Positions 1 through 64,000 of a stretch of 64,000 nucleotides of DNA are shown in pieces. The notes under the pieces were generated by a model, which was given only the letters and a program-made list of their open reading frames with translations, had not been told where the DNA came from and ran no database searches. Position 1 is the first letter of the stretch. Each line of letters begins with the position of its first letter. The DNA comes from Anthoceros angustus (taxonomy: Eukaryota; Plantae; Anthocerotophyta): positions 248,001 through 312,000 of the forward strand of contig VJWM01000025.1 in the NCBI GenBank assembly GCA_010909165.1, written 5' to 3'. The position numbers were made by a program, and so were the translations under genes.

Positions 1-855
1 AAGGAACGAATCGACAGAGTCACGGCGCATTATTGCCCAAACGACCGGCGCAATATGGCACGATTTCTGATTGAAGGCCATACCGATGCGGCGCCCGCTG
101 ATTCGCAAGAACGCCGAGGTAGATAAAAGGGCATAGGTCACGAAAACCGGATTGGCTTGATGTTTGTTCGATTGAGCACCATACACGGATCCCAAGGGGT
201 TCTTAAGTCACGGAAGCTTTGGTAAAGGGACGACGGTTTGCTCGGACAAGGACGCTCCCATTTTTCTTTTGACCGCTGCTTTGTTAGCCCAAGAATACGG
301 TTTGTCTTAACTGTGGTTGTGAGTGCAATTTCGTCTTGATTAGCATGGCACATGGCCCCTTGTCATGAGCGCTATGTCGCCACTCGTGAAATTGCAAATG
401 AAGCACTTACCTCACCGCCCGCTGGGGACTTCCGAGGTGACGCCGCTGGCCGCTGGAGGGCTCCACCAAAGCTGATAGAGGCTCGTGCTCGGCATCGGGC
501 TTGCCGAGCAAACCGAGCTCACCGCTGCATGCTCGCCGAGGGCCGCCTTCAACCATGGCCCGCGCCACGCCGTGGGCCGCCCTCCACGCCGCCACCGCCT
601 CCGCCTCCTGGCTGGTGCCAGTTGCCCGGAGTAGGAGCGCTTGCCCGCCACCGCCCACACAGACGGGCTTTCTCGTCTCCATGGCGGTGCAGAAGGCCTC
701 CTCCCACCGCCATGCCTTCTATTGCGACCTCCTCCGTCCCGGCCGACATGGAAGGCTCAGTCCACTCACCCACCCGCCGCCGCCCCATGTCGCAAAACAC
801 CTCCGTCATGAGCTCCACTTCAAACCCGCACTTGAGTTGCCGGCTGAAGCGCCCC
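1..855. repeat. Copy of an unclassified dispersed repeat (also at ~3993-4195 and ~20345-21495)
   Basis: Shared blocks such as GTAGATAAAAGGGCATAGGTCACG, TTTGTTCGATTGAGCA, GATTAGCATGGCACATGGCCC and CATGAGCTCCACTTCAAAC recur at 20.6-21.5 kb; the first two also recur at 4.0-4.2 kb. Confidence 0.8.
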
Positions 856-2791
856 ATCTCACAATCACCATACCCAAGAAAATACATTTTGGACTTAGCC
901 AACTTGTCCCGAACTTTTGAACATGGCAAGATGCCTCACCCAAACACTCGCAAATGCTTGTAGGATGGTTGCTTTCCGCATCATAGCTCCTCCGAACTCG
1001 CTCATCAAATTTTATTAGAGATCCGTTAATAAGACTGCAGAGAATCGCTCGCCCAAAACCCATTAGGCAATCCAGTTTGACAACAACCACGCATCCTCTC
1101 CTCGAATGGTTCTGCTCATCCGCCACCCACACCATTTTGTGGAGGATATACGGCAATAATTTCTTTTGATTCCTTGGAATCACGTAATGACTGAAAGCTA
1201 AACATACTCGCCACCATTATCTCGCTTAGACACTTCAATCGGCTGACCGATTCTCTACAAGGGTGACAAATTTCAAACACCGTAACTTCATCCTTTTCCT
1301 CAAAGGATAAACCCACACCTTGCGTGAGAAATCATCTATGAAAGTGACAAAATAGGCACCGCCTAATGATGCGATGAGCATAGGTCCACATACATCGCGT
1401 GGAACCAACTCAAGAGGTTTACTTCTTTTACCTCGTGTTCGATGTGATGATTTTTATACATTTCCCATATAAGCAGTGCTCACACATCGAGAGATCGAGT
1501 TAAACGAGGATATAACGAGCGAGATAAAACCTTCATTCCTTCCCGAGACATATGTCCTAACTGCAATGCCACAAGGAAACATTTGGCTGCTTTCACCAGA
1601 TCACATGATCTTTGGCGGTGTTTACAGAAGTAGTACAAAGTGCCACTTGATCCACGATCCAAGAGAACCTTTGGAGATCTTCCAAGAGTGATCCCCAAAA
1701 CCGGTGGTAACATCATCAAATCTGCGCTAATCATGCTCTTTGTCAACTTGAACATGCTACGTCCTTGACATGAATGAAGATCCGTTGTCAAACTTGAGTT
1801 GCACATCACCTCGCTGCGATCGGCATGCATAGTTATTTCCAAGCCTAACGCATCCTTTCCTTGTAGCATCATCGTGCTAAACCACTCTCTATGCGGAGTA
1901 ACATGGAAAGATGCACGAGTCAATTATCCAATTGCGGAATAAATGACTATCCACGGTATTAATTGTGCGGTTCAAGTAAGAAGAGATAAGGACATCTCCG
2001 TCCTCAGCGAGTTTAACTCTTCCAACTGACAGAAATCGCCTTCTTGTCGTCTGCTTCTTCTCTTTTCCTTGGTCCTTTTGAACTTCTACTCTCTTTTGAA
2101 GTGACCCCTTTTGTGACAATAGTGACACTCCACATTCTTATTACGACTACGAGATTTGCTACGAGAAGCTTGTCGGTTGCTTCCCCTTGCGTGGACCTCC
2201 CTCTCACTATGAGCCTTTGGAACCTTTGGAAGGTTCCATGTTTTCTGTTCACCTCCTCGTTAACTACCTTCTACATTTACAATGGTAAGACCACTAGCGA
2301 GGCGGAATTACTCGAGGCGAAGTGTCCCAACTCTGCAGTAATGTGACCAGCGAAACATAGCTCTCACGGAATCAGGAGCGTGATACCTTGAGATGAGGCT
2401 GGCTGAAAATGGTATTGAAATCATTCGGATGATCGGACATCCTCGTCCCTTCCTTCATCTTCAAGTCCACCATTTGTTTCAACCAATACACACGAAGCCG
2501 CACTTTGCTTCTCATACAGTCCTACACACGCCACGATCCGTAACTCGTGGTCTTATCTTTCACATTGAAGTACCTTGTTTTTGACAATGTTAGCATGATA
2601 GTAGATCTAGCAAGCTCATCCCGGTCCGCCACTCATCACGAGTCATACTATACGGTTTGGCCTAACAACTTTATGGGCTTGATCGCTTTTTACGCACTAG
2701 AACATTATACACTTGTTCTTTCGAGCGGGAAGTTAGTACCATCTAACTTACCGATATTGAACATGAGCGTTTTCGGCGATGAAGACATCAT
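855..2791 (-). pseudogene. Ty1/copia gag-protease-integrase, frameshifted and truncated before RT
   Basis: Minus-strand motifs in copia order: gag start MMSSSPKTLMFNIGKLDGTNF; UBN2-like DELARSTIMLTLS...LKMKEGTRMSDH; protease WIIDS/ASFHVTPHREWFST; GAG-pre LGHMSREGMKVL; integrase PLELV.DVCGP...YFVTFIDDFSRKVWVY and PQNGV; SH3-like KLAKSKMYFLGYG. Similarity ends near 855, where the dispersed repeat takes over. Confidence 0.85.
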
Positions 2792-2959
2792 GACTCAAAA
2801 TCGTCTGATTAAACACTCAACTCGCCTTGTTAGAAAAGTCAAAGAAAGCGATCCGTCACGGTCCGTGTATTTTCGTTGTGTTCACGAGTAATCCGCCGAA
2901 TCGTTCGAATTTTACGCTCACCGCGTTTGGCACCCTCAATTCTGTCTGCCGCGCGTCAC

Positions 2960-3660
2960 TGCCCGCGTCGCGCGCTGTCGACCGCCCAGCGCCCGCACAC
3001 CGCCGGCGCCGCCGGCCACGGCCAAGCCCACGCAGCCCGGCCCACGCCCGCACAGCCGCGCGCGGCAGCGCACCGCCGGCGGGCGCGCTGCAGCTGCGTG
3101 CGGCCCGGCGCGCGCGGCGCCCGCCCGCTGCGGCTTGCGCCGCGCCCGCGGCCCCTGCACCCGCGCCCTGGCCGCCCGCGCCCGGCCGCGCCCCCCGCGC
3201 GCCCGCGCGCCCGCTCGCCCGCGGCAGCGCCGCGCCCGCGGCCGCGGCCCCAGCGCCCGCGGGCCCGCCCGGCCCCGCGCCTCGCCCAGCGCGCCCGCGC
3301 CTCGCCGCGGCCCCGCGCCCGCGCCCAGCCGCCGCGCCCGGCTGCCGCTGCGGCGCGCGCTCGCCCAGGCTGGCGCGCGTCCGCCGCGCGGCGCGCTGCG
3401 CCCAGCCGCGCTCCCGCGCCCGCGGCGCCCGCGCCCGCGCCAGCTCGCGCGCCCTGGCCCGGCGCCCGGCGCCGGCCTCCGCCCCGCCGCCCGCGGCCGC
3501 GCCGCGCGATCGCCGCGCCCGCGGCCGCGCCCGCTCCGCCCGGCCTCCCGCCGTGCCGCGCCCAGCGCGTCGCCACGGCCTCCACCGTGCCGCGCGGCCT
3601 GCGGTCGCTCGCGCACGGCCTCGCCGCTCACGGCCTGCGCGGCGTTCGCGGCCTTGACGC
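2960..3660. other. Extremely GC-rich low-complexity tract in the copia 5' leader
   Basis: The central lines carry only about 2-6 A/T per 60 nt; the tract lies between the PBS (3735) and the gag ATG (2791). Confidence 0.85.
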
Positions 3661-3734
3661 GATCTGGATCACGCAATTCCACGGTGCGCTGCGCCTGCAG
3701 CTAGAAAATTCTAGCATCACAACACACAAACCAT

Positions 3735-3746
3735 GGCTCGATACCG
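3735..3746 (-). promoter_or_regulatory. Primer binding site, tRNA-iMet type, degenerate
   Basis: Plus-strand GGCTCGATACC resembles GCTCTGATACCA, the reverse complement of the canonical TGGTATCAGAGC, and abuts the LTR end. Confidence 0.7.
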
Positions 3747-3748
3747 GT

Positions 3749-3992
3749 TGAAGGATCGTGGCAGCCATGCTGGTGGAAGGAGGAGAGGAGGAGGAGGCAA
3801 GAGTAGCTCTCTCATTGAGATGAGGCTTGGAGGTATTTATACCCTCAATAGCTCCTAGGAAGCTCCACAAGAAGCTCCTAGGAAGGAGCACAAGAAGCTT
3901 CCTAGTGATTAGCTTAAGCTAAACTAATGATATCGACACCTAACTTAGACTAAGTGTATTAGTCTAAGTATATTGAACTTTAATACCTTACA
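3749..3992 (-). mobile_element. 5' LTR of the copia element (~244 bp)
   Basis: Minus strand begins TGTAAGG and ends CCTTCA (TG..CA, imperfect terminal inverted repeat); TATAAATA on the minus strand at 3834-3841; followed by the PBS. Confidence 0.75.
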
Positions 3993-4195
3993 GTTAGCGT
4001 CACGGCCGCGCCGGCGCCCGCGATTCAACAAGAACGGTGCGTAGGTAGATAAAAAGGGGCATAGGTCACGCGTGGCGGATTCGATGTTTGTTCGATTGAG
4101 CAGCCATACGGATCCCAAGGGGTTCTTCCTCCGGAAGCTTTGGTAAAGGGGCGGTGTGGTTGTGCACACAGGCGTCTCCCATTTTGCATCAATGA
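3993..4195. repeat. Partial copy of the dispersed repeat
   Basis: Matches 80-265 and 20685-20885. Confidence 0.75.
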
Positions 4196-6341
4196 TCCCT
4201 TTACAAAGCTCGGCTGGCGATTGTCTTGGCGTGAAAGAGCGGCGAGCATCCAGTGACGGAGGCAAACGGAAGAACCGTGACCCACTCGAGATAAGTCAAT
4301 GGTGGAGATTGCTGAGAATGCTATAGATTATTCTATCATCTTTATTTTTATGCGTCGGTCCATTCTTCACCTAGCGCCCGACTAGAACCAACTGCGTGCA
4401 CAGCAGATTGTGGGACGAAGTGATTGACAAGTCGGTGGCTAGTTTCTGAGGCAGCCAGACCAACAACGAGGCAAAGGAGGCATCGCGATGGTGAACAACG
4501 AGCAGGAATCACCGTTAATGGTTTCGCACCAGAATGCGTGTTAGTTGACACGGATCCGGTGTTTCGGGGAACGCAGTGCGGTGCGCTTGTATGGAAGTAA
4601 GCTAAAGCCATGCGAGTGCGCATCACCACCTCCAGGACTAAGGAGCAGTGTGATGGGCATAACCGCGATCCAATACGATTGAGCTCAAACCCAGATCAAG
4701 ATTCCATCACATCGGCACGATGCTTGGTGTCCGATGCCGTAAACTACGATGTGTTGCTCGCTGATGCCACTCATGGTCCGGCGATGGGGTGGACCCATTA
4801 CACGAGCGCTTAGCCGCATGGCAAGAGGGAGATTTTACGATGGGGATACCGCATCGCGCCGACGTGATGAGCCGGGGCTATGGCATTTCAGCATGGCGTA
4901 AATCACAAGACCAAGCGAGATATGGGAAGAAACCCAAGAACCGATGAGGGAAGAAGTGCCGACGGCAAGTAAGGGGATGTATGTATATCAAGACATTCTA
5001 CGCCGCTTATGGCAAGAGAGCATGTTCGAAAGGACAATCCAAGGCATGGCAGATGTGATACCCGAGGGTCACGCGCAAAGCACACATCAATAAGGCGGAG
5101 CCGCGATCAACAATGAAGTAGTACGAGGGCAAGCGACGCGGGATCCACCTGGAGCTATGCGCCAAGATCGCCACGGGCCGTGTTGAAAAGTGGCTATAAA
5201 GAACACACGGCCGAGTCGGATGAGAAGACACGCTGGCCAAAGCAAGAATTGTCGTTGCAAAGGAAGTATCCTCAATTGCCGAGCATCAAGCAATCAAGGG
5301 TTGTCAGATTGCCCCGACATCATGTTGGTGGGGAAACGCCTAGAGGCACCGTGTGTCCTGTGGACATGCTAATCGCAGGATGGGAGTGACTTTTTCCGGG
5401 GCGCGGTTATGGCAACGCGTAGAGAGATGGCCGAGGTGATCCGAATCTAAGGGAAGTGCGCTATGCAATCCAAGCCGGCTGGTACATTTTGAGAATGTAT
5501 GTGGGGCATTTGATAAACGTGAGAACATCCTGAGGGACTATGAGCCAGCGATGGTTGGGCGAAGAGTTCATCATCGATCGTGACCGGGTCATATGCTCAC
5601 CGACGGAGCTTTTGGACAAACATGGTTGAAGTGGAAATTCTCAGCAAAGATTGGCATTGACGATTCCGTGGAAAAGTATGTGGATGAAATTGAGGAAGGG
5701 CGACGCTGCAACGACGCAGAAAGGATAGACCGCCACACTTCTCAACAACGTAGGTGCCGCTAAGGGCCCGCCACACCGTAAGGACCGCATAATCATATGC
5801 TTCAAGGGAGGGATGGCATGGTGCCGATGAACGGAATGAAATCGGGAACCCACCATAAGGGAACGAACGGGCCATGGGATGCAAAGGTACCTTCACGCAC
5901 GGTATTCAAGCATATCGATGCAAACTGCGTGCTTTTGACCTTAATCGCCATAATGGTTGTTAGTCGGGTATGGCCACCCAAGTGACCGGGATAATAGCTT
6001 TTGCCGTGTGTCAAGGCGACGGTGAAGAACCAAGGGCACCGCAATGAGCCGCAACAATGTAAACGCCACCTGGGACAAAAATGATCTAAGGAAACACATG
6101 AGTGGCATTTGTGAAGAACTGGAGGACGATAAAAAGATTCGGGGTATGCCGCAACACAACCGGTAAGCTTAACCGGGCCGAGTGGGTGACAAAGTAAAAT
6201 TCAAGATCACCACCACCACTCAAGAGCCCATATTTCATTTAAGGCATAAGTTGAGTCCCATGGAGTGAGATTGTGACAAGCGATGCAAGGAGTTGGCAGG
6301 CGGTGGCTAATTAGGAAGTCAACCTCTCAATACCGCTACAC

Positions 6342-6990
6342 TTGTTGCCGCTGAAGAAGGATGAGCATGGTGAATGGAAGGACAGCGAATGTCACGGGGA
6401 TTATCGCGCGTTGAGCGAAGTCACGCCTATGGAGTACCCATGCCTCGATGAAATTTTTGATGCCATAGGGCAAGCCAAGTATTTCACTACATGGACTTTC
6501 GATCTGGGTTTAACCAGATTGTCATTGAAGAGGGAGACAAGTGTAAGACAGCGTTTTGGGGCAAGGATCAACTTTGGGAATGGGAAATGATGCCGTTCGG
6601 CTTGAAGAACGCGTCTATATACTTTCAGCGGGTGGCTGACTTAGAGCTACAAGGGTTGCCCTTTGTAAGGTGCTACATAGACGATATTCTGGTGTTTAGT
6701 AACACATTGGGGAACATCTTGAACACGAAGTCCCTGCAGATTGGCCAAGTCGGGTTTGAAAGCACATCCCAAAAGTGCAAGTTTGCCTACAAAGAGATAG
6801 AGTATTTGGGACATAAGATTGTCCTGTGGGTGCCGCCCGTTGGCCAAGGTGTGTGCAGAACCTTATGCCTGTAGCCAAAGATGTTGCCACCTTGAGGGCC
6901 TTCGGGCTTGTCAACTACTATCGCTGCTTCATCAAACATGAGTGGAACACCTTGTATGACTTGCTCAAGGTGCTTGCCCACCGCGCGGGG
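6342..6990 (+). pseudogene. Ty3/gypsy reverse transcriptase, frameshifted
   Basis: GDYRAL...YPCLDEIFDAIGQAKYFTT; DFRSGFNQI...KTAFW...MPFGLKNA...CYIDDILVFS...KCKFAYKEIEYLGH; thumb MPVAKDVATLRAF-GLVNYYRCFI. Confidence 0.92.
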
Positions 6991-7147
6991 GTCATGCGCA
7001 GAATAAAGTCGCGGCCTCGCCTGGGGCCTCGACGCCAGCTTGGTTTTTTTCGGGCCAAAAGGGTAAAACGAAGAGAGAGAATTTTTCAATTGGTAAAATT
7101 TTTTACTGAATAAGGTGGAAATTGTAACAATAGAGTAGAAAGCATAG

Positions 7148-7315
7148 ATCGATGGATGGAAACATTTTACCATCCAAGTCAAAACTAGAACAGGAGGGTA
7201 AAGAATGGATCAACCAAGTGAATATAGAGTAAAACGAGATCGATGAATGGAAACATTTTACCATCCAAATCAAAACTAGAACAAGAGGTAAAGAATGATC
7301 ACCAAGTGAATAGCA
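7148..7315. repeat. Two-copy tandem duplication of ~90 bp
   Basis: GATCGATG(G/A)ATGGAAACATTTTACCATCCAA(G/A)TCAAAACTAGAACA...CCAAGTGAATAG occurs twice. Confidence 0.8.
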
Positions 7316-8312
7316 AGTGCAGCTGAAATACCATGGTAGATTGTAATCTGTGGAGGCCTAGTAATTCCAACACAATCGCTAACTGGCAAGAAACATCTTC
7401 ATATACCATTCACGGATCCGTGATATACAAAAACCAACAAAGAAATATCATCTTTGCAAAGTTTCGTATATCCGTAATTGCATGAATTCAAAATAACAGA
7501 AAATAGAGAAAATACCAGAATAGTTGATCCTCCTTATTCAAATTACAAATCTACATATACAAAGTAAAATTAGGCTTGTAACCAATTAGATGATTCGGAA
7601 TGACGCAAAGAAAAAGTTCATTAGAAAAGATTCCCACCTTATTTTGGAAAATTGATGTACAATTGTAGAGATTGAAGACATAGTTTCCAAGACCACTTGG
7701 TTTAACCGGGCAACTTGTCCAACATTATCATAGTTTGCCGGTTGATGAACTGGGGCTTTGGAGAAATTCTTCATCTTCACGAAAGTTGAGAACCTAATCA
7801 AACATTACCGTCTTAGTCTACTAAAGTAAAATTAGCGATCAAAATCAAGGGAACAATTAAATCAACTTACAGCTTCATATGGTTTTCCATGGATGGAAGT
7901 GGAGGCACCTGGAGTGACTGTAACATTGTCAATAGTTTGCTTCTGCTGCCTTTCCCACTGCAATCTTCGCATTTCCTGTTGCTCCTTCTGCTGCTGTTTG
8001 AGTTTTTCCTGTTGTTTGAAATACTCTTGCCTCCTTTCGACATTTTTTCTCCTTTGGATCTCCAAAGCTTTGCGAAACTCGTCGACCTTGCGCCTCATTG
8101 CTCAATCAATGATTCTAAACTGCTTTGCCGTTGAAATTCCCTTTTTCGATTCTCCATCATTCTCCCTTTCTCGGGTAATCTCAAGACGCGCTCAAACCCG
8201 CTTGAACCACCCTTCTCAACCCCATGCCGCTCTACCATATCCAAAGCTATAGGCGGTGTCCACAATCCTTCCTGTTGCACTTCCAGCTCAAGTCTCACCA
8301 CAATGACTTGGC

Positions 8313-9340
8313 ACACAGGCCTCCAAGAGGAGGCATCACCTCCACCACACCTGTGGCACCATCAATGTTGAAATGAGGAACCAAATGCTCGTCAAACTAG
8401 TGGTGGGGCTAATACTCGCCAAAGAAACATAGAATCGACAAACACAATAAGAGAATGAAGGATGAAACTTAAACCACCTTTACACTTAACCTTTTCAACA
8501 TGTCGATGTTGAATACACCCGAGTTGGTCTCATTGTCAATCAAGATCTTTAACACTACGGCACTTGACTTCCAAAGCTTCACAATGCTGGAACCGCAAAC
8601 AACAACAAACATTGTATGAAATATTGGGTGCAAACCAGCAAGGAGAACCAAAATACAACAGAAGATACTAACCGGTCCAGGTCGATAAAAGGGGCCCCGC
8701 TTTCATGGTGGATAGCAAGGGTGGTAGCAAACACCGCAACAAAAGCAACAAAAAGAGTCAAATACCAATCAGAAAGAAGAAAAGAAACAAACCTGACACC
8801 AAACGACTCATAAAATGCTTACACAGGCCTCCAACCGAGGAGGCATCACCTCCACCACACTTAGGGCACCATCAATGTTGAACGAGGACCAATGCTCACA
8901 AACTAGTGGTGACAAAGATCTTTAGTGGTGGGGCTAATACTCTGCCAGAAACATAGAATCGACAAACACAATAAGAGAATGAAGGATAAAACTTAAACCA
9001 CCTTTACACTTAACCTTTTCAACATGTCGATGTTGAATACACCGAGTTGGTCTGTCAATCAAGATCTTTAACACTACTTCCACTTGGATGCTTCCAAAGC
9101 TTCACAATGGAACCGCAAACAACAACAAACATTGCATGAAATATTGGGTGCAAACCAGCAAGGAGGACGAAAATACAACAGAAGATACTAACCGGTCCAG
9201 GTCGACAAAGGGGCCTGCTTTCATGGTGGATAGCAGGGTGGTAACAATGGCAACACGCAACAAAAAGCAACAAAAAGAATCAAATACCAAAGAAAAAGAT
9301 TAAAAGAAACAAACCTTGAAACCAAAACGACTCATGGAAT
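8313..9340. repeat. Two-copy tandem duplication of ~510 bp
   Basis: CACAGGCCTCCAA..GAGGAGGCATCACCTCCACCACAC starts at ~8313 and ~8822; the internal blocks are collinear. Confidence 0.85.
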
Positions 9341-9399
9341 GCTTACGCTCTGAACTTGTAGGCAACATTGAGCACAAGCCTATGCACAACAAATTCTTA

Positions 9400-11600
9400 A
9401 CATCAGCATCCTTTACAAGTAGAATCATAATCTTCTCGTGCGAAAATCACTCCCTTCATGGTAGAAAATACTTACATCTTCAGCGATCGAAAAACTATAT
9501 CCGAGTCCCATTGACAACAACCGACGGAAGCACACCGCAAGTCATCCGCATCCGATCGAGTTCTTCATTGAGCAACTCATTGTATGATCTTCTTTCACTG
9601 TGAACTAGAACCTGGCCGCACTGCTTTGCTTGCCCTATACCGCAAAGTCCACTCTGAGAACACATCATGTCAATAGAAGGCATAAACAAGTTCGACGGCA
9701 TCAACAAATAGATCCTACCTTGAAAATCCAGCATCGGTTTGTGGCTGACGCTTACAAGATCGAGGGCACGAGCCATGGTCACCGCGTAATCATCGTTACA
9801 CGCTCTTGTTCGTAATACCCATCAAGACCATGCCATTGTCTTCATATATTTTGAGAGCATTCCTTTGGATACCCGGAGTTTTGCATACCAAGCCTACTCA
9901 CAGAGAAAATTAAAGTTAGCACGTCCAATGGAACACAAACCTAGAACCCTTATCAAAAGATACTTACATTCGATCTTGGATTATCGATGGGAGAATTGAA
10001 AAGAAACCCTTGGATAGATATATTCTTGTCATTGCATCCACTTTGGACAATGGTCAATGACGGCTTTAAATGTTTGAATAACATCCACCTCATAGTTTTC
10101 ACTTTTGGCAAGTGCTCACTCCGGTAGTTGCGCATATCAACTTTGTAATTCTTGAATGTCGCTCCTCGATCTGCGAGGCAACACAAGGAGGGTATTACAA
10201 CACAAACAAGGTATCATACACAGAGTATTACCACACAACAAAGCATCAATCAAAACATGGACAAACGTCGCATAAAACGCCTTAATCCAAGAGAATGAGA
10301 AGTCCTGACAGTTGTGCAATTCCTCCCGCCACGTACTCAAACGATTCATGCAAAATATGCACACCTATTGAAAACACCGAATCGTTAGAAGCAAACAACG
10401 ACAGTATTGCAAAATGCACACAAGAAGCTAGGAATCGAACACAAACCTTTTGGGCGCCGCCCAAAAGAACATTGATGGTCACCGTGGGCAAGAATTGCCT
10501 CTCATCATCATCGATATCGGTTTCACCACCTTCGACGATACTATACCAAGGTCTTTCTCGATTTTCATGGAAGCAACAAGTGCGGCGACAACCATTGAAC
10601 ACGCCGTGAAACATATTGATCAGCACATCGACCAAGACGGCTTTGCTCCGAACACACTTCCTTATCAAAATGCGATTGAACCCTCGAAGAAGGACATCAA
10701 CTGCACCAATATACGAAATCAGACATGAAAAGAAACACACGGAACAAGAAAGGGATGAAGACTTACGTTTGGGAGAGAATCTTGAGTTGTCTTTTAAGTT
10801 CGAACTTGGTGGAAAAGTATCAATATAAGGTTCAAGTCCTTGTGAGGAATGTCCTCTATTGCACTATCCCAACCCCTCACACCACTCACTTTCATGAAAG
10901 ACTTAAGACGACGACCAATTATTTTGGCGTTTGGACTTGTCCTCACCACCACTCATTGCATCATTCACGGCTCCCTCAGAATCGAGGGTCAAACCCTTGG
11001 TCCCTAAAATGGGCCTCATCTTCAATTTCTTCCATGCCCATAGCAAAATCATCCTCGGGATCAGACCTCATTCTCTCAAACATATCAATACACTCGTCGT
11101 GGATAACTTCGGGGAGCGACATGGAATGGAAAACTCACGGTGAAAGGAATTGAGACTTATCTTGCAGGAGCAGCCAGCCCATTTCGAGATCAGTAGGCGC
11201 AGCCAAGGACCATGGAATCGAGTAATCGGATGGACATTCTCACCAACAAACTTAACCCTCTCTCGAAGCAGATAGTTAGTAATCTCGACAAGGGACCCTC
11301 CACCAAGGGCACAGTCGGGTGTCAACCCTTCTTCTCAGAGCAAAGACGCGGGCATCCTCCTTGGATGAAAAGTGCCTTGGCGGTTTGGGAATGGACTTTT
11401 CGCACCAAATATGTCCTCACTATGCACAAGGACATCAACTTTACCATCATCCTGCAGAGGGTGGGTTGCAGAACGATGGCTGTTTTAACACTGTCGAGTG
11501 TACGGCTTGGACATGACTTGCAAAGGTGCTGCTTCTTGCCGTCCAGGCCCGTGAGGTTTTCTTTTAGAGCCATCGCAAGGAGAAGTCATCGAACAACGTT
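9400..11600 (-). pseudogene. Degenerate intron-containing gene, possibly a CACTA/Mirage/Chapaev-like transposase
   Basis: Minus-strand GT..AG introns (e.g. ~10770-10700); fragments ETDIDDDERQF, CIFCMNRLSTWREELHN and PSIDMM...ELDRMR loosely recall CMC transposase blocks. No long ORF; weak call. Confidence 0.3.
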
Positions 11601-11779
11601 GAGATGTACAAACAACATAAGATAACAAACGAAAAGAAAGAACTCACATGCCTTGAACCCCGATGAGAACTCTGGAAGGTCTAAAAGTTGATTATCGAGT
11701 CTAGACAAGAGAGGATATGGGGCCCCAAAACACAACTTGGGGCTAGACATTGTTAGAGTTGTTATTCCTTCCACTTTCT

Positions 11780-13110
11780 ATTAAGGATGACACATAGAAC
11801 CTCTAAAATACACCACATATGGGAAAAATAAAGTGAAAACCCTTTTTTCAAGTACAACAAGAGTTAGACGTACAAACAACCATAGATGTACAACATATAC
11901 ATCAGACCACACAAGTAAAACAATCAACTGCTCATTGGACAACACAGACTCATCCATGCCACACAACAACACATATTTCTAGATTAGAATCAGGAAAACA
12001 TCCAAAGATGTTGGGAGGCAAACCCTCCGAGACGTTGCACACTTCAATACCTGCACATAAACACCGGTCTATGAGATTAAGCTCCAAGACATGCACACAA
12101 TACACCATGCCCAATCCAGATTCACTTTTCAATAGACACAAGCTGATAAGCGATTACCAAATCTACAAAGCGGGTCTTCAACGACGACAGAGCGAAATAA
12201 AAAGCTTATCGACACACCGCAAAAGTCAACTTATAACGACACAAAGAGAGCAAAAAAATGACCTAAAATCAAAATGTAAAACACACGCTAACAAACAGTA
12301 ACGCAACACACAAAGACATAAACAGAGATATCCAGTAGCCTAATAAATACATACCAAGACAACAAGGTGCAAAAGGAAAACCAAGAAACACATAACAACA
12401 TGGAACCAACAAAAACAAAGCGTATGCAGAGAAACAATGAGAGAAACACCAAAGAATCCAAAGCAAAACTGGGATAAAAGGAAAACCGAGGTCATTGTCT
12501 TCATCAACCCCATCCTGCATTACTTCCCATCGCCTCAGAGAACGAACAACCGGGGGATAGGACACAAATCGCGCACGAGAGCAGGGAGACATCTTCTAGC
12601 AAGAGAACGACAAACACACGAGAGACAACCATCCCCAAAACACATGTATACAAACCAACGAGCGCAAAATAAGCCAATACTGCCTACGTAACAGTAAAAG
12701 CAACACATACTAAAGAGGAAACCATGAACTAGAAGCGAAATGGAACAGACGAAAGGAGCGAACACAAACCTAGCGTTAGAAAACACCGTTTGGTATTCAA
12801 GCAATCAAAGAGGCCTTAAGAAGTTTGACCTGACAAGAAAGAGAAGGAAACCACAAAGAAGGTAAAACAACAAAAGAGACCTTGCCTTCAACAAAAAGTA
12901 AAACTTTGACAAAAACAAGACACAAATCAAAGTTAGCGAAAACGAAAACAACGACGAGGAAGCTAAACGAAAACAAAAAAACGAGACAACGGCTTAGCCG
13001 CGGTGAAAAAAACAAACCACGAACAGGAGCAAACACAACGCTGAAAGAATCAAAAAGCACCAGCAAAATATGAAAGAAAGCGAGCGAAATAACCAAAGCA
13101 AAGCGCGCCG
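11780..13110. other. Strand-biased A/C-rich low-complexity tract (T/G-rich on minus)
   Basis: Long runs of AAAC/ACA/AAGA words with no coherent ORF; upstream lies a minus-strand TATA-like CCTATATAAG at ~13190-13200. Confidence 0.6.
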
Positions 13111-14849
13111 GGTAAATAACCTAAGGAGAGCATTGGGAGAGCGAGACCTCAGAAAGGAAAAAAGAAAGACCTTGGCCTTTGGAGAACCCGCTTATATAGG
13201 CCAAAACCATTCTCCTCTCGGGCGCTCTCGCCAAACCTAATTTGAATTAACCTAACATTCCAACCGAATCCAAACCTACCGAGCCACGATTCACCGGCCA
13301 CTGCCAAACCTAGTGACATTCCAAACCTAGCCTCCAACCTCAAAGGGAGCCGGCGTCATGCCAGCCACGCACACATACCCTTGAAGATCGAACCATCTAG
13401 AACCCGGTTTAAACAACTTAACTCCTTACCGCCATTCTCCTCTCCCCGCCAGCGATCACGATCTGCGCCGCATCTCTTGACTTACTTTGGCTCGGTCGCT
13501 CCTCATCGCCCACTCTTCCCGCTATGGCGCCCCACTCCCGCCGATCGCCCATCTCCCCATCGCCACCGTGTTTGTGAAGTCCTTGCGCATCCACTCAAGA
13601 GTTTTTTGGGACTGTGGTTCAAGCTCCTCCACCGCGCCCGGAGCTACGCTTTTGCTTGATTCAGTGCATCCCTTCCAGTTCGCTTTGATTCGTCGCTTTC
13701 ATGTTGTACCTCCTTCGCTACGCCAAAGACGTCCGCCGTGGCTATTGAGCTGTCCACGACCCACATCGTTCTCATAGGATCTCCTCCGCCGCTGGTGATC
13801 CGATCCGCCGAGTTTCTGGGTGCCTTTGCACAAGGGTTAGAAAAGTTCTCTTGTGGGTTATGGTGCTCTTCCTTTGTTCCCACCGTCGATCACCCGTCTT
13901 GTGTCAACACGCTACCGCCGGACTGTGTGGAGTTGCTAAGTTGCTCTCTTGGTCTTGTTTTTCTCTGTCATTGTTTTACTACATGCCTTGTCCGTTCTTA
14001 CCCACATGGCTTGTCCTGCCAGTTCCACTCTCCTTGTGCGTCTCGACTGCATCCAGCATTTTTTTCACGGTTGCTTGGTATTTCGAGGTGTAAGCCGAGA
14101 GGCTCTTTGCCATAGTTGTCACACGAAGCTACCTCTTTTTCGTGTTGGCGCATGTGACGATTACTCAAGTTTCACGACACTTAAAAGGACCAAGTTTGTA
14201 AATCTCTTGGTCACCTCACATCCCACTAGTTGGGCATGATTGGTAAACGGCATGGAGTTTTGATGGGCTAGTGTTTTCAATCACACATTTGTCATGCACT
14301 TAATAAACTCACCTCTCATCTCCGGAATTGAGCCAAAGGTCACGCAAGAAGGCGCCATCCTAGTGTACGTCCGTCACAATAATTCTATGGTCATTTCAAC
14401 GACGTGTCGGAGGGTTCTACAGGAAACTAATGAATGATTGGGTTGACGGAAGCAGAGGTAAGGGGTTCGTCTAGCAAAAGAGTCTCGTTCTTGAAGTCTT
14501 TTCAGAACATAACTATCCCTGCGTAAAACATGAATCTTTTGTGCAGAGTTTGAGAACATATTCGCGCTTGTTGCTTCCAACAAGTTACTGGATTGGTGAT
14601 GACGAACAGTTTTTAACAAAATTCTGATGCAGGATCTTGCGGACAATTGGTTTCGCGTGAAGCGTCGGACACGACGTATCGTGGACGTAAGTAATACCTT
14701 GCAACGCTGTCGCTTTGCGCAATGCGTCTGTCGCGGATTGTGGTCCACTAGTGTGTTCGATGGCTTTTCATTTGAATGATGGAATCGACAACGCAATAAC
14801 GATTTTCAAATCCAAGAAGGTACTTGATTGCTACATGTATTATCGTTTC

Positions 14850-15093
14850 TTACTTTGCTTGCTTTTACTTTGCTACTTTGCTACTTTACTTTTACTTTTA
14901 CTTACTTTTACTTTTGTCTACTGCTACTTTTGCAACTTTTACTTTTACTCTTACTTTGTTACTTTACTTTTACACTTTTACTTTTATCTACTACTTTACT
15001 TTGCTACTCTATTTTGCTACTTTACTTTTACTTTTACTTTTACTTTAACTCTTACTTTGTTACTTTACTTTTACTTTTACTTTTACTTTTACT
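14850..15093. repeat. Degenerate (TTTTAC)n/(TTTAC)n microsatellite
   Basis: Direct reading, e.g. TTTTACTTTTACTTTTAC. Confidence 0.95.
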
Positions 15094-15299
15094 ATCTATT
15101 GTCAACCCCGCAGACAGAACTCACATGACGCCACCCGTGAGCGCCATTCGGACAAATTACTTCCCACCCATGGGGATCCAGGATATGACGCTAACGCAGT
15201 TTGAACCACCACTGGAGATCGAAAGATCGTAGAAAAAGGTATTCGTGAAAAATGATTGCCGTTAGTCCTGTATATTCTTCTCGCTGGTCGAGTCTAACA

Positions 15300-16679
15300 A
15301 AACCCGTGGTTTCCTCTGCGAGCACATAATGTTCTCTGTGATGGACAAACAAGACCTCAAGCATCTTTGAGATGCCCGCCCAGCTTGAATAAGATAAAGA
15401 AGGTAAGCACTTTTCCTATTTCATAAACTTGATCTAAGTATGCTAATCCAAAATCTTAACCCTAAATTTATCTCTCAGGGATATAAAAAGAACCTTCAAC
15501 AACAAACAATTGAACCGGAACGACACACTTGTGGAAAGGTTTAATGGACACCGATTTCAATGCAAACAATGTTGAGGGATATCAAAGTTCCATCCAGATC
15601 GAGGTAATCAAATTAACATTCATACCTTCTTTGCTTCTTCACATTTACCTTCTTTTACTTGCGCATAACTTGGCATTCTGAATCTTTGGAAAACAAGTCG
15701 CCGCAAAAATATAAAGGACAAAGTCGATGAGATTGACAACAACATTGACAACGGCCATCTCCAATCGTGTACACAAAATGTATTTTGTATTTAATTTGTT
15801 TTAATATGATTTTGGTTTAAGAAAGTAATGATTTTGGTTTTGATCGTGCAAAAGAGAAAAATAGATGACTTCATGGAGAATGGACCAACTTCGGGCCACA
15901 AGAGTTCACCGAGTTTGGAAAGTGGATGAGCAATTTTCAATATCCACCACTTTTTCAAGACTTTAACCAAGTATCCGCAATTTGGGAGCATAGTCTAAAA
16001 GAGCAAGTAGCCCATCTTGAATGAAGATGGGTCCAACCCAACATTCGAGCAAGACAGAGATCCAAGCAAGTAAGTAAAACTCCTCTTTCTATTTTTTTAC
16101 ATATAACTCTATGTAATGTAATTCGTATGCATTGAATGCGTAGATAGGGGCAGCAATTGAAAATAAGGAGTTGAAAACGCAGACTTGTTGTCTCTCATGG
16201 AAGAACCAGACAACTAAAAATATTCAAAAGGTACATGTTTGAAAGATAATATCCGCTTGCATTCCAAGATGAATTCTAATGTTTTATGTTTCTTCGTAAC
16301 ATACGATCACATTTCCGCAGTGTGGAATCTTCACAAGACGTGTTTAACGCTTGTAAAAGGTATATGCAAAGAAAGATCTTCTCCGAATTGAAATGGAGGT
16401 AAATGACTAATTACTTTTACTTTTGTTTGTAGTTATCGGAGAATCAAAAACGAGTTGTTTTCACTCTTTGAGGTGAGTACTAAAGTTAAAACAATATGTT
16501 TTATATATGAATTCGACAATGGTTTAAATTGCAGAAATATTCACGCTTGGATGAAATATTCGAAATGATTATACATTTATCTGGACCATACAATCAGCAG
16601 CTCAAAAAGTACTATTCTGAAGAGAAGGCAGAACCGGAACCATTTTACACTCCATCTACTCCAATAGAAGATGAGTAGA
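15300..16679 (+). CDS. AT-rich multi-exon gene or pseudogene of unknown function, probably TE-associated
   Basis: Several short GT..AG introns (AAG|GTAAGC ~15403, GAG|GTAATC ~15604, CAA|GTAAGT ~16069, AAG|GTACAT ~16231, GAG|GTGAGT ~16472); last exon reads KYSRLDEIFEMIIHLSGPYNQQLKKYYSEEKAEPEPFYTPSTPIEDE*. Confidence 0.45.
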
Positions 16680-16974
16680 ATTACCAAAATCATTTGAATT
16701 ACCTTACGACAGTGGGAAAGCTAATGCTTTTACTGTGTAAAAGGATTCAAAAACGAAATGACAGAAAGAAAAATGACCGTAAGAGAGAGAGAATGACATA
16801 TAAGCCGGGTGGTTTAGGCACCAAGTCTATATGCACTCGCCCCCGCCTGCCTGCAGCTGAGTTGCTCCCCTGCACTCTACCGCCTCACGCCAGGTGGAAC
16901 GGACGCCGGGCGATGCAGAACGGTCTCGCCTCACGCCTACCGACTGCTCGCCGTGACGCCCGTCCGCTCCCTAA

Positions 16975-18500
16975 TACAAGCATGGCAGAGCTAAAAACCA
17001 TTGACGGAGAGACCAATGCTCGTAAGACCCAACTTTGACAAACTTTTCATCTTATATACGGACCGGAGGCCGGATTGGAGCAAAGGTTGGCACAAGCAGA
17101 TGAAGAGAGGGAAGGAGCGGGTTGTCGCGCATGAAGTAGGTCCAACAATACAACAGGCAAATTATTCGTCCTATGAAGGCGAATGCTTAGCAAGCAGGGC
17201 GTGTGTTGCATTTGTATTTGTTTGACTGAGCCCATTCATTTTGACCATCACCATCATACATTGGCTAATGACGAACATGGTCGAGCGGAAAGCTTGCTAG
17301 GTGGGCACTCGCTTTTAATACACAAATCGTGCATCGAAAGGTGCAAGGTGCATCTCAATGCCGATGGCTCACGGTGAACCCAGGTGTGTAACAAAAGAGA
17401 TATGAGCAAGGCCGCGACTGGACTCACACAAAGTTTGCCCGGCTTTTACATGGCATTAATGTCCGTCGAAGAAAAAGGTGGAGGCAACTGGCTGAAGGAG
17501 GGCGAGACATATGGAAACACCAGAAGCCAAAGCCATGCAGGGCATGAACGGCATTTGGACATGGTCACGCCAAGAAACTACACAAAATAAGCCGCAGTTA
17601 CTCGGACGGTGTATCGTAAACGATCACGTGGATTCTCAAAGAAGTTCCATTTATGGAAGAAGCGGTCGGTGACCAAGGTGCATAAACGCTACTTTGGTGT
17701 TAAACTGGACGATCACATGCTTAAGAACACATACTGTCCGTATGTATACGACGTGGAGAAGGTGGTTATAAGTCGCGCCGCTTGTGATGCCAGAAAGGCT
17801 GTGTTTAATGTCAAGATGTCATGCCGCACTCATTACCTATCGTGGGGCTTTTCTTCGATGGTCCGTAGACTTGATGCCCGAATGTCAGGTTACCAAGCAG
17901 GCAATCGACCTGTATGCTCATGATAGAACACTTTTCAAAGTGGGTTGAGCTGGCCTTCCTTCCGGTCGGAGCTCACGCGACACAGACGAGCCTTCTTGCA
18001 GTGTGTTCTTAGTAGGTATGGGAGTTGTCAAGTATTGACACTGTGGCAATGAATTCGAGGTGAGTTTCAAGCGCCGCTGGCCGTAGCGATTGATCACAAG
18101 GACATCACGAGATCATCCACAAGTACGGGTTGGCGGAGCGTTGGTTCAAACCTTCAAGGATTCGCCGCAAATCATGCGAAGTTGAGCCTAGTTGTTGGGA
18201 TGAGTTGCGCCATATGTGGCATTGGGTTACGGATAAGCGTCGCGCCTTGGGTAACTTGCCCATATTACATCATGTTGATCAGCGTGATGCCAAACATTGT
18301 GGCGGACACATACTCCAAGCGAATCGGGCAGGGATCCCGAGGTGTGCCTTTGAGTTGCAACAGAGCGGTTATTCCAACGGGTAATGCCAATGGCGATGGA
18401 CAATCTGGCCATAGCACCACCGATCAACTTAGGTATGTTTCACAAGAGTGGTTCGTGGAAACCAAAAGCAAGAAAGTTTGAAGTGGGAGATTTCGTGTAT
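16975..18500 (+). pseudogene. Ty3/gypsy RNase H and integrase, frameshifted
   Basis: RPMLVRPNFDKLFILYTD...GKERVVA...NYSSYEGECLA (RNase H); VH..YFGVK...DVEKVV...CDARKA (HHCC zinc finger); IEHFSKWVEL, GNEF, IDH..SRDHPQ..GLAER (integrase core). Confidence 0.88.
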
Positions 18501-18694
18501 TTACAGCATCGACCGTCCGCACCTTAGGCGTCGACAATTGCTAATTTTACGCGTAGCGTGTCGGAGAGCAGGTGTAATTGAATTGAGGGGGGGATGGTCG
18601 CCGATGCAAAGAGCATGCGCATCCGGGCGCCTTGTCACCTCCCAACCTTGACACAAGGACGCAACCACAAGCGTGGAGGCCACCGGTTGACCTA

Positions 18695-18827
18695 TGCGGT
18701 TCTTGTGGCCATCACGCATCCCCTGAACTAATGCTCCTCCGCGACCAAAGGTAACGTGGGTATCACATCTTTGTTGCGTCCACCGCTCAAAGAGATTCCG
18801 GATGGAGATTGGTTTTGCCATCGGTGC
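18695..18827 (+). pseudogene. PHD finger (C4HC3) at the C-terminus of the gypsy integrase, degenerate
   Basis: CGSC-GHHASPELMLL-(R)DQ(R*)-RGYHIF / LRPPLKEIPDGDWFCHRC; preceded by APCHLP at ~18628. Confidence 0.8.
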
Positions 18828-20344
18828 CTTCACAATTCGAGCTGGGAGCTCCGCATGTCACCGAGTCGGGCTCGCCACAAGAAATTAGGGTTACCCACAA
18901 AAGCCCGGTCGTCGTTGTCCGGCAATACGCGCTGGCGGTGTGGAGAGTGAAGGGGTGGCGGGTGACAGGGAGAGTGTGAGATTTGTTGAAGAACCGGGCC
19001 CTTGTCTAAAGTGGGGTTCGGGTCGTGTGGCGGTGGTGAAGGACAAAGGCGGTGGAGTGGCAAGAGGTCTTGGGGACGAAGAAGCAAGCGGCGCCGGGTC
19101 AAAGCCCAACTGAGGATTGCACAACTCGTGAGGATTGTCGTACGCCAACAAGGCGCATCCGATCCTAAGGAGCGCAGTTAGCGAAAAGGGTAAAGGCGGC
19201 GAAGCATCGATTGGTGCGATTCGTGTTTCAAGACGTGGCGTATCCGCGCTTGTCAGATCTCCATGTTCGTTGTAGAGCGGTGAAGGCCTAGCTAACGGTG
19301 AGAGCGTGGGAGGTTTCCGTCGGTGAAGAGTTGTTAAGGCGCCATGGTGCGAAAGCGTCGACATTCATTCACGCGCGTGGTTCCGTTTGCTACGCTAAGG
19401 AATTGACTCATGCAGGTGTCACCGATTGCCAAGAGGGGCACGCTGCTGTTCGGTCCGCTAGGCTTGGGGTCGCATGTGCTGTAACCGCCTACCTTCGTGA
19501 GGATAGTTGGCTTATCCAGAGGCGGATTACACACTGCAAAACTTGCTTTGAAAGACGCGGCATAGTGTTCCTCAATTTCAATGTCCTTGGGAGGACAAGT
19601 GGCGGGTTCCGGTCCGCAAATACAATCCAGAAAACCGGAAGGCCGTAAACATTCTTGGAGCCTAAGCGTTTTTGCTATATGTGGAGTCTCATCATGAGAC
19701 ATGTAACATCGAACTTCCGTATGATCACGGATTTGTTTGAGCTTGCGGTATGAATAGACAAACATTTGTCCGGACCGATTCTGAGGGAGCGTTTGAAAGT
19801 TGGAGCATCACCTATTCATGCACCAGTTTTTGATCCTCAAGAAGGATTTCGTTTACAAACAACAGAAAGAAACGCCGACGCATGATTTGAAAGTGTGGCT
19901 CACCACTTGCATCGGAGAAAGCGGGCGGTATGCCATTGGCTACCCAAGGGCCTTTATCTATTTACATGTCTACGACGGGGATTACGATGGGATGAACCGA
20001 CTTCAATCGGTACTTGTTAAATAACAATGTTGGCGATTTCTTGCGTGCTCGGTGTTGAAAACAATACTACGTGAATGGGTTGAATGGACCAGTCTTGCTG
20101 TAAGCGAGCTCGGCGGTGGCGAAGAAGGCGATGGCTCGTCATCGCGAGCTAGAGAAGCGGCGGGAAAAGCAATTGGGCAGTACTTGATCTCAAGAAGCGG
20201 GTGGCCGCCTTGTTGTTGGGTCGCATGAGCATGAGCGACCCTTCAACCCCCATTACGATAGCATGTTTGAAGATTTTATCGTAGGTTCTATGGATTTGAA
20301 TGCCAAAAGTGCTGCTCCGCGAATATCATAATAGCTCTTTTAAT

Positions 20345-21495
20345 GCCGGCAACCTGCTTTGTTAGCCCTGTCGATTTGTCTTAATCGTGGTTGTGAGTGC
20401 AATTTCATCTTGATTAGCATGGCACATGGCCCCTTGTCATGAGCGCTTATCACCAGCGACTGTCATGACACGGCGTGGAGCATCTGAATGTCGGGTTAAT
20501 GTGTGTATGTGCACCATGCGCGTCGGCATGGTATGTGTTCTGTGAGCATGTATGTCGTGCGATATGTGTGTGTGTGGCGTGTGTGAAGACAAGGGCATCA
20601 AGGGAACGAATCGATTGTGAGTCACGGCATTATTGCCCAAACGCAGCCGGCATGGGCAATATGCGCGATTCGGATTAATCGGCGCCCGCGCGGGCGCCCG
20701 CGATTCAGCGAACGCCGAAAAGTGCGTAGGTAGATAAAGGGGCATAGGTCACGTGAAAATCGGATTGCCGATGTTTGTTCGATTGAGCAGCGACCATACG
20801 GATTCCCAAAGGGTTCTTCTCGCGGATGAAGCTTTGCAAGGGACATGTTGACGGGTTTGTGCACGGACAGGGGCTCTCATTTGCTTCGCTCAAGACCTTT
20901 GCCGCTTTGTTAGCCCGATGTCTGATTTGTCTTAATCGTGGTTGTGAGTACAATTTCGCCTTGATTAGCATGGCATGGCCTTGTCATGGCGCTTATGTCT
21001 TACATGTGACAAAGTTGCAAGACCGGCTTCTCAAAGTACACCGCCCGCTTTGTTGGGGACTTCCAGGGAGTCATGCCAGGAGGAGGGCTCCTGCAAAGCG
21101 GCCCGGCATGGGAGGCCGCTAGCATCATTGCCGAGCCCGAGCTCTCACTTCTTGCATGCTCATTTCTTGGTACTTGTCTTCAACCATGGCTGCGCGGCAC
21201 GCCACGTGGGCCGCGCCGCCACCGCCTCGCCTGCTTGTGGCGCCCGTTGTCCAGATGGGGGCTTCGCCCGCCCGTAGCGCCATTTTCGTTGTCTACCGCC
21301 ATGGCGGTCGGTGCGCCCCGCAGCCCTCCTCCCGGCCGCCATGCCTTCTATTGTGACTCCCTCCGCCCAGGCCAGAACATGGTGTGTCCCGGCTCCATGG
21401 GCGATCACCTCGCCAGCGCCCATGTCGCCAAACACCTCAGCATGAGCTCCACTTCAAACAGCACTTGGGTTGCCGAGTGAAGCGCTCCCCAACTT
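20345..21495. repeat. Longest copy of the dispersed repeat, with an internal duplication
   Basis: Matches 1-855; the block GCTTTGTTAGCCC...GATTAGCATGGCA occurs at ~20357 and ~20905. Confidence 0.8.
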
Positions 21496-21682
21496 GCGCC
21501 CAAACTGGCGTCTCACGCTGCAATACTTTCGGTGGCAAATTATGCACGCCCCATGTACCACCGTTGGCTTTCCGCGGCCAAATTGAGCATGCATGTTACC
21601 GCCGTACGCCCGTTAACCTACCGCTTGAGTCCCAGCTGCTGGTTTCGATTTATTCTACGCCGCCTTCTTACACGGCGCGCGC

Positions 21683-23300
21683 CTATAAATAGGAAGAAAA
21701 GTCCTTGGCCTTTGGACCAATCTCACATGTGCATTGCCTATGGATGGCATGCACATGGTATATATGATGATGGTTGACACGTGATGCATCGAACATTTAC
21801 CTAGATCTTTGTGCCATGCGCAATCCATGTTTGTGCATCGTGCATGTGTACGGTACTATGACACATATATAGGTGCAATAGAAATCTACATGAAAACCAA
21901 AACATAACCCAAGGAAAAGGCGAGTATGTAGTTAAGTGCATAAATACGTGAAGGCCAGGACAAATCACGATTATACATGATGTCCTACATCGGGTGTGGT
22001 GGCACTCCATCGAGAGTATATATGGGTTTCAGCTACGTGAGCTACATACATGGTTCTCAACTACCTTGCCTATCCAGACGCTATATATAAAGAAGACCTG
22101 GCCTTTGACTGCTGTGATGGTTGCCCATGGTATGTATCCATGATGGATGGTTGGCATGCGTGTGTGAACATGTACCTAATCTATCGTACACCATCTGTGC
22201 ATGTTTGTGATGCACGGTACTGTGACACATATATAGGTCTGCGAATCTATATAGAAAATACCAAAACTAACCCGAGGAAAGAAGGGCGGTAGGTTGTTAA
22301 GTGCATAAATATCAATTGTTCGAGGCCAAGGACAAGTGTACGATTATACCTAGTGCCTACCATCGGGTGTCAGGTGGCACTTCATCGAGAGTCTCCCGGT
22401 GGGTTTTGCCTATATATGTGGGCTACCCAGCCATGGATTTCCAACTACATGCTACTTGCCTATCCCTGCCCTGCCTGCCTATATATAGGATGAAAAATCC
22501 TTGGCATTTGGACCAATCTGTCATGTGCATTGCCCATGGATGGCATGCACATGGTATGTATGCATGATGGATGGTTGGCATGCGATGTGTCGAACATTTC
22601 TACGTAGATGCTGTGTCATGGCACAATGAACCTTCGTGCATCGTGATGTTTGTGATGCACGGTGCTGTGACACATATATAGGTCTGTGAATCTATATAGA
22701 AAAAACAAAAAATTCATAACCCAAGGAAAAGGGCGAGTAAGTTGTTAAGTGCATAAATATCATTTGTTCGAAGGCCAAGGACAAGTTCGATTATATATAG
22801 ACATAGAGTGCCTACCATCGGGTGTCAGGTGGCACTTCATCGAGAGTTTCCCGGTGGGTTTTGCCTATATATGTGGTCTCCCCAGCCATGGATTTCCAAC
22901 TACGGCCGGCTCTACCCACCTATGCTTATATAGGATGAAAATCCTTGCATTTGGACCAATGTGTATGATTGCGGATCATAATGGATGCATGATGGATGGT
23001 TGGCATGCGATGTGAACCTTTCTCTTTTTTGTTCATGGCACAATGAACCTATGCATCGTGATGTTTGTGATGCACTGCACATATAGTCATGGTCTATAGA
23101 AAATACTTAAAAACCCCAAGGAAAAGGACTAGTAAGTTGTTCATTGCATACATATTGTTTGTTCGAAGGCCAAGAATAGGTATGATTATAAATACACCCA
23201 AAGTGCCTACCATCGGGTGCGAGGTGGCACTTCATTTAGAGTCACTGGTGGTTTCAGCCTATATATGTGGGCTAGCCAACCTATGATTCTTCGACTGTAC
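21683..23300 (+). repeat. Tandem satellite array, about four diverged units of ~400-440 bp
   Basis: Units start near 21683, 22081, 22478 and 22923; shared motifs include GGATGGCATGCACATGG, ACACATATATAGGT, AACCCAAGGAAAAGG, AGGCCAAGGACAAG and GGTGGCACTTCATC. Confidence 0.85.
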
Positions 23301-26300
23301 ATGTTTGTGTGAATGGATAGGCAGCCATATGGTCCTCCTCTTCCTCTTCTCCTTTGGGAACCGCATTGTCTAGTGGAGCATAGGCATGTGCGTGGGACTG
23401 CGACAATGGTCGCTGACTTCTTCCGTAGCTACATGTTTGCGATTCATCGTGCTGGTCGCCGCTATCCGTCGCAGTAGTCGAGGTTTCGTCCTTTGCGGCC
23501 GCATAAAGATAATGTCATGAACTATCGACCATTCGCGAAAATACCTTCAAGGTCCATTCATGTTTGGGTAGAAAATCCATTCCACATACTACGGTGCCTT
23601 TGTCACCTGCGCATATACACGAAGAAAGTCCACATTTGGCCCAATCGATGACGAAAAATACTCAACGGCTTTGGACATGTCCCATCGGCAATGAAGGGAA
23701 AAAAACTCCTTTGCACTTGGACCAAGCCGTGATTCAATGAAGTGAACAAAGTCATTTGCCTTGAACATTAAAACTTGATGGATGTGTATAAAAGTGCCCT
23801 TGCTACCGCCATTCCACAACCACTCTTCCACTCGCGATCGCGACATTGCTATTATGACAGCGCATCGCCACCGGGCAAGTTCACAATTATGCCGGTGATT
23901 GCGGCGGTATCACAATTGCACCTCTTTGGAGGCCATTCCCTGCGTTCGCCCGTCAGCTCGCCTTGCCATCCACCTCCGGCAAGGACCTTCCTCCCACCGC
24001 ATAAGGCGCACAGCGGCTGCCGACGGATGGTGTGCGGCGTGGTGCTCATGATGATGCACCAAAGCGCCTTCCCTCCGCATCCCAGGGACCGCTGCATCCC
24101 CTTCTTCCACGCGGTCAAACTCCTCCGGTCATGCCCGGCACCTCCGGGACACGATGCGATGGCCCAAACCTGTCTCATCGGTGAGCACCCGCCTGACCGA
24201 CCGCACTTCCACGTCGCACACTTCTGCTGATTGTCTTCTTCATTGCGCGCTATCGCATCCAATGTCTGACAAGAACTTTGAGCTGTCCACCCTCGGATTG
24301 TCGCAATGAACAACCTTGCTCTCGGGATGCACCACCACCCCGATCGCCATGCGTACCGTGCACGCTCCACCGGAAGACCTTCCGCCTCAAAACCGCCACC
24401 TCTTTCCATTTCCCCATTGTGATTGTCGGGCGCCCGCGGATTGGAACCTCTGGCGCACTTCCGTTCCGCGCCATTCGACGCCCGGCGCAAATGCCACCGC
24501 CAACCCACGGTTTCGTATTATTGCGCCCGACCTTGTTTACATCCATTCTCAATTGGTGACGGAAAGCAATTCACGTCGAGGCGGCGTCTGTTCACGAAGT
24601 GCGGTTCGTCGATTTTCGTATCCGCCGCCAAACCAAGCGATGATTGCAGACGGGCTCAAAGTCTCTTCACATTAGTGCCCTCTTGTGCGGGGCCACGACA
24701 ACACAAGGAACTTGCGACCACCATGGCCTTTGCCCAGAAGTAAACTCATCGGTGATGAGAAGGTGGTGATGGCGCCGGTAGAATGACATCTCTCGGATGA
24801 TCTCCGAGAACATTTCTCTTAAGCTGCGGCGGCCTCGAATCTCACTCGCTCGCGTGCGCCTGCATCCATGCGTGGCGGTGAAGAACAGTGACACTCTCAA
24901 GCGTGCACTCCCTAGACACTCCAACATGGCCCTCTTGTCCATGTGCACCACATCGAACCCTCTCCCACCCACCCAGCGTGCACTCGGTGAATAAAAGCGG
25001 TCTGCACCTTCTTAGAATCACGCCTGCGACATGGGGCCCGTTGGTCCACATGCTTGAAAAATCCGGGAGCATGCGCCATCGGACCAGAAATCGCACTGCT
25101 TTGCTCCTCTTCGCCCCCCCGCGTTTCGATTCTTGGAGGATGGCCATGGTGTGGGTGGGTTGTCAACATATCCGTCTTAAAAGCCCTCTTCAACGTCCTC
25201 TGTGCCCGCATCCTTCCACTCCTTGTACCGCCATCCTTTTGGCTCCCTAGTGCGTCTTGTGTGGCAAATGTCATGGGACGACTCACCTCAATGCCATTTG
25301 CCGGCATGTAGGCGGTGGCGAAGAACATGGCACTGAGGCATCTGCCGTCGTCGGCCTGCACATTTGCATCAATTGACCAAATATCTTACCATGCTGCGTA
25401 GGGGTCGGATGCACTCACATGGGCGATGTGGTAATGTGTAGCACAGCGTTGCGTTGAACACGCCGTCCACAAATGAGGCGACTCAGTACTTCGAGCCTCG
25501 ATGCGTCGTAGGCCGCACTCCTTATTCCAACCTCGTGGACTACACATCCCCTTGTCCGTGCAGTGCACTCTAAGCGGTGGGAAAGGTCCCCCCTCCCACC
25601 CGGCCTTGTCGAGCAGTTGTTGGCACTCCATGCCCGCCTCAACTGCAATCACCAAAGCCGTTCGAACCCCATCAGTGCCCGGCTGCAATTAATGGCATCG
25701 CACTCACGGAGGTTAGGATGTCCTCGAATCGCCGCTCCACTCGTTCGGACGGACATCAGCCTTCTCGGTCCGTCATGCAAGCGTGCGGCATCGTCGCTTC
25801 CTCTCGCTGAATGCCCAGCGCCCGGCGTCCGTTCTTTCTCCGCCTTCCTCTGCCTCTGCTCTGAGCCACTGCGGTGGTGATCGCCTCATCCATCATGCGA
25901 ACCTCAAGTTGGTGCTTTGTTCGCGTTATGCAACTCTTCCGCCGTCATGGGCGAAGGTCTAGTCGGTCGTCCATGTCCTCGAAGGCGCGCAGCCCGGCGG
26001 AGGCGCTGCGTGCGAAGAACCCTACGGATGGTGGCGATGTCGAACATTTCCAGGCCGTCCATGCCTTGGACCACCATCGGATGGCGAGCCCTTCCGTTGG
26101 TACTGCGCCTTGTCCACGAGATGTTGCAGCCTTGCAAGCGCGCCTTGCTCCGCGATCGCCATTCTTTCTCCGCAAGTGACCCAAAATTTGAAGAAAAGAA
26201 CCTCTCGCCTCGATGGCTGCCCCGCGCCCGCTGCCTTCCCACTGCGGTGGTGTGTGCGGAGCTCTTCCACAACTAAGAAGGTCCGTTGCCATGCCTCGAG

Positions 26301-28984
26301 AGCCTCCTCCGCTCACCGGAGGCGCTTCCATCAGGCGCAGCGGCCCGCCGTCAGCCGGGGACTTCTGCGCCCGCCTCTGAGCAGGCTCTACCACGCCTGG
26401 CCGCGGCCTTGGGGGGAGAGGTGCCTCCTCCCACATGTCCGTGGCGGGTGGGATCTTGGCGAGTGCCTCAAGGTCGAGGATGCCGGACGGTCGGGCGTTG
26501 TTGAACTCTCCCTCGAGGCGCCACGACCACCGCCACCGCCCGCTATCCCCCATCCTGGGACATCCACTTCTTCCTCCTCCCGGAACCCGTACACCTCCGA
26601 AGGCGCCGCCGCTCCTGTACCTCCCAGCTGCGGAGGTGTAAATTGCGTCCACGTCCCGGATGTCATTTGCATCGACTGTCGGCCTCTGTGTGTTGTCTTT
26701 GGGGGTGGGCAGAATATCTTTGGATACACCGGACTTGTGTGTCTTGTGGCATAGCGGCATCACGGACCCGGTCCCAGTGCCACGGGCTTGTCGAATAGAG
26801 CCTCGCATCAACAATGGGCTGCACACCGTTCCTTGATGCGTTAGTTGTTCGCTGCGAGGTCGGTAGCGGACCGACAGACAACCGCCTTCTCCATCTCCCA
26901 AGTCGACCTTGGGGAAAGCCTTGTCCTTGTACTTGTCGGGCGGCTTTGTGTGCCAGCTCCGCCTCCAAGCAGCGGTGCTCAGCTCTTTGCTTCTTCGGGC
27001 CTATACGACCCGTGATTCGCAGCTGCGTGAATGGGATTGTCCCAGCCGGAGGCCTCGCTCTCCTCGGCGCGCGTCTCCCTCCTCTGGCGTGGGCGGAATG
27101 CGTGAGGATCCTCCCACCCATTCCCGCCATATGTGGAAGGGCCGCTGGGGCGACCACGTTGAACCTCCGCTCCGGCGATGGCGGCTTGGTGGCGAGTCGT
27201 CCGCGGTCCCGATCTTGGGCGTGGCCGCGCGTCCCGCCAGTGATCGCTGGCCGGGCGCAATTGCCGCTCCGGCCGGCGCGAGCGCGATGGCGGCGGTAGG
27301 CCACGGCCGCCTCCATCCGTGGAGGCGGCCGATCGGGCCGCCTCCATCCCTCCATCCGCGGTCTTCTCCTTCGTGCGTGCCCGGCAGGCGTATGTGCCCA
27401 CAATTTCTTCTTAAATCTGCTGCCGGCGGGTTGTGATGTGCAATGCTCACGGTGTCTTCGCTAGGCGCCATGGAGCACATGTGCAAGATCGCGGTACGAT
27501 ACCTTATGTCCTGCCCCCGCCCAGATGTGTGCGCCTCGGTTGTGTGGGGCGAGCGCATGTGCAAGGAGATCGATGGCGGTGATGTCGCAAGCATTCGTGC
27601 GCGCGTGTTCGAAGGTGGGGTTGCAGCCGGAAAGCTGAAATCATTGTCCATAATCCTCCGTATCCCATACGACATCTTTGTTGACGCGGCATGTCGGTAC
27701 ATCGTTGAGTTACGAGGGGCGGTGCGATTGCGGTAGTTTTGGCTCGCGCATGCTGCTGCGTTGCGACTATGCGTACAATACTCTCCACAAGTTGCGGCCG
27801 CCATAGTGCGCCATGCATGCTGCGGCCAAACCACTCACACCCTCATCGCGTTGCGCTCACCGCACCACTTCCGCTTTGGTTGTGCGGAGGACATGGCGTA
27901 GTGGGTCGCGGCGTTTGACTTCCGGCGCCCAAACATGTCGATGGTGCGGAGGGTCCATGGTTCCTTCCGCGTCACATGTGCGAAGATCGTACACGTGTCG
28001 CATAACATATTGGGTCCGATATGTCGAACATAGTGGGCGCATAGTGCAAATGATGCGGTATCAACTGCCTCGAGCATTGGTGTCCGGACCGCACCACGGC
28101 GTTAGAAGCAATTCATTGTGCCCCTGGCTTATTCAAATGCCCTTCTCATCCGATGTCTATGCATTGCGGGCATGCGTCGACACGGCTATGCATTTATAAG
28201 GTATTTCGTAGTGCGCGCCATGATGATCCGGCTCATGAAGTCCATCCCATATTGCTTGCCATGAAATCCGTGACCATGGCCCATATTGGCACCAGCGACC
28301 ATCACTTCACATTTTTCGATGGCATGGTTGCCCCTTGGCCCTTCCGCCTCTCATGGCTCGGAGATTTGTCTGGTCACTCCCACATCCGACCCCATCCGGC
28401 GGCCTGGTCCTCCCGCCCTTACCGCTCCACACGGACGTCGAGCCACCGCGCCATCCCCGCCCGCGAGGCGGCCTGCAGCCCGGCGTGAGCCCACGCTGCA
28501 CCCCATGAGGCCGGCCCCACCCGGCACCACCGGCTCAACCGCCCAACCAGCCGCCCCAACCCACCACCACACCCAACAAAGCCAAAATCCACAGACCAAC
28601 AATGCCACCCCAAAATGCTACTAACCAATGCCTAAAGCGCTAAATTTGCCTTGCCTTACATTGGTGAAATGCATAATGCGAAAAAAGGCAATTGCGAGTT
28701 GAATGTGCAAGCTGGCGAGGTTGAATGTGCAATTGGACGGGAGCGACAGCCATAGAACACAATGCACTTGCGGTTGAAAAGAGGATGACGTTGCGGGGCT
28801 TGCCTCGGCGGCTCCCTCCTCGAATGACAATGACAATAATGAAGGAGGTGCATATTCGTTATATGAACACATGAACAATGGTCCCTATGTCAAGACCAAG
28901 GCAAGCGCAATGCATTTGACCGGTGGCCAAAGTTGGTTGCCTAACGCTCCCACTAGATCCCAAAGGTCGGAGAGAGAAAGAAGC

Positions 28985-30545
28985 CGGTGCATGGCGTATG
29001 GATGCCTTTCCATGCGGACAAACTTCTACAATCGAATGAATGGGTAGGAAGCCACATATAGACATGTTCTATTTAGTCGAAGACCAAGGAAAGCAGTTAA
29101 TCACGTGCCACCTCTCTTTGGTAGGCACTATAGGTCTATTTAAAACCTACTTGTCCTTGGCCTTGAACAAATGATATGCGATGCAACGTACTCGCCCTTT
29201 TCATTGGGTTATGTTGTTCATGTATTACGTATATATTCGCAACCCTATATATATGGTACTGCCACATGCATCACGATGCACATGGATTCATTGTGGCATG
29301 ACACAACATCTACCTAGGCATGTTCACACACACAACCAACCATACATCATGCATACACACCATGTGCATGCCATACATTCAATGCACCACATCACATGCA
29401 CCTACAAATCACATGGCATATGGCAAGTGGTATGACAACAATGTTAAGCTAAAGTCGAAGACCAAGGAAACACGTCCGCAAGGGTTGGACCGAGGCTCCC
29501 ACGGAAAATCACGGATCCCAAACATAAGAGAAAGAAGACAAGACCTTGTCTTCGACCTACAGGAAGTATGGATGCGTTCCATGCGACAAACTTCTACAAT
29601 CGAATGAATGATTGGTAGGAAGCCACATATATAGACATGTTTCTAGCGTGTATGTCAAGCCAAGGAGCAGGTTGAATCACGTGCCACCTCACACCGAATG
29701 TGGAAACTTTGGGTTTATTTATTATCATACTTGTCCTTGGCCTTGAACAAATGATATGTATGCACTTAACAACGTGCTTGCGCTTTTCCTTGGGTTATGG
29801 TGTTTAGGTTTTTCTATGTAGATGCATGACCTATATGTGTGTCATAGTACGTGCTATACATGCGATGCGAGATAGATGGATTGCGCTATGACACATGTAG
29901 GTAGACATGTGCATCCATGCAACCGCGCATCATGCATACATACCATGTGCATGCCATGTGGACCTTTTCCTTGGGTTATGGTGTTTAGGTTTTTCTATGT
30001 AGATCGATGACCTATATATGTGTCAAATCTTAGTAGCCATATATACATCACGATGCGGATAGATGGATTGCGCTATGACCGCGGCATCTAGGTAGACATG
30101 TTCCATCATCGCATACATGCATCATGCATACATACCATGTGCATGCCGCCTTTTCCTTGGGTTATGGTGTTTAGGTTTTTCTATGTAGATCACGATGACC
30201 TATATATGTGTCATAATCTTGAAATCATAATGCGATGATAGATGGATTGCTATGGCACTGACATCTAGGTAGACATGTTCCGTGCATCACATTGCATCAT
30301 GCATACATGCACATGTGCATGCCATGTGCACCTTTTCCTTGGGTTATGGTGTTTAGGTTTTTTGTATATAGATTCGGACCTATATGTGTCATAGTCTGCG
30401 AACATGATGCACGATCACGGATGGATTGCGCCATGGCGATCTAGTAGACATGTTCACGTGCATCATTGCAACCATGCATCATGCATACATACATGTGCCG
30501 TATGTGCACCTTTTGGGTTATGATTTTTAGGTTTTTTGTATATAG
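28985..30545 (-). repeat. Inverted copy of the same satellite: two full units, then ~183-bp subunits
   Basis: Reverse-complement motifs GTGCCACC, CTTGTCCTTGGCCTT, CTTTTCCTTGGGTTATG (at ~29783, 29964, 30150, 30333, ~30510) and CCATGTGCATGCC. Confidence 0.85.
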
Positions 30546-30663
30546 ATTTGCTGACCTCTTTCCGGTGGGTATTTCCGGGGCAGCTAATCAAAACCACACC
30601 AGCCTGGACGCCAGGAAGATGGATTGGTTGGAAATGAAAATTGGGAGGTTGTGTATGACAGCC

Positions 30664-31730
30664 TCAAAGTGAAAGGGGTTTGGTACATTGTGTCACAGCT
30701 ACTTCGCCACCCACGCCACGAAAGGGAGGGATTAGTGAAATTAGGCTGGAAGTGGGTGGCGATACCGCGCCGGCAGAACGCAAGGTCATTTGTTTATTTC
30801 CTAGTGCTCGTTCATTGGTTTCCATGAAAAGAACGGCAGGCATACCCGCTGGCTGAAATGGTTGACACTCACCGTGTTTGTAACCCACAATTCCCTTTTG
30901 GGAAAGGAAGGACTGCGCATCCCAACATCCAGGCGGTGGGCGGTGTGCACCCCATTCCTCCACCAGTTTTGGGGTTGGTAGGTAAGGTGTGGGGCGGCGT
31001 CCAGGTGCGCTTGGGGGAGGGGTTGGGAACAGTGGGAGGATGCATCCGGGTTCGAGATCTGTTGTCGGCCGAATGATGGACCCGGCATATGGGGTGGGCT
31101 CTGAAATAAGGATTGCGGTGTCAAAGTTGGGTTCGAGCCAATTTGGTGCCACCATGGTATCTTGCTTCATGTCAACCCGTGCGGAGAAGGGGCGGTGATG
31201 GGAAGGGGCGGTTGCATGGGGTGGAAGGAAAGCAGTGCGCGTACTTACGTGCAAGGAAGGCGGCGGCGTGGCGGTGGCGTTCCGGGTTTGCGGCAGCGAC
31301 TGAAAGTGAAGCGAGAGAGAGGCAAGCCGCCGCCAATTGTCGATGGCCACGCGCGGAAAAATGGGCGAGGGCGAGCAAGTGTGTTTACCGCACGGCCGAG
31401 CCATTGTAGATTGTTCACAAACGGACAGCAGTGTTTGGTGCGTGCGCTAGTTTGGAAGTGTTGCTGCAGTGCACTTGTGGCTGCACTTCAAACAATGAAT
31501 CAAACGCGGAAACCAAAAGTAAACCGTGATAGCTCCTGCCTTTTTCAAGGTGTACTGGTAGGTCCACGAGAACCGCCAGCACCATGGGAGGTAGACGACG
31601 AAGGCAAACCAGAAGGAGGTCCGAAATCCCGGGCGTGGTGAGCACTAGGCTCGACCACAGCAAGAGTCAGATCCACCGGCGAGTGGGGTGAACCGGGGTC
31701 CTCAACTCGAGCGCGTTTCCTGGCGGAAAC
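30664..31730 (-). CDS. Possible Pro-rich gene of unknown function, divergent from the transposase
   Basis: 246-aa ORF 30664-31404 plus an upstream ORF reading MVLLEPVSARKRARVEDPGSP...; no recognisable domain. Confidence 0.25.
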
Positions 31731-32237
31731 GGGTTCGAGAAGAACCATGTCGCCAAAAGGAGAAAAAAGAAATAAAAGAAAATAAAGCTCAAAAGATAAC
31801 CCACGCAACGGCAAGAAAAGAACGGGTTTAGGGTAAAAGAGAACCAAAAACGACCGTGCAGGCGGGTAGAAAAGAGAGCAGAGGGAAAATCCTCAAGGAA
31901 AACGATCCTTATCGAGGAAAGAAGGGTGGTGACAAGTGAACAAAAGAGAAGGAAAAAGGGCCCAAATTAGTTTCGCCAAAAGGCTCATCAGTGGGTATAA
32001 TCCTTATCACAATTGTGCAGATGGAGCACCACATATATAGACCAAGAATGGTCAGAAATCTCGATGAGATAAAGAGTTTATCTCGATACGAGGAAAATAG
32101 ATCCCTCGGAAAATAAACTAAAGAGGCTGAACCTTGGCTCGCACCAAAAAAGCACCCAATTTCTTCGGATTTCGCCAACAGACGATTGGCTTGGAAATGA
32201 AGGTCAAAGACGGAACTTTTTGCATTTCTGCATAGAG

Positions 32238-32258
32238 TTTAGGGTTTAGGGTTTAGGG
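32238..32258 (+). repeat. Interstitial plant telomeric repeat (TTTAGGG)x3
   Basis: Direct reading TTTAGGGTTTAGGGTTTAGGG. Confidence 0.9.
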
Positions 32259-32399
32259 TTTTCAGCCACGAACTTGCTGCAGTGCGCCTCTGCATGCGTC
32301 ACGGTAAACCCCCGCAAGCGCAACCGCGGACCGTCGTGGAACAAAAATCGAGTGGCCATACGCTAAAACCGATCGAAATCTCGCTTCAGAGGAAACCCT

Positions 32400-33850
32400 T
32401 GGCTATGGACATGCCATTACTCGGGCCGCAAAGTGTTAGGGAGGATTGAAATCGGCGCCGGCTGTTCACTGCGAGGTGCATTTGGGGTTTGAACTGGGAG
32501 GAAGGCGCATGGGCAAGGAAAAAGCACTCCCACTGGAGGAAGTAGGCGGCGCGAGGTCTGGAAGGTGTTGAGGCCACCGAACTCTCCACCTTGGCCCTCA
32601 CTTGGGGCAAAAAACGGCTGTGAAGGGTGCCCATGGACGCACCGCGCGGCGGCCTTCCAGGCCAGGCGGACGAAGGAGGAAGAGGGTGGCCAGTGCGCCA
32701 GCACGGGCTGCATCAAGAGGACATGGCGGAAGCCCATCATCATGCTGGACGTGAACACTGTAATCAGGCATGTGTGGGATGAGGTGGAAGGGAGATGAAG
32801 GATGGCAGAGACGGGATGAGCGCCGCCTTTACACCGCAAACTGTACGATTTGGCGGTGCAAAGACTTGCGGAGGCCATTGAAAGGCCTACCGACCGAGTT
32901 AGCCGCAGCTTGAGCACGTGACGAGGCTCGTGATCGCAATACCTGCATGATGCGGGTGTATGGGAGGTTGTCCGTGGAGGAGGTGTACGCGATTGCCACG
33001 CACACACCCATCACGACGGCCAGAACGCTCGAATATTTATCTGCGGCAGAGCCGCAATCGGATGGAATCGAAATCCCAAGGAGGCAGTCACGGAGGCGCT
33101 GCGTTTGATGCAGGTTACATGGCACGCACGACGACAGCGCATCCGCATCTGGGGCATACCAATGCGACACCCATGTACATGTGGTGGCATGCGTGATGCG
33201 GGGGTCAGAGTGCGAGGTTCGCAGGATTGCGTTGCAGGGAAGAAGTGATTGCAGGAGTTGTGACTGCAATCGGTGACGGGTGCATGTTGCCTTGTGCGCA
33301 GCTTATGACAAGATGTACCAATTCTACTTCAGAGTGCATGGGGCCATAGATGGGGCAACCCATTACGTCCCCTGGTTGGTGCTGGAGGATAACAAGCGGG
33401 GAACGACGATTTTCAATGCCTATGTGGAAGCAGTGAGGAAGTTTGGGCATCCGCAGCCGATTCGGTCGGACTACGCAGCAGAGCACAACCTAATAGAGGC
33501 AGATATGAACCGAACGAGGCCAAGGGCACATGGAAGCAACTTCATCCGCGGCCCCTCTGTGCACAACCAGGTAAAAGTGTGGTGTGGTCTCCGTTTCATG
33601 CTGTGAATAATTTGGTGAAGCGATGTGAATGCGGGATTGTTGCAGAGGATTGAGCATTTATGGTGGTCCCTGGGAGAAAAGTGGGCGTTCCTGTACAAGG
33701 GGTACATGATGGATATGGTGAGGCGTGACATCACCAACCCCAGCACATCCATTCACGTGACCTTCATGCCACGCGATGAGGCGGGCTCGGCGTTGGGCGG
33801 TATGGAATAGCCAGGTGCGGAAGATCGAGGCAGCGGAGACATTCCGGCCA
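32400..33850 (+). CDS. Spliced IS3/integrase-type DDE transposase (IS3EU-like) with small frameshifts
   Basis: GIEIPR-EAVTEALRL...WH.(D)AYDKMYQFYFRVHGAIDGATHY...DN...FGHPQPIRSDYAAEH...GPSVHNQ|RIEHLW...WNS. Removing the 75-bp GT-AG intron 33571-33645 restores SVHNQRIExLW. The 5' start is uncertain. Confidence 0.8.
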
Positions 33851-34886
33851 TGTGCACCTGTCGCATTCGAAGAAGGTCGACTACAAGGGTGGGTGCGACC
33901 GCATATGGGGGAGGAGGGCGATGGCGAGGAGTTCGATGTGGGTGGCCCTCGGTATGCAAAAGCGTGGCCCCGAGATGCCACCACTCGGTGGCATTGAATT
34001 GCTGACGGGGTGAGCAGCTGCGGTGCATGTCCATATTTTTGTCTGCGTTCGGCATTGTGGAGGGGCGGGGAGGCGCATCGCGCCATATGCGACCAGGCCC
34101 CGAATCGTATGGGGCCTTCTGTGGTTGTGCGAGGAAGCTGCGGCGAGGACAATGCATATGCAAAGGGCTTGCGGGACATGGACTTCCTCCGGACATGTAT
34201 CGCTGGCGCACTAACAACACTCTGCGGTGCGAGTACAGGGCCGTGCACCTCCACCGGTGGGACGGATGAAGCCACCGTGGGCGTGGGAGCCATCACCTGC
34301 TGCGCATGGTGCACAGTGTGAGGCGTGTGGCCAGTTGCGGCCCGGAGTGAGCTAGGTGTAGGCTGCAGAAAAGTGTTTTGTGCGCTCACCATGACCTGGG
34401 AGCGCTCATAATGTGGATTTCTTTGTTCTGGCCTTTTGAGATGTGAGCCCAATGGTGGCTTTGTTGTGGTCCAATGTAAAGGGTGGTTGTGTGAAGATGG
34501 TGTGCGATGTCGCCCGAGGCCTGTATGGCTGGCAACTGCAATCCCACGACGTCTGGATGGCTGCGATAGCCAGGCGCGCGAGGCGTACATGTCGCTAGCG
34601 CACCACCGGGCTGACTGCGGCTGGCGCTCGCGGATGGCTCCTCCACGCTATCTCCCATAAAGGCCTGTGATTTCCCGCCATGGCAAAGCGGGGCGGATGG
34701 GGTCATGGTAATGGATGTCGATGGCCCATGCCCTGACAGCCTAAAAGAAAACATTGTGTGTCACAACCACAAAAGATTCTGACATGGACACCACCGTGAT
34801 TGACGAGAGGGACACGAGCGCACGGCCCGATGTCGTCAAGTGTGGTTTTCCCGCCGTATGCGGCGAAACTTTTGTCACGATGGAAA

Positions 34887-34926
34887 AAAACCCTAAAGGG
34901 CTTCCTGACGAGATCGGTATTCCATA
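34887..34926 (-). mobile_element. Right terminal inverted repeat of the transposase-bearing element
   Basis: AAAACCCTAAAGGGCTTCCTGACGAGATCGGTATTCCATA is the exact reverse complement of the first 40 nt of the 35092 element; host sequence AGTGTGCTTG resumes immediately after. Confidence 0.85.
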
Positions 34927-35091
34927 AGTGTGCTTGTATGCTTAGCACCTAGTGCAATTAATGCATATAACCCATATTATATTGAAGTGTTGTTGTTCCT
35001 ATGAATAAAGCCTTAGCCCTTTCTTCCATCAGGCTCCGCCTTGTTCTTTGTCATGACACCTGGAATACATACATGAGCCATGGGCCAAGTG

Positions 35092-36067
35092 TATGGAATA
35101 CCGATCTCGTCAGGAAGCCCTTTAGGGTTTTTCGATGAGTGATAAAGAAGTTTTCACACATAAAAGTTATGTCACGGCGAAAAGTAAAATCCCCACTTGA
35201 CGACATCGGCCGTCGGCGCCTGCCCCTCGTGTCCCGATCTCGTCACTAAGCTTGTGGTGTCTGTGTGGAGAATCTTTTGTGGTTGTGACACACAATGTTT
35301 TCTTTTTTAGGGTTGTCAGGGCATGGGCCATCGCACATCCATTCACATGACCCCATCTGCCCGGCAGTTTGCCATAAGGAAACCTTCAGCAGGCCTTTAT
35401 GGGAGATAGCGTGGAGGAGCCATCCGCGCGGAGCGCCACTGCCTTTCGCATGCATACATGCCCTTGTGGCTGATAGCCTGGAGGCGCCATGTACGCCTCG
35501 CGTGCCTGGCTTTCGCAGCCATCCAGGCGTCGTGTGATTGCATTTGGCAACCATACAGGCCTCGTGCGATAGCGCTGTATCTTCGCGGACCTTTACATTC
35601 GACCACAAGAAAGCCACCACTGGGCTCACGTCTCAAAAGGACAAAACAAAGAAATCCACATTGTCAGCGCTCCCAGGTCATGGTGGGGCGCTTTTTGCAG
35701 CCACACCAGCTCCTGGAAGGGCCTCAAACCTGGGCCACAAGCCCCTCACGCATGGTGCACCACGCCGGGGTGATCGCCCACGCCCACGGGTGACTTGACC
35801 TCCGATCACCACGGTGGAGGTATTCGGTGAGTATGTGTGTTTGACATAAACCCTAAATGGCAGAAAGAAAAGTGGATGACGAGATCGGAACAGGAGGGGG
35901 CAAGTTCCGAGACAAAAAAACTTTGTGGCGCCTACGGCCCGTCGTCCGCTGATGTGGCGCGTATGAGATGAAGGAATCTTGAAGATGCGCAGGCATTTCA
36001 TGTAGAATACCGGAAGAAAAAAACTTGTCACACACACCCGGCTTAGTGACGAGATCGGTATTCCATA
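35092..36067 (-). mobile_element. 976-bp non-autonomous derivative with TIRs and a 6-bp TSD
   Basis: Termini TATGGAATACCGATCTCGTCA / TGACGAGATCGGTATTCCATA; CAAGTG duplicated at 35086-35091 and 36068-36073; single CAAGTG empty sites at 45825 and 56284; 35270-35760 is the inverted equivalent of 34290-34790. Confidence 0.93.
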
Positions 36068-36359
36068 CAAGTGCTTGGATGGGATGCTGTTCATTCAAAT
36101 TCCCTCAAAAATCTAAACCTTTACCATCTGTCTGCAGCTAAGTACGATGTGGTTGTGGGGCGTGGGCGTCAAACAAATAATTTATTTTACCTCCATTAAG
36201 GACGGAGATGCCGCCATGTGGGTGTGGGGCGATAAACAAATAATTTATGTAAAATCCACTAAAAGACGGACACGCCGCGCAACTTGCTCCGTAGAGAAAA
36301 CTAGGCTTCTAACACTAGGTACCCATCCGGATCCGCTTGCAGTGTAGAGCGCTTAACTA

Positions 36360-36997
36360 CGACGAGTTCATGATCCCACTGTCAAACTAGGAAACCAGAT
36401 GTCTTCATGTGGTTTTTCATAATCTCTGCACGTGCTAATCACGGGAAACCTAGTGAGGCCTTACAACTGTACCTTGAAATGCGTAGGTCAGGAGTGAAGG
36501 CGGATGCTCGTGTCTTTGTTGCCACCCTTCAGGCTTGTGCATTGGCCGCCGACTTGGAAGCTGGCAGAAACGGGCACTGTGATGTGTTGAACAGCGGCAT
36601 TCCTACTAACTTGTTTGTTGGCAACTGCCTGGAAGACATGTACGCAAAATGTGGCGAACTGATTGTGATGCACGCCGGGTTTTTGACACTATGGCCATTC
36701 ATGATGTCGTGACATGGAATTCCCTGATATCTGGGTATGCAAAATGTGGTGAAATAAAAAATGCACAACAGGTTTGCGACAGCATGGCCACAAAGAATGT
36801 GATGACATGGACGGTGCTGATAGCTGGGTATGCTGAACAAGGGCTCGGGCAGGAGGCCCTTCTTGTGTCTGGACAAATGGAGCGTAACCAAGTTACTTTT
36901 GCTTGCCTTCTCTAGGCCTGTGCAAGCACTGGTGCCTTACAGAAGGGCAGGCAGCTGCACTCCGAGATTTTTCAAAGACTATACGCAGGCTGCTGGA
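36360..36997 (+). pseudogene. PPR gene A fragment, unit 1
   Basis: PLS motifs (VFMWFFIISA..., [23 protein letters not shown]); in-frame TAG in LL*AC; deleted after GCTGCTGGA. Confidence 0.85.
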
Positions 36998-37186
36998 CAC
37001 TACTCATTCTGGAAGGTAGTACCCAGGCTGGTTTAGTATGAGCGTACAAAATTCATCTGGTGGCCTGACCTAAGTACGCAAAATGCATCTGTTTGTGCAC
37101 TTTGCACTTGCTCATCCTGCCATGATCCATCGTCTGCTGTGAGACTCATCGTCCGAGAGCGGTACTTGAACGATGTTGGCCACAGT

Positions 37187-40100
37187 ATGGCAACCGGACC
37201 CGTTGTGGACCCAACAAATTGGTGTGTGTACAGGGATCCTGAGAACCTCCCCTCACGTTACTGTAGGAGTCAACCTGGCAACAATCAAGCCTCCAGGTGC
37301 AGCAGTGGAAGGAGCCCAGCATCCACTTCCGAGAAATTTGTTGGTGGACGGATTTTCCAGCGATGGTCGTCGCCAGCAGGAACAGGAGCACTTGTGGCAA
37401 CAATTTTTCTGGACCCTACCATGTGGTGGGACAACAGACGAGATAAGAAGAGCTCCGTTCGCCTGACTTCCGGCGTAAGGGGTCCGGCGAGGTCCTGTGG
37501 TTAAACAGCATGTTAAGCCAGCTTGGGTTGATGAGCAGCTCGTTTCCTTGGATATGCAGATGGGTCATGGTGCCTCGCCTTCCAACTCCACCTCTCGGAT
37601 AAGCCTGAACCTGGCAGGCGTGATCGGAAATGGGCGTCGTAACGGCTGGAACCGTGCGAGCACGTTATGTCAGCAGGGAAGCTTTCTGAGGCCGTTGGAG
37701 CCCTGGAATCTCTGGCGCAGACAGACTCTGCCATTTCCCAGTCTCTGTTTTACACCGTCTTGAAACTGTGTGCAGCTAAGAAGGATCTGGTTGTGGGGCG
37801 CCGAGTTCATGATCTAACACTTAAACTTGGGTACGAGTCGAACGCATATTTGGGAAACCATATCTTGCGCATGTATGCGTGTGGAGGTAGGCTGCAGGAG
37901 GCTATGGATGTGTTCACCAGGGTGGGCAAACCAGATGTTTTCATGTGGTTTTCCATAATATCTGCACATGCCAAGCAGGGGAAACCTAATGAGGCCATTC
38001 AACTGTATCATGAGATGCGCAGGTCAGGAGTGAAGGCGGATGCCCACGTCTTTGCAGCTGCCCTTCAAGCTTGTGCATTTGTCGCCGACTTGGAATCTGG
38101 CAGAAAAGTGCACTGTGATGTGTTGCATAGTAGCATTCCTCTTGACTTGTTTGTTGGAAACTGCCTGGTGGACATGTACGCAAAATGTGGCGAACTGAAG
38201 ATGCACGCCAGGTTTTTGAAAGTTTGACCACAATGTGGTGGATGCCTGATTGCTGGGTATGCACAGCAAGGACTCGCAAGAGGCTTGTTGTGTATGGACA
38301 AATGGAGCAGGAGGGCCTGATTTGGCTAACCATGTTACTTTTGCTTGCCTTCTGAAGGCCTGTGCAAGCTGGTGCCTTACAGAAGGGCAGCAGGCACTGC
38401 ACTCAGATTGTGAAGAGGACTGCTGGATAATATAGTGGTGGCAACTGCCTGGTGGACATGTATGCAAAATGTGGTGAACTGGAAGATGCACGCCAGGTTT
38501 TTGACAGCTTGGCCAAAGGATGTGGTGACATGGAATGCCCTGATTGCTGGGTATGCACAGCAAGGACTCCAAGAGGCGCTTGTTGTGTATGGACAAATGG
38601 AGCAGGAGGCCTGATTTTGGCTGACCATGTTACTTTTGCTTGCCTTCTGAAGGCCTGTGCAAGCACTGGTGCGTTACAGAAGGGCAGGCAGCTGCACTCA
38701 CAGATTGTTGAAAGAGGACTGCTGGATAATGAGTGTTGGGCACTGCCTGGTGGACATGTATGCAAAATGTGGTGAACTGGAAGATGCACGCCAGGTTTTG
38801 ACAGCTTCACAAAGGATGTGGTGACATGGAATGCCCTGATTGCTGGGTATGCACAGCAAGGACTGGCCAAGAGGCGCTTGTATGGACAAATGGAGCAGGA
38901 GCCTCATTGACCATGTTACTTTTGCTTGCCTTCTGAAGGCCTGTGCAAGCACTGGTGCCTTACAAGGGCAGGCAGCTGCACTCACAGATTGTCGAAGAGG
39001 ACTGCTGGATGATGTAGTGGGCAACTGCCTGGTGGACATGTATGCAAAATGTGGTGAACTGGAAGATGCACGCCAGGTTTTTGACAGCTTGGCCACAAAG
39101 GATGTGGTGACATGGAATGCCCTGATTGCTGGGTATGCAGCAAGGACTCGCCAAGAGGCGCTTGTTCTGTATGGACAAATGGAGCAGAGGGCCTCATTTT
39201 GGCTGACCATGTTACTTTTGCTTGCCTTCTGAAGGCCTGTGCAAGCACTGGTGCCTTACAGAAGGGCAGGCAGTTGCACTCAGAGATTGTGGAAAAAGGG
39301 CTGCTAGATAACCCATTGGTTGGCACCGGCCTGGTGGACATGTATGCTAAATGTGGGGAACTGGAAGCTGCTCGCCGGGTTTTTGACAGCTTGGCCACAA
39401 AGGATGTGGTGACATGGAATGCCCTGATATCTGGGTGTGGAGCATGTGATGAAGGTCACAGTGCACTAGCGTGTTTCCAGGAGATGTTAGTTGCTGGTGT
39501 TCAGCCTGACGACGCTACGTTTACATGCCTTTTAGTAGCATGCAGTCATGAGGACTGGTCCATGAGGGTCGCAAGCACTTTGATTCCATGGCTGAACAGC
39601 ATGGCATCAAACCTACTATTGAGCATTACAATTGCATGATTGATCTTCTTGGGCGTGCAGGCCATTTAGATGAGGCAGAGAAGATGCTATTATCATGTGA
39701 GGCCAAAGTAATGTTGTGGCTTGACGTCTTTGTTGAATGCCTGCAAAAGTCACGGGGATATAGAGAGGCGGTGTGGTGTTTTGAAAGCATTGTTAGGCTG
39801 GACCTCAGTGCGTCTGCTATGGCCAATGCCTACGCAGATGCAGGTAGGTGGATGTAGACAGGATTGAAACACAGAGAATGGTAGCAGGAGCTAACAAGAA
39901 ACCTGCAGTGGCGGGCATTGAGGTGAATGAAGTACATACATTTGGTGGGAGAAAGGAGAGATGATATTGCGCTCAAGGTAGAGAGCACGAATGCACGTCT
40001 GAAGCAGGAAGGGGCCTGTACCACAGACAAAGTTGGTGTTGAAGCCAGTGTCTGAGAAGGAAAAGGAAGATGCGCTTTGTGGGCATGCTGAGAAGCTAGC

Positions 40101-40289
40101 TCTGGCGTTTGGTCTGTTGAACACTCCAGTGGGACACCTCTGGTGGTCGAAGAATCTACGCATGTGCAGTGACTGCCACAGTTCCACGGAGATCATGTCA
40201 AGGGTTGAAAAGAGAGACATTGTTGTGGGATGGGATGGGTACCGTGTGCATCGATTCAGCTGGTTCTTGCAGTTGTAAGGTCGACCTGA
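37187..40289 (+). CDS. PLS-class PPR-E1-E2-DYW:KP ('GRP') gene B, unit 1, five DMYAKCGE S-motifs, many small frameshifts
   Basis: [31 protein letters not shown] and a GRP-like end; frameshifts are mostly in homopolymers. Confidence 0.85.
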
Positions 40290-41124
40290 GAGAGCCAGTC
40301 TGCAGAAGGTGAAACTGTGGCACGCGGGGCTGGGAGACATTCCACTGGAGGTGCTGTAAGAAGAAGGTTTTGCTCCACTTTCGATGAGCCCTCAACAGGG
40401 TGTGCTAAAGCATTAGGCATTGTGGCTTTGATCACATCAAAGCTATTGCCTCATGAAGTTTGCTGCTCGGCCCAGAAGATCCACTACGCATGCATGGTCC
40501 TCTGTGCTCAAACCCTCGAAATACCCGCTTGCTCACTGAGGACAGAACCCAAGCTTCAGGGTCCACTGGGAGGTCACGATATTGTGCCAGAACGTCTCCA
40601 GATTGTTGTAAACCGCTGCGGCACAGACGTCCCTGCGAAGCCGACAAGGATTGTGGATTGAACGTTCACATGCTCAGAGGCTGGTCGGCGGAATGTGCCC
40701 GAAAGCCCTGGTAGCCGTCAATGTAGGTGATGCTGCTCGGCAGAGATTCAGACATGGAATATGGCCTTTGCTGCTGTAACAAGACGAGCTGCGCTGGCCC
40801 AAACCAGCAGGGCAGCTCAGACAGGCGCCGAGCTTCTGGGGTTCTGTTGGCAGACGTTTGCTCCAGTCTCGTTACAATGTCCTTGAAAATGGAGTCCTTG
40901 AGAATGATTCGGGTCTGGGTCGCCGCAAAGCTCGCGGTGAATCGGACCGTACGCACATATGCGGCTCATATGCCCACACACCTTGTCCTCTTCTTTCGTC
41001 TCTTCAGGCTCCTCCTGCCTCTGCGTCACCCAGTAGCAACGCTGCAAAAGGTTATGGCACACAAGAGCAGTAGCAGTAGCAGGATCAGGAGCTGGGCCAA
41101 TCAAATCCGGATGACACACATACA

Positions 41125-42470
41125 GTGGAATGGGGCCCAGCAGTAGTTCCAGAACCCACATTGCCTCCAAGTCCATTACTCCCTGAATCCCACGCGACAT
41201 GTGACAGGTTTCACCTCGAGTTATGGCAAGCGAGACGGGCAGCGGAACCGGAGCTTACCTCACAGCTTCTCACCAATTCAGGTCGCTGGTGTAAGGAGAG
41301 CAGGGCCAGGCATTCGCACCACCTGCCTCCCATGGCGGCAGCAGCAGTCGGCAAGAAAAAGCGGCAGGAGCAGCTCTTGTCCAGAAAGTTGGAGGCACAG
41401 GAGGAGCGATGCAGTAACTGTGTGAGGAAGGAGGTAGAAGAGGCTGTCCAAGTGTTGGACCGCCTGGTACAGGAAGGGGTCGTGCTGAGCTCCTGTTCTA
41501 TCCTCTACTAAAGAGGTGCATTGCGGAAGGATGTGGGTCTTGGCAGCCGCGTTCATGCTGCCGTCAGATGTGGGCATGTCGGACATATTCGTGGCCAATC
41601 ACGTCATACGGATGTATGCTTCTTGCTAGATTGGAAAACTGAGGTCAGCACCTCATTGCACCTAACGCCTTTGTCTGGGCTTCCATCATCAAAGCGCATG
41701 CTGATCAGACAGGCTGATGAGGCCATCAACGCCGTGGATGAGAGACGAGTACTAAGCCAAACAACCATGTGTTTGCAGCAGTGCTGAAAGCATGTGCCAG
41801 TGACGGCTTCTGGCAAGCAGGCGCACGCTGACCTTTGCAGAGTGAGGACGAGCCTGATATGGTCGTTGGAAGTTGTCGGACATGGCCAAATGTGGGAACT
41901 TGGACGATGCCCGCAGGGTGTTTGAGGATCTGCCTGCAAGAGATGGTGACATGGACTGCTCCCAGGATCGCAGGATATGCTAACCATGGCTGGTCAAGAA
42001 GCCCTGGATGTGTTTGCAAGCATGCAGCAGGAGGGCATCACGCCGGCCAATAACATACAAGGCCTTCTCATGTGCCAGCACCGCTTTGTACAGGGTGGCA
42101 GCTTCATTGTGTGATCCGAGAAAGGGGCTGGAAACCAATCTCGTGATTGGCAGTGCTCTGGTGACATGTATGCAAAATGCGGAGCTTACGGGATGCTCGA
42201 AAGATATGACACATTGCCTGTGAAGAATGTTGTGACATGGAATGCCATGATTTGCTGGGTATGTGCAGCACGGGTCTGAGAAACTGGCGTTGGCGTATGG
42301 CTCCAGAACACTCCACCCGGCTCAACGCTTGGTTTCTAAGAATCTTCGGATGCAACGACTGCCACCGTAGCACCAAAATCCTGTCACGCCTTGAGAAGCG
42401 AGAAATTGTTGTGAGGGATGCACACCGTGCATCGATTTCTGGGTCCTGTTCGTGTGCGGATCGGCCTTGA
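41125..42470 (+). pseudogene. PPR gene C, unit 1, internally deleted and joined to the C-terminal half of a DYW domain (DRP end)
   Basis: PLS motifs, then junction CAGCACGGGT|CTGAGAAACTGG; +1 T in GATTTGCTGGG just upstream. Confidence 0.75.
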
Positions 42471-44108
42471 CTGGATTTTGCTGGTCGTATAACCTGATGC
42501 TCTGATGCATGTCATGGCGACGTGAAAGCTCACAGAGTAGTTTCCAAAGTTAATCCTTCCAATTTTCGAGAAATCCATCGTCATCGCCTATACAAGAGCG
42601 GGGAGGTGGTTGAGAGAGTCCCATAGCCGGTAAACAGCAAGTGACGGTTGTTCCGACTGGCCTTTACAATCTTTCACCGGCACTGGACAGTATTATTCCA
42701 GCCCCGCAGCTCCAGCGACAGACTCCAGCCTGTGAGAGCCGCCCACTGGGAGGTGAGATGAGGTTCGATTTCCTCAAGGTTCAATGTTGTGTGATGAAGC
42801 CTGCATGCTGATAGTGCCGGTAGCGTACTCTCGTTGGGTGTCCAGGTTAGATGTGCTGGCAAAGGAGGCACCCGCAGGCACTTCTATTTGTTGTGGCAGG
42901 TGACCGTGTGTCCTGAAGCTTCCCATTATGATGAGTGAGTAGGATTGTAACCTGGGCCCTAGTTTTGGAGCATACAGCAGAGCAGAATTGATTTTGGAGG
43001 TGATCGTGCTTGTTCTGTTCTGTGCTGTGGATGCCGTTATGTTTCGTTAGTGAAAAGAGGCCTTTGGTCCTTGTTTCTCATCATGCTTGGAGGAGAAGGA
43101 GGTGGTGGGCGAGGAGGAGGTGGTGGACGAGGAGGAGGTGTTGGAGGAAGAGGAGGAGGATGCACCCCTGGGCCACGGCAGCCAGTCGAGGCTAAGAGCA
43201 CTTAGTTGCCTTGCACTTTTAGCATGGACGTCATGCATGGCAATGGCATTGCAGAATCCGGATCCGTGGACCGTAGTGTCGCAAGCAAAAGGTTGTAGAC
43301 TTCCAGCTCTGCAACTTCATCGCAGAGAGGGTCCAGGAGGCCATTTGAAGACCAGTAAAGCAAACCTGTAACCCTCTGGCCAGCTGAAGAATATTAGGGC
43401 AGACTACCTCGTCATGAATTCATGTGCTGCAGGCCTGCCTAGGCGTGTCACATACATGTACACCGTCAGCTGGAGCCCCAGCCGTCCCTTTGATCAGCAT
43501 ACTGGGATCACTCCGGGCCATGGCCTTCGCGAGCCCACGGCGACCCTTGTCCCTGTCCAGCCAAAATCGGCTTGAATTCAAATGGGAATTCAAGCTGAAC
43601 CTTGCTCTCCGACCAAAGGATATCGATAACGATGCTGGCGCCATCCAGGCTACGATTCCAGCTGCCTTCTGCGATTCCGCCTCCTGAAGCCATGTAGGCG
43701 TTGCAGGCGCATGGCATTGCCTGCAGTGGATCGCCTCACATCTTTAAATTACTTCAATCGCGCAATCAGGCTACATGCTTGGTCCCACTGGTGTGATGAG
43801 GCCAGACTCATGGTCTACCTACATATTGTATCGTTTCTTGACCAGGACTAGGACCAGGACCAGGACCAGGACCAGGTCTCGGATCCTCAAGACTATGAAG
43901 CCTTGTGTCAGTCGAGTACTGTACCATCTTGGATGCCCGCCACGCCTGCACCACGCCGGCTTCGCCCTAAACGCGTTAAGGGCGAAGTCAAGAGATATTT
44001 CTGGTGTAGGCCAGCCAGCTGCTGCTGCAGGCGAGCTGGAGCTGATAGGACTATAAGGTAGAGGGACGCAGCAGACCAGGCCTCAGACCCTAGGTCGAGG
44101 GCGCATCC

Positions 44109-45459
44109 ATGGATGTAGTCGTGCGTGTGACAGAAGTCTTGAGCTCTGCCAGGGGATCGCAGGAAGGGCTCAGGAGGCCATATCGCACAAGGAAACCTGC
44201 AACGCTCAAAACTTGTGAATTGCTTAAGTAGGTACCTCAGGACAGCTCGCTCATGAATTCATCTTCTCTTAGTAACATAGTACTGTGCTCGACTACTGAC
44301 TTTGTAACCTGCTGACGGAATTATATCCATCCTGTACATGTGCTCTGGACAGAGCCCACACTCGAGAGGCTGCATCAATCACCGGAGCTGGCCCATGATG
44401 AGACCATAGTTGCCGCTGGCGTGGAGACGAGCTTCGGCAAAAGTGCTAGTGGACTACTGCTGCCAATGGCTTGGTTTCAGCCATGGAGCAAGGAGAGGAG
44501 GAAGCGGAAGGAAAAATTCAAATCTATGTGTCATTCCTCAACCTCGCCTTGACCGCGCGAACGGTAAGCTTGCTTGTAAACCTTGCGCGTGCAGCATGCA
44601 TCGCCCCTGAGTCCCTGACCAAAATCCGCCATATGATGTTCGTCACAGGCAGTGTCCCAGCTTTTGGCTAGACTGCAACACTAGAACTGGCAGCACGTAT
44701 GGCCGTCACCTGAATAATATGCTGCCATCCCATGCCTGCAGGTGTTGAACCCAAGCCCGCAGTCGAGCAGCACCAGCACTAGTACTTCCAGCGTCTCTGC
44801 GGCTCCGGATCCGGCCGGCTTACACGAACCAGAAGTTGGCTGAACACGCGGTGTCAGCCAAATTGTTGTGCATCACGTGGGGACACGATCCGCGTTACTG
44901 GGAGTGGACATATCGTGCAGGATCGTGGTGAGAGTCTGATTTCGCGGCCACTCTGTTCCGTAGCAGTATCCTTTCCCTTTCAAGAAGCGTTATGTAGGTC
45001 TTCTTGGAATGCTTGGCTTGGCTTGGCTGGGCTTGAGATTGCCTGGTGTATATGTAACTGGGCCTTGCTTGGCAGGTTTGGAGAAGTGGCGTATCTCAAG
45101 ATGGTGTGTTGGCTGCATGTCACTGGGACCATGAGGTGCAATCTGCCGCCTGGAAGGTATACCTTGTCCTGGCTGAACCTGGCCACTTTGATCATCACAC
45201 CTTTGAACACGGAGCCGGTGGTCTTCGACTTCGAGACCAGCGGGGGCAAAGAGGGAGCACTTCACGAAACTTGGCGTTGTACAAACATGAAAGCAGGGAC
45301 GCGGGACAGGGGTGGAGGAGCTGGACGTGGGGAGTTTGTCATTTCAACGCAGAGCTTCCAGTGCAAATCAACTTCTGCATGAGACAAACTGAGGATTACT
45401 GGAAGATGGGCTTATATCTGGATGGGGTGCATGTGCAAAAGACCTCAGATCTGGCCTAG
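44109..45459 (+). CDS. Gene D, unit 1: putative four-helix-bundle-PP2 lectin fusion with many 1-3 bp deletions
   Basis: Collinear with 54496-55906; WGHDPRYWEW, EVAYLKMVCWL and WKMGLYLDGV are retained. Confidence 0.6.
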
Positions 45460-46094
45460 ATTAGGAGGCACCAGACTTATGTATTTCTAGAGAATATCTA
45501 CAAAGCCCAAGAGTAAAGGGCAAGAAGTCTCTAAAAGCCTAAGAGTAAAGGAGGCCAAGTCCAAAAGCCCAACAGCCCAACAGTAAATGGATAAGAAGTC
45601 AAGGGATCAATAGGATTCAAAGACTCAGGCAGGCCAAGTCCAACTTGGTGTGAGATGTGTGCAAGTGTGCTTGTATGCTTAGCACCTAGTACAATTAATG
45701 CATATAACCCATATTAAAGTGTTGTTGTTCCTATGAATAAAGCCTTAGCCCTTTCCACTTCCTTCCATCAGGCTCCGCCTTGTTCTTTGTCATGACACAT
45801 GGAATACATACATGAGCCATGGGCCAAGTGCTTGGATGGGATGCTATTCATTCAAATTCCTCAAAATCTAAACCTTTACCATCTGTCTGCAGCTAAGTAC
45901 GGCGTGGTCGTCAAACAAATAATTTATTTTAACTCCATTAAGGACGGAGATGCCGCCATGTGGGTGTGGGGCGATAAACAAATAATTTATGTAAAATCCA
46001 CTAAAAGACGGACACGCCGCGCAACTTCCTCCGTAGAGAAAACTAGGCTTCTAACACTAGGTACCCATCCGGATCCGCTTGCAGTGTAGAGCGC

Positions 46095-46770
46095 TTAACT
46101 ACGACGAGTTCATGATCCCACTGTCAAACTAGGAAACCGTTCATGATCCCACTGTCAAACTAGGAAACCAGATGTCTTCATGTGGTTTTTCATAATCTCT
46201 GCACGTGCTAAGCACGGGAAACCTAGTGAGGCCTTACAACTGTACCGTGAAATGCGTAGGTCAGGAGTGAAGGCGGATGCTCGCGTCTTTGTTGCCACCC
46301 TTCAGGCTTGTGCTTTGGCCGCCGACTTGGAAGCTGGCAGAAACGTGCACTGTGATGTGTTGAACAGCGGCATTCCTACTAACTTATTTGTTGGCAACTG
46401 CCTGGAAGACATGTACGCAAAATGTGGCGAACTGATTGTGATGCACGCCGGGTTTTGCCACTATGGCCATTCATGATGTCGTGACATGGAATTCCCTGAT
46501 GATATCTGGGTATGCAAAATGTGGTGAAATAAAAATGCACAACAGGTTTTGACAGCATGGCCACAAAGAATGTGGTGACATGGACGGTGCTGATAGCTGG
46601 GTATGCTGAACAAGGGCTCGGGCAGGAGGCCCTTCTTGTGTCTGGACAAATGGAGCGTAACCAAGTTACTTTTGCTTGCCTTCTCTAGGCCTGTGCAAGC
46701 ACTGGTGCCTTACAGAAGGGCAGGCAGCTGCACTCCGAGATTTTTCAAAGACTATACGCAGGCTGCTGGA
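46095..46770 (+). pseudogene. PPR gene A fragment, unit 2
   Basis: Same TAG and same deletion junction (GCTGCTGGA-CACTA-CTCATTCTGG) as unit 1. Confidence 0.85.
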
Positions 46771-46961
46771 CACTACTCATTCTGGAAGGTAGTAATTTCA
46801 GGCTGGTTTAGTATGAGCGTACAAAATTCATCTGGTGGCCTGACCTAAGTACGCAAAATGCATCTGTTTGTGCACTTTGCACTTGCTCATCCTGCCATGA
46901 TCCATCGTCTGCTGTGAGACTCATCGTCCGAGAGCGGTACTTGAACGATGTTGGCCACAGT

Positions 46962-49900
46962 ATGGCAACTGGACGCGTTGTGGACCCAACAAATTGGTGT
47001 GCACAGGATCCCACGAGAACTCCCCTCGCGTTACTGTAGGGAGGAACCCCGGCAAACAATCAAGCCTCGATGCAGCAGTGGAAGGAGCCCAGCATCCACT
47101 TCCGAGGAAATGTTGGGTGCACGGATTTTCCAGCGATGGTAGTCGCCAGGATCAGGAACAGGAGCACTTGTGGCAAAAATTTTTCTGGACCCTACCTTGT
47201 GGTGGGACAACAGACGAGATAAGAAGCTGGTTCGCCTGACGGCCGGGGTCCGGCGAGGTCTGTGGTTAAACAGCAGTTCAAGCCAGCTTGGGTTGATGAG
47301 CAGCTCGTTTCCTTGGAGATGGGATGGTGCCTCGCCTTCTAAGTCCAGCTCTCCGGATAAGCCTGAACCTGGCAGGCGTGCAGGATCGGAAATGGGCGTC
47401 GTAACGGCTAAACCGTGAGCACGTTATGTCAGCAGGGAAGCTTTCTGAGGCCGTTGGAGCCCTGGAATCTCTGGCGCAGACAGACTGCTATTTCTCAGTC
47501 TCTGTTTTACACTGTGCTAAAACTGTGTAGCTAAGAAGGATCTGGTTGTGGGGCGACGAGTTCATGATCTCACTGTCAAACTTGGATACGAGTCGGATGC
47601 ATACTTGGGGAACCATATCTTGCATGTATGCATGTGGAGGTAGGCTGCAGGAGGCCATGGATGTGTTCACCAGGGTGGGGAAACCAAATGTCTTCATGTG
47701 GTTTTCCATAATCTCTGCACATTCTAAGCAGGGAAACCTCATGAGGCCATACAACTGTACCGTGAGATGCGTAGGTCAGGAGTGAAGGCGGATGCTCACG
47801 TCTTTGTAGCTGCCCTTCAAGCTTGTGCATTTGCGCCGACTTGGAATCTGGCAGAAAAGTGCACTGTGATGTGCACAGTGGCATTCCTCCTGACTTGTTT
47901 GTTGGCAACTGCCTGGACATGTATGCAAAATGTGGTGAACTGGAAGATGCACGCCAGGTTTTTGACAGCTTGGCCACAAAGGATGTGGTGACATGGAATG
48001 CCCTGATTGCTGGGTATGCAGCAAGGACTCGCCAAGAGGCGCTTGTTGTGTATGGACAAATGGAGCAGGAGGGCCTGATTTGGCTAACCATGTTACTTTT
48101 GCTTGCCTTCTGAAGGCCTGTGCACTCGCTGGTGCCTTACAAATGGGCAGGCATCTGCACTCACAAATTGTAGAACGAGGACGGCTAGATAATATATTGG
48201 TTGGCAACTGCCTGGTGGACATGTATGCAAAATGTGGTGAACTGGGCGATGCACGCCAGGTTTTTGACAGCTTGGCCACAAAGGATGTGGTGACATGGAA
48301 TGCCCTGATAGCTGGGTATGGACAGCAAGGACTCGTTCAAGAGGCGCTTATGCTGTATGGACAAATGGAGCAAGATGGCCTCATTGTGGCTGACCGTGCT
48401 ACTTTTGCTTGCCTTCTGAAGGCCTGTGCAAGCACTGGTGCCTTACAGAAGGGCAGCTGCACTCACAGATTGTGAAGAGGACTGCTGGATAATGTAGTGT
48501 TGGGCAACTGCCTGGTGGACATGTATGCAAAATGTGGTGAACTGGAAGATGCACGCCAGGTTTTTGACAGCAGCACAAAATGTGGTGACATGGACTGCCC
48601 TGATATCTGGGTATGCACAGCAAGGACTCGGCCAAGAGGCGCTTGTTCTGTATGGACAAATGGAGCAAGAGGGCCTCATTTTGGCTGACCATGTTACATT
48701 TGCTTGCCTTCTGAAGGCCTGTGCAAGCACTGGTGCCTTACAGAAGGGCAGGCAGCTGCACTCACAGATTGTCGAAAGAGGACTGCTGGATAATGTAGTG
48801 GTGGGCAACTGCCTGGTGGACATGTATGCAAAATGTGGTGAACTGGAAGATGCACGCCAGGTTTTTGACAGCTTGGCCACAAAGGATGTGGTGACATGGA
48901 ATGCCCTGATAGCTGGGTATGCGCAGCAAGGACTCGCCAAGAGGCGCTTGTTCTGTATGGACAAATGGAGCAGAGGGCCTCATTTTGGCTGACCATGTGT
49001 TACTTTTGCTTGCCTTCTGAAGGCCTGTGCAAGCACTGGTGCCTTACAGAAGGGCAGGCAGCTGCACTCACAGATTGTGGAAAGAGGACTGCTGGATGAA
49101 TGTAGTGGTGGGCAACTGCCTGGTGGACATGTATGCAAAATGTGGTGAACTGGAAGATGCACGCCAGGTTTTTGACAGCTTGGCCACAAAGGATGTGGTG
49201 ACATGGAATGCTCTGATAGGTGGGTATGCACAGCAAGGACTCGGCCAAGAGGCGCTTGTTCTGTATGGACAAATGGAGCAGAGGCCTCATTTTGGCTGAC
49301 CATGTTACTTTTGCTTGCCTTCTGAAGGCCTGTGCAAGCACTGGTGCCTTACAGAAGGGCAGGCAGCTGCACTCACAGATTGTGGAAAGAGGACTGCTGG
49401 ATAATGTAGTGTTGGGCAACTGCCTGGTGGACATGTATGCAAAATGTGGTGAACTGGAAGATGCACGCCAGGTTTTTGACAGCATGGCCACAAAGGATGT
49501 GGTGACATGGAATGCCCTGATATCTGGGTATGGTACTTGTGATGACGGTCACAGAGCACTAGCTTGTTTTGAGGAGATGTTAGTTCGGTATTCAGCCTGA
49601 TGGTGCTACTTTACTTGCCTTCTAGTAGCATGCAGTCATGCGGGACTGGTCCATGAGGGTCGCAGCACTTTGATTCCATGGCTGAACAGCATGGCATCAA
49701 ACCTACTATTGAGCATTACAATTGCATGATTGATCTTCTTGGGCGTGCAGGCCATTTAGATGAGGCAGAGAAGATGCTATTGTCATGTGAGGCCAAAGTA
49801 ATGTTGTGGGATTGACGTCTTTGTTGAATGCCTGCAAGAGTCACGGAGATATACAAAGGGCGATTTGGTGTTTTGAAAGCATTGTTAGGCTGGACCCTCA

Positions 49901-50405
49901 GTGGGCGTCTGCGTATGTGCTCATGGCAAATGCCTACGCAGATGCAGGTAGGTGGAGCGATGTAGACAGGATTGAAACACAGAGAATGGTGGCAGGAGCT
50001 AACAAGAAACCTGCAGTGGCGACCATTGAGGTGAATAAGCAGGTACATACATTTGTGTGGGAGAAAGGAGAGACGATATTGCGCTCAAGGTAGAGAGCAC
50101 GAATGCACGTCTGAAGCAGGAAGGGGCCACGTACCACACACAAAGTTGGTGTTGAAGCCACTGTCTGAGAAGGAAAAGGAAGATGCGCTTTGTGGGCATG
50201 CTGAGAAGCTAGCTCTGGCGTTTGGTCTGTTGAACACTCCAGTGGGACACCTCTGGTGGTAACGAAGAATCTACGCATGTGCAGTGACTGCCACAGTTCC
50301 ACGGAGATCATGTCAAGGGTTGAAAAGAGAGACATTGTTGTAAGGGATGGGTACCGTGTGCATCGATTCGTATCTGGTTCTTGCACTTGTAAGGGTCGAC
50401 CTTGA
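46962..50405 (+). CDS. PLS-class PPR-E1-E2-DYW:KP ('GRP') gene B, unit 2, six S-motifs
   Basis: Repeated ~303-bp P-L-S triplets; [14 protein letters not shown]; KKPAVATIEV; [12 protein letters not shown]; CSDC; ends [10 protein letters not shown]. Confidence 0.88.
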
Positions 50406-51299
50406 GGTGAAGAACTCGCCAGTCTGCAGAAGGTGAAACTGTGGCACGCGGGGCTGGGAGACATTCCAATTCGGAGGTGGGCGCTGTAAGAAGCAAGGCT
50501 TGTGCTGTGCTCCACTTTCGATGAGCCCTCAACAGGGTGTGCTAAACGGCAGCATTAGGCATTGTGGCTTTGATCACATCAAAGCTATTGCCTCATGAAG
50601 TTTGCTGCTCGGCCCAGAAGATCCACTACGCATGTGCTATGGTCCTCTGTGCTCAAACCCTCGAAATACTTCCGCCCTTGCTCACTGAGGACAGGAAGAA
50701 ACCTAAGCTTCAGGGTCCACTGGGAGGTCACGATATTGTGGCCAGAACGTCTCCAGATTGTTGTAAACCGCTGCGGCACAGACGTCCCTGCGAAGCCGAC
50801 AAGGATTGTGGATTGAACGTTCACATGCTCAGAGGCTGGTCGGCGGAATGTGCCCGAAAGCCCTGGTAGCCGTCAATGTAGGTGATGCCGCTCGGCAGAG
50901 ATTCAGACATGGAATATGTAGCCTTTGCTGCTGTAACAAGACGAGCTGCGCTGGCCCAAGTCCAGCAGGGCAGCTCAGACAGGCTGCCGAGCTTCTGGGG
51001 TTCTGTGGCAGACGTTTGCTCTCAGTCTCGTTTTACAATGTCCTTGAAAATGGAGTCCTTGAGAATGATTCGGGTCTGGGTCGCCGTGCAAAGCTCTCGC
51101 GGTGAATCGGACCGTACGCACATTATGCGGCTCATATGCTTCTCCACACACCTTGTCCTCTTCTTTCGTCTCTTTCAGGCTCCTCCTGCTCTCTGCGTCA
51201 CCCAGTAGCAACGCTGCAAAAGGTTATGGCACACAAGAGCAGTAGCAGTAGCAGGATCAGGAGCTGGGCCAATCAAATCTCCGGATGACACAAGCATAC

Positions 51300-52733
51300 A
51301 GTGGAATGGGGCCCAGCCCAGTAGTTCCAGAACCCACAATTGCCTCTCAAGTCCATTACCTCTGAATCCCACGCGACATGTGACAGGTTTCACCTCGAGT
51401 TATGGCAAGCGAGACGGGCAGCGGAACCGGAGCTTACCTCACAGCTTCTCACCAATTCAGGTCGCTGGTGTAAGGAGCCAGCAGGGCCAGGCATTCGCAC
51501 CACCTGCCTCCCATGGCGGCAGCAGCAGCGTCGGCAAGAAAAAGCGGCAGGAGCAGCTCTTGTCCAGAAAGTTGCGGGAGGCACAGGAGGAGCGATGCAG
51601 TAAATTGTGTGAGGAAGGACGGTAGAAGAGGCTGTCCAAGTGTTGGACCGCCTGGTACAGGAAGGGGTCGCTGGGAGCTCCTGTTCTATCCTCTACTAAA
51701 GAGGTGCATTGCGGAGAAGGATGTGGGTCTTGGCAGCCGCGTTCATGCTCTTGCCGTCAGATGTGGGCATGGGTCGGACATATTCGTGGCCAATCACGTC
51801 ATACGGATGTATGCTTCTCATGCTAGATTGGAGGAAGCGTCCGAGGTTTTCAGCACCCTCATTGCACCTAACGCCTTTGTCTGGGCTTCCATCATCAAAG
51901 CGCATGCTGATCAAGGACAGGCTGATGAGGCCATCAACCTTTACCGTAGGATGCGAGAGACGAGTACTGCGAAGCCAAACAACCATGTGTTTGCAGCAGT
52001 GCTGAAAGCATGTGCCAGTGTTTCAGATTTGGCTTCTGGCAAGCAGGCGCACGCTGACCTTTGCAGAGTGAGGACGAGCCTGATATGGTCGTTGGAAGTT
52101 GTCTGGTGGACATGTATGCCAAATGTGGAACTTGGACGATGCCCGCAGGGTGTTTGAGGATCTGCCTGCAAGAGATGTGGTGACATGGACTGCTCCCAGG
52201 ATCGCAGGATATGCTAACCATGGGCTCAGTCAAGCCCTGGATGTGTTTGCAAGCATGCAGCAGGAGGGCATCACGCCGGCCAATAATTTCACATACACCG
52301 GCCTTCTCAAGGCATGTGCCAGCACCGGGCTTTGCACATAGGGTGGCAGCTTCATTGTGTGATCCGAGAAAGGGGCTGGAAACCAATCTCGTGATTGGCA
52401 GTGCTCTGGTTGACATGTATGCAAAATGCGGGAGCTTACGGGATGCTCGAAAGATATTCGACACATTGCCTGTGAAGAATGTTGTGACATGGAATGCCAT
52501 GATTTGCTGGGTATGTGCAGCACGGGTCTGAGAAACTGGCGTTGGCGTATGGGCTCCAGAACACTCCACCCGGCTCAACGCTGCTGGTTTCTAAGAATCT
52601 TCGGATGTGCAACGACTGCCACCGTAGCACCAAAATCCTGTCACGCCTTGAGAAGCGAGAAATTGTTGTGAGGGATGCACACCGTGTGCATCGATTTCTG
52701 GGTGGCTCCTGTTCGTGTGCGGATCGGCCTTGA
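51300..52733 (+). pseudogene. PPR gene C, unit 2, deleted and fused to a half DYW domain
   Basis: ...GYVQHG|SEKLALAYGLQNTPPG...KNLRMCNDCH...HRFLGGSCSCADRP*; same +1 T frameshift as unit 1. Confidence 0.78.
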
Positions 52734-53407
52734 CTGGATTTTGCTGGTCGTATATAACCTGATGCTCTGATGCATGTCATGGCGACGTGAAAGCTCACAG
52801 AGTAGTTTCCAAAGTTAATCCTTCCGGAATTTTTCTTGAGAAATCCCCATCGTCATCTTCGCCTATACAAGAGCGGGGGAGGTGAAGTTGAGAGAGTCCC
52901 ATAGCCGGTAAACAGCAAGGGACGAGCCGGTTGTTCCGCGACTGGCCCTTTTACAATCTTTCACCGGCACTGGACAGTATTATTCCAGCCAAAACCCGCA
53001 GCTCCAGCGACAGACTCCAGCCTGTGAGAGCCGCCCACTGGGAGGTGAGATGCGAGGTGTTCGATTTCCTCAAGGTTCAATGTTGTGTGGGATGAAGCCT
53101 GCATGCTGATAGTTCGCCGGTAGCGTACTCTCTCGTTGGGTGCGGTGTCCAGGTTAGATGTGCCGGCAAAGGAGGTGCGCACCCGCAGGCACTTCTATTT
53201 GTTGTGGCAGGTGACCGTGTGTCCTGAAGCTTCCCATTATGATGAGTGAGTAGGGGATTGTAACCTGGGCCCTAGTTTTGGAGCGCACATACAGCAGAGC
53301 AGAATTGGTGATTTTGGAGGTGATCGTGCTTGTTCTGTTCTGTGCTGTGGATGCCGTTATGTTTCGTTAGTGAAAAAGAGGCCTTTGGTCCTTGTTTCTC
53401 ATCATGC

Positions 53408-53482
53408 TTGGAGGAGAAGGAGGTGGTGGGCGAGGAGGAGGTGGTGGACGAGGAGGAGGTGTTGGAGGAAGAGGAGGAGGAT
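53408..53482 (+). repeat. GAG-rich tract (also at ~43088-43160)
   Basis: Reads EEKEVVGEEEVVDEEEVLEEEEED on the plus strand. Confidence 0.8.
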
Positions 53483-54209
53483 GCACCCCTGGGCCACGGC
53501 AGCCAGTCGAGGCTAAGAGCACTTAGTTGCCTTGCACTTTTAGCAAGGTGGACGTCGCATGCATGGCAATGGCATTGCGCAGAATCCGGATCCGTGGACC
53601 GTAGTGTCGCAAGCTTGGCAAAAGGTTGTAGACTTCCAGCTCTGCAACTTCATCGCAGAGAGGGTCCAGGAGGCCATTTGAAGACTAGTGCAGTTGTAAG
53701 CAAACCTGTAACCCTCTGGCCAGCTGAAGAATATTATTGGAAGCAGACTACCTCGTCATGAATTCATGTGGCTGCAGGCCTGCCTAGGCGTGTCACATAG
53801 ACATGTACACCGTCAGCTGGAGCCCCCAGCCGTCCCTTTGATCAGCATACTGGGATCACTCCCGGGCCATGGCCAGTTCGCGGAGCCTCCACGGCGACCC
53901 TTGTCCCTGTCCAGCCAAAAATATATCGGCTTCGAATTCGGAATGGGAATTCAAGCTGAACCTTGCTCTCCTCCGACCAAAGGATATCGATAACGATGCT
54001 GCCGGCGCCATCCAGGCTACGATTCCAGCTGCCTTCTGCGATTCCGCCTCCTGAAGCCATGTAGGCGTTGCAGGCGCATGGCATTGCCCGCGAGTGGATC
54101 GCCTCACATCTTTAAATTACTTCAATCGCGCAATCAGGCTACATGCTTGGTCCCACTGGTGTGATGAGGCCAGACTCATGGTCTACCTACATATATTGTA
54201 TCGTTTCTT

Positions 54210-54246
54210 GACCAGGACTAGGACCAGGACCAGGACCAGGACCAGG
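54210..54246 (+). repeat. (GGACCA)n hexamer repeat (also at ~43840-43875)
   Basis: Direct reading. Confidence 0.9.
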
Positions 54247-54495
54247 TCTCGGATCCTCAAGACTATGAAGCCTTGTGTCAGTCGAGTACTGTACCATCTT
54301 GGATGCCCGGCTACGCCTGCACCACTCGCCGGCTTCGCCCTAAACGCGTTAAGGGCGAAGTCAAGAGATATTTCTGGTGTAGGCCAGCCAGCTGCTGCTG
54401 CAGGCGAGCTGGAGCTGATAGGACTATAAGCAAGGTAGAGGCGGACGCAGCAGACCAGGCCCTAGCCTCTAGACCCTAGGTCGAGGGGCGCATCC

Positions 54496-55906
54496 ATGGA
54501 TGTAGTCGTGCGTGTGACAGAAGTCTTGGAGCTCTGCCAGGGGATCGCAGGAAGGGCTCAGGAGGCCATATCGCACAAGGAAACCTGCAACGCTCTGGCA
54601 AAACTTGTGAATTGCTTAAGTAGGTACCTCAGGACAGCTCGCTCATGAATTCATCTTCTCTTAGTAACATAGTACTGTGCTCGACTACTGACTTTGTAAC
54701 CTGCTGACGGAATTATATCCATCCTGTACATGTGTGCTCTGGACAGAGCCCACACTCGAGAGGCTGCATCAATCACCGGAGCTGGCCCATGATGAGACCA
54801 TAGTTGTGCCGCTGGCCGGGGTGGGAGACGAGCTTCAAAAGGCAAAAGTGCTAGTGGACTACTGCTGCCAATTTGGCTTGGTTTCAGCTTTCATGTGGAG
54901 CAAGGAGAGGGAGTTGAAGGAAGCGGAAGGAAAAATTCAAATCTATGTGTCATTCCTCAACCTCGCCTTGACCGCGCGAACGGTAAGCTTGCTTGTAAAC
55001 CTTGCGCGTGCAGCATGCATCGCCCCTGAGTCCCTGACCAAAATCCATTGCCATATGATGTTCGTCACAGGTGGCAGTGTCCCAGCTTTTTGGCTAGACT
55101 GCAACACTGTTAGAACTGGCAGCACGTATGGCCGTCACCTGAATAATATGCTGCCATCCTATGCCTGCAGGTGTTGAACTCCAAGCCCGGGCAGTCGAGC
55201 AGCACCAGCACTAGTACTTCCCAGCGTCCCTCTGCGGCTCCGGATCCGGAGCCGGCTTACACGAACCAGAAGTTGGCTGAACACGCGGTGTCAGCCAAAT
55301 TGTTGTGCATCACGTGGGGACACGATCCGCGTTACTGGGAGTGGACATATCGTGCAGGATCGTGGTGAGAGTCTGATTTCGCGGCCACTCTGTTCCGTAG
55401 CAGTATCCTTTCCCTTTCAAGAAGCGTTATGTAGGTCTTCTTGGAATGCTTGGCTTGGCTTGGCTGGGCTTGGAGATTGCCTGGTGTATATGTAACTGGG
55501 CCTTGCTTGGCAGGTTTGGAGAAGTGGCGTATCTCAAGATGGTGTGTTGGCTGCATGTCACTGGGACCATGAGGTGCAATCTGCCGCCTGGAAGGTATAC
55601 CTTGTCCTGGCGGCTGAACCTGGCCACTTTGATCATCACACCTTTGAACACGGAGCCGGTGGTCTTCGACTTCGAGACCAGCGGGGGCAAAGAGGGAGCA
55701 CTTCACGAAACTTGGCGTTGTACAAACATGAAAGCAGGGACGCGGGACAGGGGTGGAGGGAGCTGGACGTGGGGGAGTTTGTCATTTCCCCCAACGCAGA
55801 GCTTCCAGTGCAAATCAACTTCTGCATGAGACAAACTGAGGATTACTGGAAGATGGGCTTATATCTGGATGGGGTGCATGTGCAAAAGACCTCAGATCTG
55901 GCCTAG
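54496..55906 (+). CDS. Gene D, unit 2: putative MCAfunc/MLKL-like four-helix bundle fused to a PP2 lectin domain (~315 aa, 4 exons)
   Basis: Exons 54496-54619, 54747-54982, 55171-55364 and 55514-55906 with GT-AG introns total 947 nt, one base short of frame at a G run near 55682. N-terminus: HKETCNALAKLVNCLKPTLERL...ETIVVPLAGVGDELQKAKVLVDYC. C-terminus: SAKLLCITWGHDPRYWEW, FGEVAYLKMVCWL, LPPGRY, GWRELDVGEF, KMGLYLDGV. Confidence 0.8.
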
Positions 55907-56544
55907 ATTAGGAGGCACCAGACTTATGTATTTCTAGAGAATATCTCTACAAAGCCCAAGAGTAAAGGGCAAGAAGTCTCTAAAAGCCTAAGAGTAAAGG
56001 AGGCAGGCCAAGTCCAAAAAGCCCAACAGCCCAACAGTAAATGGATAAGAAGTCAAGGGATCAATAGGATTCAAAGACTCAGGCAGGCCAAGTCCAACTT
56101 GGTGTGAGATGTGGTGTGTGCAAGTGTGCTTGTATGCTTAGCACCTAGTACAATTAATGCATATAACCCATATTAAAGTGTTGTTGTTCCTATGAATAAA
56201 GCCTTAGCCCTTTCCACTTCCTTCCATCAGGCTCCGCCTTGTTCTTTGTCATGACACATGGAATACATACATGAGCCATGGGCCAAGTGCTTGGATGGGA
56301 TGCTATTCATTCAAATTCCCTCAAAAATCTAAACCTTTACCATCTGTCTGCAGCTAAGTACGGCGTGGTCGTCAAACAAATAATTTATTTTAACTCCATT
56401 AAGGACGGAGATGCCGCCATGTGGGTGTGGGGCGATAAACAAATAATTTATGTAAAATCCACTAAAAGACGGACACGCCGCGCAACTTCCTCCGTAGAGA
56501 AAACTAGGCTACTAACACTAGGTACCCATCCGGATCCGCTTGCA

Positions 56545-58441
56545 GTGTAGAGCGCTTAACTACGACGAGTTCATGATCCCACTGTCAAACTAGGAAACCG
56601 TTCATGATCCCACTGTCAAACTAGGAAACCAGATGTCTTCATGTGGTTTTTCATAATCTCTGCACGTGCTAAGCACGGGAAACCTAGTGAGGCCTTACAA
56701 CTGTACCGTGAAATGCGTAGGTCAGGAGTGAAGGCGGATGCTCGCGTCTTTGTTGCCACCCTTCAGGCTTGTGCTTTGGCCGCCGACTTGGAAGCTGGCA
56801 GAAACGTGCACTGTGATGTGTTGAACAGCGGCATTCCTACTAACTTATTTGTTGGCAACTGCCTGGAAGGCATGTACGCAAAATGTGGCGAACTGATTGA
56901 TGCACGCCGGGTTTTTGCCACTATGGCCATTCATGATGTCGTGACATGGAATTCCCTGATGATATCTGGGTATGCAAAATGTGGTGAAATAAAAAATGCA
57001 CAACAGGTTTTCGACAGCATGGCCACAAAGAGTGTGGTGACATGGACGGTGCTGATAGCTGGATATGCTGAACAAGGGCTCGGGCATGAGGCCCTTCTTG
57101 TGTCTGGACAAATGGAGCAGGAGGGGCTGATTTTGGCTAACCAAGTTACTTTTGCTTGCCTTCTCTAGGCCTGTGCAAGCACTGGTGCCTTACAGAAGGG
57201 CAGGCAGCTGCACTCAGACATTTTTCAAAGACTATACGCAGGCTGCTGGATAACGTAGTGCTGGGCAACTGCTTTGTGGACATGTATGCAGAATGTGGTG
57301 AGCTGGAAGACGCCCGCCAGGTTTTTGGCAGCTTGACCACGAAGAATGTGGTGACATGGAATGCCCTGATTGCTGGCTATGCACAGCAAGGACTGGTCCA
57401 AGAGGCGCTTGTTGTAGCACTTGTGCCTTACAGCAGGGCAGGCACCTGCACTCACAGATTGTCGAAAGAGGACTCTCGGATAACATTGTGTTGGCCACCT
57501 GCCTGGTGGACATGTATGCAAAATGTGGTAAAGTGGAAGACGCACGAACACAAAGGATGTTTTCACATGGACCGCCCTGATATCGGGGTAGGGTATTTGT
57601 GATGAAGGTCACAAAAGCTCTAGCTTGTTTTGAGGAGATGTCAGTTGCTGGTATTCAGCCAAATGATGCAACTTTTACTTGCCTTCTAGTGGCATGCAGT
57701 CATGAGGGACTGGTGGATGAGGGTCGCAAGCACTTTGTTTCCATGCCTGAACAGCATGGCATCAAACCTACTACCGAGCATTACAATTGCATGAGTGATC
57801 TTGTTGGGCGTGCAGGCCATTTAAATGGGGCAGAGAAGATGCTATCAAAGGGCCAAAGTAATGTCGTTGGCTTGACGTGTTTGTTGAATGCCTGCAAAAG
57901 TCACGGTAATGTAGAGAGGGCGATGTGTTGTTTTGAAAGCATTGTTTGGCTGGAGCCTCATATGGGCTCATGGCCAATGCCTAAGCAGATGCAGGTAGGT
58001 GGACCGATGTGGGCAGGGTTGAATCACAGAGAACGGTAGCAGGAGCCCACAAGAAACCTGCAGTGGCGAGAGTTGAGGTGAAGAAGCAGGTACACACCTG
58101 TGCGGTTGGAGAAAGAAGAGATGATCTTGCACTTAAAGGTAGAGAGCACGAATGCACGTCTGAAGCAGGAAGGAGACCACGTACCTCACACAAAGTTGGT
58201 GTTGAACCCACTGTCTGAGAAGGAAAAGGAAGATGCGCTTTGTGGACATGCTGAGGAACTAGCTCTGGCGTTTGGTCTGTTGAACACTCCGAGTAGGACA
58301 CCTCTGGTGGTAACGAAGAATCTACGCATGTGCAGCGATTGCCACAGCTCCACGGAGGTCATGTCAAGGCTTGAACTGAGAGATGGGTACCGTGTGCATC
58401 GATTCGCAGGTGGTCCTTGTACTTGGAAGGATCGACCGTGA
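56545..58441 (+). pseudogene. PPR-DYW:KP gene A, unit 3, with full 3' part, degenerate
   Basis: No N-terminus; in-frame TAG at ~57166; KKPAVARVEV; HAEE; deletion of KRDIVV; terminal CTWKDRP*. Confidence 0.85.
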
Positions 58442-58845
58442 GAAAATAAAGCACTACAGACTGCTGCTTCTCATCTTGTGGAGGGTGGAAGGTGCTTGCT
58501 TAACACCATCCCTGAGACATGGACATGGATGGCCAACCACTGATTTCGCTCGATCAGAACATCAATATCAGATCGGAGACATGCACGTTGGTGGCTAAAC
58601 ACTGATCCACCTCTCATTCAGAACACTGAGATCATGAGAATCGATTGACGCCCTCTTTTCTCATTCTGGAAGGTAGTAATTTCAGGCTGGTTTAGTATAA
58701 GCGTACAAAATTCATCTGGTGGCCTGACCTAAGTACGCAAAATGCATCTGTTTGTGCACTTTGCACTTGCTCATCCTGCCATGATCCATCGTCTGCTGTG
58801 AGACTCATCGTCGGAGAGCGGTACTTGAACGATGTTGGCCACAGT

Positions 58846-61734
58846 ATGGCATCCGGACGCGTTGTGGACCCAACAAATTGGTGTGTGCACAGGGATCCTA
58901 CGAGAACCTCCCCCTCGCGTTACTGTAGGGAGTGAACCCCCGGCAAACAATCAAGCCTCGAGCTGCAGCAGTGGAAGGAGCCCAGTGCATCCACTTCCGA
59001 GGAAATTTGTTGGTGTGCACGGATTTTCCAGCGATGGTAGTCGCCAGGATCAGGAACAGGAGCACTGGTGGCAAAATTTTTCCTGGACCCTACCTTGTGG
59101 TGGGACAACAGACGAGATAAGCAGAGCTCCGGTTCGCCTGACTTCCAGCGTAAGGGGTCCGGCGAGGTCTTGTGGATAAACAGCAGTTCTAAGCCAGCTT
59201 GGGTTGATGAGCAGCTCGTTTCCTTGGAGATGCAGATGGGCCATGGTGCCTCGCCTTCTAACTCCACCTCTCCGGATAAGCCTGAACCTGGCAGGCGTGC
59301 TGGATCGGAAATGGGCGTTGTAACGCCTGTAACCGTGCGCACGTTTTGTCAGCAGGGGAAGCTTTCCGAGGCCGTTGGAGCCCTGGAATGTCTGGCGCAG
59401 ACAGATTCAGCTATTTCTCAGTCTCTGTTTTACACCGTGCTAAAACTGTGTGCAGCTAAGAAGGATCTGGTTGTGGGGCGACGAGTTCATGACCTCACTG
59501 TCAAACTTGGGTACGAGTCGGATGCATACTTGGGGAACCATATCTTGCGCATGTATGCATGTGGAGGTAGGCTGCAGGAGGCCATGGATGTGTTCACCAG
59601 GGTGGGAAACCAAATGTCTTCATGTGGTTTTCCATAATCTCTGCACATTCTAAGCAGGGGAAACCTCATGAGGCCATACAACTGTACCATGAGATGCGTA
59701 GGTCAGGAGTGAAGGCGGATGCTCACGTCTTTGTAGCTGCCCTTCAAGCTTGTGCATTTGCGGGCGACTTGGAATCTGGCAGAAAGTGCACTGTGATGCA
59801 TTGTGCACAGTGGCATTCCTCCTGACTTGTTTGTTGGGAACTGCCTGGTGGACATGTATGCAAAATGTGGGAACTGGAAGATGCACGCCATGTGTTTGAA
59901 AGTTTGACCACAAAGGATGTGGTGACATGGACGGCGCTGATTGCTGGGTATGCCCAGCAAGGGCTCGCACATGAGGCACTTGTTGTGTATGGACAAATGG
60001 AGCAGGAGGGCCTGATTTGGCTAACCATGTTACTTTTGCTTGCCTTCTGAAGGCCTGTGCAAGCTGGTGCCTTACAGAAGGGCAGGCAGCTGCACTCACA
60101 GATTGTCGAAAGAGGACTGCTGATAATATATTGGTGGGCAACTGCCTGGTGGACATGTATGCAAAATGTGGTGAACTGGAAGATGCACGCCAGGTTTTTG
60201 ACAGCTTGGCCACAAAGGATGTGGTGACATGGAATGCCCTGATTGCTGGGTATGCACAGCAAGGACTCCAAGAGGCGCTTGTGTATGGACAAATGGAGCA
60301 GAGGGCCTCATTTTGGCTGACCATGTTACTTTTGCTTGCCTTCTGAAGGCCTGTGCAAGCACTGGTGCCTTACAGAAGGGCAGGCAGCTGCACTCACAGA
60401 TTGTGGAAAGAGGACTGCTGGATAATGTAGTGTTGGGCAACTGCCTGGTGGACATGTATGCAAAATGTGGTGAACTGGAAGATGCACGCCAGGTTTTTGA
60501 CAGCTTGGCCACAAAGGATGTGGTGACATGGACTGCCCTGATATCTGGGTATGCACAGCAAGGACTCGGCCAAGAGGCGCTTGTTTTGTATGGACAAATG
60601 GAGCAGGAGGGCCTGATTTGGCCAACCCTGTTACTTTTGCTTGCCTCCTGAAGGCGTGTGCAAGCACTGGTGCCTTACAGAAGGGCAGGCAGCTGCACTC
60701 ACTCACAGATTGTCGAAAGAGGACTGCTGGAGAATGTAGTGTGGGCAACTGCCTGGTGGACATGTATGCAAAATGTGGTGAACTGGAAGATGCACGCCAG
60801 GTTTTTGACAGCTTGGCCAAAGGATGTGGTGACATGGAATGCCCTGATATCTGGGTATGGTACTTGTGATGAAGGTCACAGAGCACTAGCTTGTTTTGAG
60901 GAGATGTTAGTTGCCGGTATTCAGCCTGATGGTGCTACTTTACTTGCCTTCTAGTAGCATGCAGTCATGGGGACTGGTCCATGAGGGTCGCAAGCACTTT
61001 GATTCCATGGCTGAACAGCATGGCATCAAACCTACTATTGAGCATTACAATTGCATGATTGATCTTCTTGGGCGTGCAGGCCATTTAGATGAGGCAGAGA
61101 AGATGCTATTGTCATGTGAGGCCAAAGTAATGTTGTGGGCTTGACGTCTTTGTTGAATGCCTGCAAAAGTCACGGGGATATAGAGAGGGCGGTGTGGTGT
61201 TTTGAAAGCATTGTTAGGCTGGACCCTCAGTGGCGTCTGCGTATGTGCTCATGGCCAATGCCTACGCAGATGCAGGTAGGTGGACTGATGCAGACAGGAT
61301 TGAAACACAGAGAATGGTAGCAGGAGCTAACAAGAAACCTGTAGTGGCGGGCATTGAGGTGAATAAGCAGGTACATACATTTGTGGTGGGAGAAAGGAGA
61401 GACGATATTGCGCTCAAGGTAGAGAGCACGAATGCACGTCTGAAGCAGGAAGGAGGCCACGTACCACACAAAGTTGGTGTTGAAGCCAGTGTCTGAGAAG
61501 GAAAAGGAAGATGCGCTTTGTGGGCATGCTGAGAAGCTAGCTCTGGCGTTTGGTCTGTTGAACACTCCCAGTGGGACACCTCTGGTGGTAACGAAGAATC
61601 TACGCATGTGCAGTGACTGCCACAGTTCCACGGAGATCATGTCAAGGGTTGAAAAGAGAGACATTGTTGTAAGGGATGGGTACCGTGTGCATCGATTCGT
61701 ATCTGGTTCTTGCACTTGTAAGGGTCGACCTTGA
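58846..61734 (+). CDS. PLS-class PPR-E1-E2-DYW:KP ('GRP') gene B, unit 3, four S-motifs
   Basis: N-terminal extension, PLS triplets, [42 protein letters not shown]. Confidence 0.88.
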
Positions 61735-62279
61735 GAGTGAAGAACTCGCCAGTCTGCAGAAGGTGAAACTGTGGCACGCGGGGCTGGGAGACATTCCAAT
61801 TCGGAGGTGGGCGCTGTAAGAAGCAAGGCTTGTGCTGTGCTCCACTTTCGATGAGCCCTCAACAGGGTGTGCTAAACGGCAGCATTAGGCATTGTGGCTT
61901 TGATCACATCAAAGCTATTGCCTCATGAAGTTTGCTGCTCGGCCCAGAAGATCCACTACGCATGTGCTATGGTCCTCTGTGCTCAAACCCTCGAAATACT
62001 TCCGCCCTTGCTCACTGAGGACAGGAAGAAACCTAAGCTTCAGGGTCCACTGGGAGGTCACGATATTGTGGCCAGAACGTCTCCAGATTGTTGTAAACCG
62101 CTGCGGCACAGACGTCCCTGCGAAGCCGACAAGGATTGTGGATTGAACGTTCACATGCTCAGAGGCTGGTCGGCGGAATGTGCCCGAAAGCCCTGGTAGC
62201 CGTCAATGTAGGTGATGCCGCTCGGCAGAGATTCAGACATGGAATATGTAGCCTTTGCTGCTGTAACAAGACGAGCTGC

Positions 62280-62470
62280 GCTGGCCCAAGTCCAGCAGGG
62301 GCAGCTCAGACAGGCTGCCGAGCTTCTGGGGGTTCTATTGCTGGCAGACGTTTGCTCTCAGTCTCGTTTTACAATGTCCTTGAAAATGGAGTCCTTGAGA
62401 ATGATTCGGGTCTGGGTCGCCGTGTGCAAAGCTCTCGCGGTGAATCGGACCGTACGCACATTATGCGGCT
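62280..62470 (+). pseudogene. Degenerate PPR N-terminal remnant (also at ~50950-51130 and ~40800-40960)
   Basis: QQGQLRQAAELL / FYNVLENGVLENDSGLGRRVQ resembles [12 protein letters not shown] / [21 protein letters not shown] of gene B. Confidence 0.4.
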
Positions 62471-62623
62471 CATATGCTTCTCCACACACCTTGTCCTCTT
62501 CTTTTCGTCTCTTTCAGGCTCCTCCTGCTCTCTGCGTCACCCAGTAGCAACGCTGCAAAAGGTTATGGCACACAAGAGCAGTAGCAGTAGCAGGATCAGG
62601 AGCTGGGCCAATCAAATCTCCGG

Positions 62624-64000
62624 ATGACACAAGCATACAGTGGAATGGGGCCCAGCCCAGTAGTTCCAGAACCCACAATTGCCTCCAAGTCCATTACCTC
62701 TGAATCCCACGCGACATGTGACAGGTTTTCACCTCGAGTTATGGCAAGCGAGACGGGCAGCGGAACCGGAGCTTACCTCACAGCTTCTCACCAATTCAGG
62801 TCGCTGGTGTAAGGAGCCAGCAGGGCCAGGCATTCGCACCACCTGCCTCCCATGGCGGCAGCAGCAGCGTCGGCAAGAAAAAGCGGCAGGAGCAGCTCTT
62901 GTCCAGAAAGTTGCGGGAGGCACAGGAGGAGCGATGCAGTAAATTGTGTGAGGAAGGACGGGTAGAAGAGGCTGTCCAAGTGTTGGACCGCCTGGTACAG
63001 GAAGGGGGTCGTGCTGGGAGCTCCCTGTTCTATCCTCTACTAAAGAGGTGCATTGCGGAGAAGGATGTGGGTCTTGGCAGCCGCGTTCATGCTCTTGCCG
63101 TCAGATGTGGGCATGGGTCGGACATATTCGTGGCCAATCACGTCATACGGATGTATGCTTCTCATGCTAGATTGGAGGAAGCGTCCGAGGTTTTCAGCAC
63201 CCTCATTGCACCTAACGCCTTTGTCTGGGCTTCCATCATCAAAGCGCATGCTGATCAAGGACAGGCTGATGAGGCCATCAACCTTTACCGTAGGATGCGA
63301 GAGACGAGTACTGCGAAGCCAAACAACCATGTGTTTGCAGCAGTGCTGAAAGCATGTGCCAGTGTTTCAGATTTGGCTTCTGGCAAGCAGGCGCACGCTG
63401 ACCTTTGCAGAGTGAGGACGAGCCTGATATGGTCGTTGGAAGTTGTCTGGTGGACATGTATGCCAAATGTGGGAACTTGGACGATGCCCGCAGGGTGTTT
63501 GAGGATCTGCCTGCAAGAGATGTGGTGACATGGACTGCCATGATCGCAGGATATGCTAACCATGGGCTCGGTCAAGAAGCCCTGGATGTGTTTGCAAGCA
63601 TGCAGCAGGAGGGCATCACGCCGGCCAATAATTTCACATACACCGGCCTTCTCAAGGCATGTGCCAGCACCGGGGCTTTGCACATAGGGTGGCAGCTTCA
63701 TTGTGTGATCCGAGAAAGGGGCTGGAAACCAATCTCGTGATTGGCAGTGCTCTGGTTGACATGTATGCAAAATGCGGGAGCTTACGGGATGCTCGAAAGA
63801 TATTCGACACATTGCCTGTGAAGAATGTTGTGACATGGAATGCCATGATTGCTGGGTATGTGCAGCACGGGTTTGGTCAGGAAGCACTTGATCTATACGC
63901 AACCATGGCCGTGCAGGAGAGCATCACTTCAGCAAATAGTTTTACGTATGCTGGTCTGCTCAAGGCATGTGCCACCATCGGTGCTCTGCATCAGGGAAAG
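62624..64000 (+). CDS. PPR gene C, unit 3, undeleted PLS array continuing past the window end
   Basis: Continues GYVQHGFGQEALDLYATMAVQESITSANSFTYAGLLKACATIGALHQGK past the point where units 1 and 2 are deleted. Confidence 0.8.

Follow-up and report, generated by a model that had tools for sequence, protein, structure and literature searches.

The four-exon gene at positions 54496–55906 of the window (the whole 64,000-nt stretch of Anthoceros angustus DNA analyzed here) is real, spliced and transcribed, and it is a nuclear gene of a land plant. In our reading, to which we assign a probability of roughly 0.55, its product is best explained as an expressed, soluble chimerolectin of 315 amino acids, in which a C-terminal PP2 lectin domain would serve recognition and an N-terminal helical domain the output. 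What looks in a noisy assembly like a frameshifted, unannotated locus is an intact expressed gene.

Two public runs (X1 and X2), both from one sample of one organism, contain this stretch. Run X2 yields a single contig of 1192 nt with a word depth of 915.7, no other letters and no substitutions relative to the window. It omits exactly 54620–54746, 54983–55170 and 55365–55513. The assignment of X2 to RNA is a guess, while its template was evidently spliced, because three GT..AG introns have been removed precisely. The four-exon model proposed in the initial annotation is therefore confirmed, since the contig drops the three introns and nothing else, and the junctions between exons 1–2 and exons 3–4, which had been singled out there for checking, are present in one contig. 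The coordinates of the gene and its parts are given in Table 1. The 5' leader, about 120 nt long, has no ATG and carries an in-frame TAG at 54463. A (GACCAG)n microsatellite is located at 54215–54250, approximately 250 nt upstream of the start codon.

Table 1. Features of the helical-domain–lectin gene and of its second copy (positions in the window)
Feature	Positions	Strand	Evidence
5' untranslated leader	54400..54495	+	X2 contig covers 54400–54619, with 24 more letters upstream, to about 54376
Exon 1, coding part: start codon and first helix region, aa 1–41 and first base of codon 42	54496..54619	+	X2 joint 54619>54747
Intron 1, 127 nt, GT..AG	54620..54746	+	Absent from X2 contig
Exon 2: remainder of the N-terminal helical domain, aa 42–120	54747..54982	+	MCAfunc PF19584 match
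Intron 2, 188 nt, GT..AG	54983..55170	+	Absent from X2 contig
Exon 3: Ser/Thr/Pro-rich linker, aa 121 to about 158, then start of PP2 with motif ITWGHDPRYWEW	55171..55364	+	PP2 profile 5–26; linker composition
Intron 3, 149 nt, GT..AG	55365..55513	+	Absent from X2 contig
Exon 4, coding part: rest of PP2; stop codon 55904–55906	55514..55906	+	PP2 profile 32–88 (55515–55682) and 96–146 (55715–55882)
Run of five G, apparent −1 frameshift site	55683..55687	+	X2 contig reads six G
3' untranslated region	55907..56000	+	X2 piece 55513–56000, with about 30 letters beyond
Second gene copy in the preceding cassette unit	44138..45456	+	tblastn, DNA alignment, indel list

The assembled exons together measure 947 nt and lack one base of a whole number of codons. 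The frame shifts inside the PP2 domain, where the match to profile positions 32–88 ends at 55682 and the match to positions 96–146 restarts from 55715 in the next frame; the five-G run is the sole homopolymer between these two points. The X2 contig inserts one G after 55682, where the run begins, and thus reads six G where the assembly has five. With the sixth G, the transcript-derived frame is open for 315 codons, and the PP2 pieces of exon 4 that are split in the assembly become contiguous. The reading frame is therefore intact in the RNA, and the attribution of the break to one base in a G homopolymer, made initially from the letters alone, proved correct. The break in the window either reflects an under-call of the homopolymer in the assembly or distinguishes this copy from a transcribed one that is identical in all else, as the X2 transcript could derive from another identical copy with six G outside the window. 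The 315-codon translation contains every motif that had been quoted for the predicted protein: HKETC, LERL, ETIVVPLAGVGDEL, LVDYC, WGHDPRYW, EVAYLKMVCW, GWRELDVGEF, and KMGLYLDGV.

A PP2/Nictaba lectin domain makes up the C-terminal half, as judged from profile and structure-database alignments, and keeps the aromatic motif of the sugar site. It gives three collinear matches to the PP2 family (PF14299), with scores of 21.9 bits (profile 5–26), 33.0 bits (32–88), and 31.9 bits (96–146), which together span positions 5–146 of 148; two of the three pieces alone exceed the gathering score of 25 bits. When exon 3 was compared with the sequences of PDB entries, the best five matches were all PP2 lectins, namely the cucumber 17-kDa phloem lectin and Nictaba, albeit with weak E-values over a short stretch. 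In particular, ITWGHDPRYWEW aligns with ITWGDDTRYWSW of the cucumber lectin (7vs6) and with Nictaba (8ad2) at ITWG.D.RYW.W. In the Nictaba crystal structure, Trp15 and Tyr21 of the GlcNAc site lie in this motif; the site residues conserved in the family further include Val39, Trp41, and Trp151 (PMC11632377). Motifs V-C-W (for Val39/Trp41) and D-Y-W (for Trp151) occur at the corresponding places, as matched by eye. As the site motifs are kept, a working sugar site is likely. The PP2 domain recognized in the initial annotation thus stands, on both the collinear family matches and the lectin alignments. The first part of exon 4 (4a) had no match among PDB sequences, and the matches of the second part (4b), to a clostridial toxin repeat region and to an antibody, were rejected as chance (E ≥ 0.1, no stretch passing). 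When the C-terminal PP2 piece was used for a word search, no candidate among proteins of 66–210 aa, a length range that excludes full-length relatives, shared three words with it.

The N-terminal 120 residues are more diverged. Exon 2 alone matches MCAfunc (PF19584) with E = 0.0054 and 16.9 bits, its residues 3–72 aligning to profile positions 33–103 of 143, whereas the gathering score is 35. Exon 1, read nine residues into the intron, matches DUF7792 (PF25055) with E = 0.013 and 16.1 bits at profile positions 6–45 of 120, against a gathering score of 27. Neither of the N-terminal Pfam matches thus reaches its gathering score. The two exons are independent, and each match covers the stretch of its profile that the order of the exons predicts; moreover, Atlas clusters contain proteins annotated with both MCAfunc and DUF7792. 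The initial annotation had pointed to MCAfunc from a motif pattern; this was a good lead, in that exon 2 matches the family in the correct register, although below the gathering score. The string HK..C / PL.G..D.L / LV..C itself is what we take to be the MCAfunc family pattern.

Protein language-model neighbors point to the same set of families, scores below 0.9 being treated as leads only. For exon 2, these are streptophyte clusters of PUB10_N, DUF7792, PUB2_N, MCAfunc, RPW8, and MLKL_N (0.77–0.85), and nine of the ten best neighbors that bear a family have a common family or clan. For exon 1, they are MLKL_N/DUF7792/MCAfunc, Rx_N, and HeLo clusters (0.76–0.81). Residues 1–120 are rich in predicted helix and contain no hydrophobic or transmembrane segment, the highest 19-residue Kyte–Doolittle mean being 1.16. 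The AlphaFold2 model of exon 2 only (mean pLDDT 69) has two confident helices, 26–41 and 44–77. A Foldseek search of this partial model against PDB found no match, and the Atlas shape search retrieved generic helices. The sole PDB sequence match of exon 2, an RRM protein at E = 0.28, was dismissed as chance. Overall, the evidence for membership in MCAfunc, DUF7792 or MLKL_N is weak but consistent. Residues 1–120 are probably a diverged member of a plant group of helical N-terminal domains which Pfam splits into MCAfunc, DUF7792, MLKL_N, and PUB_N, and we hold the assignment to this group to be likely.

The N-terminal domain appears to have no close annotated relative. In an exhaustive phmmer search of 1.84 billion representative proteins, exon 2 (78 aa) had no match at E ≤ 0.001, itself included, a result that excludes only relatives of more than about 35–40% identity. 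As the search did not recover the gene itself, the gene is missing from that library.

The combination of domains has a short record. In Marchantia polymorpha, Nishii et al. (2021) recorded MCAfunc with PP2 (PF14299) as an alternative partner, placed the proteins in the MCA clade, and did not study them further; their supplements name PP2 only in a heat-map legend, with no accession, and their hornwort data concern the MCA gene itself only (PMC8049495). In the same paper, U-box ligases and kinases also carry MCAfunc N-terminally. A 2026 preprint labels the four-helix bundle found in plant MLKLs with, among others, the MCAfunc InterPro entry (bioRxiv 10.64898/2026.08.07.743466). The literature on PP2 together with MLKL or with a four-helix bundle yielded nothing relevant. 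The MCAfunc + PP2 architecture has thus been catalogued once and is uncharacterized rather than unseen, because it was already listed for Marchantia polymorpha, and the gene described here is a new diverged member. The initial remark that such an architecture is not known to have been characterized holds insofar as there is no study of it so far, but the combination itself was on record.

The known systems that come closest share parts of this layout. The Marchantia proteins are likewise uncharacterized and combine the same two Pfam families in one bryophyte protein; the likeness is by family listing, and the kinship is distant at most, because exon 2 lacked any relative at the threshold given above. 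Plant PP2 domains are found fused to F-box, TIR, and AIG1 domains. The F-box–Nictaba, TIR–PP2, and AIG1–PP2 proteins of flowering plants resemble the present protein in having a C-terminal PP2 with the Trp/Tyr sugar-site motif after an N-terminal output domain, and in being cytosolic, with no signal peptide. Unlike these, with their F-box, TIR or GTPase partners, it has a helical MCAfunc-like domain of about 120 aa and a Ser/Thr/Pro-rich linker.

Plant MLKLs, such as wheat Pm13 (PMC10951266) and a helper MLKL (bioRxiv 10.64898/2026.08.07.743466), have an N-terminal helical domain annotated as MCAfunc, MLKL_N or Cbl-N, and a similar layout of N-terminal output and C-terminal regulatory or sensor domain. 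By contrast, Pfam finds no kinase or pseudokinase domain in any exon of our gene, and no brace region was identified. With no kinase domain and with PP2 at the C-terminus, the protein is ruled out as a plant MLKL. MCA1 and MCA2 combine MCAfunc with a C-terminal PLAC8 domain, and MCA proteins have an N-terminal hydrophobic segment with Asp21. Our protein matches the core of the MCAfunc profile weakly (33–103 of 143) and has the HK..C motif, but the last ca. 40 profile positions, on the EF-hand-like and coiled-coil side, are missing, as are PLAC8 and the hydrophobic N-terminal segment. It is therefore ruled out as an MCA channel protein, the C-terminus being PP2 rather than PLAC8 and no hydrophobic segment being present.

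The preferred reading, a soluble lectin chimera, can be sketched as follows. The protein has neither a signal peptide nor a transmembrane segment, and its linker of about 40 aa is rich in Ser, Thr, and Pro. On the plan of PP2 fusions such as F-box–PP2 and TIR–PP2, recognition would fall to the PP2 domain and the output to the N-terminal domain. The ligands of PP2 in the cytosol or nucleus would be glycans of the GlcNAc type or glycoproteins, endogenous or microbial; on binding, the helical domain would oligomerize or associate with a membrane and thereby give rise to a stress or defense signal. We infer oligomerization or membrane association as the output from the families to which the N-terminal domain is similar. 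It might take the form of membrane permeabilization or Ca2+ influx, as in MLKL and MCA, or plain protein docking, as in U-box ligases. An expressed natural fusion of such a helical domain and a lectin, only 315 aa long, would be a compact system in which to ask whether glycan binding can gate a bundle of this type, and the gene also offers a handle on the role of the MCAfunc proteins of bryophytes that are neither MCA nor kinases.

Docking by itself could account for the protein. The helical domain would then be a docking or dimerization module of the kind found in plant U-box ligases, and the product a bivalent lectin of the cytosol, or else an adaptor whose lectin part recruits glycoproteins to a partner. 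The best language-model neighbors of exon 2 are indeed PUB10_N and PUB2_N, at 0.85 versus 0.77–0.78 for MCAfunc and 0.77 for RPW8; the protein is soluble by its hydropathy, and, as Nictaba acts as a dimer (PMC11632377), an added oligomerization module would make functional sense. However, the Pfam matches are to MCAfunc and DUF7792 only, with none to the PUB_N models, and the protein carries no U-box or other partner domain. By analogy with the ligases, we consider such an adaptor possible but tentative.

The initial annotation had proposed an executor gated by glycan. Its bundle would form a pore or Ca2+ channel, stay inactive until PP2 binds its glycan, and then oligomerize and, in the manner of MLKL, RPW8-type, and CC domains, permeabilize a membrane. 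Plant immunity and Ca2+ signaling have their membrane-acting outputs in the helical N-terminal domains of MLKL, RPW8/ADR1, CC-NLR, and MCA proteins, usually under the control of a kinase or NB-LRR. The weak matches and language-model neighbors of our domain lie in families with such activity (MCAfunc, MLKL_N, RPW8, HeLo, and Rx_N), and the order of output domain, linker, and C-terminal sensor is that of MLKL and TIR–PP2. In addition, a region of about 170 aa, the MCAfunc region of MCA, suffices for Ca2+ permeation (PMC11663713), and plant MLKLs confer resistance (PMC10951266). Still, the same domain group heads U-box E3 ligases, for which no pore function is known (PMC8049495), the protein has no hydrophobic segment, and the gene lies outside any immune-gene cluster. 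An executor of this kind seems rather unlikely to us.

In its general form, this idea would define a class of sensor–executors in which a cytosolic lectin, and not a kinase or NB-LRR, gates an MLKL/MCA-type bundle, leading to a Ca2+-permeable pore or to cell death. The trigger would be GlcNAc glycans that are microbial or exposed to the cytosol, and the Ser/Thr-rich linker might serve as a lock within the molecule that depends on O-GlcNAc. Such a class, proposed by analogy, is quite doubtful at present.

Residues 1–120 could also be a lineage-specific helical region unrelated to MCAfunc and MLKL, the weak matches reflecting nothing but helical composition. Every match is below its curated threshold, the 1.84 billion representatives gave exon 2 no relative at E ≤ 0.001, and the hydrophobic moment of the N-terminal domain shows an amphipathicity not above that of shuffled sequences (z = 1.3). 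On the other hand, two exons match, independently, two co-annotated families in the expected parts of their profiles, the motif string fits the pattern that we assume for the family, and nine of the ten best family-bearing exon 2 neighbors agree on a family or clan. An unrelated helical region is unlikely, and we retain a diverged member of the MCAfunc/DUF7792/MLKL_N/PUB_N group as the reading of the N-terminal domain.

The five-G run recurs in the second copy of the gene; 23 small deletions (1–8 nt) and few substitutions set that copy apart from the first. Either this duplicate has decayed or its sequence is poorly polished. Run X1 provides a DNA contig that spans the unspliced gene, also with five G, and has 13 small gaps relative to the window, mostly in or beside short homopolymer runs. 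At several sites (55087, 55472, and 55771), all of them homopolymers, the gaps in X1 coincide with deletions in the second copy. As far as can be judged from the alignments, the common indel sites fit systematic long-read error better than divergence, the alternative being real shared variants. A pair of decaying pseudogenes, with a genuine frameshift in each copy and a locus that is being lost since its duplication, would explain the five G in both copies and in X1 and the 23 further deletions, but it is very improbable given the abundant, fully spliced transcript, otherwise identical to the first copy, with six G and an open frame, and given that the X1 differences, mostly at short homopolymers and several at the deletion sites of the second copy, look like long-read error.

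Both copies belong to a tandem cassette of approximately 10–11 kb, of which the window holds about three units (36108–45860, 45863–56323, and 56324 onward), with the gene at the end of the unit. The other cassette genes encode PPR repeat proteins, for example the ORFs at 51513–52154, 56641–57165, and 62899–63525. The amplification is a recent segmental duplication of a mixed, PPR-dominated cassette rather than an immune-gene array, and as such it says little about the function of the gene. That the gene is tandemly amplified, as had been pointed out initially with reference to immune genes, is correct to the extent that a second copy exists within a repeated cassette; the comparison with immune genes fails, as the neighbors are PPR and not defense genes.

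Elsewhere in the window, two GC-rich stretches (2800–3750 and 25900–27900, GC content 0.58–0.63) contain long overlapping ORFs on both strands; the ORFs at 2876–3748, 25948–26901, and 27004–27834 have no Pfam match. Within 36108–64000, each cassette unit holds an internal tandem array with a period of about 300 nt, for example at 47898–49532. A segment of 172 nt at 34926–35097 is 91% identical to 56122–56295, just 3' of the gene, and looks like what is left of a preceding unit of the cassette, beside the transposon at 32400–36073.
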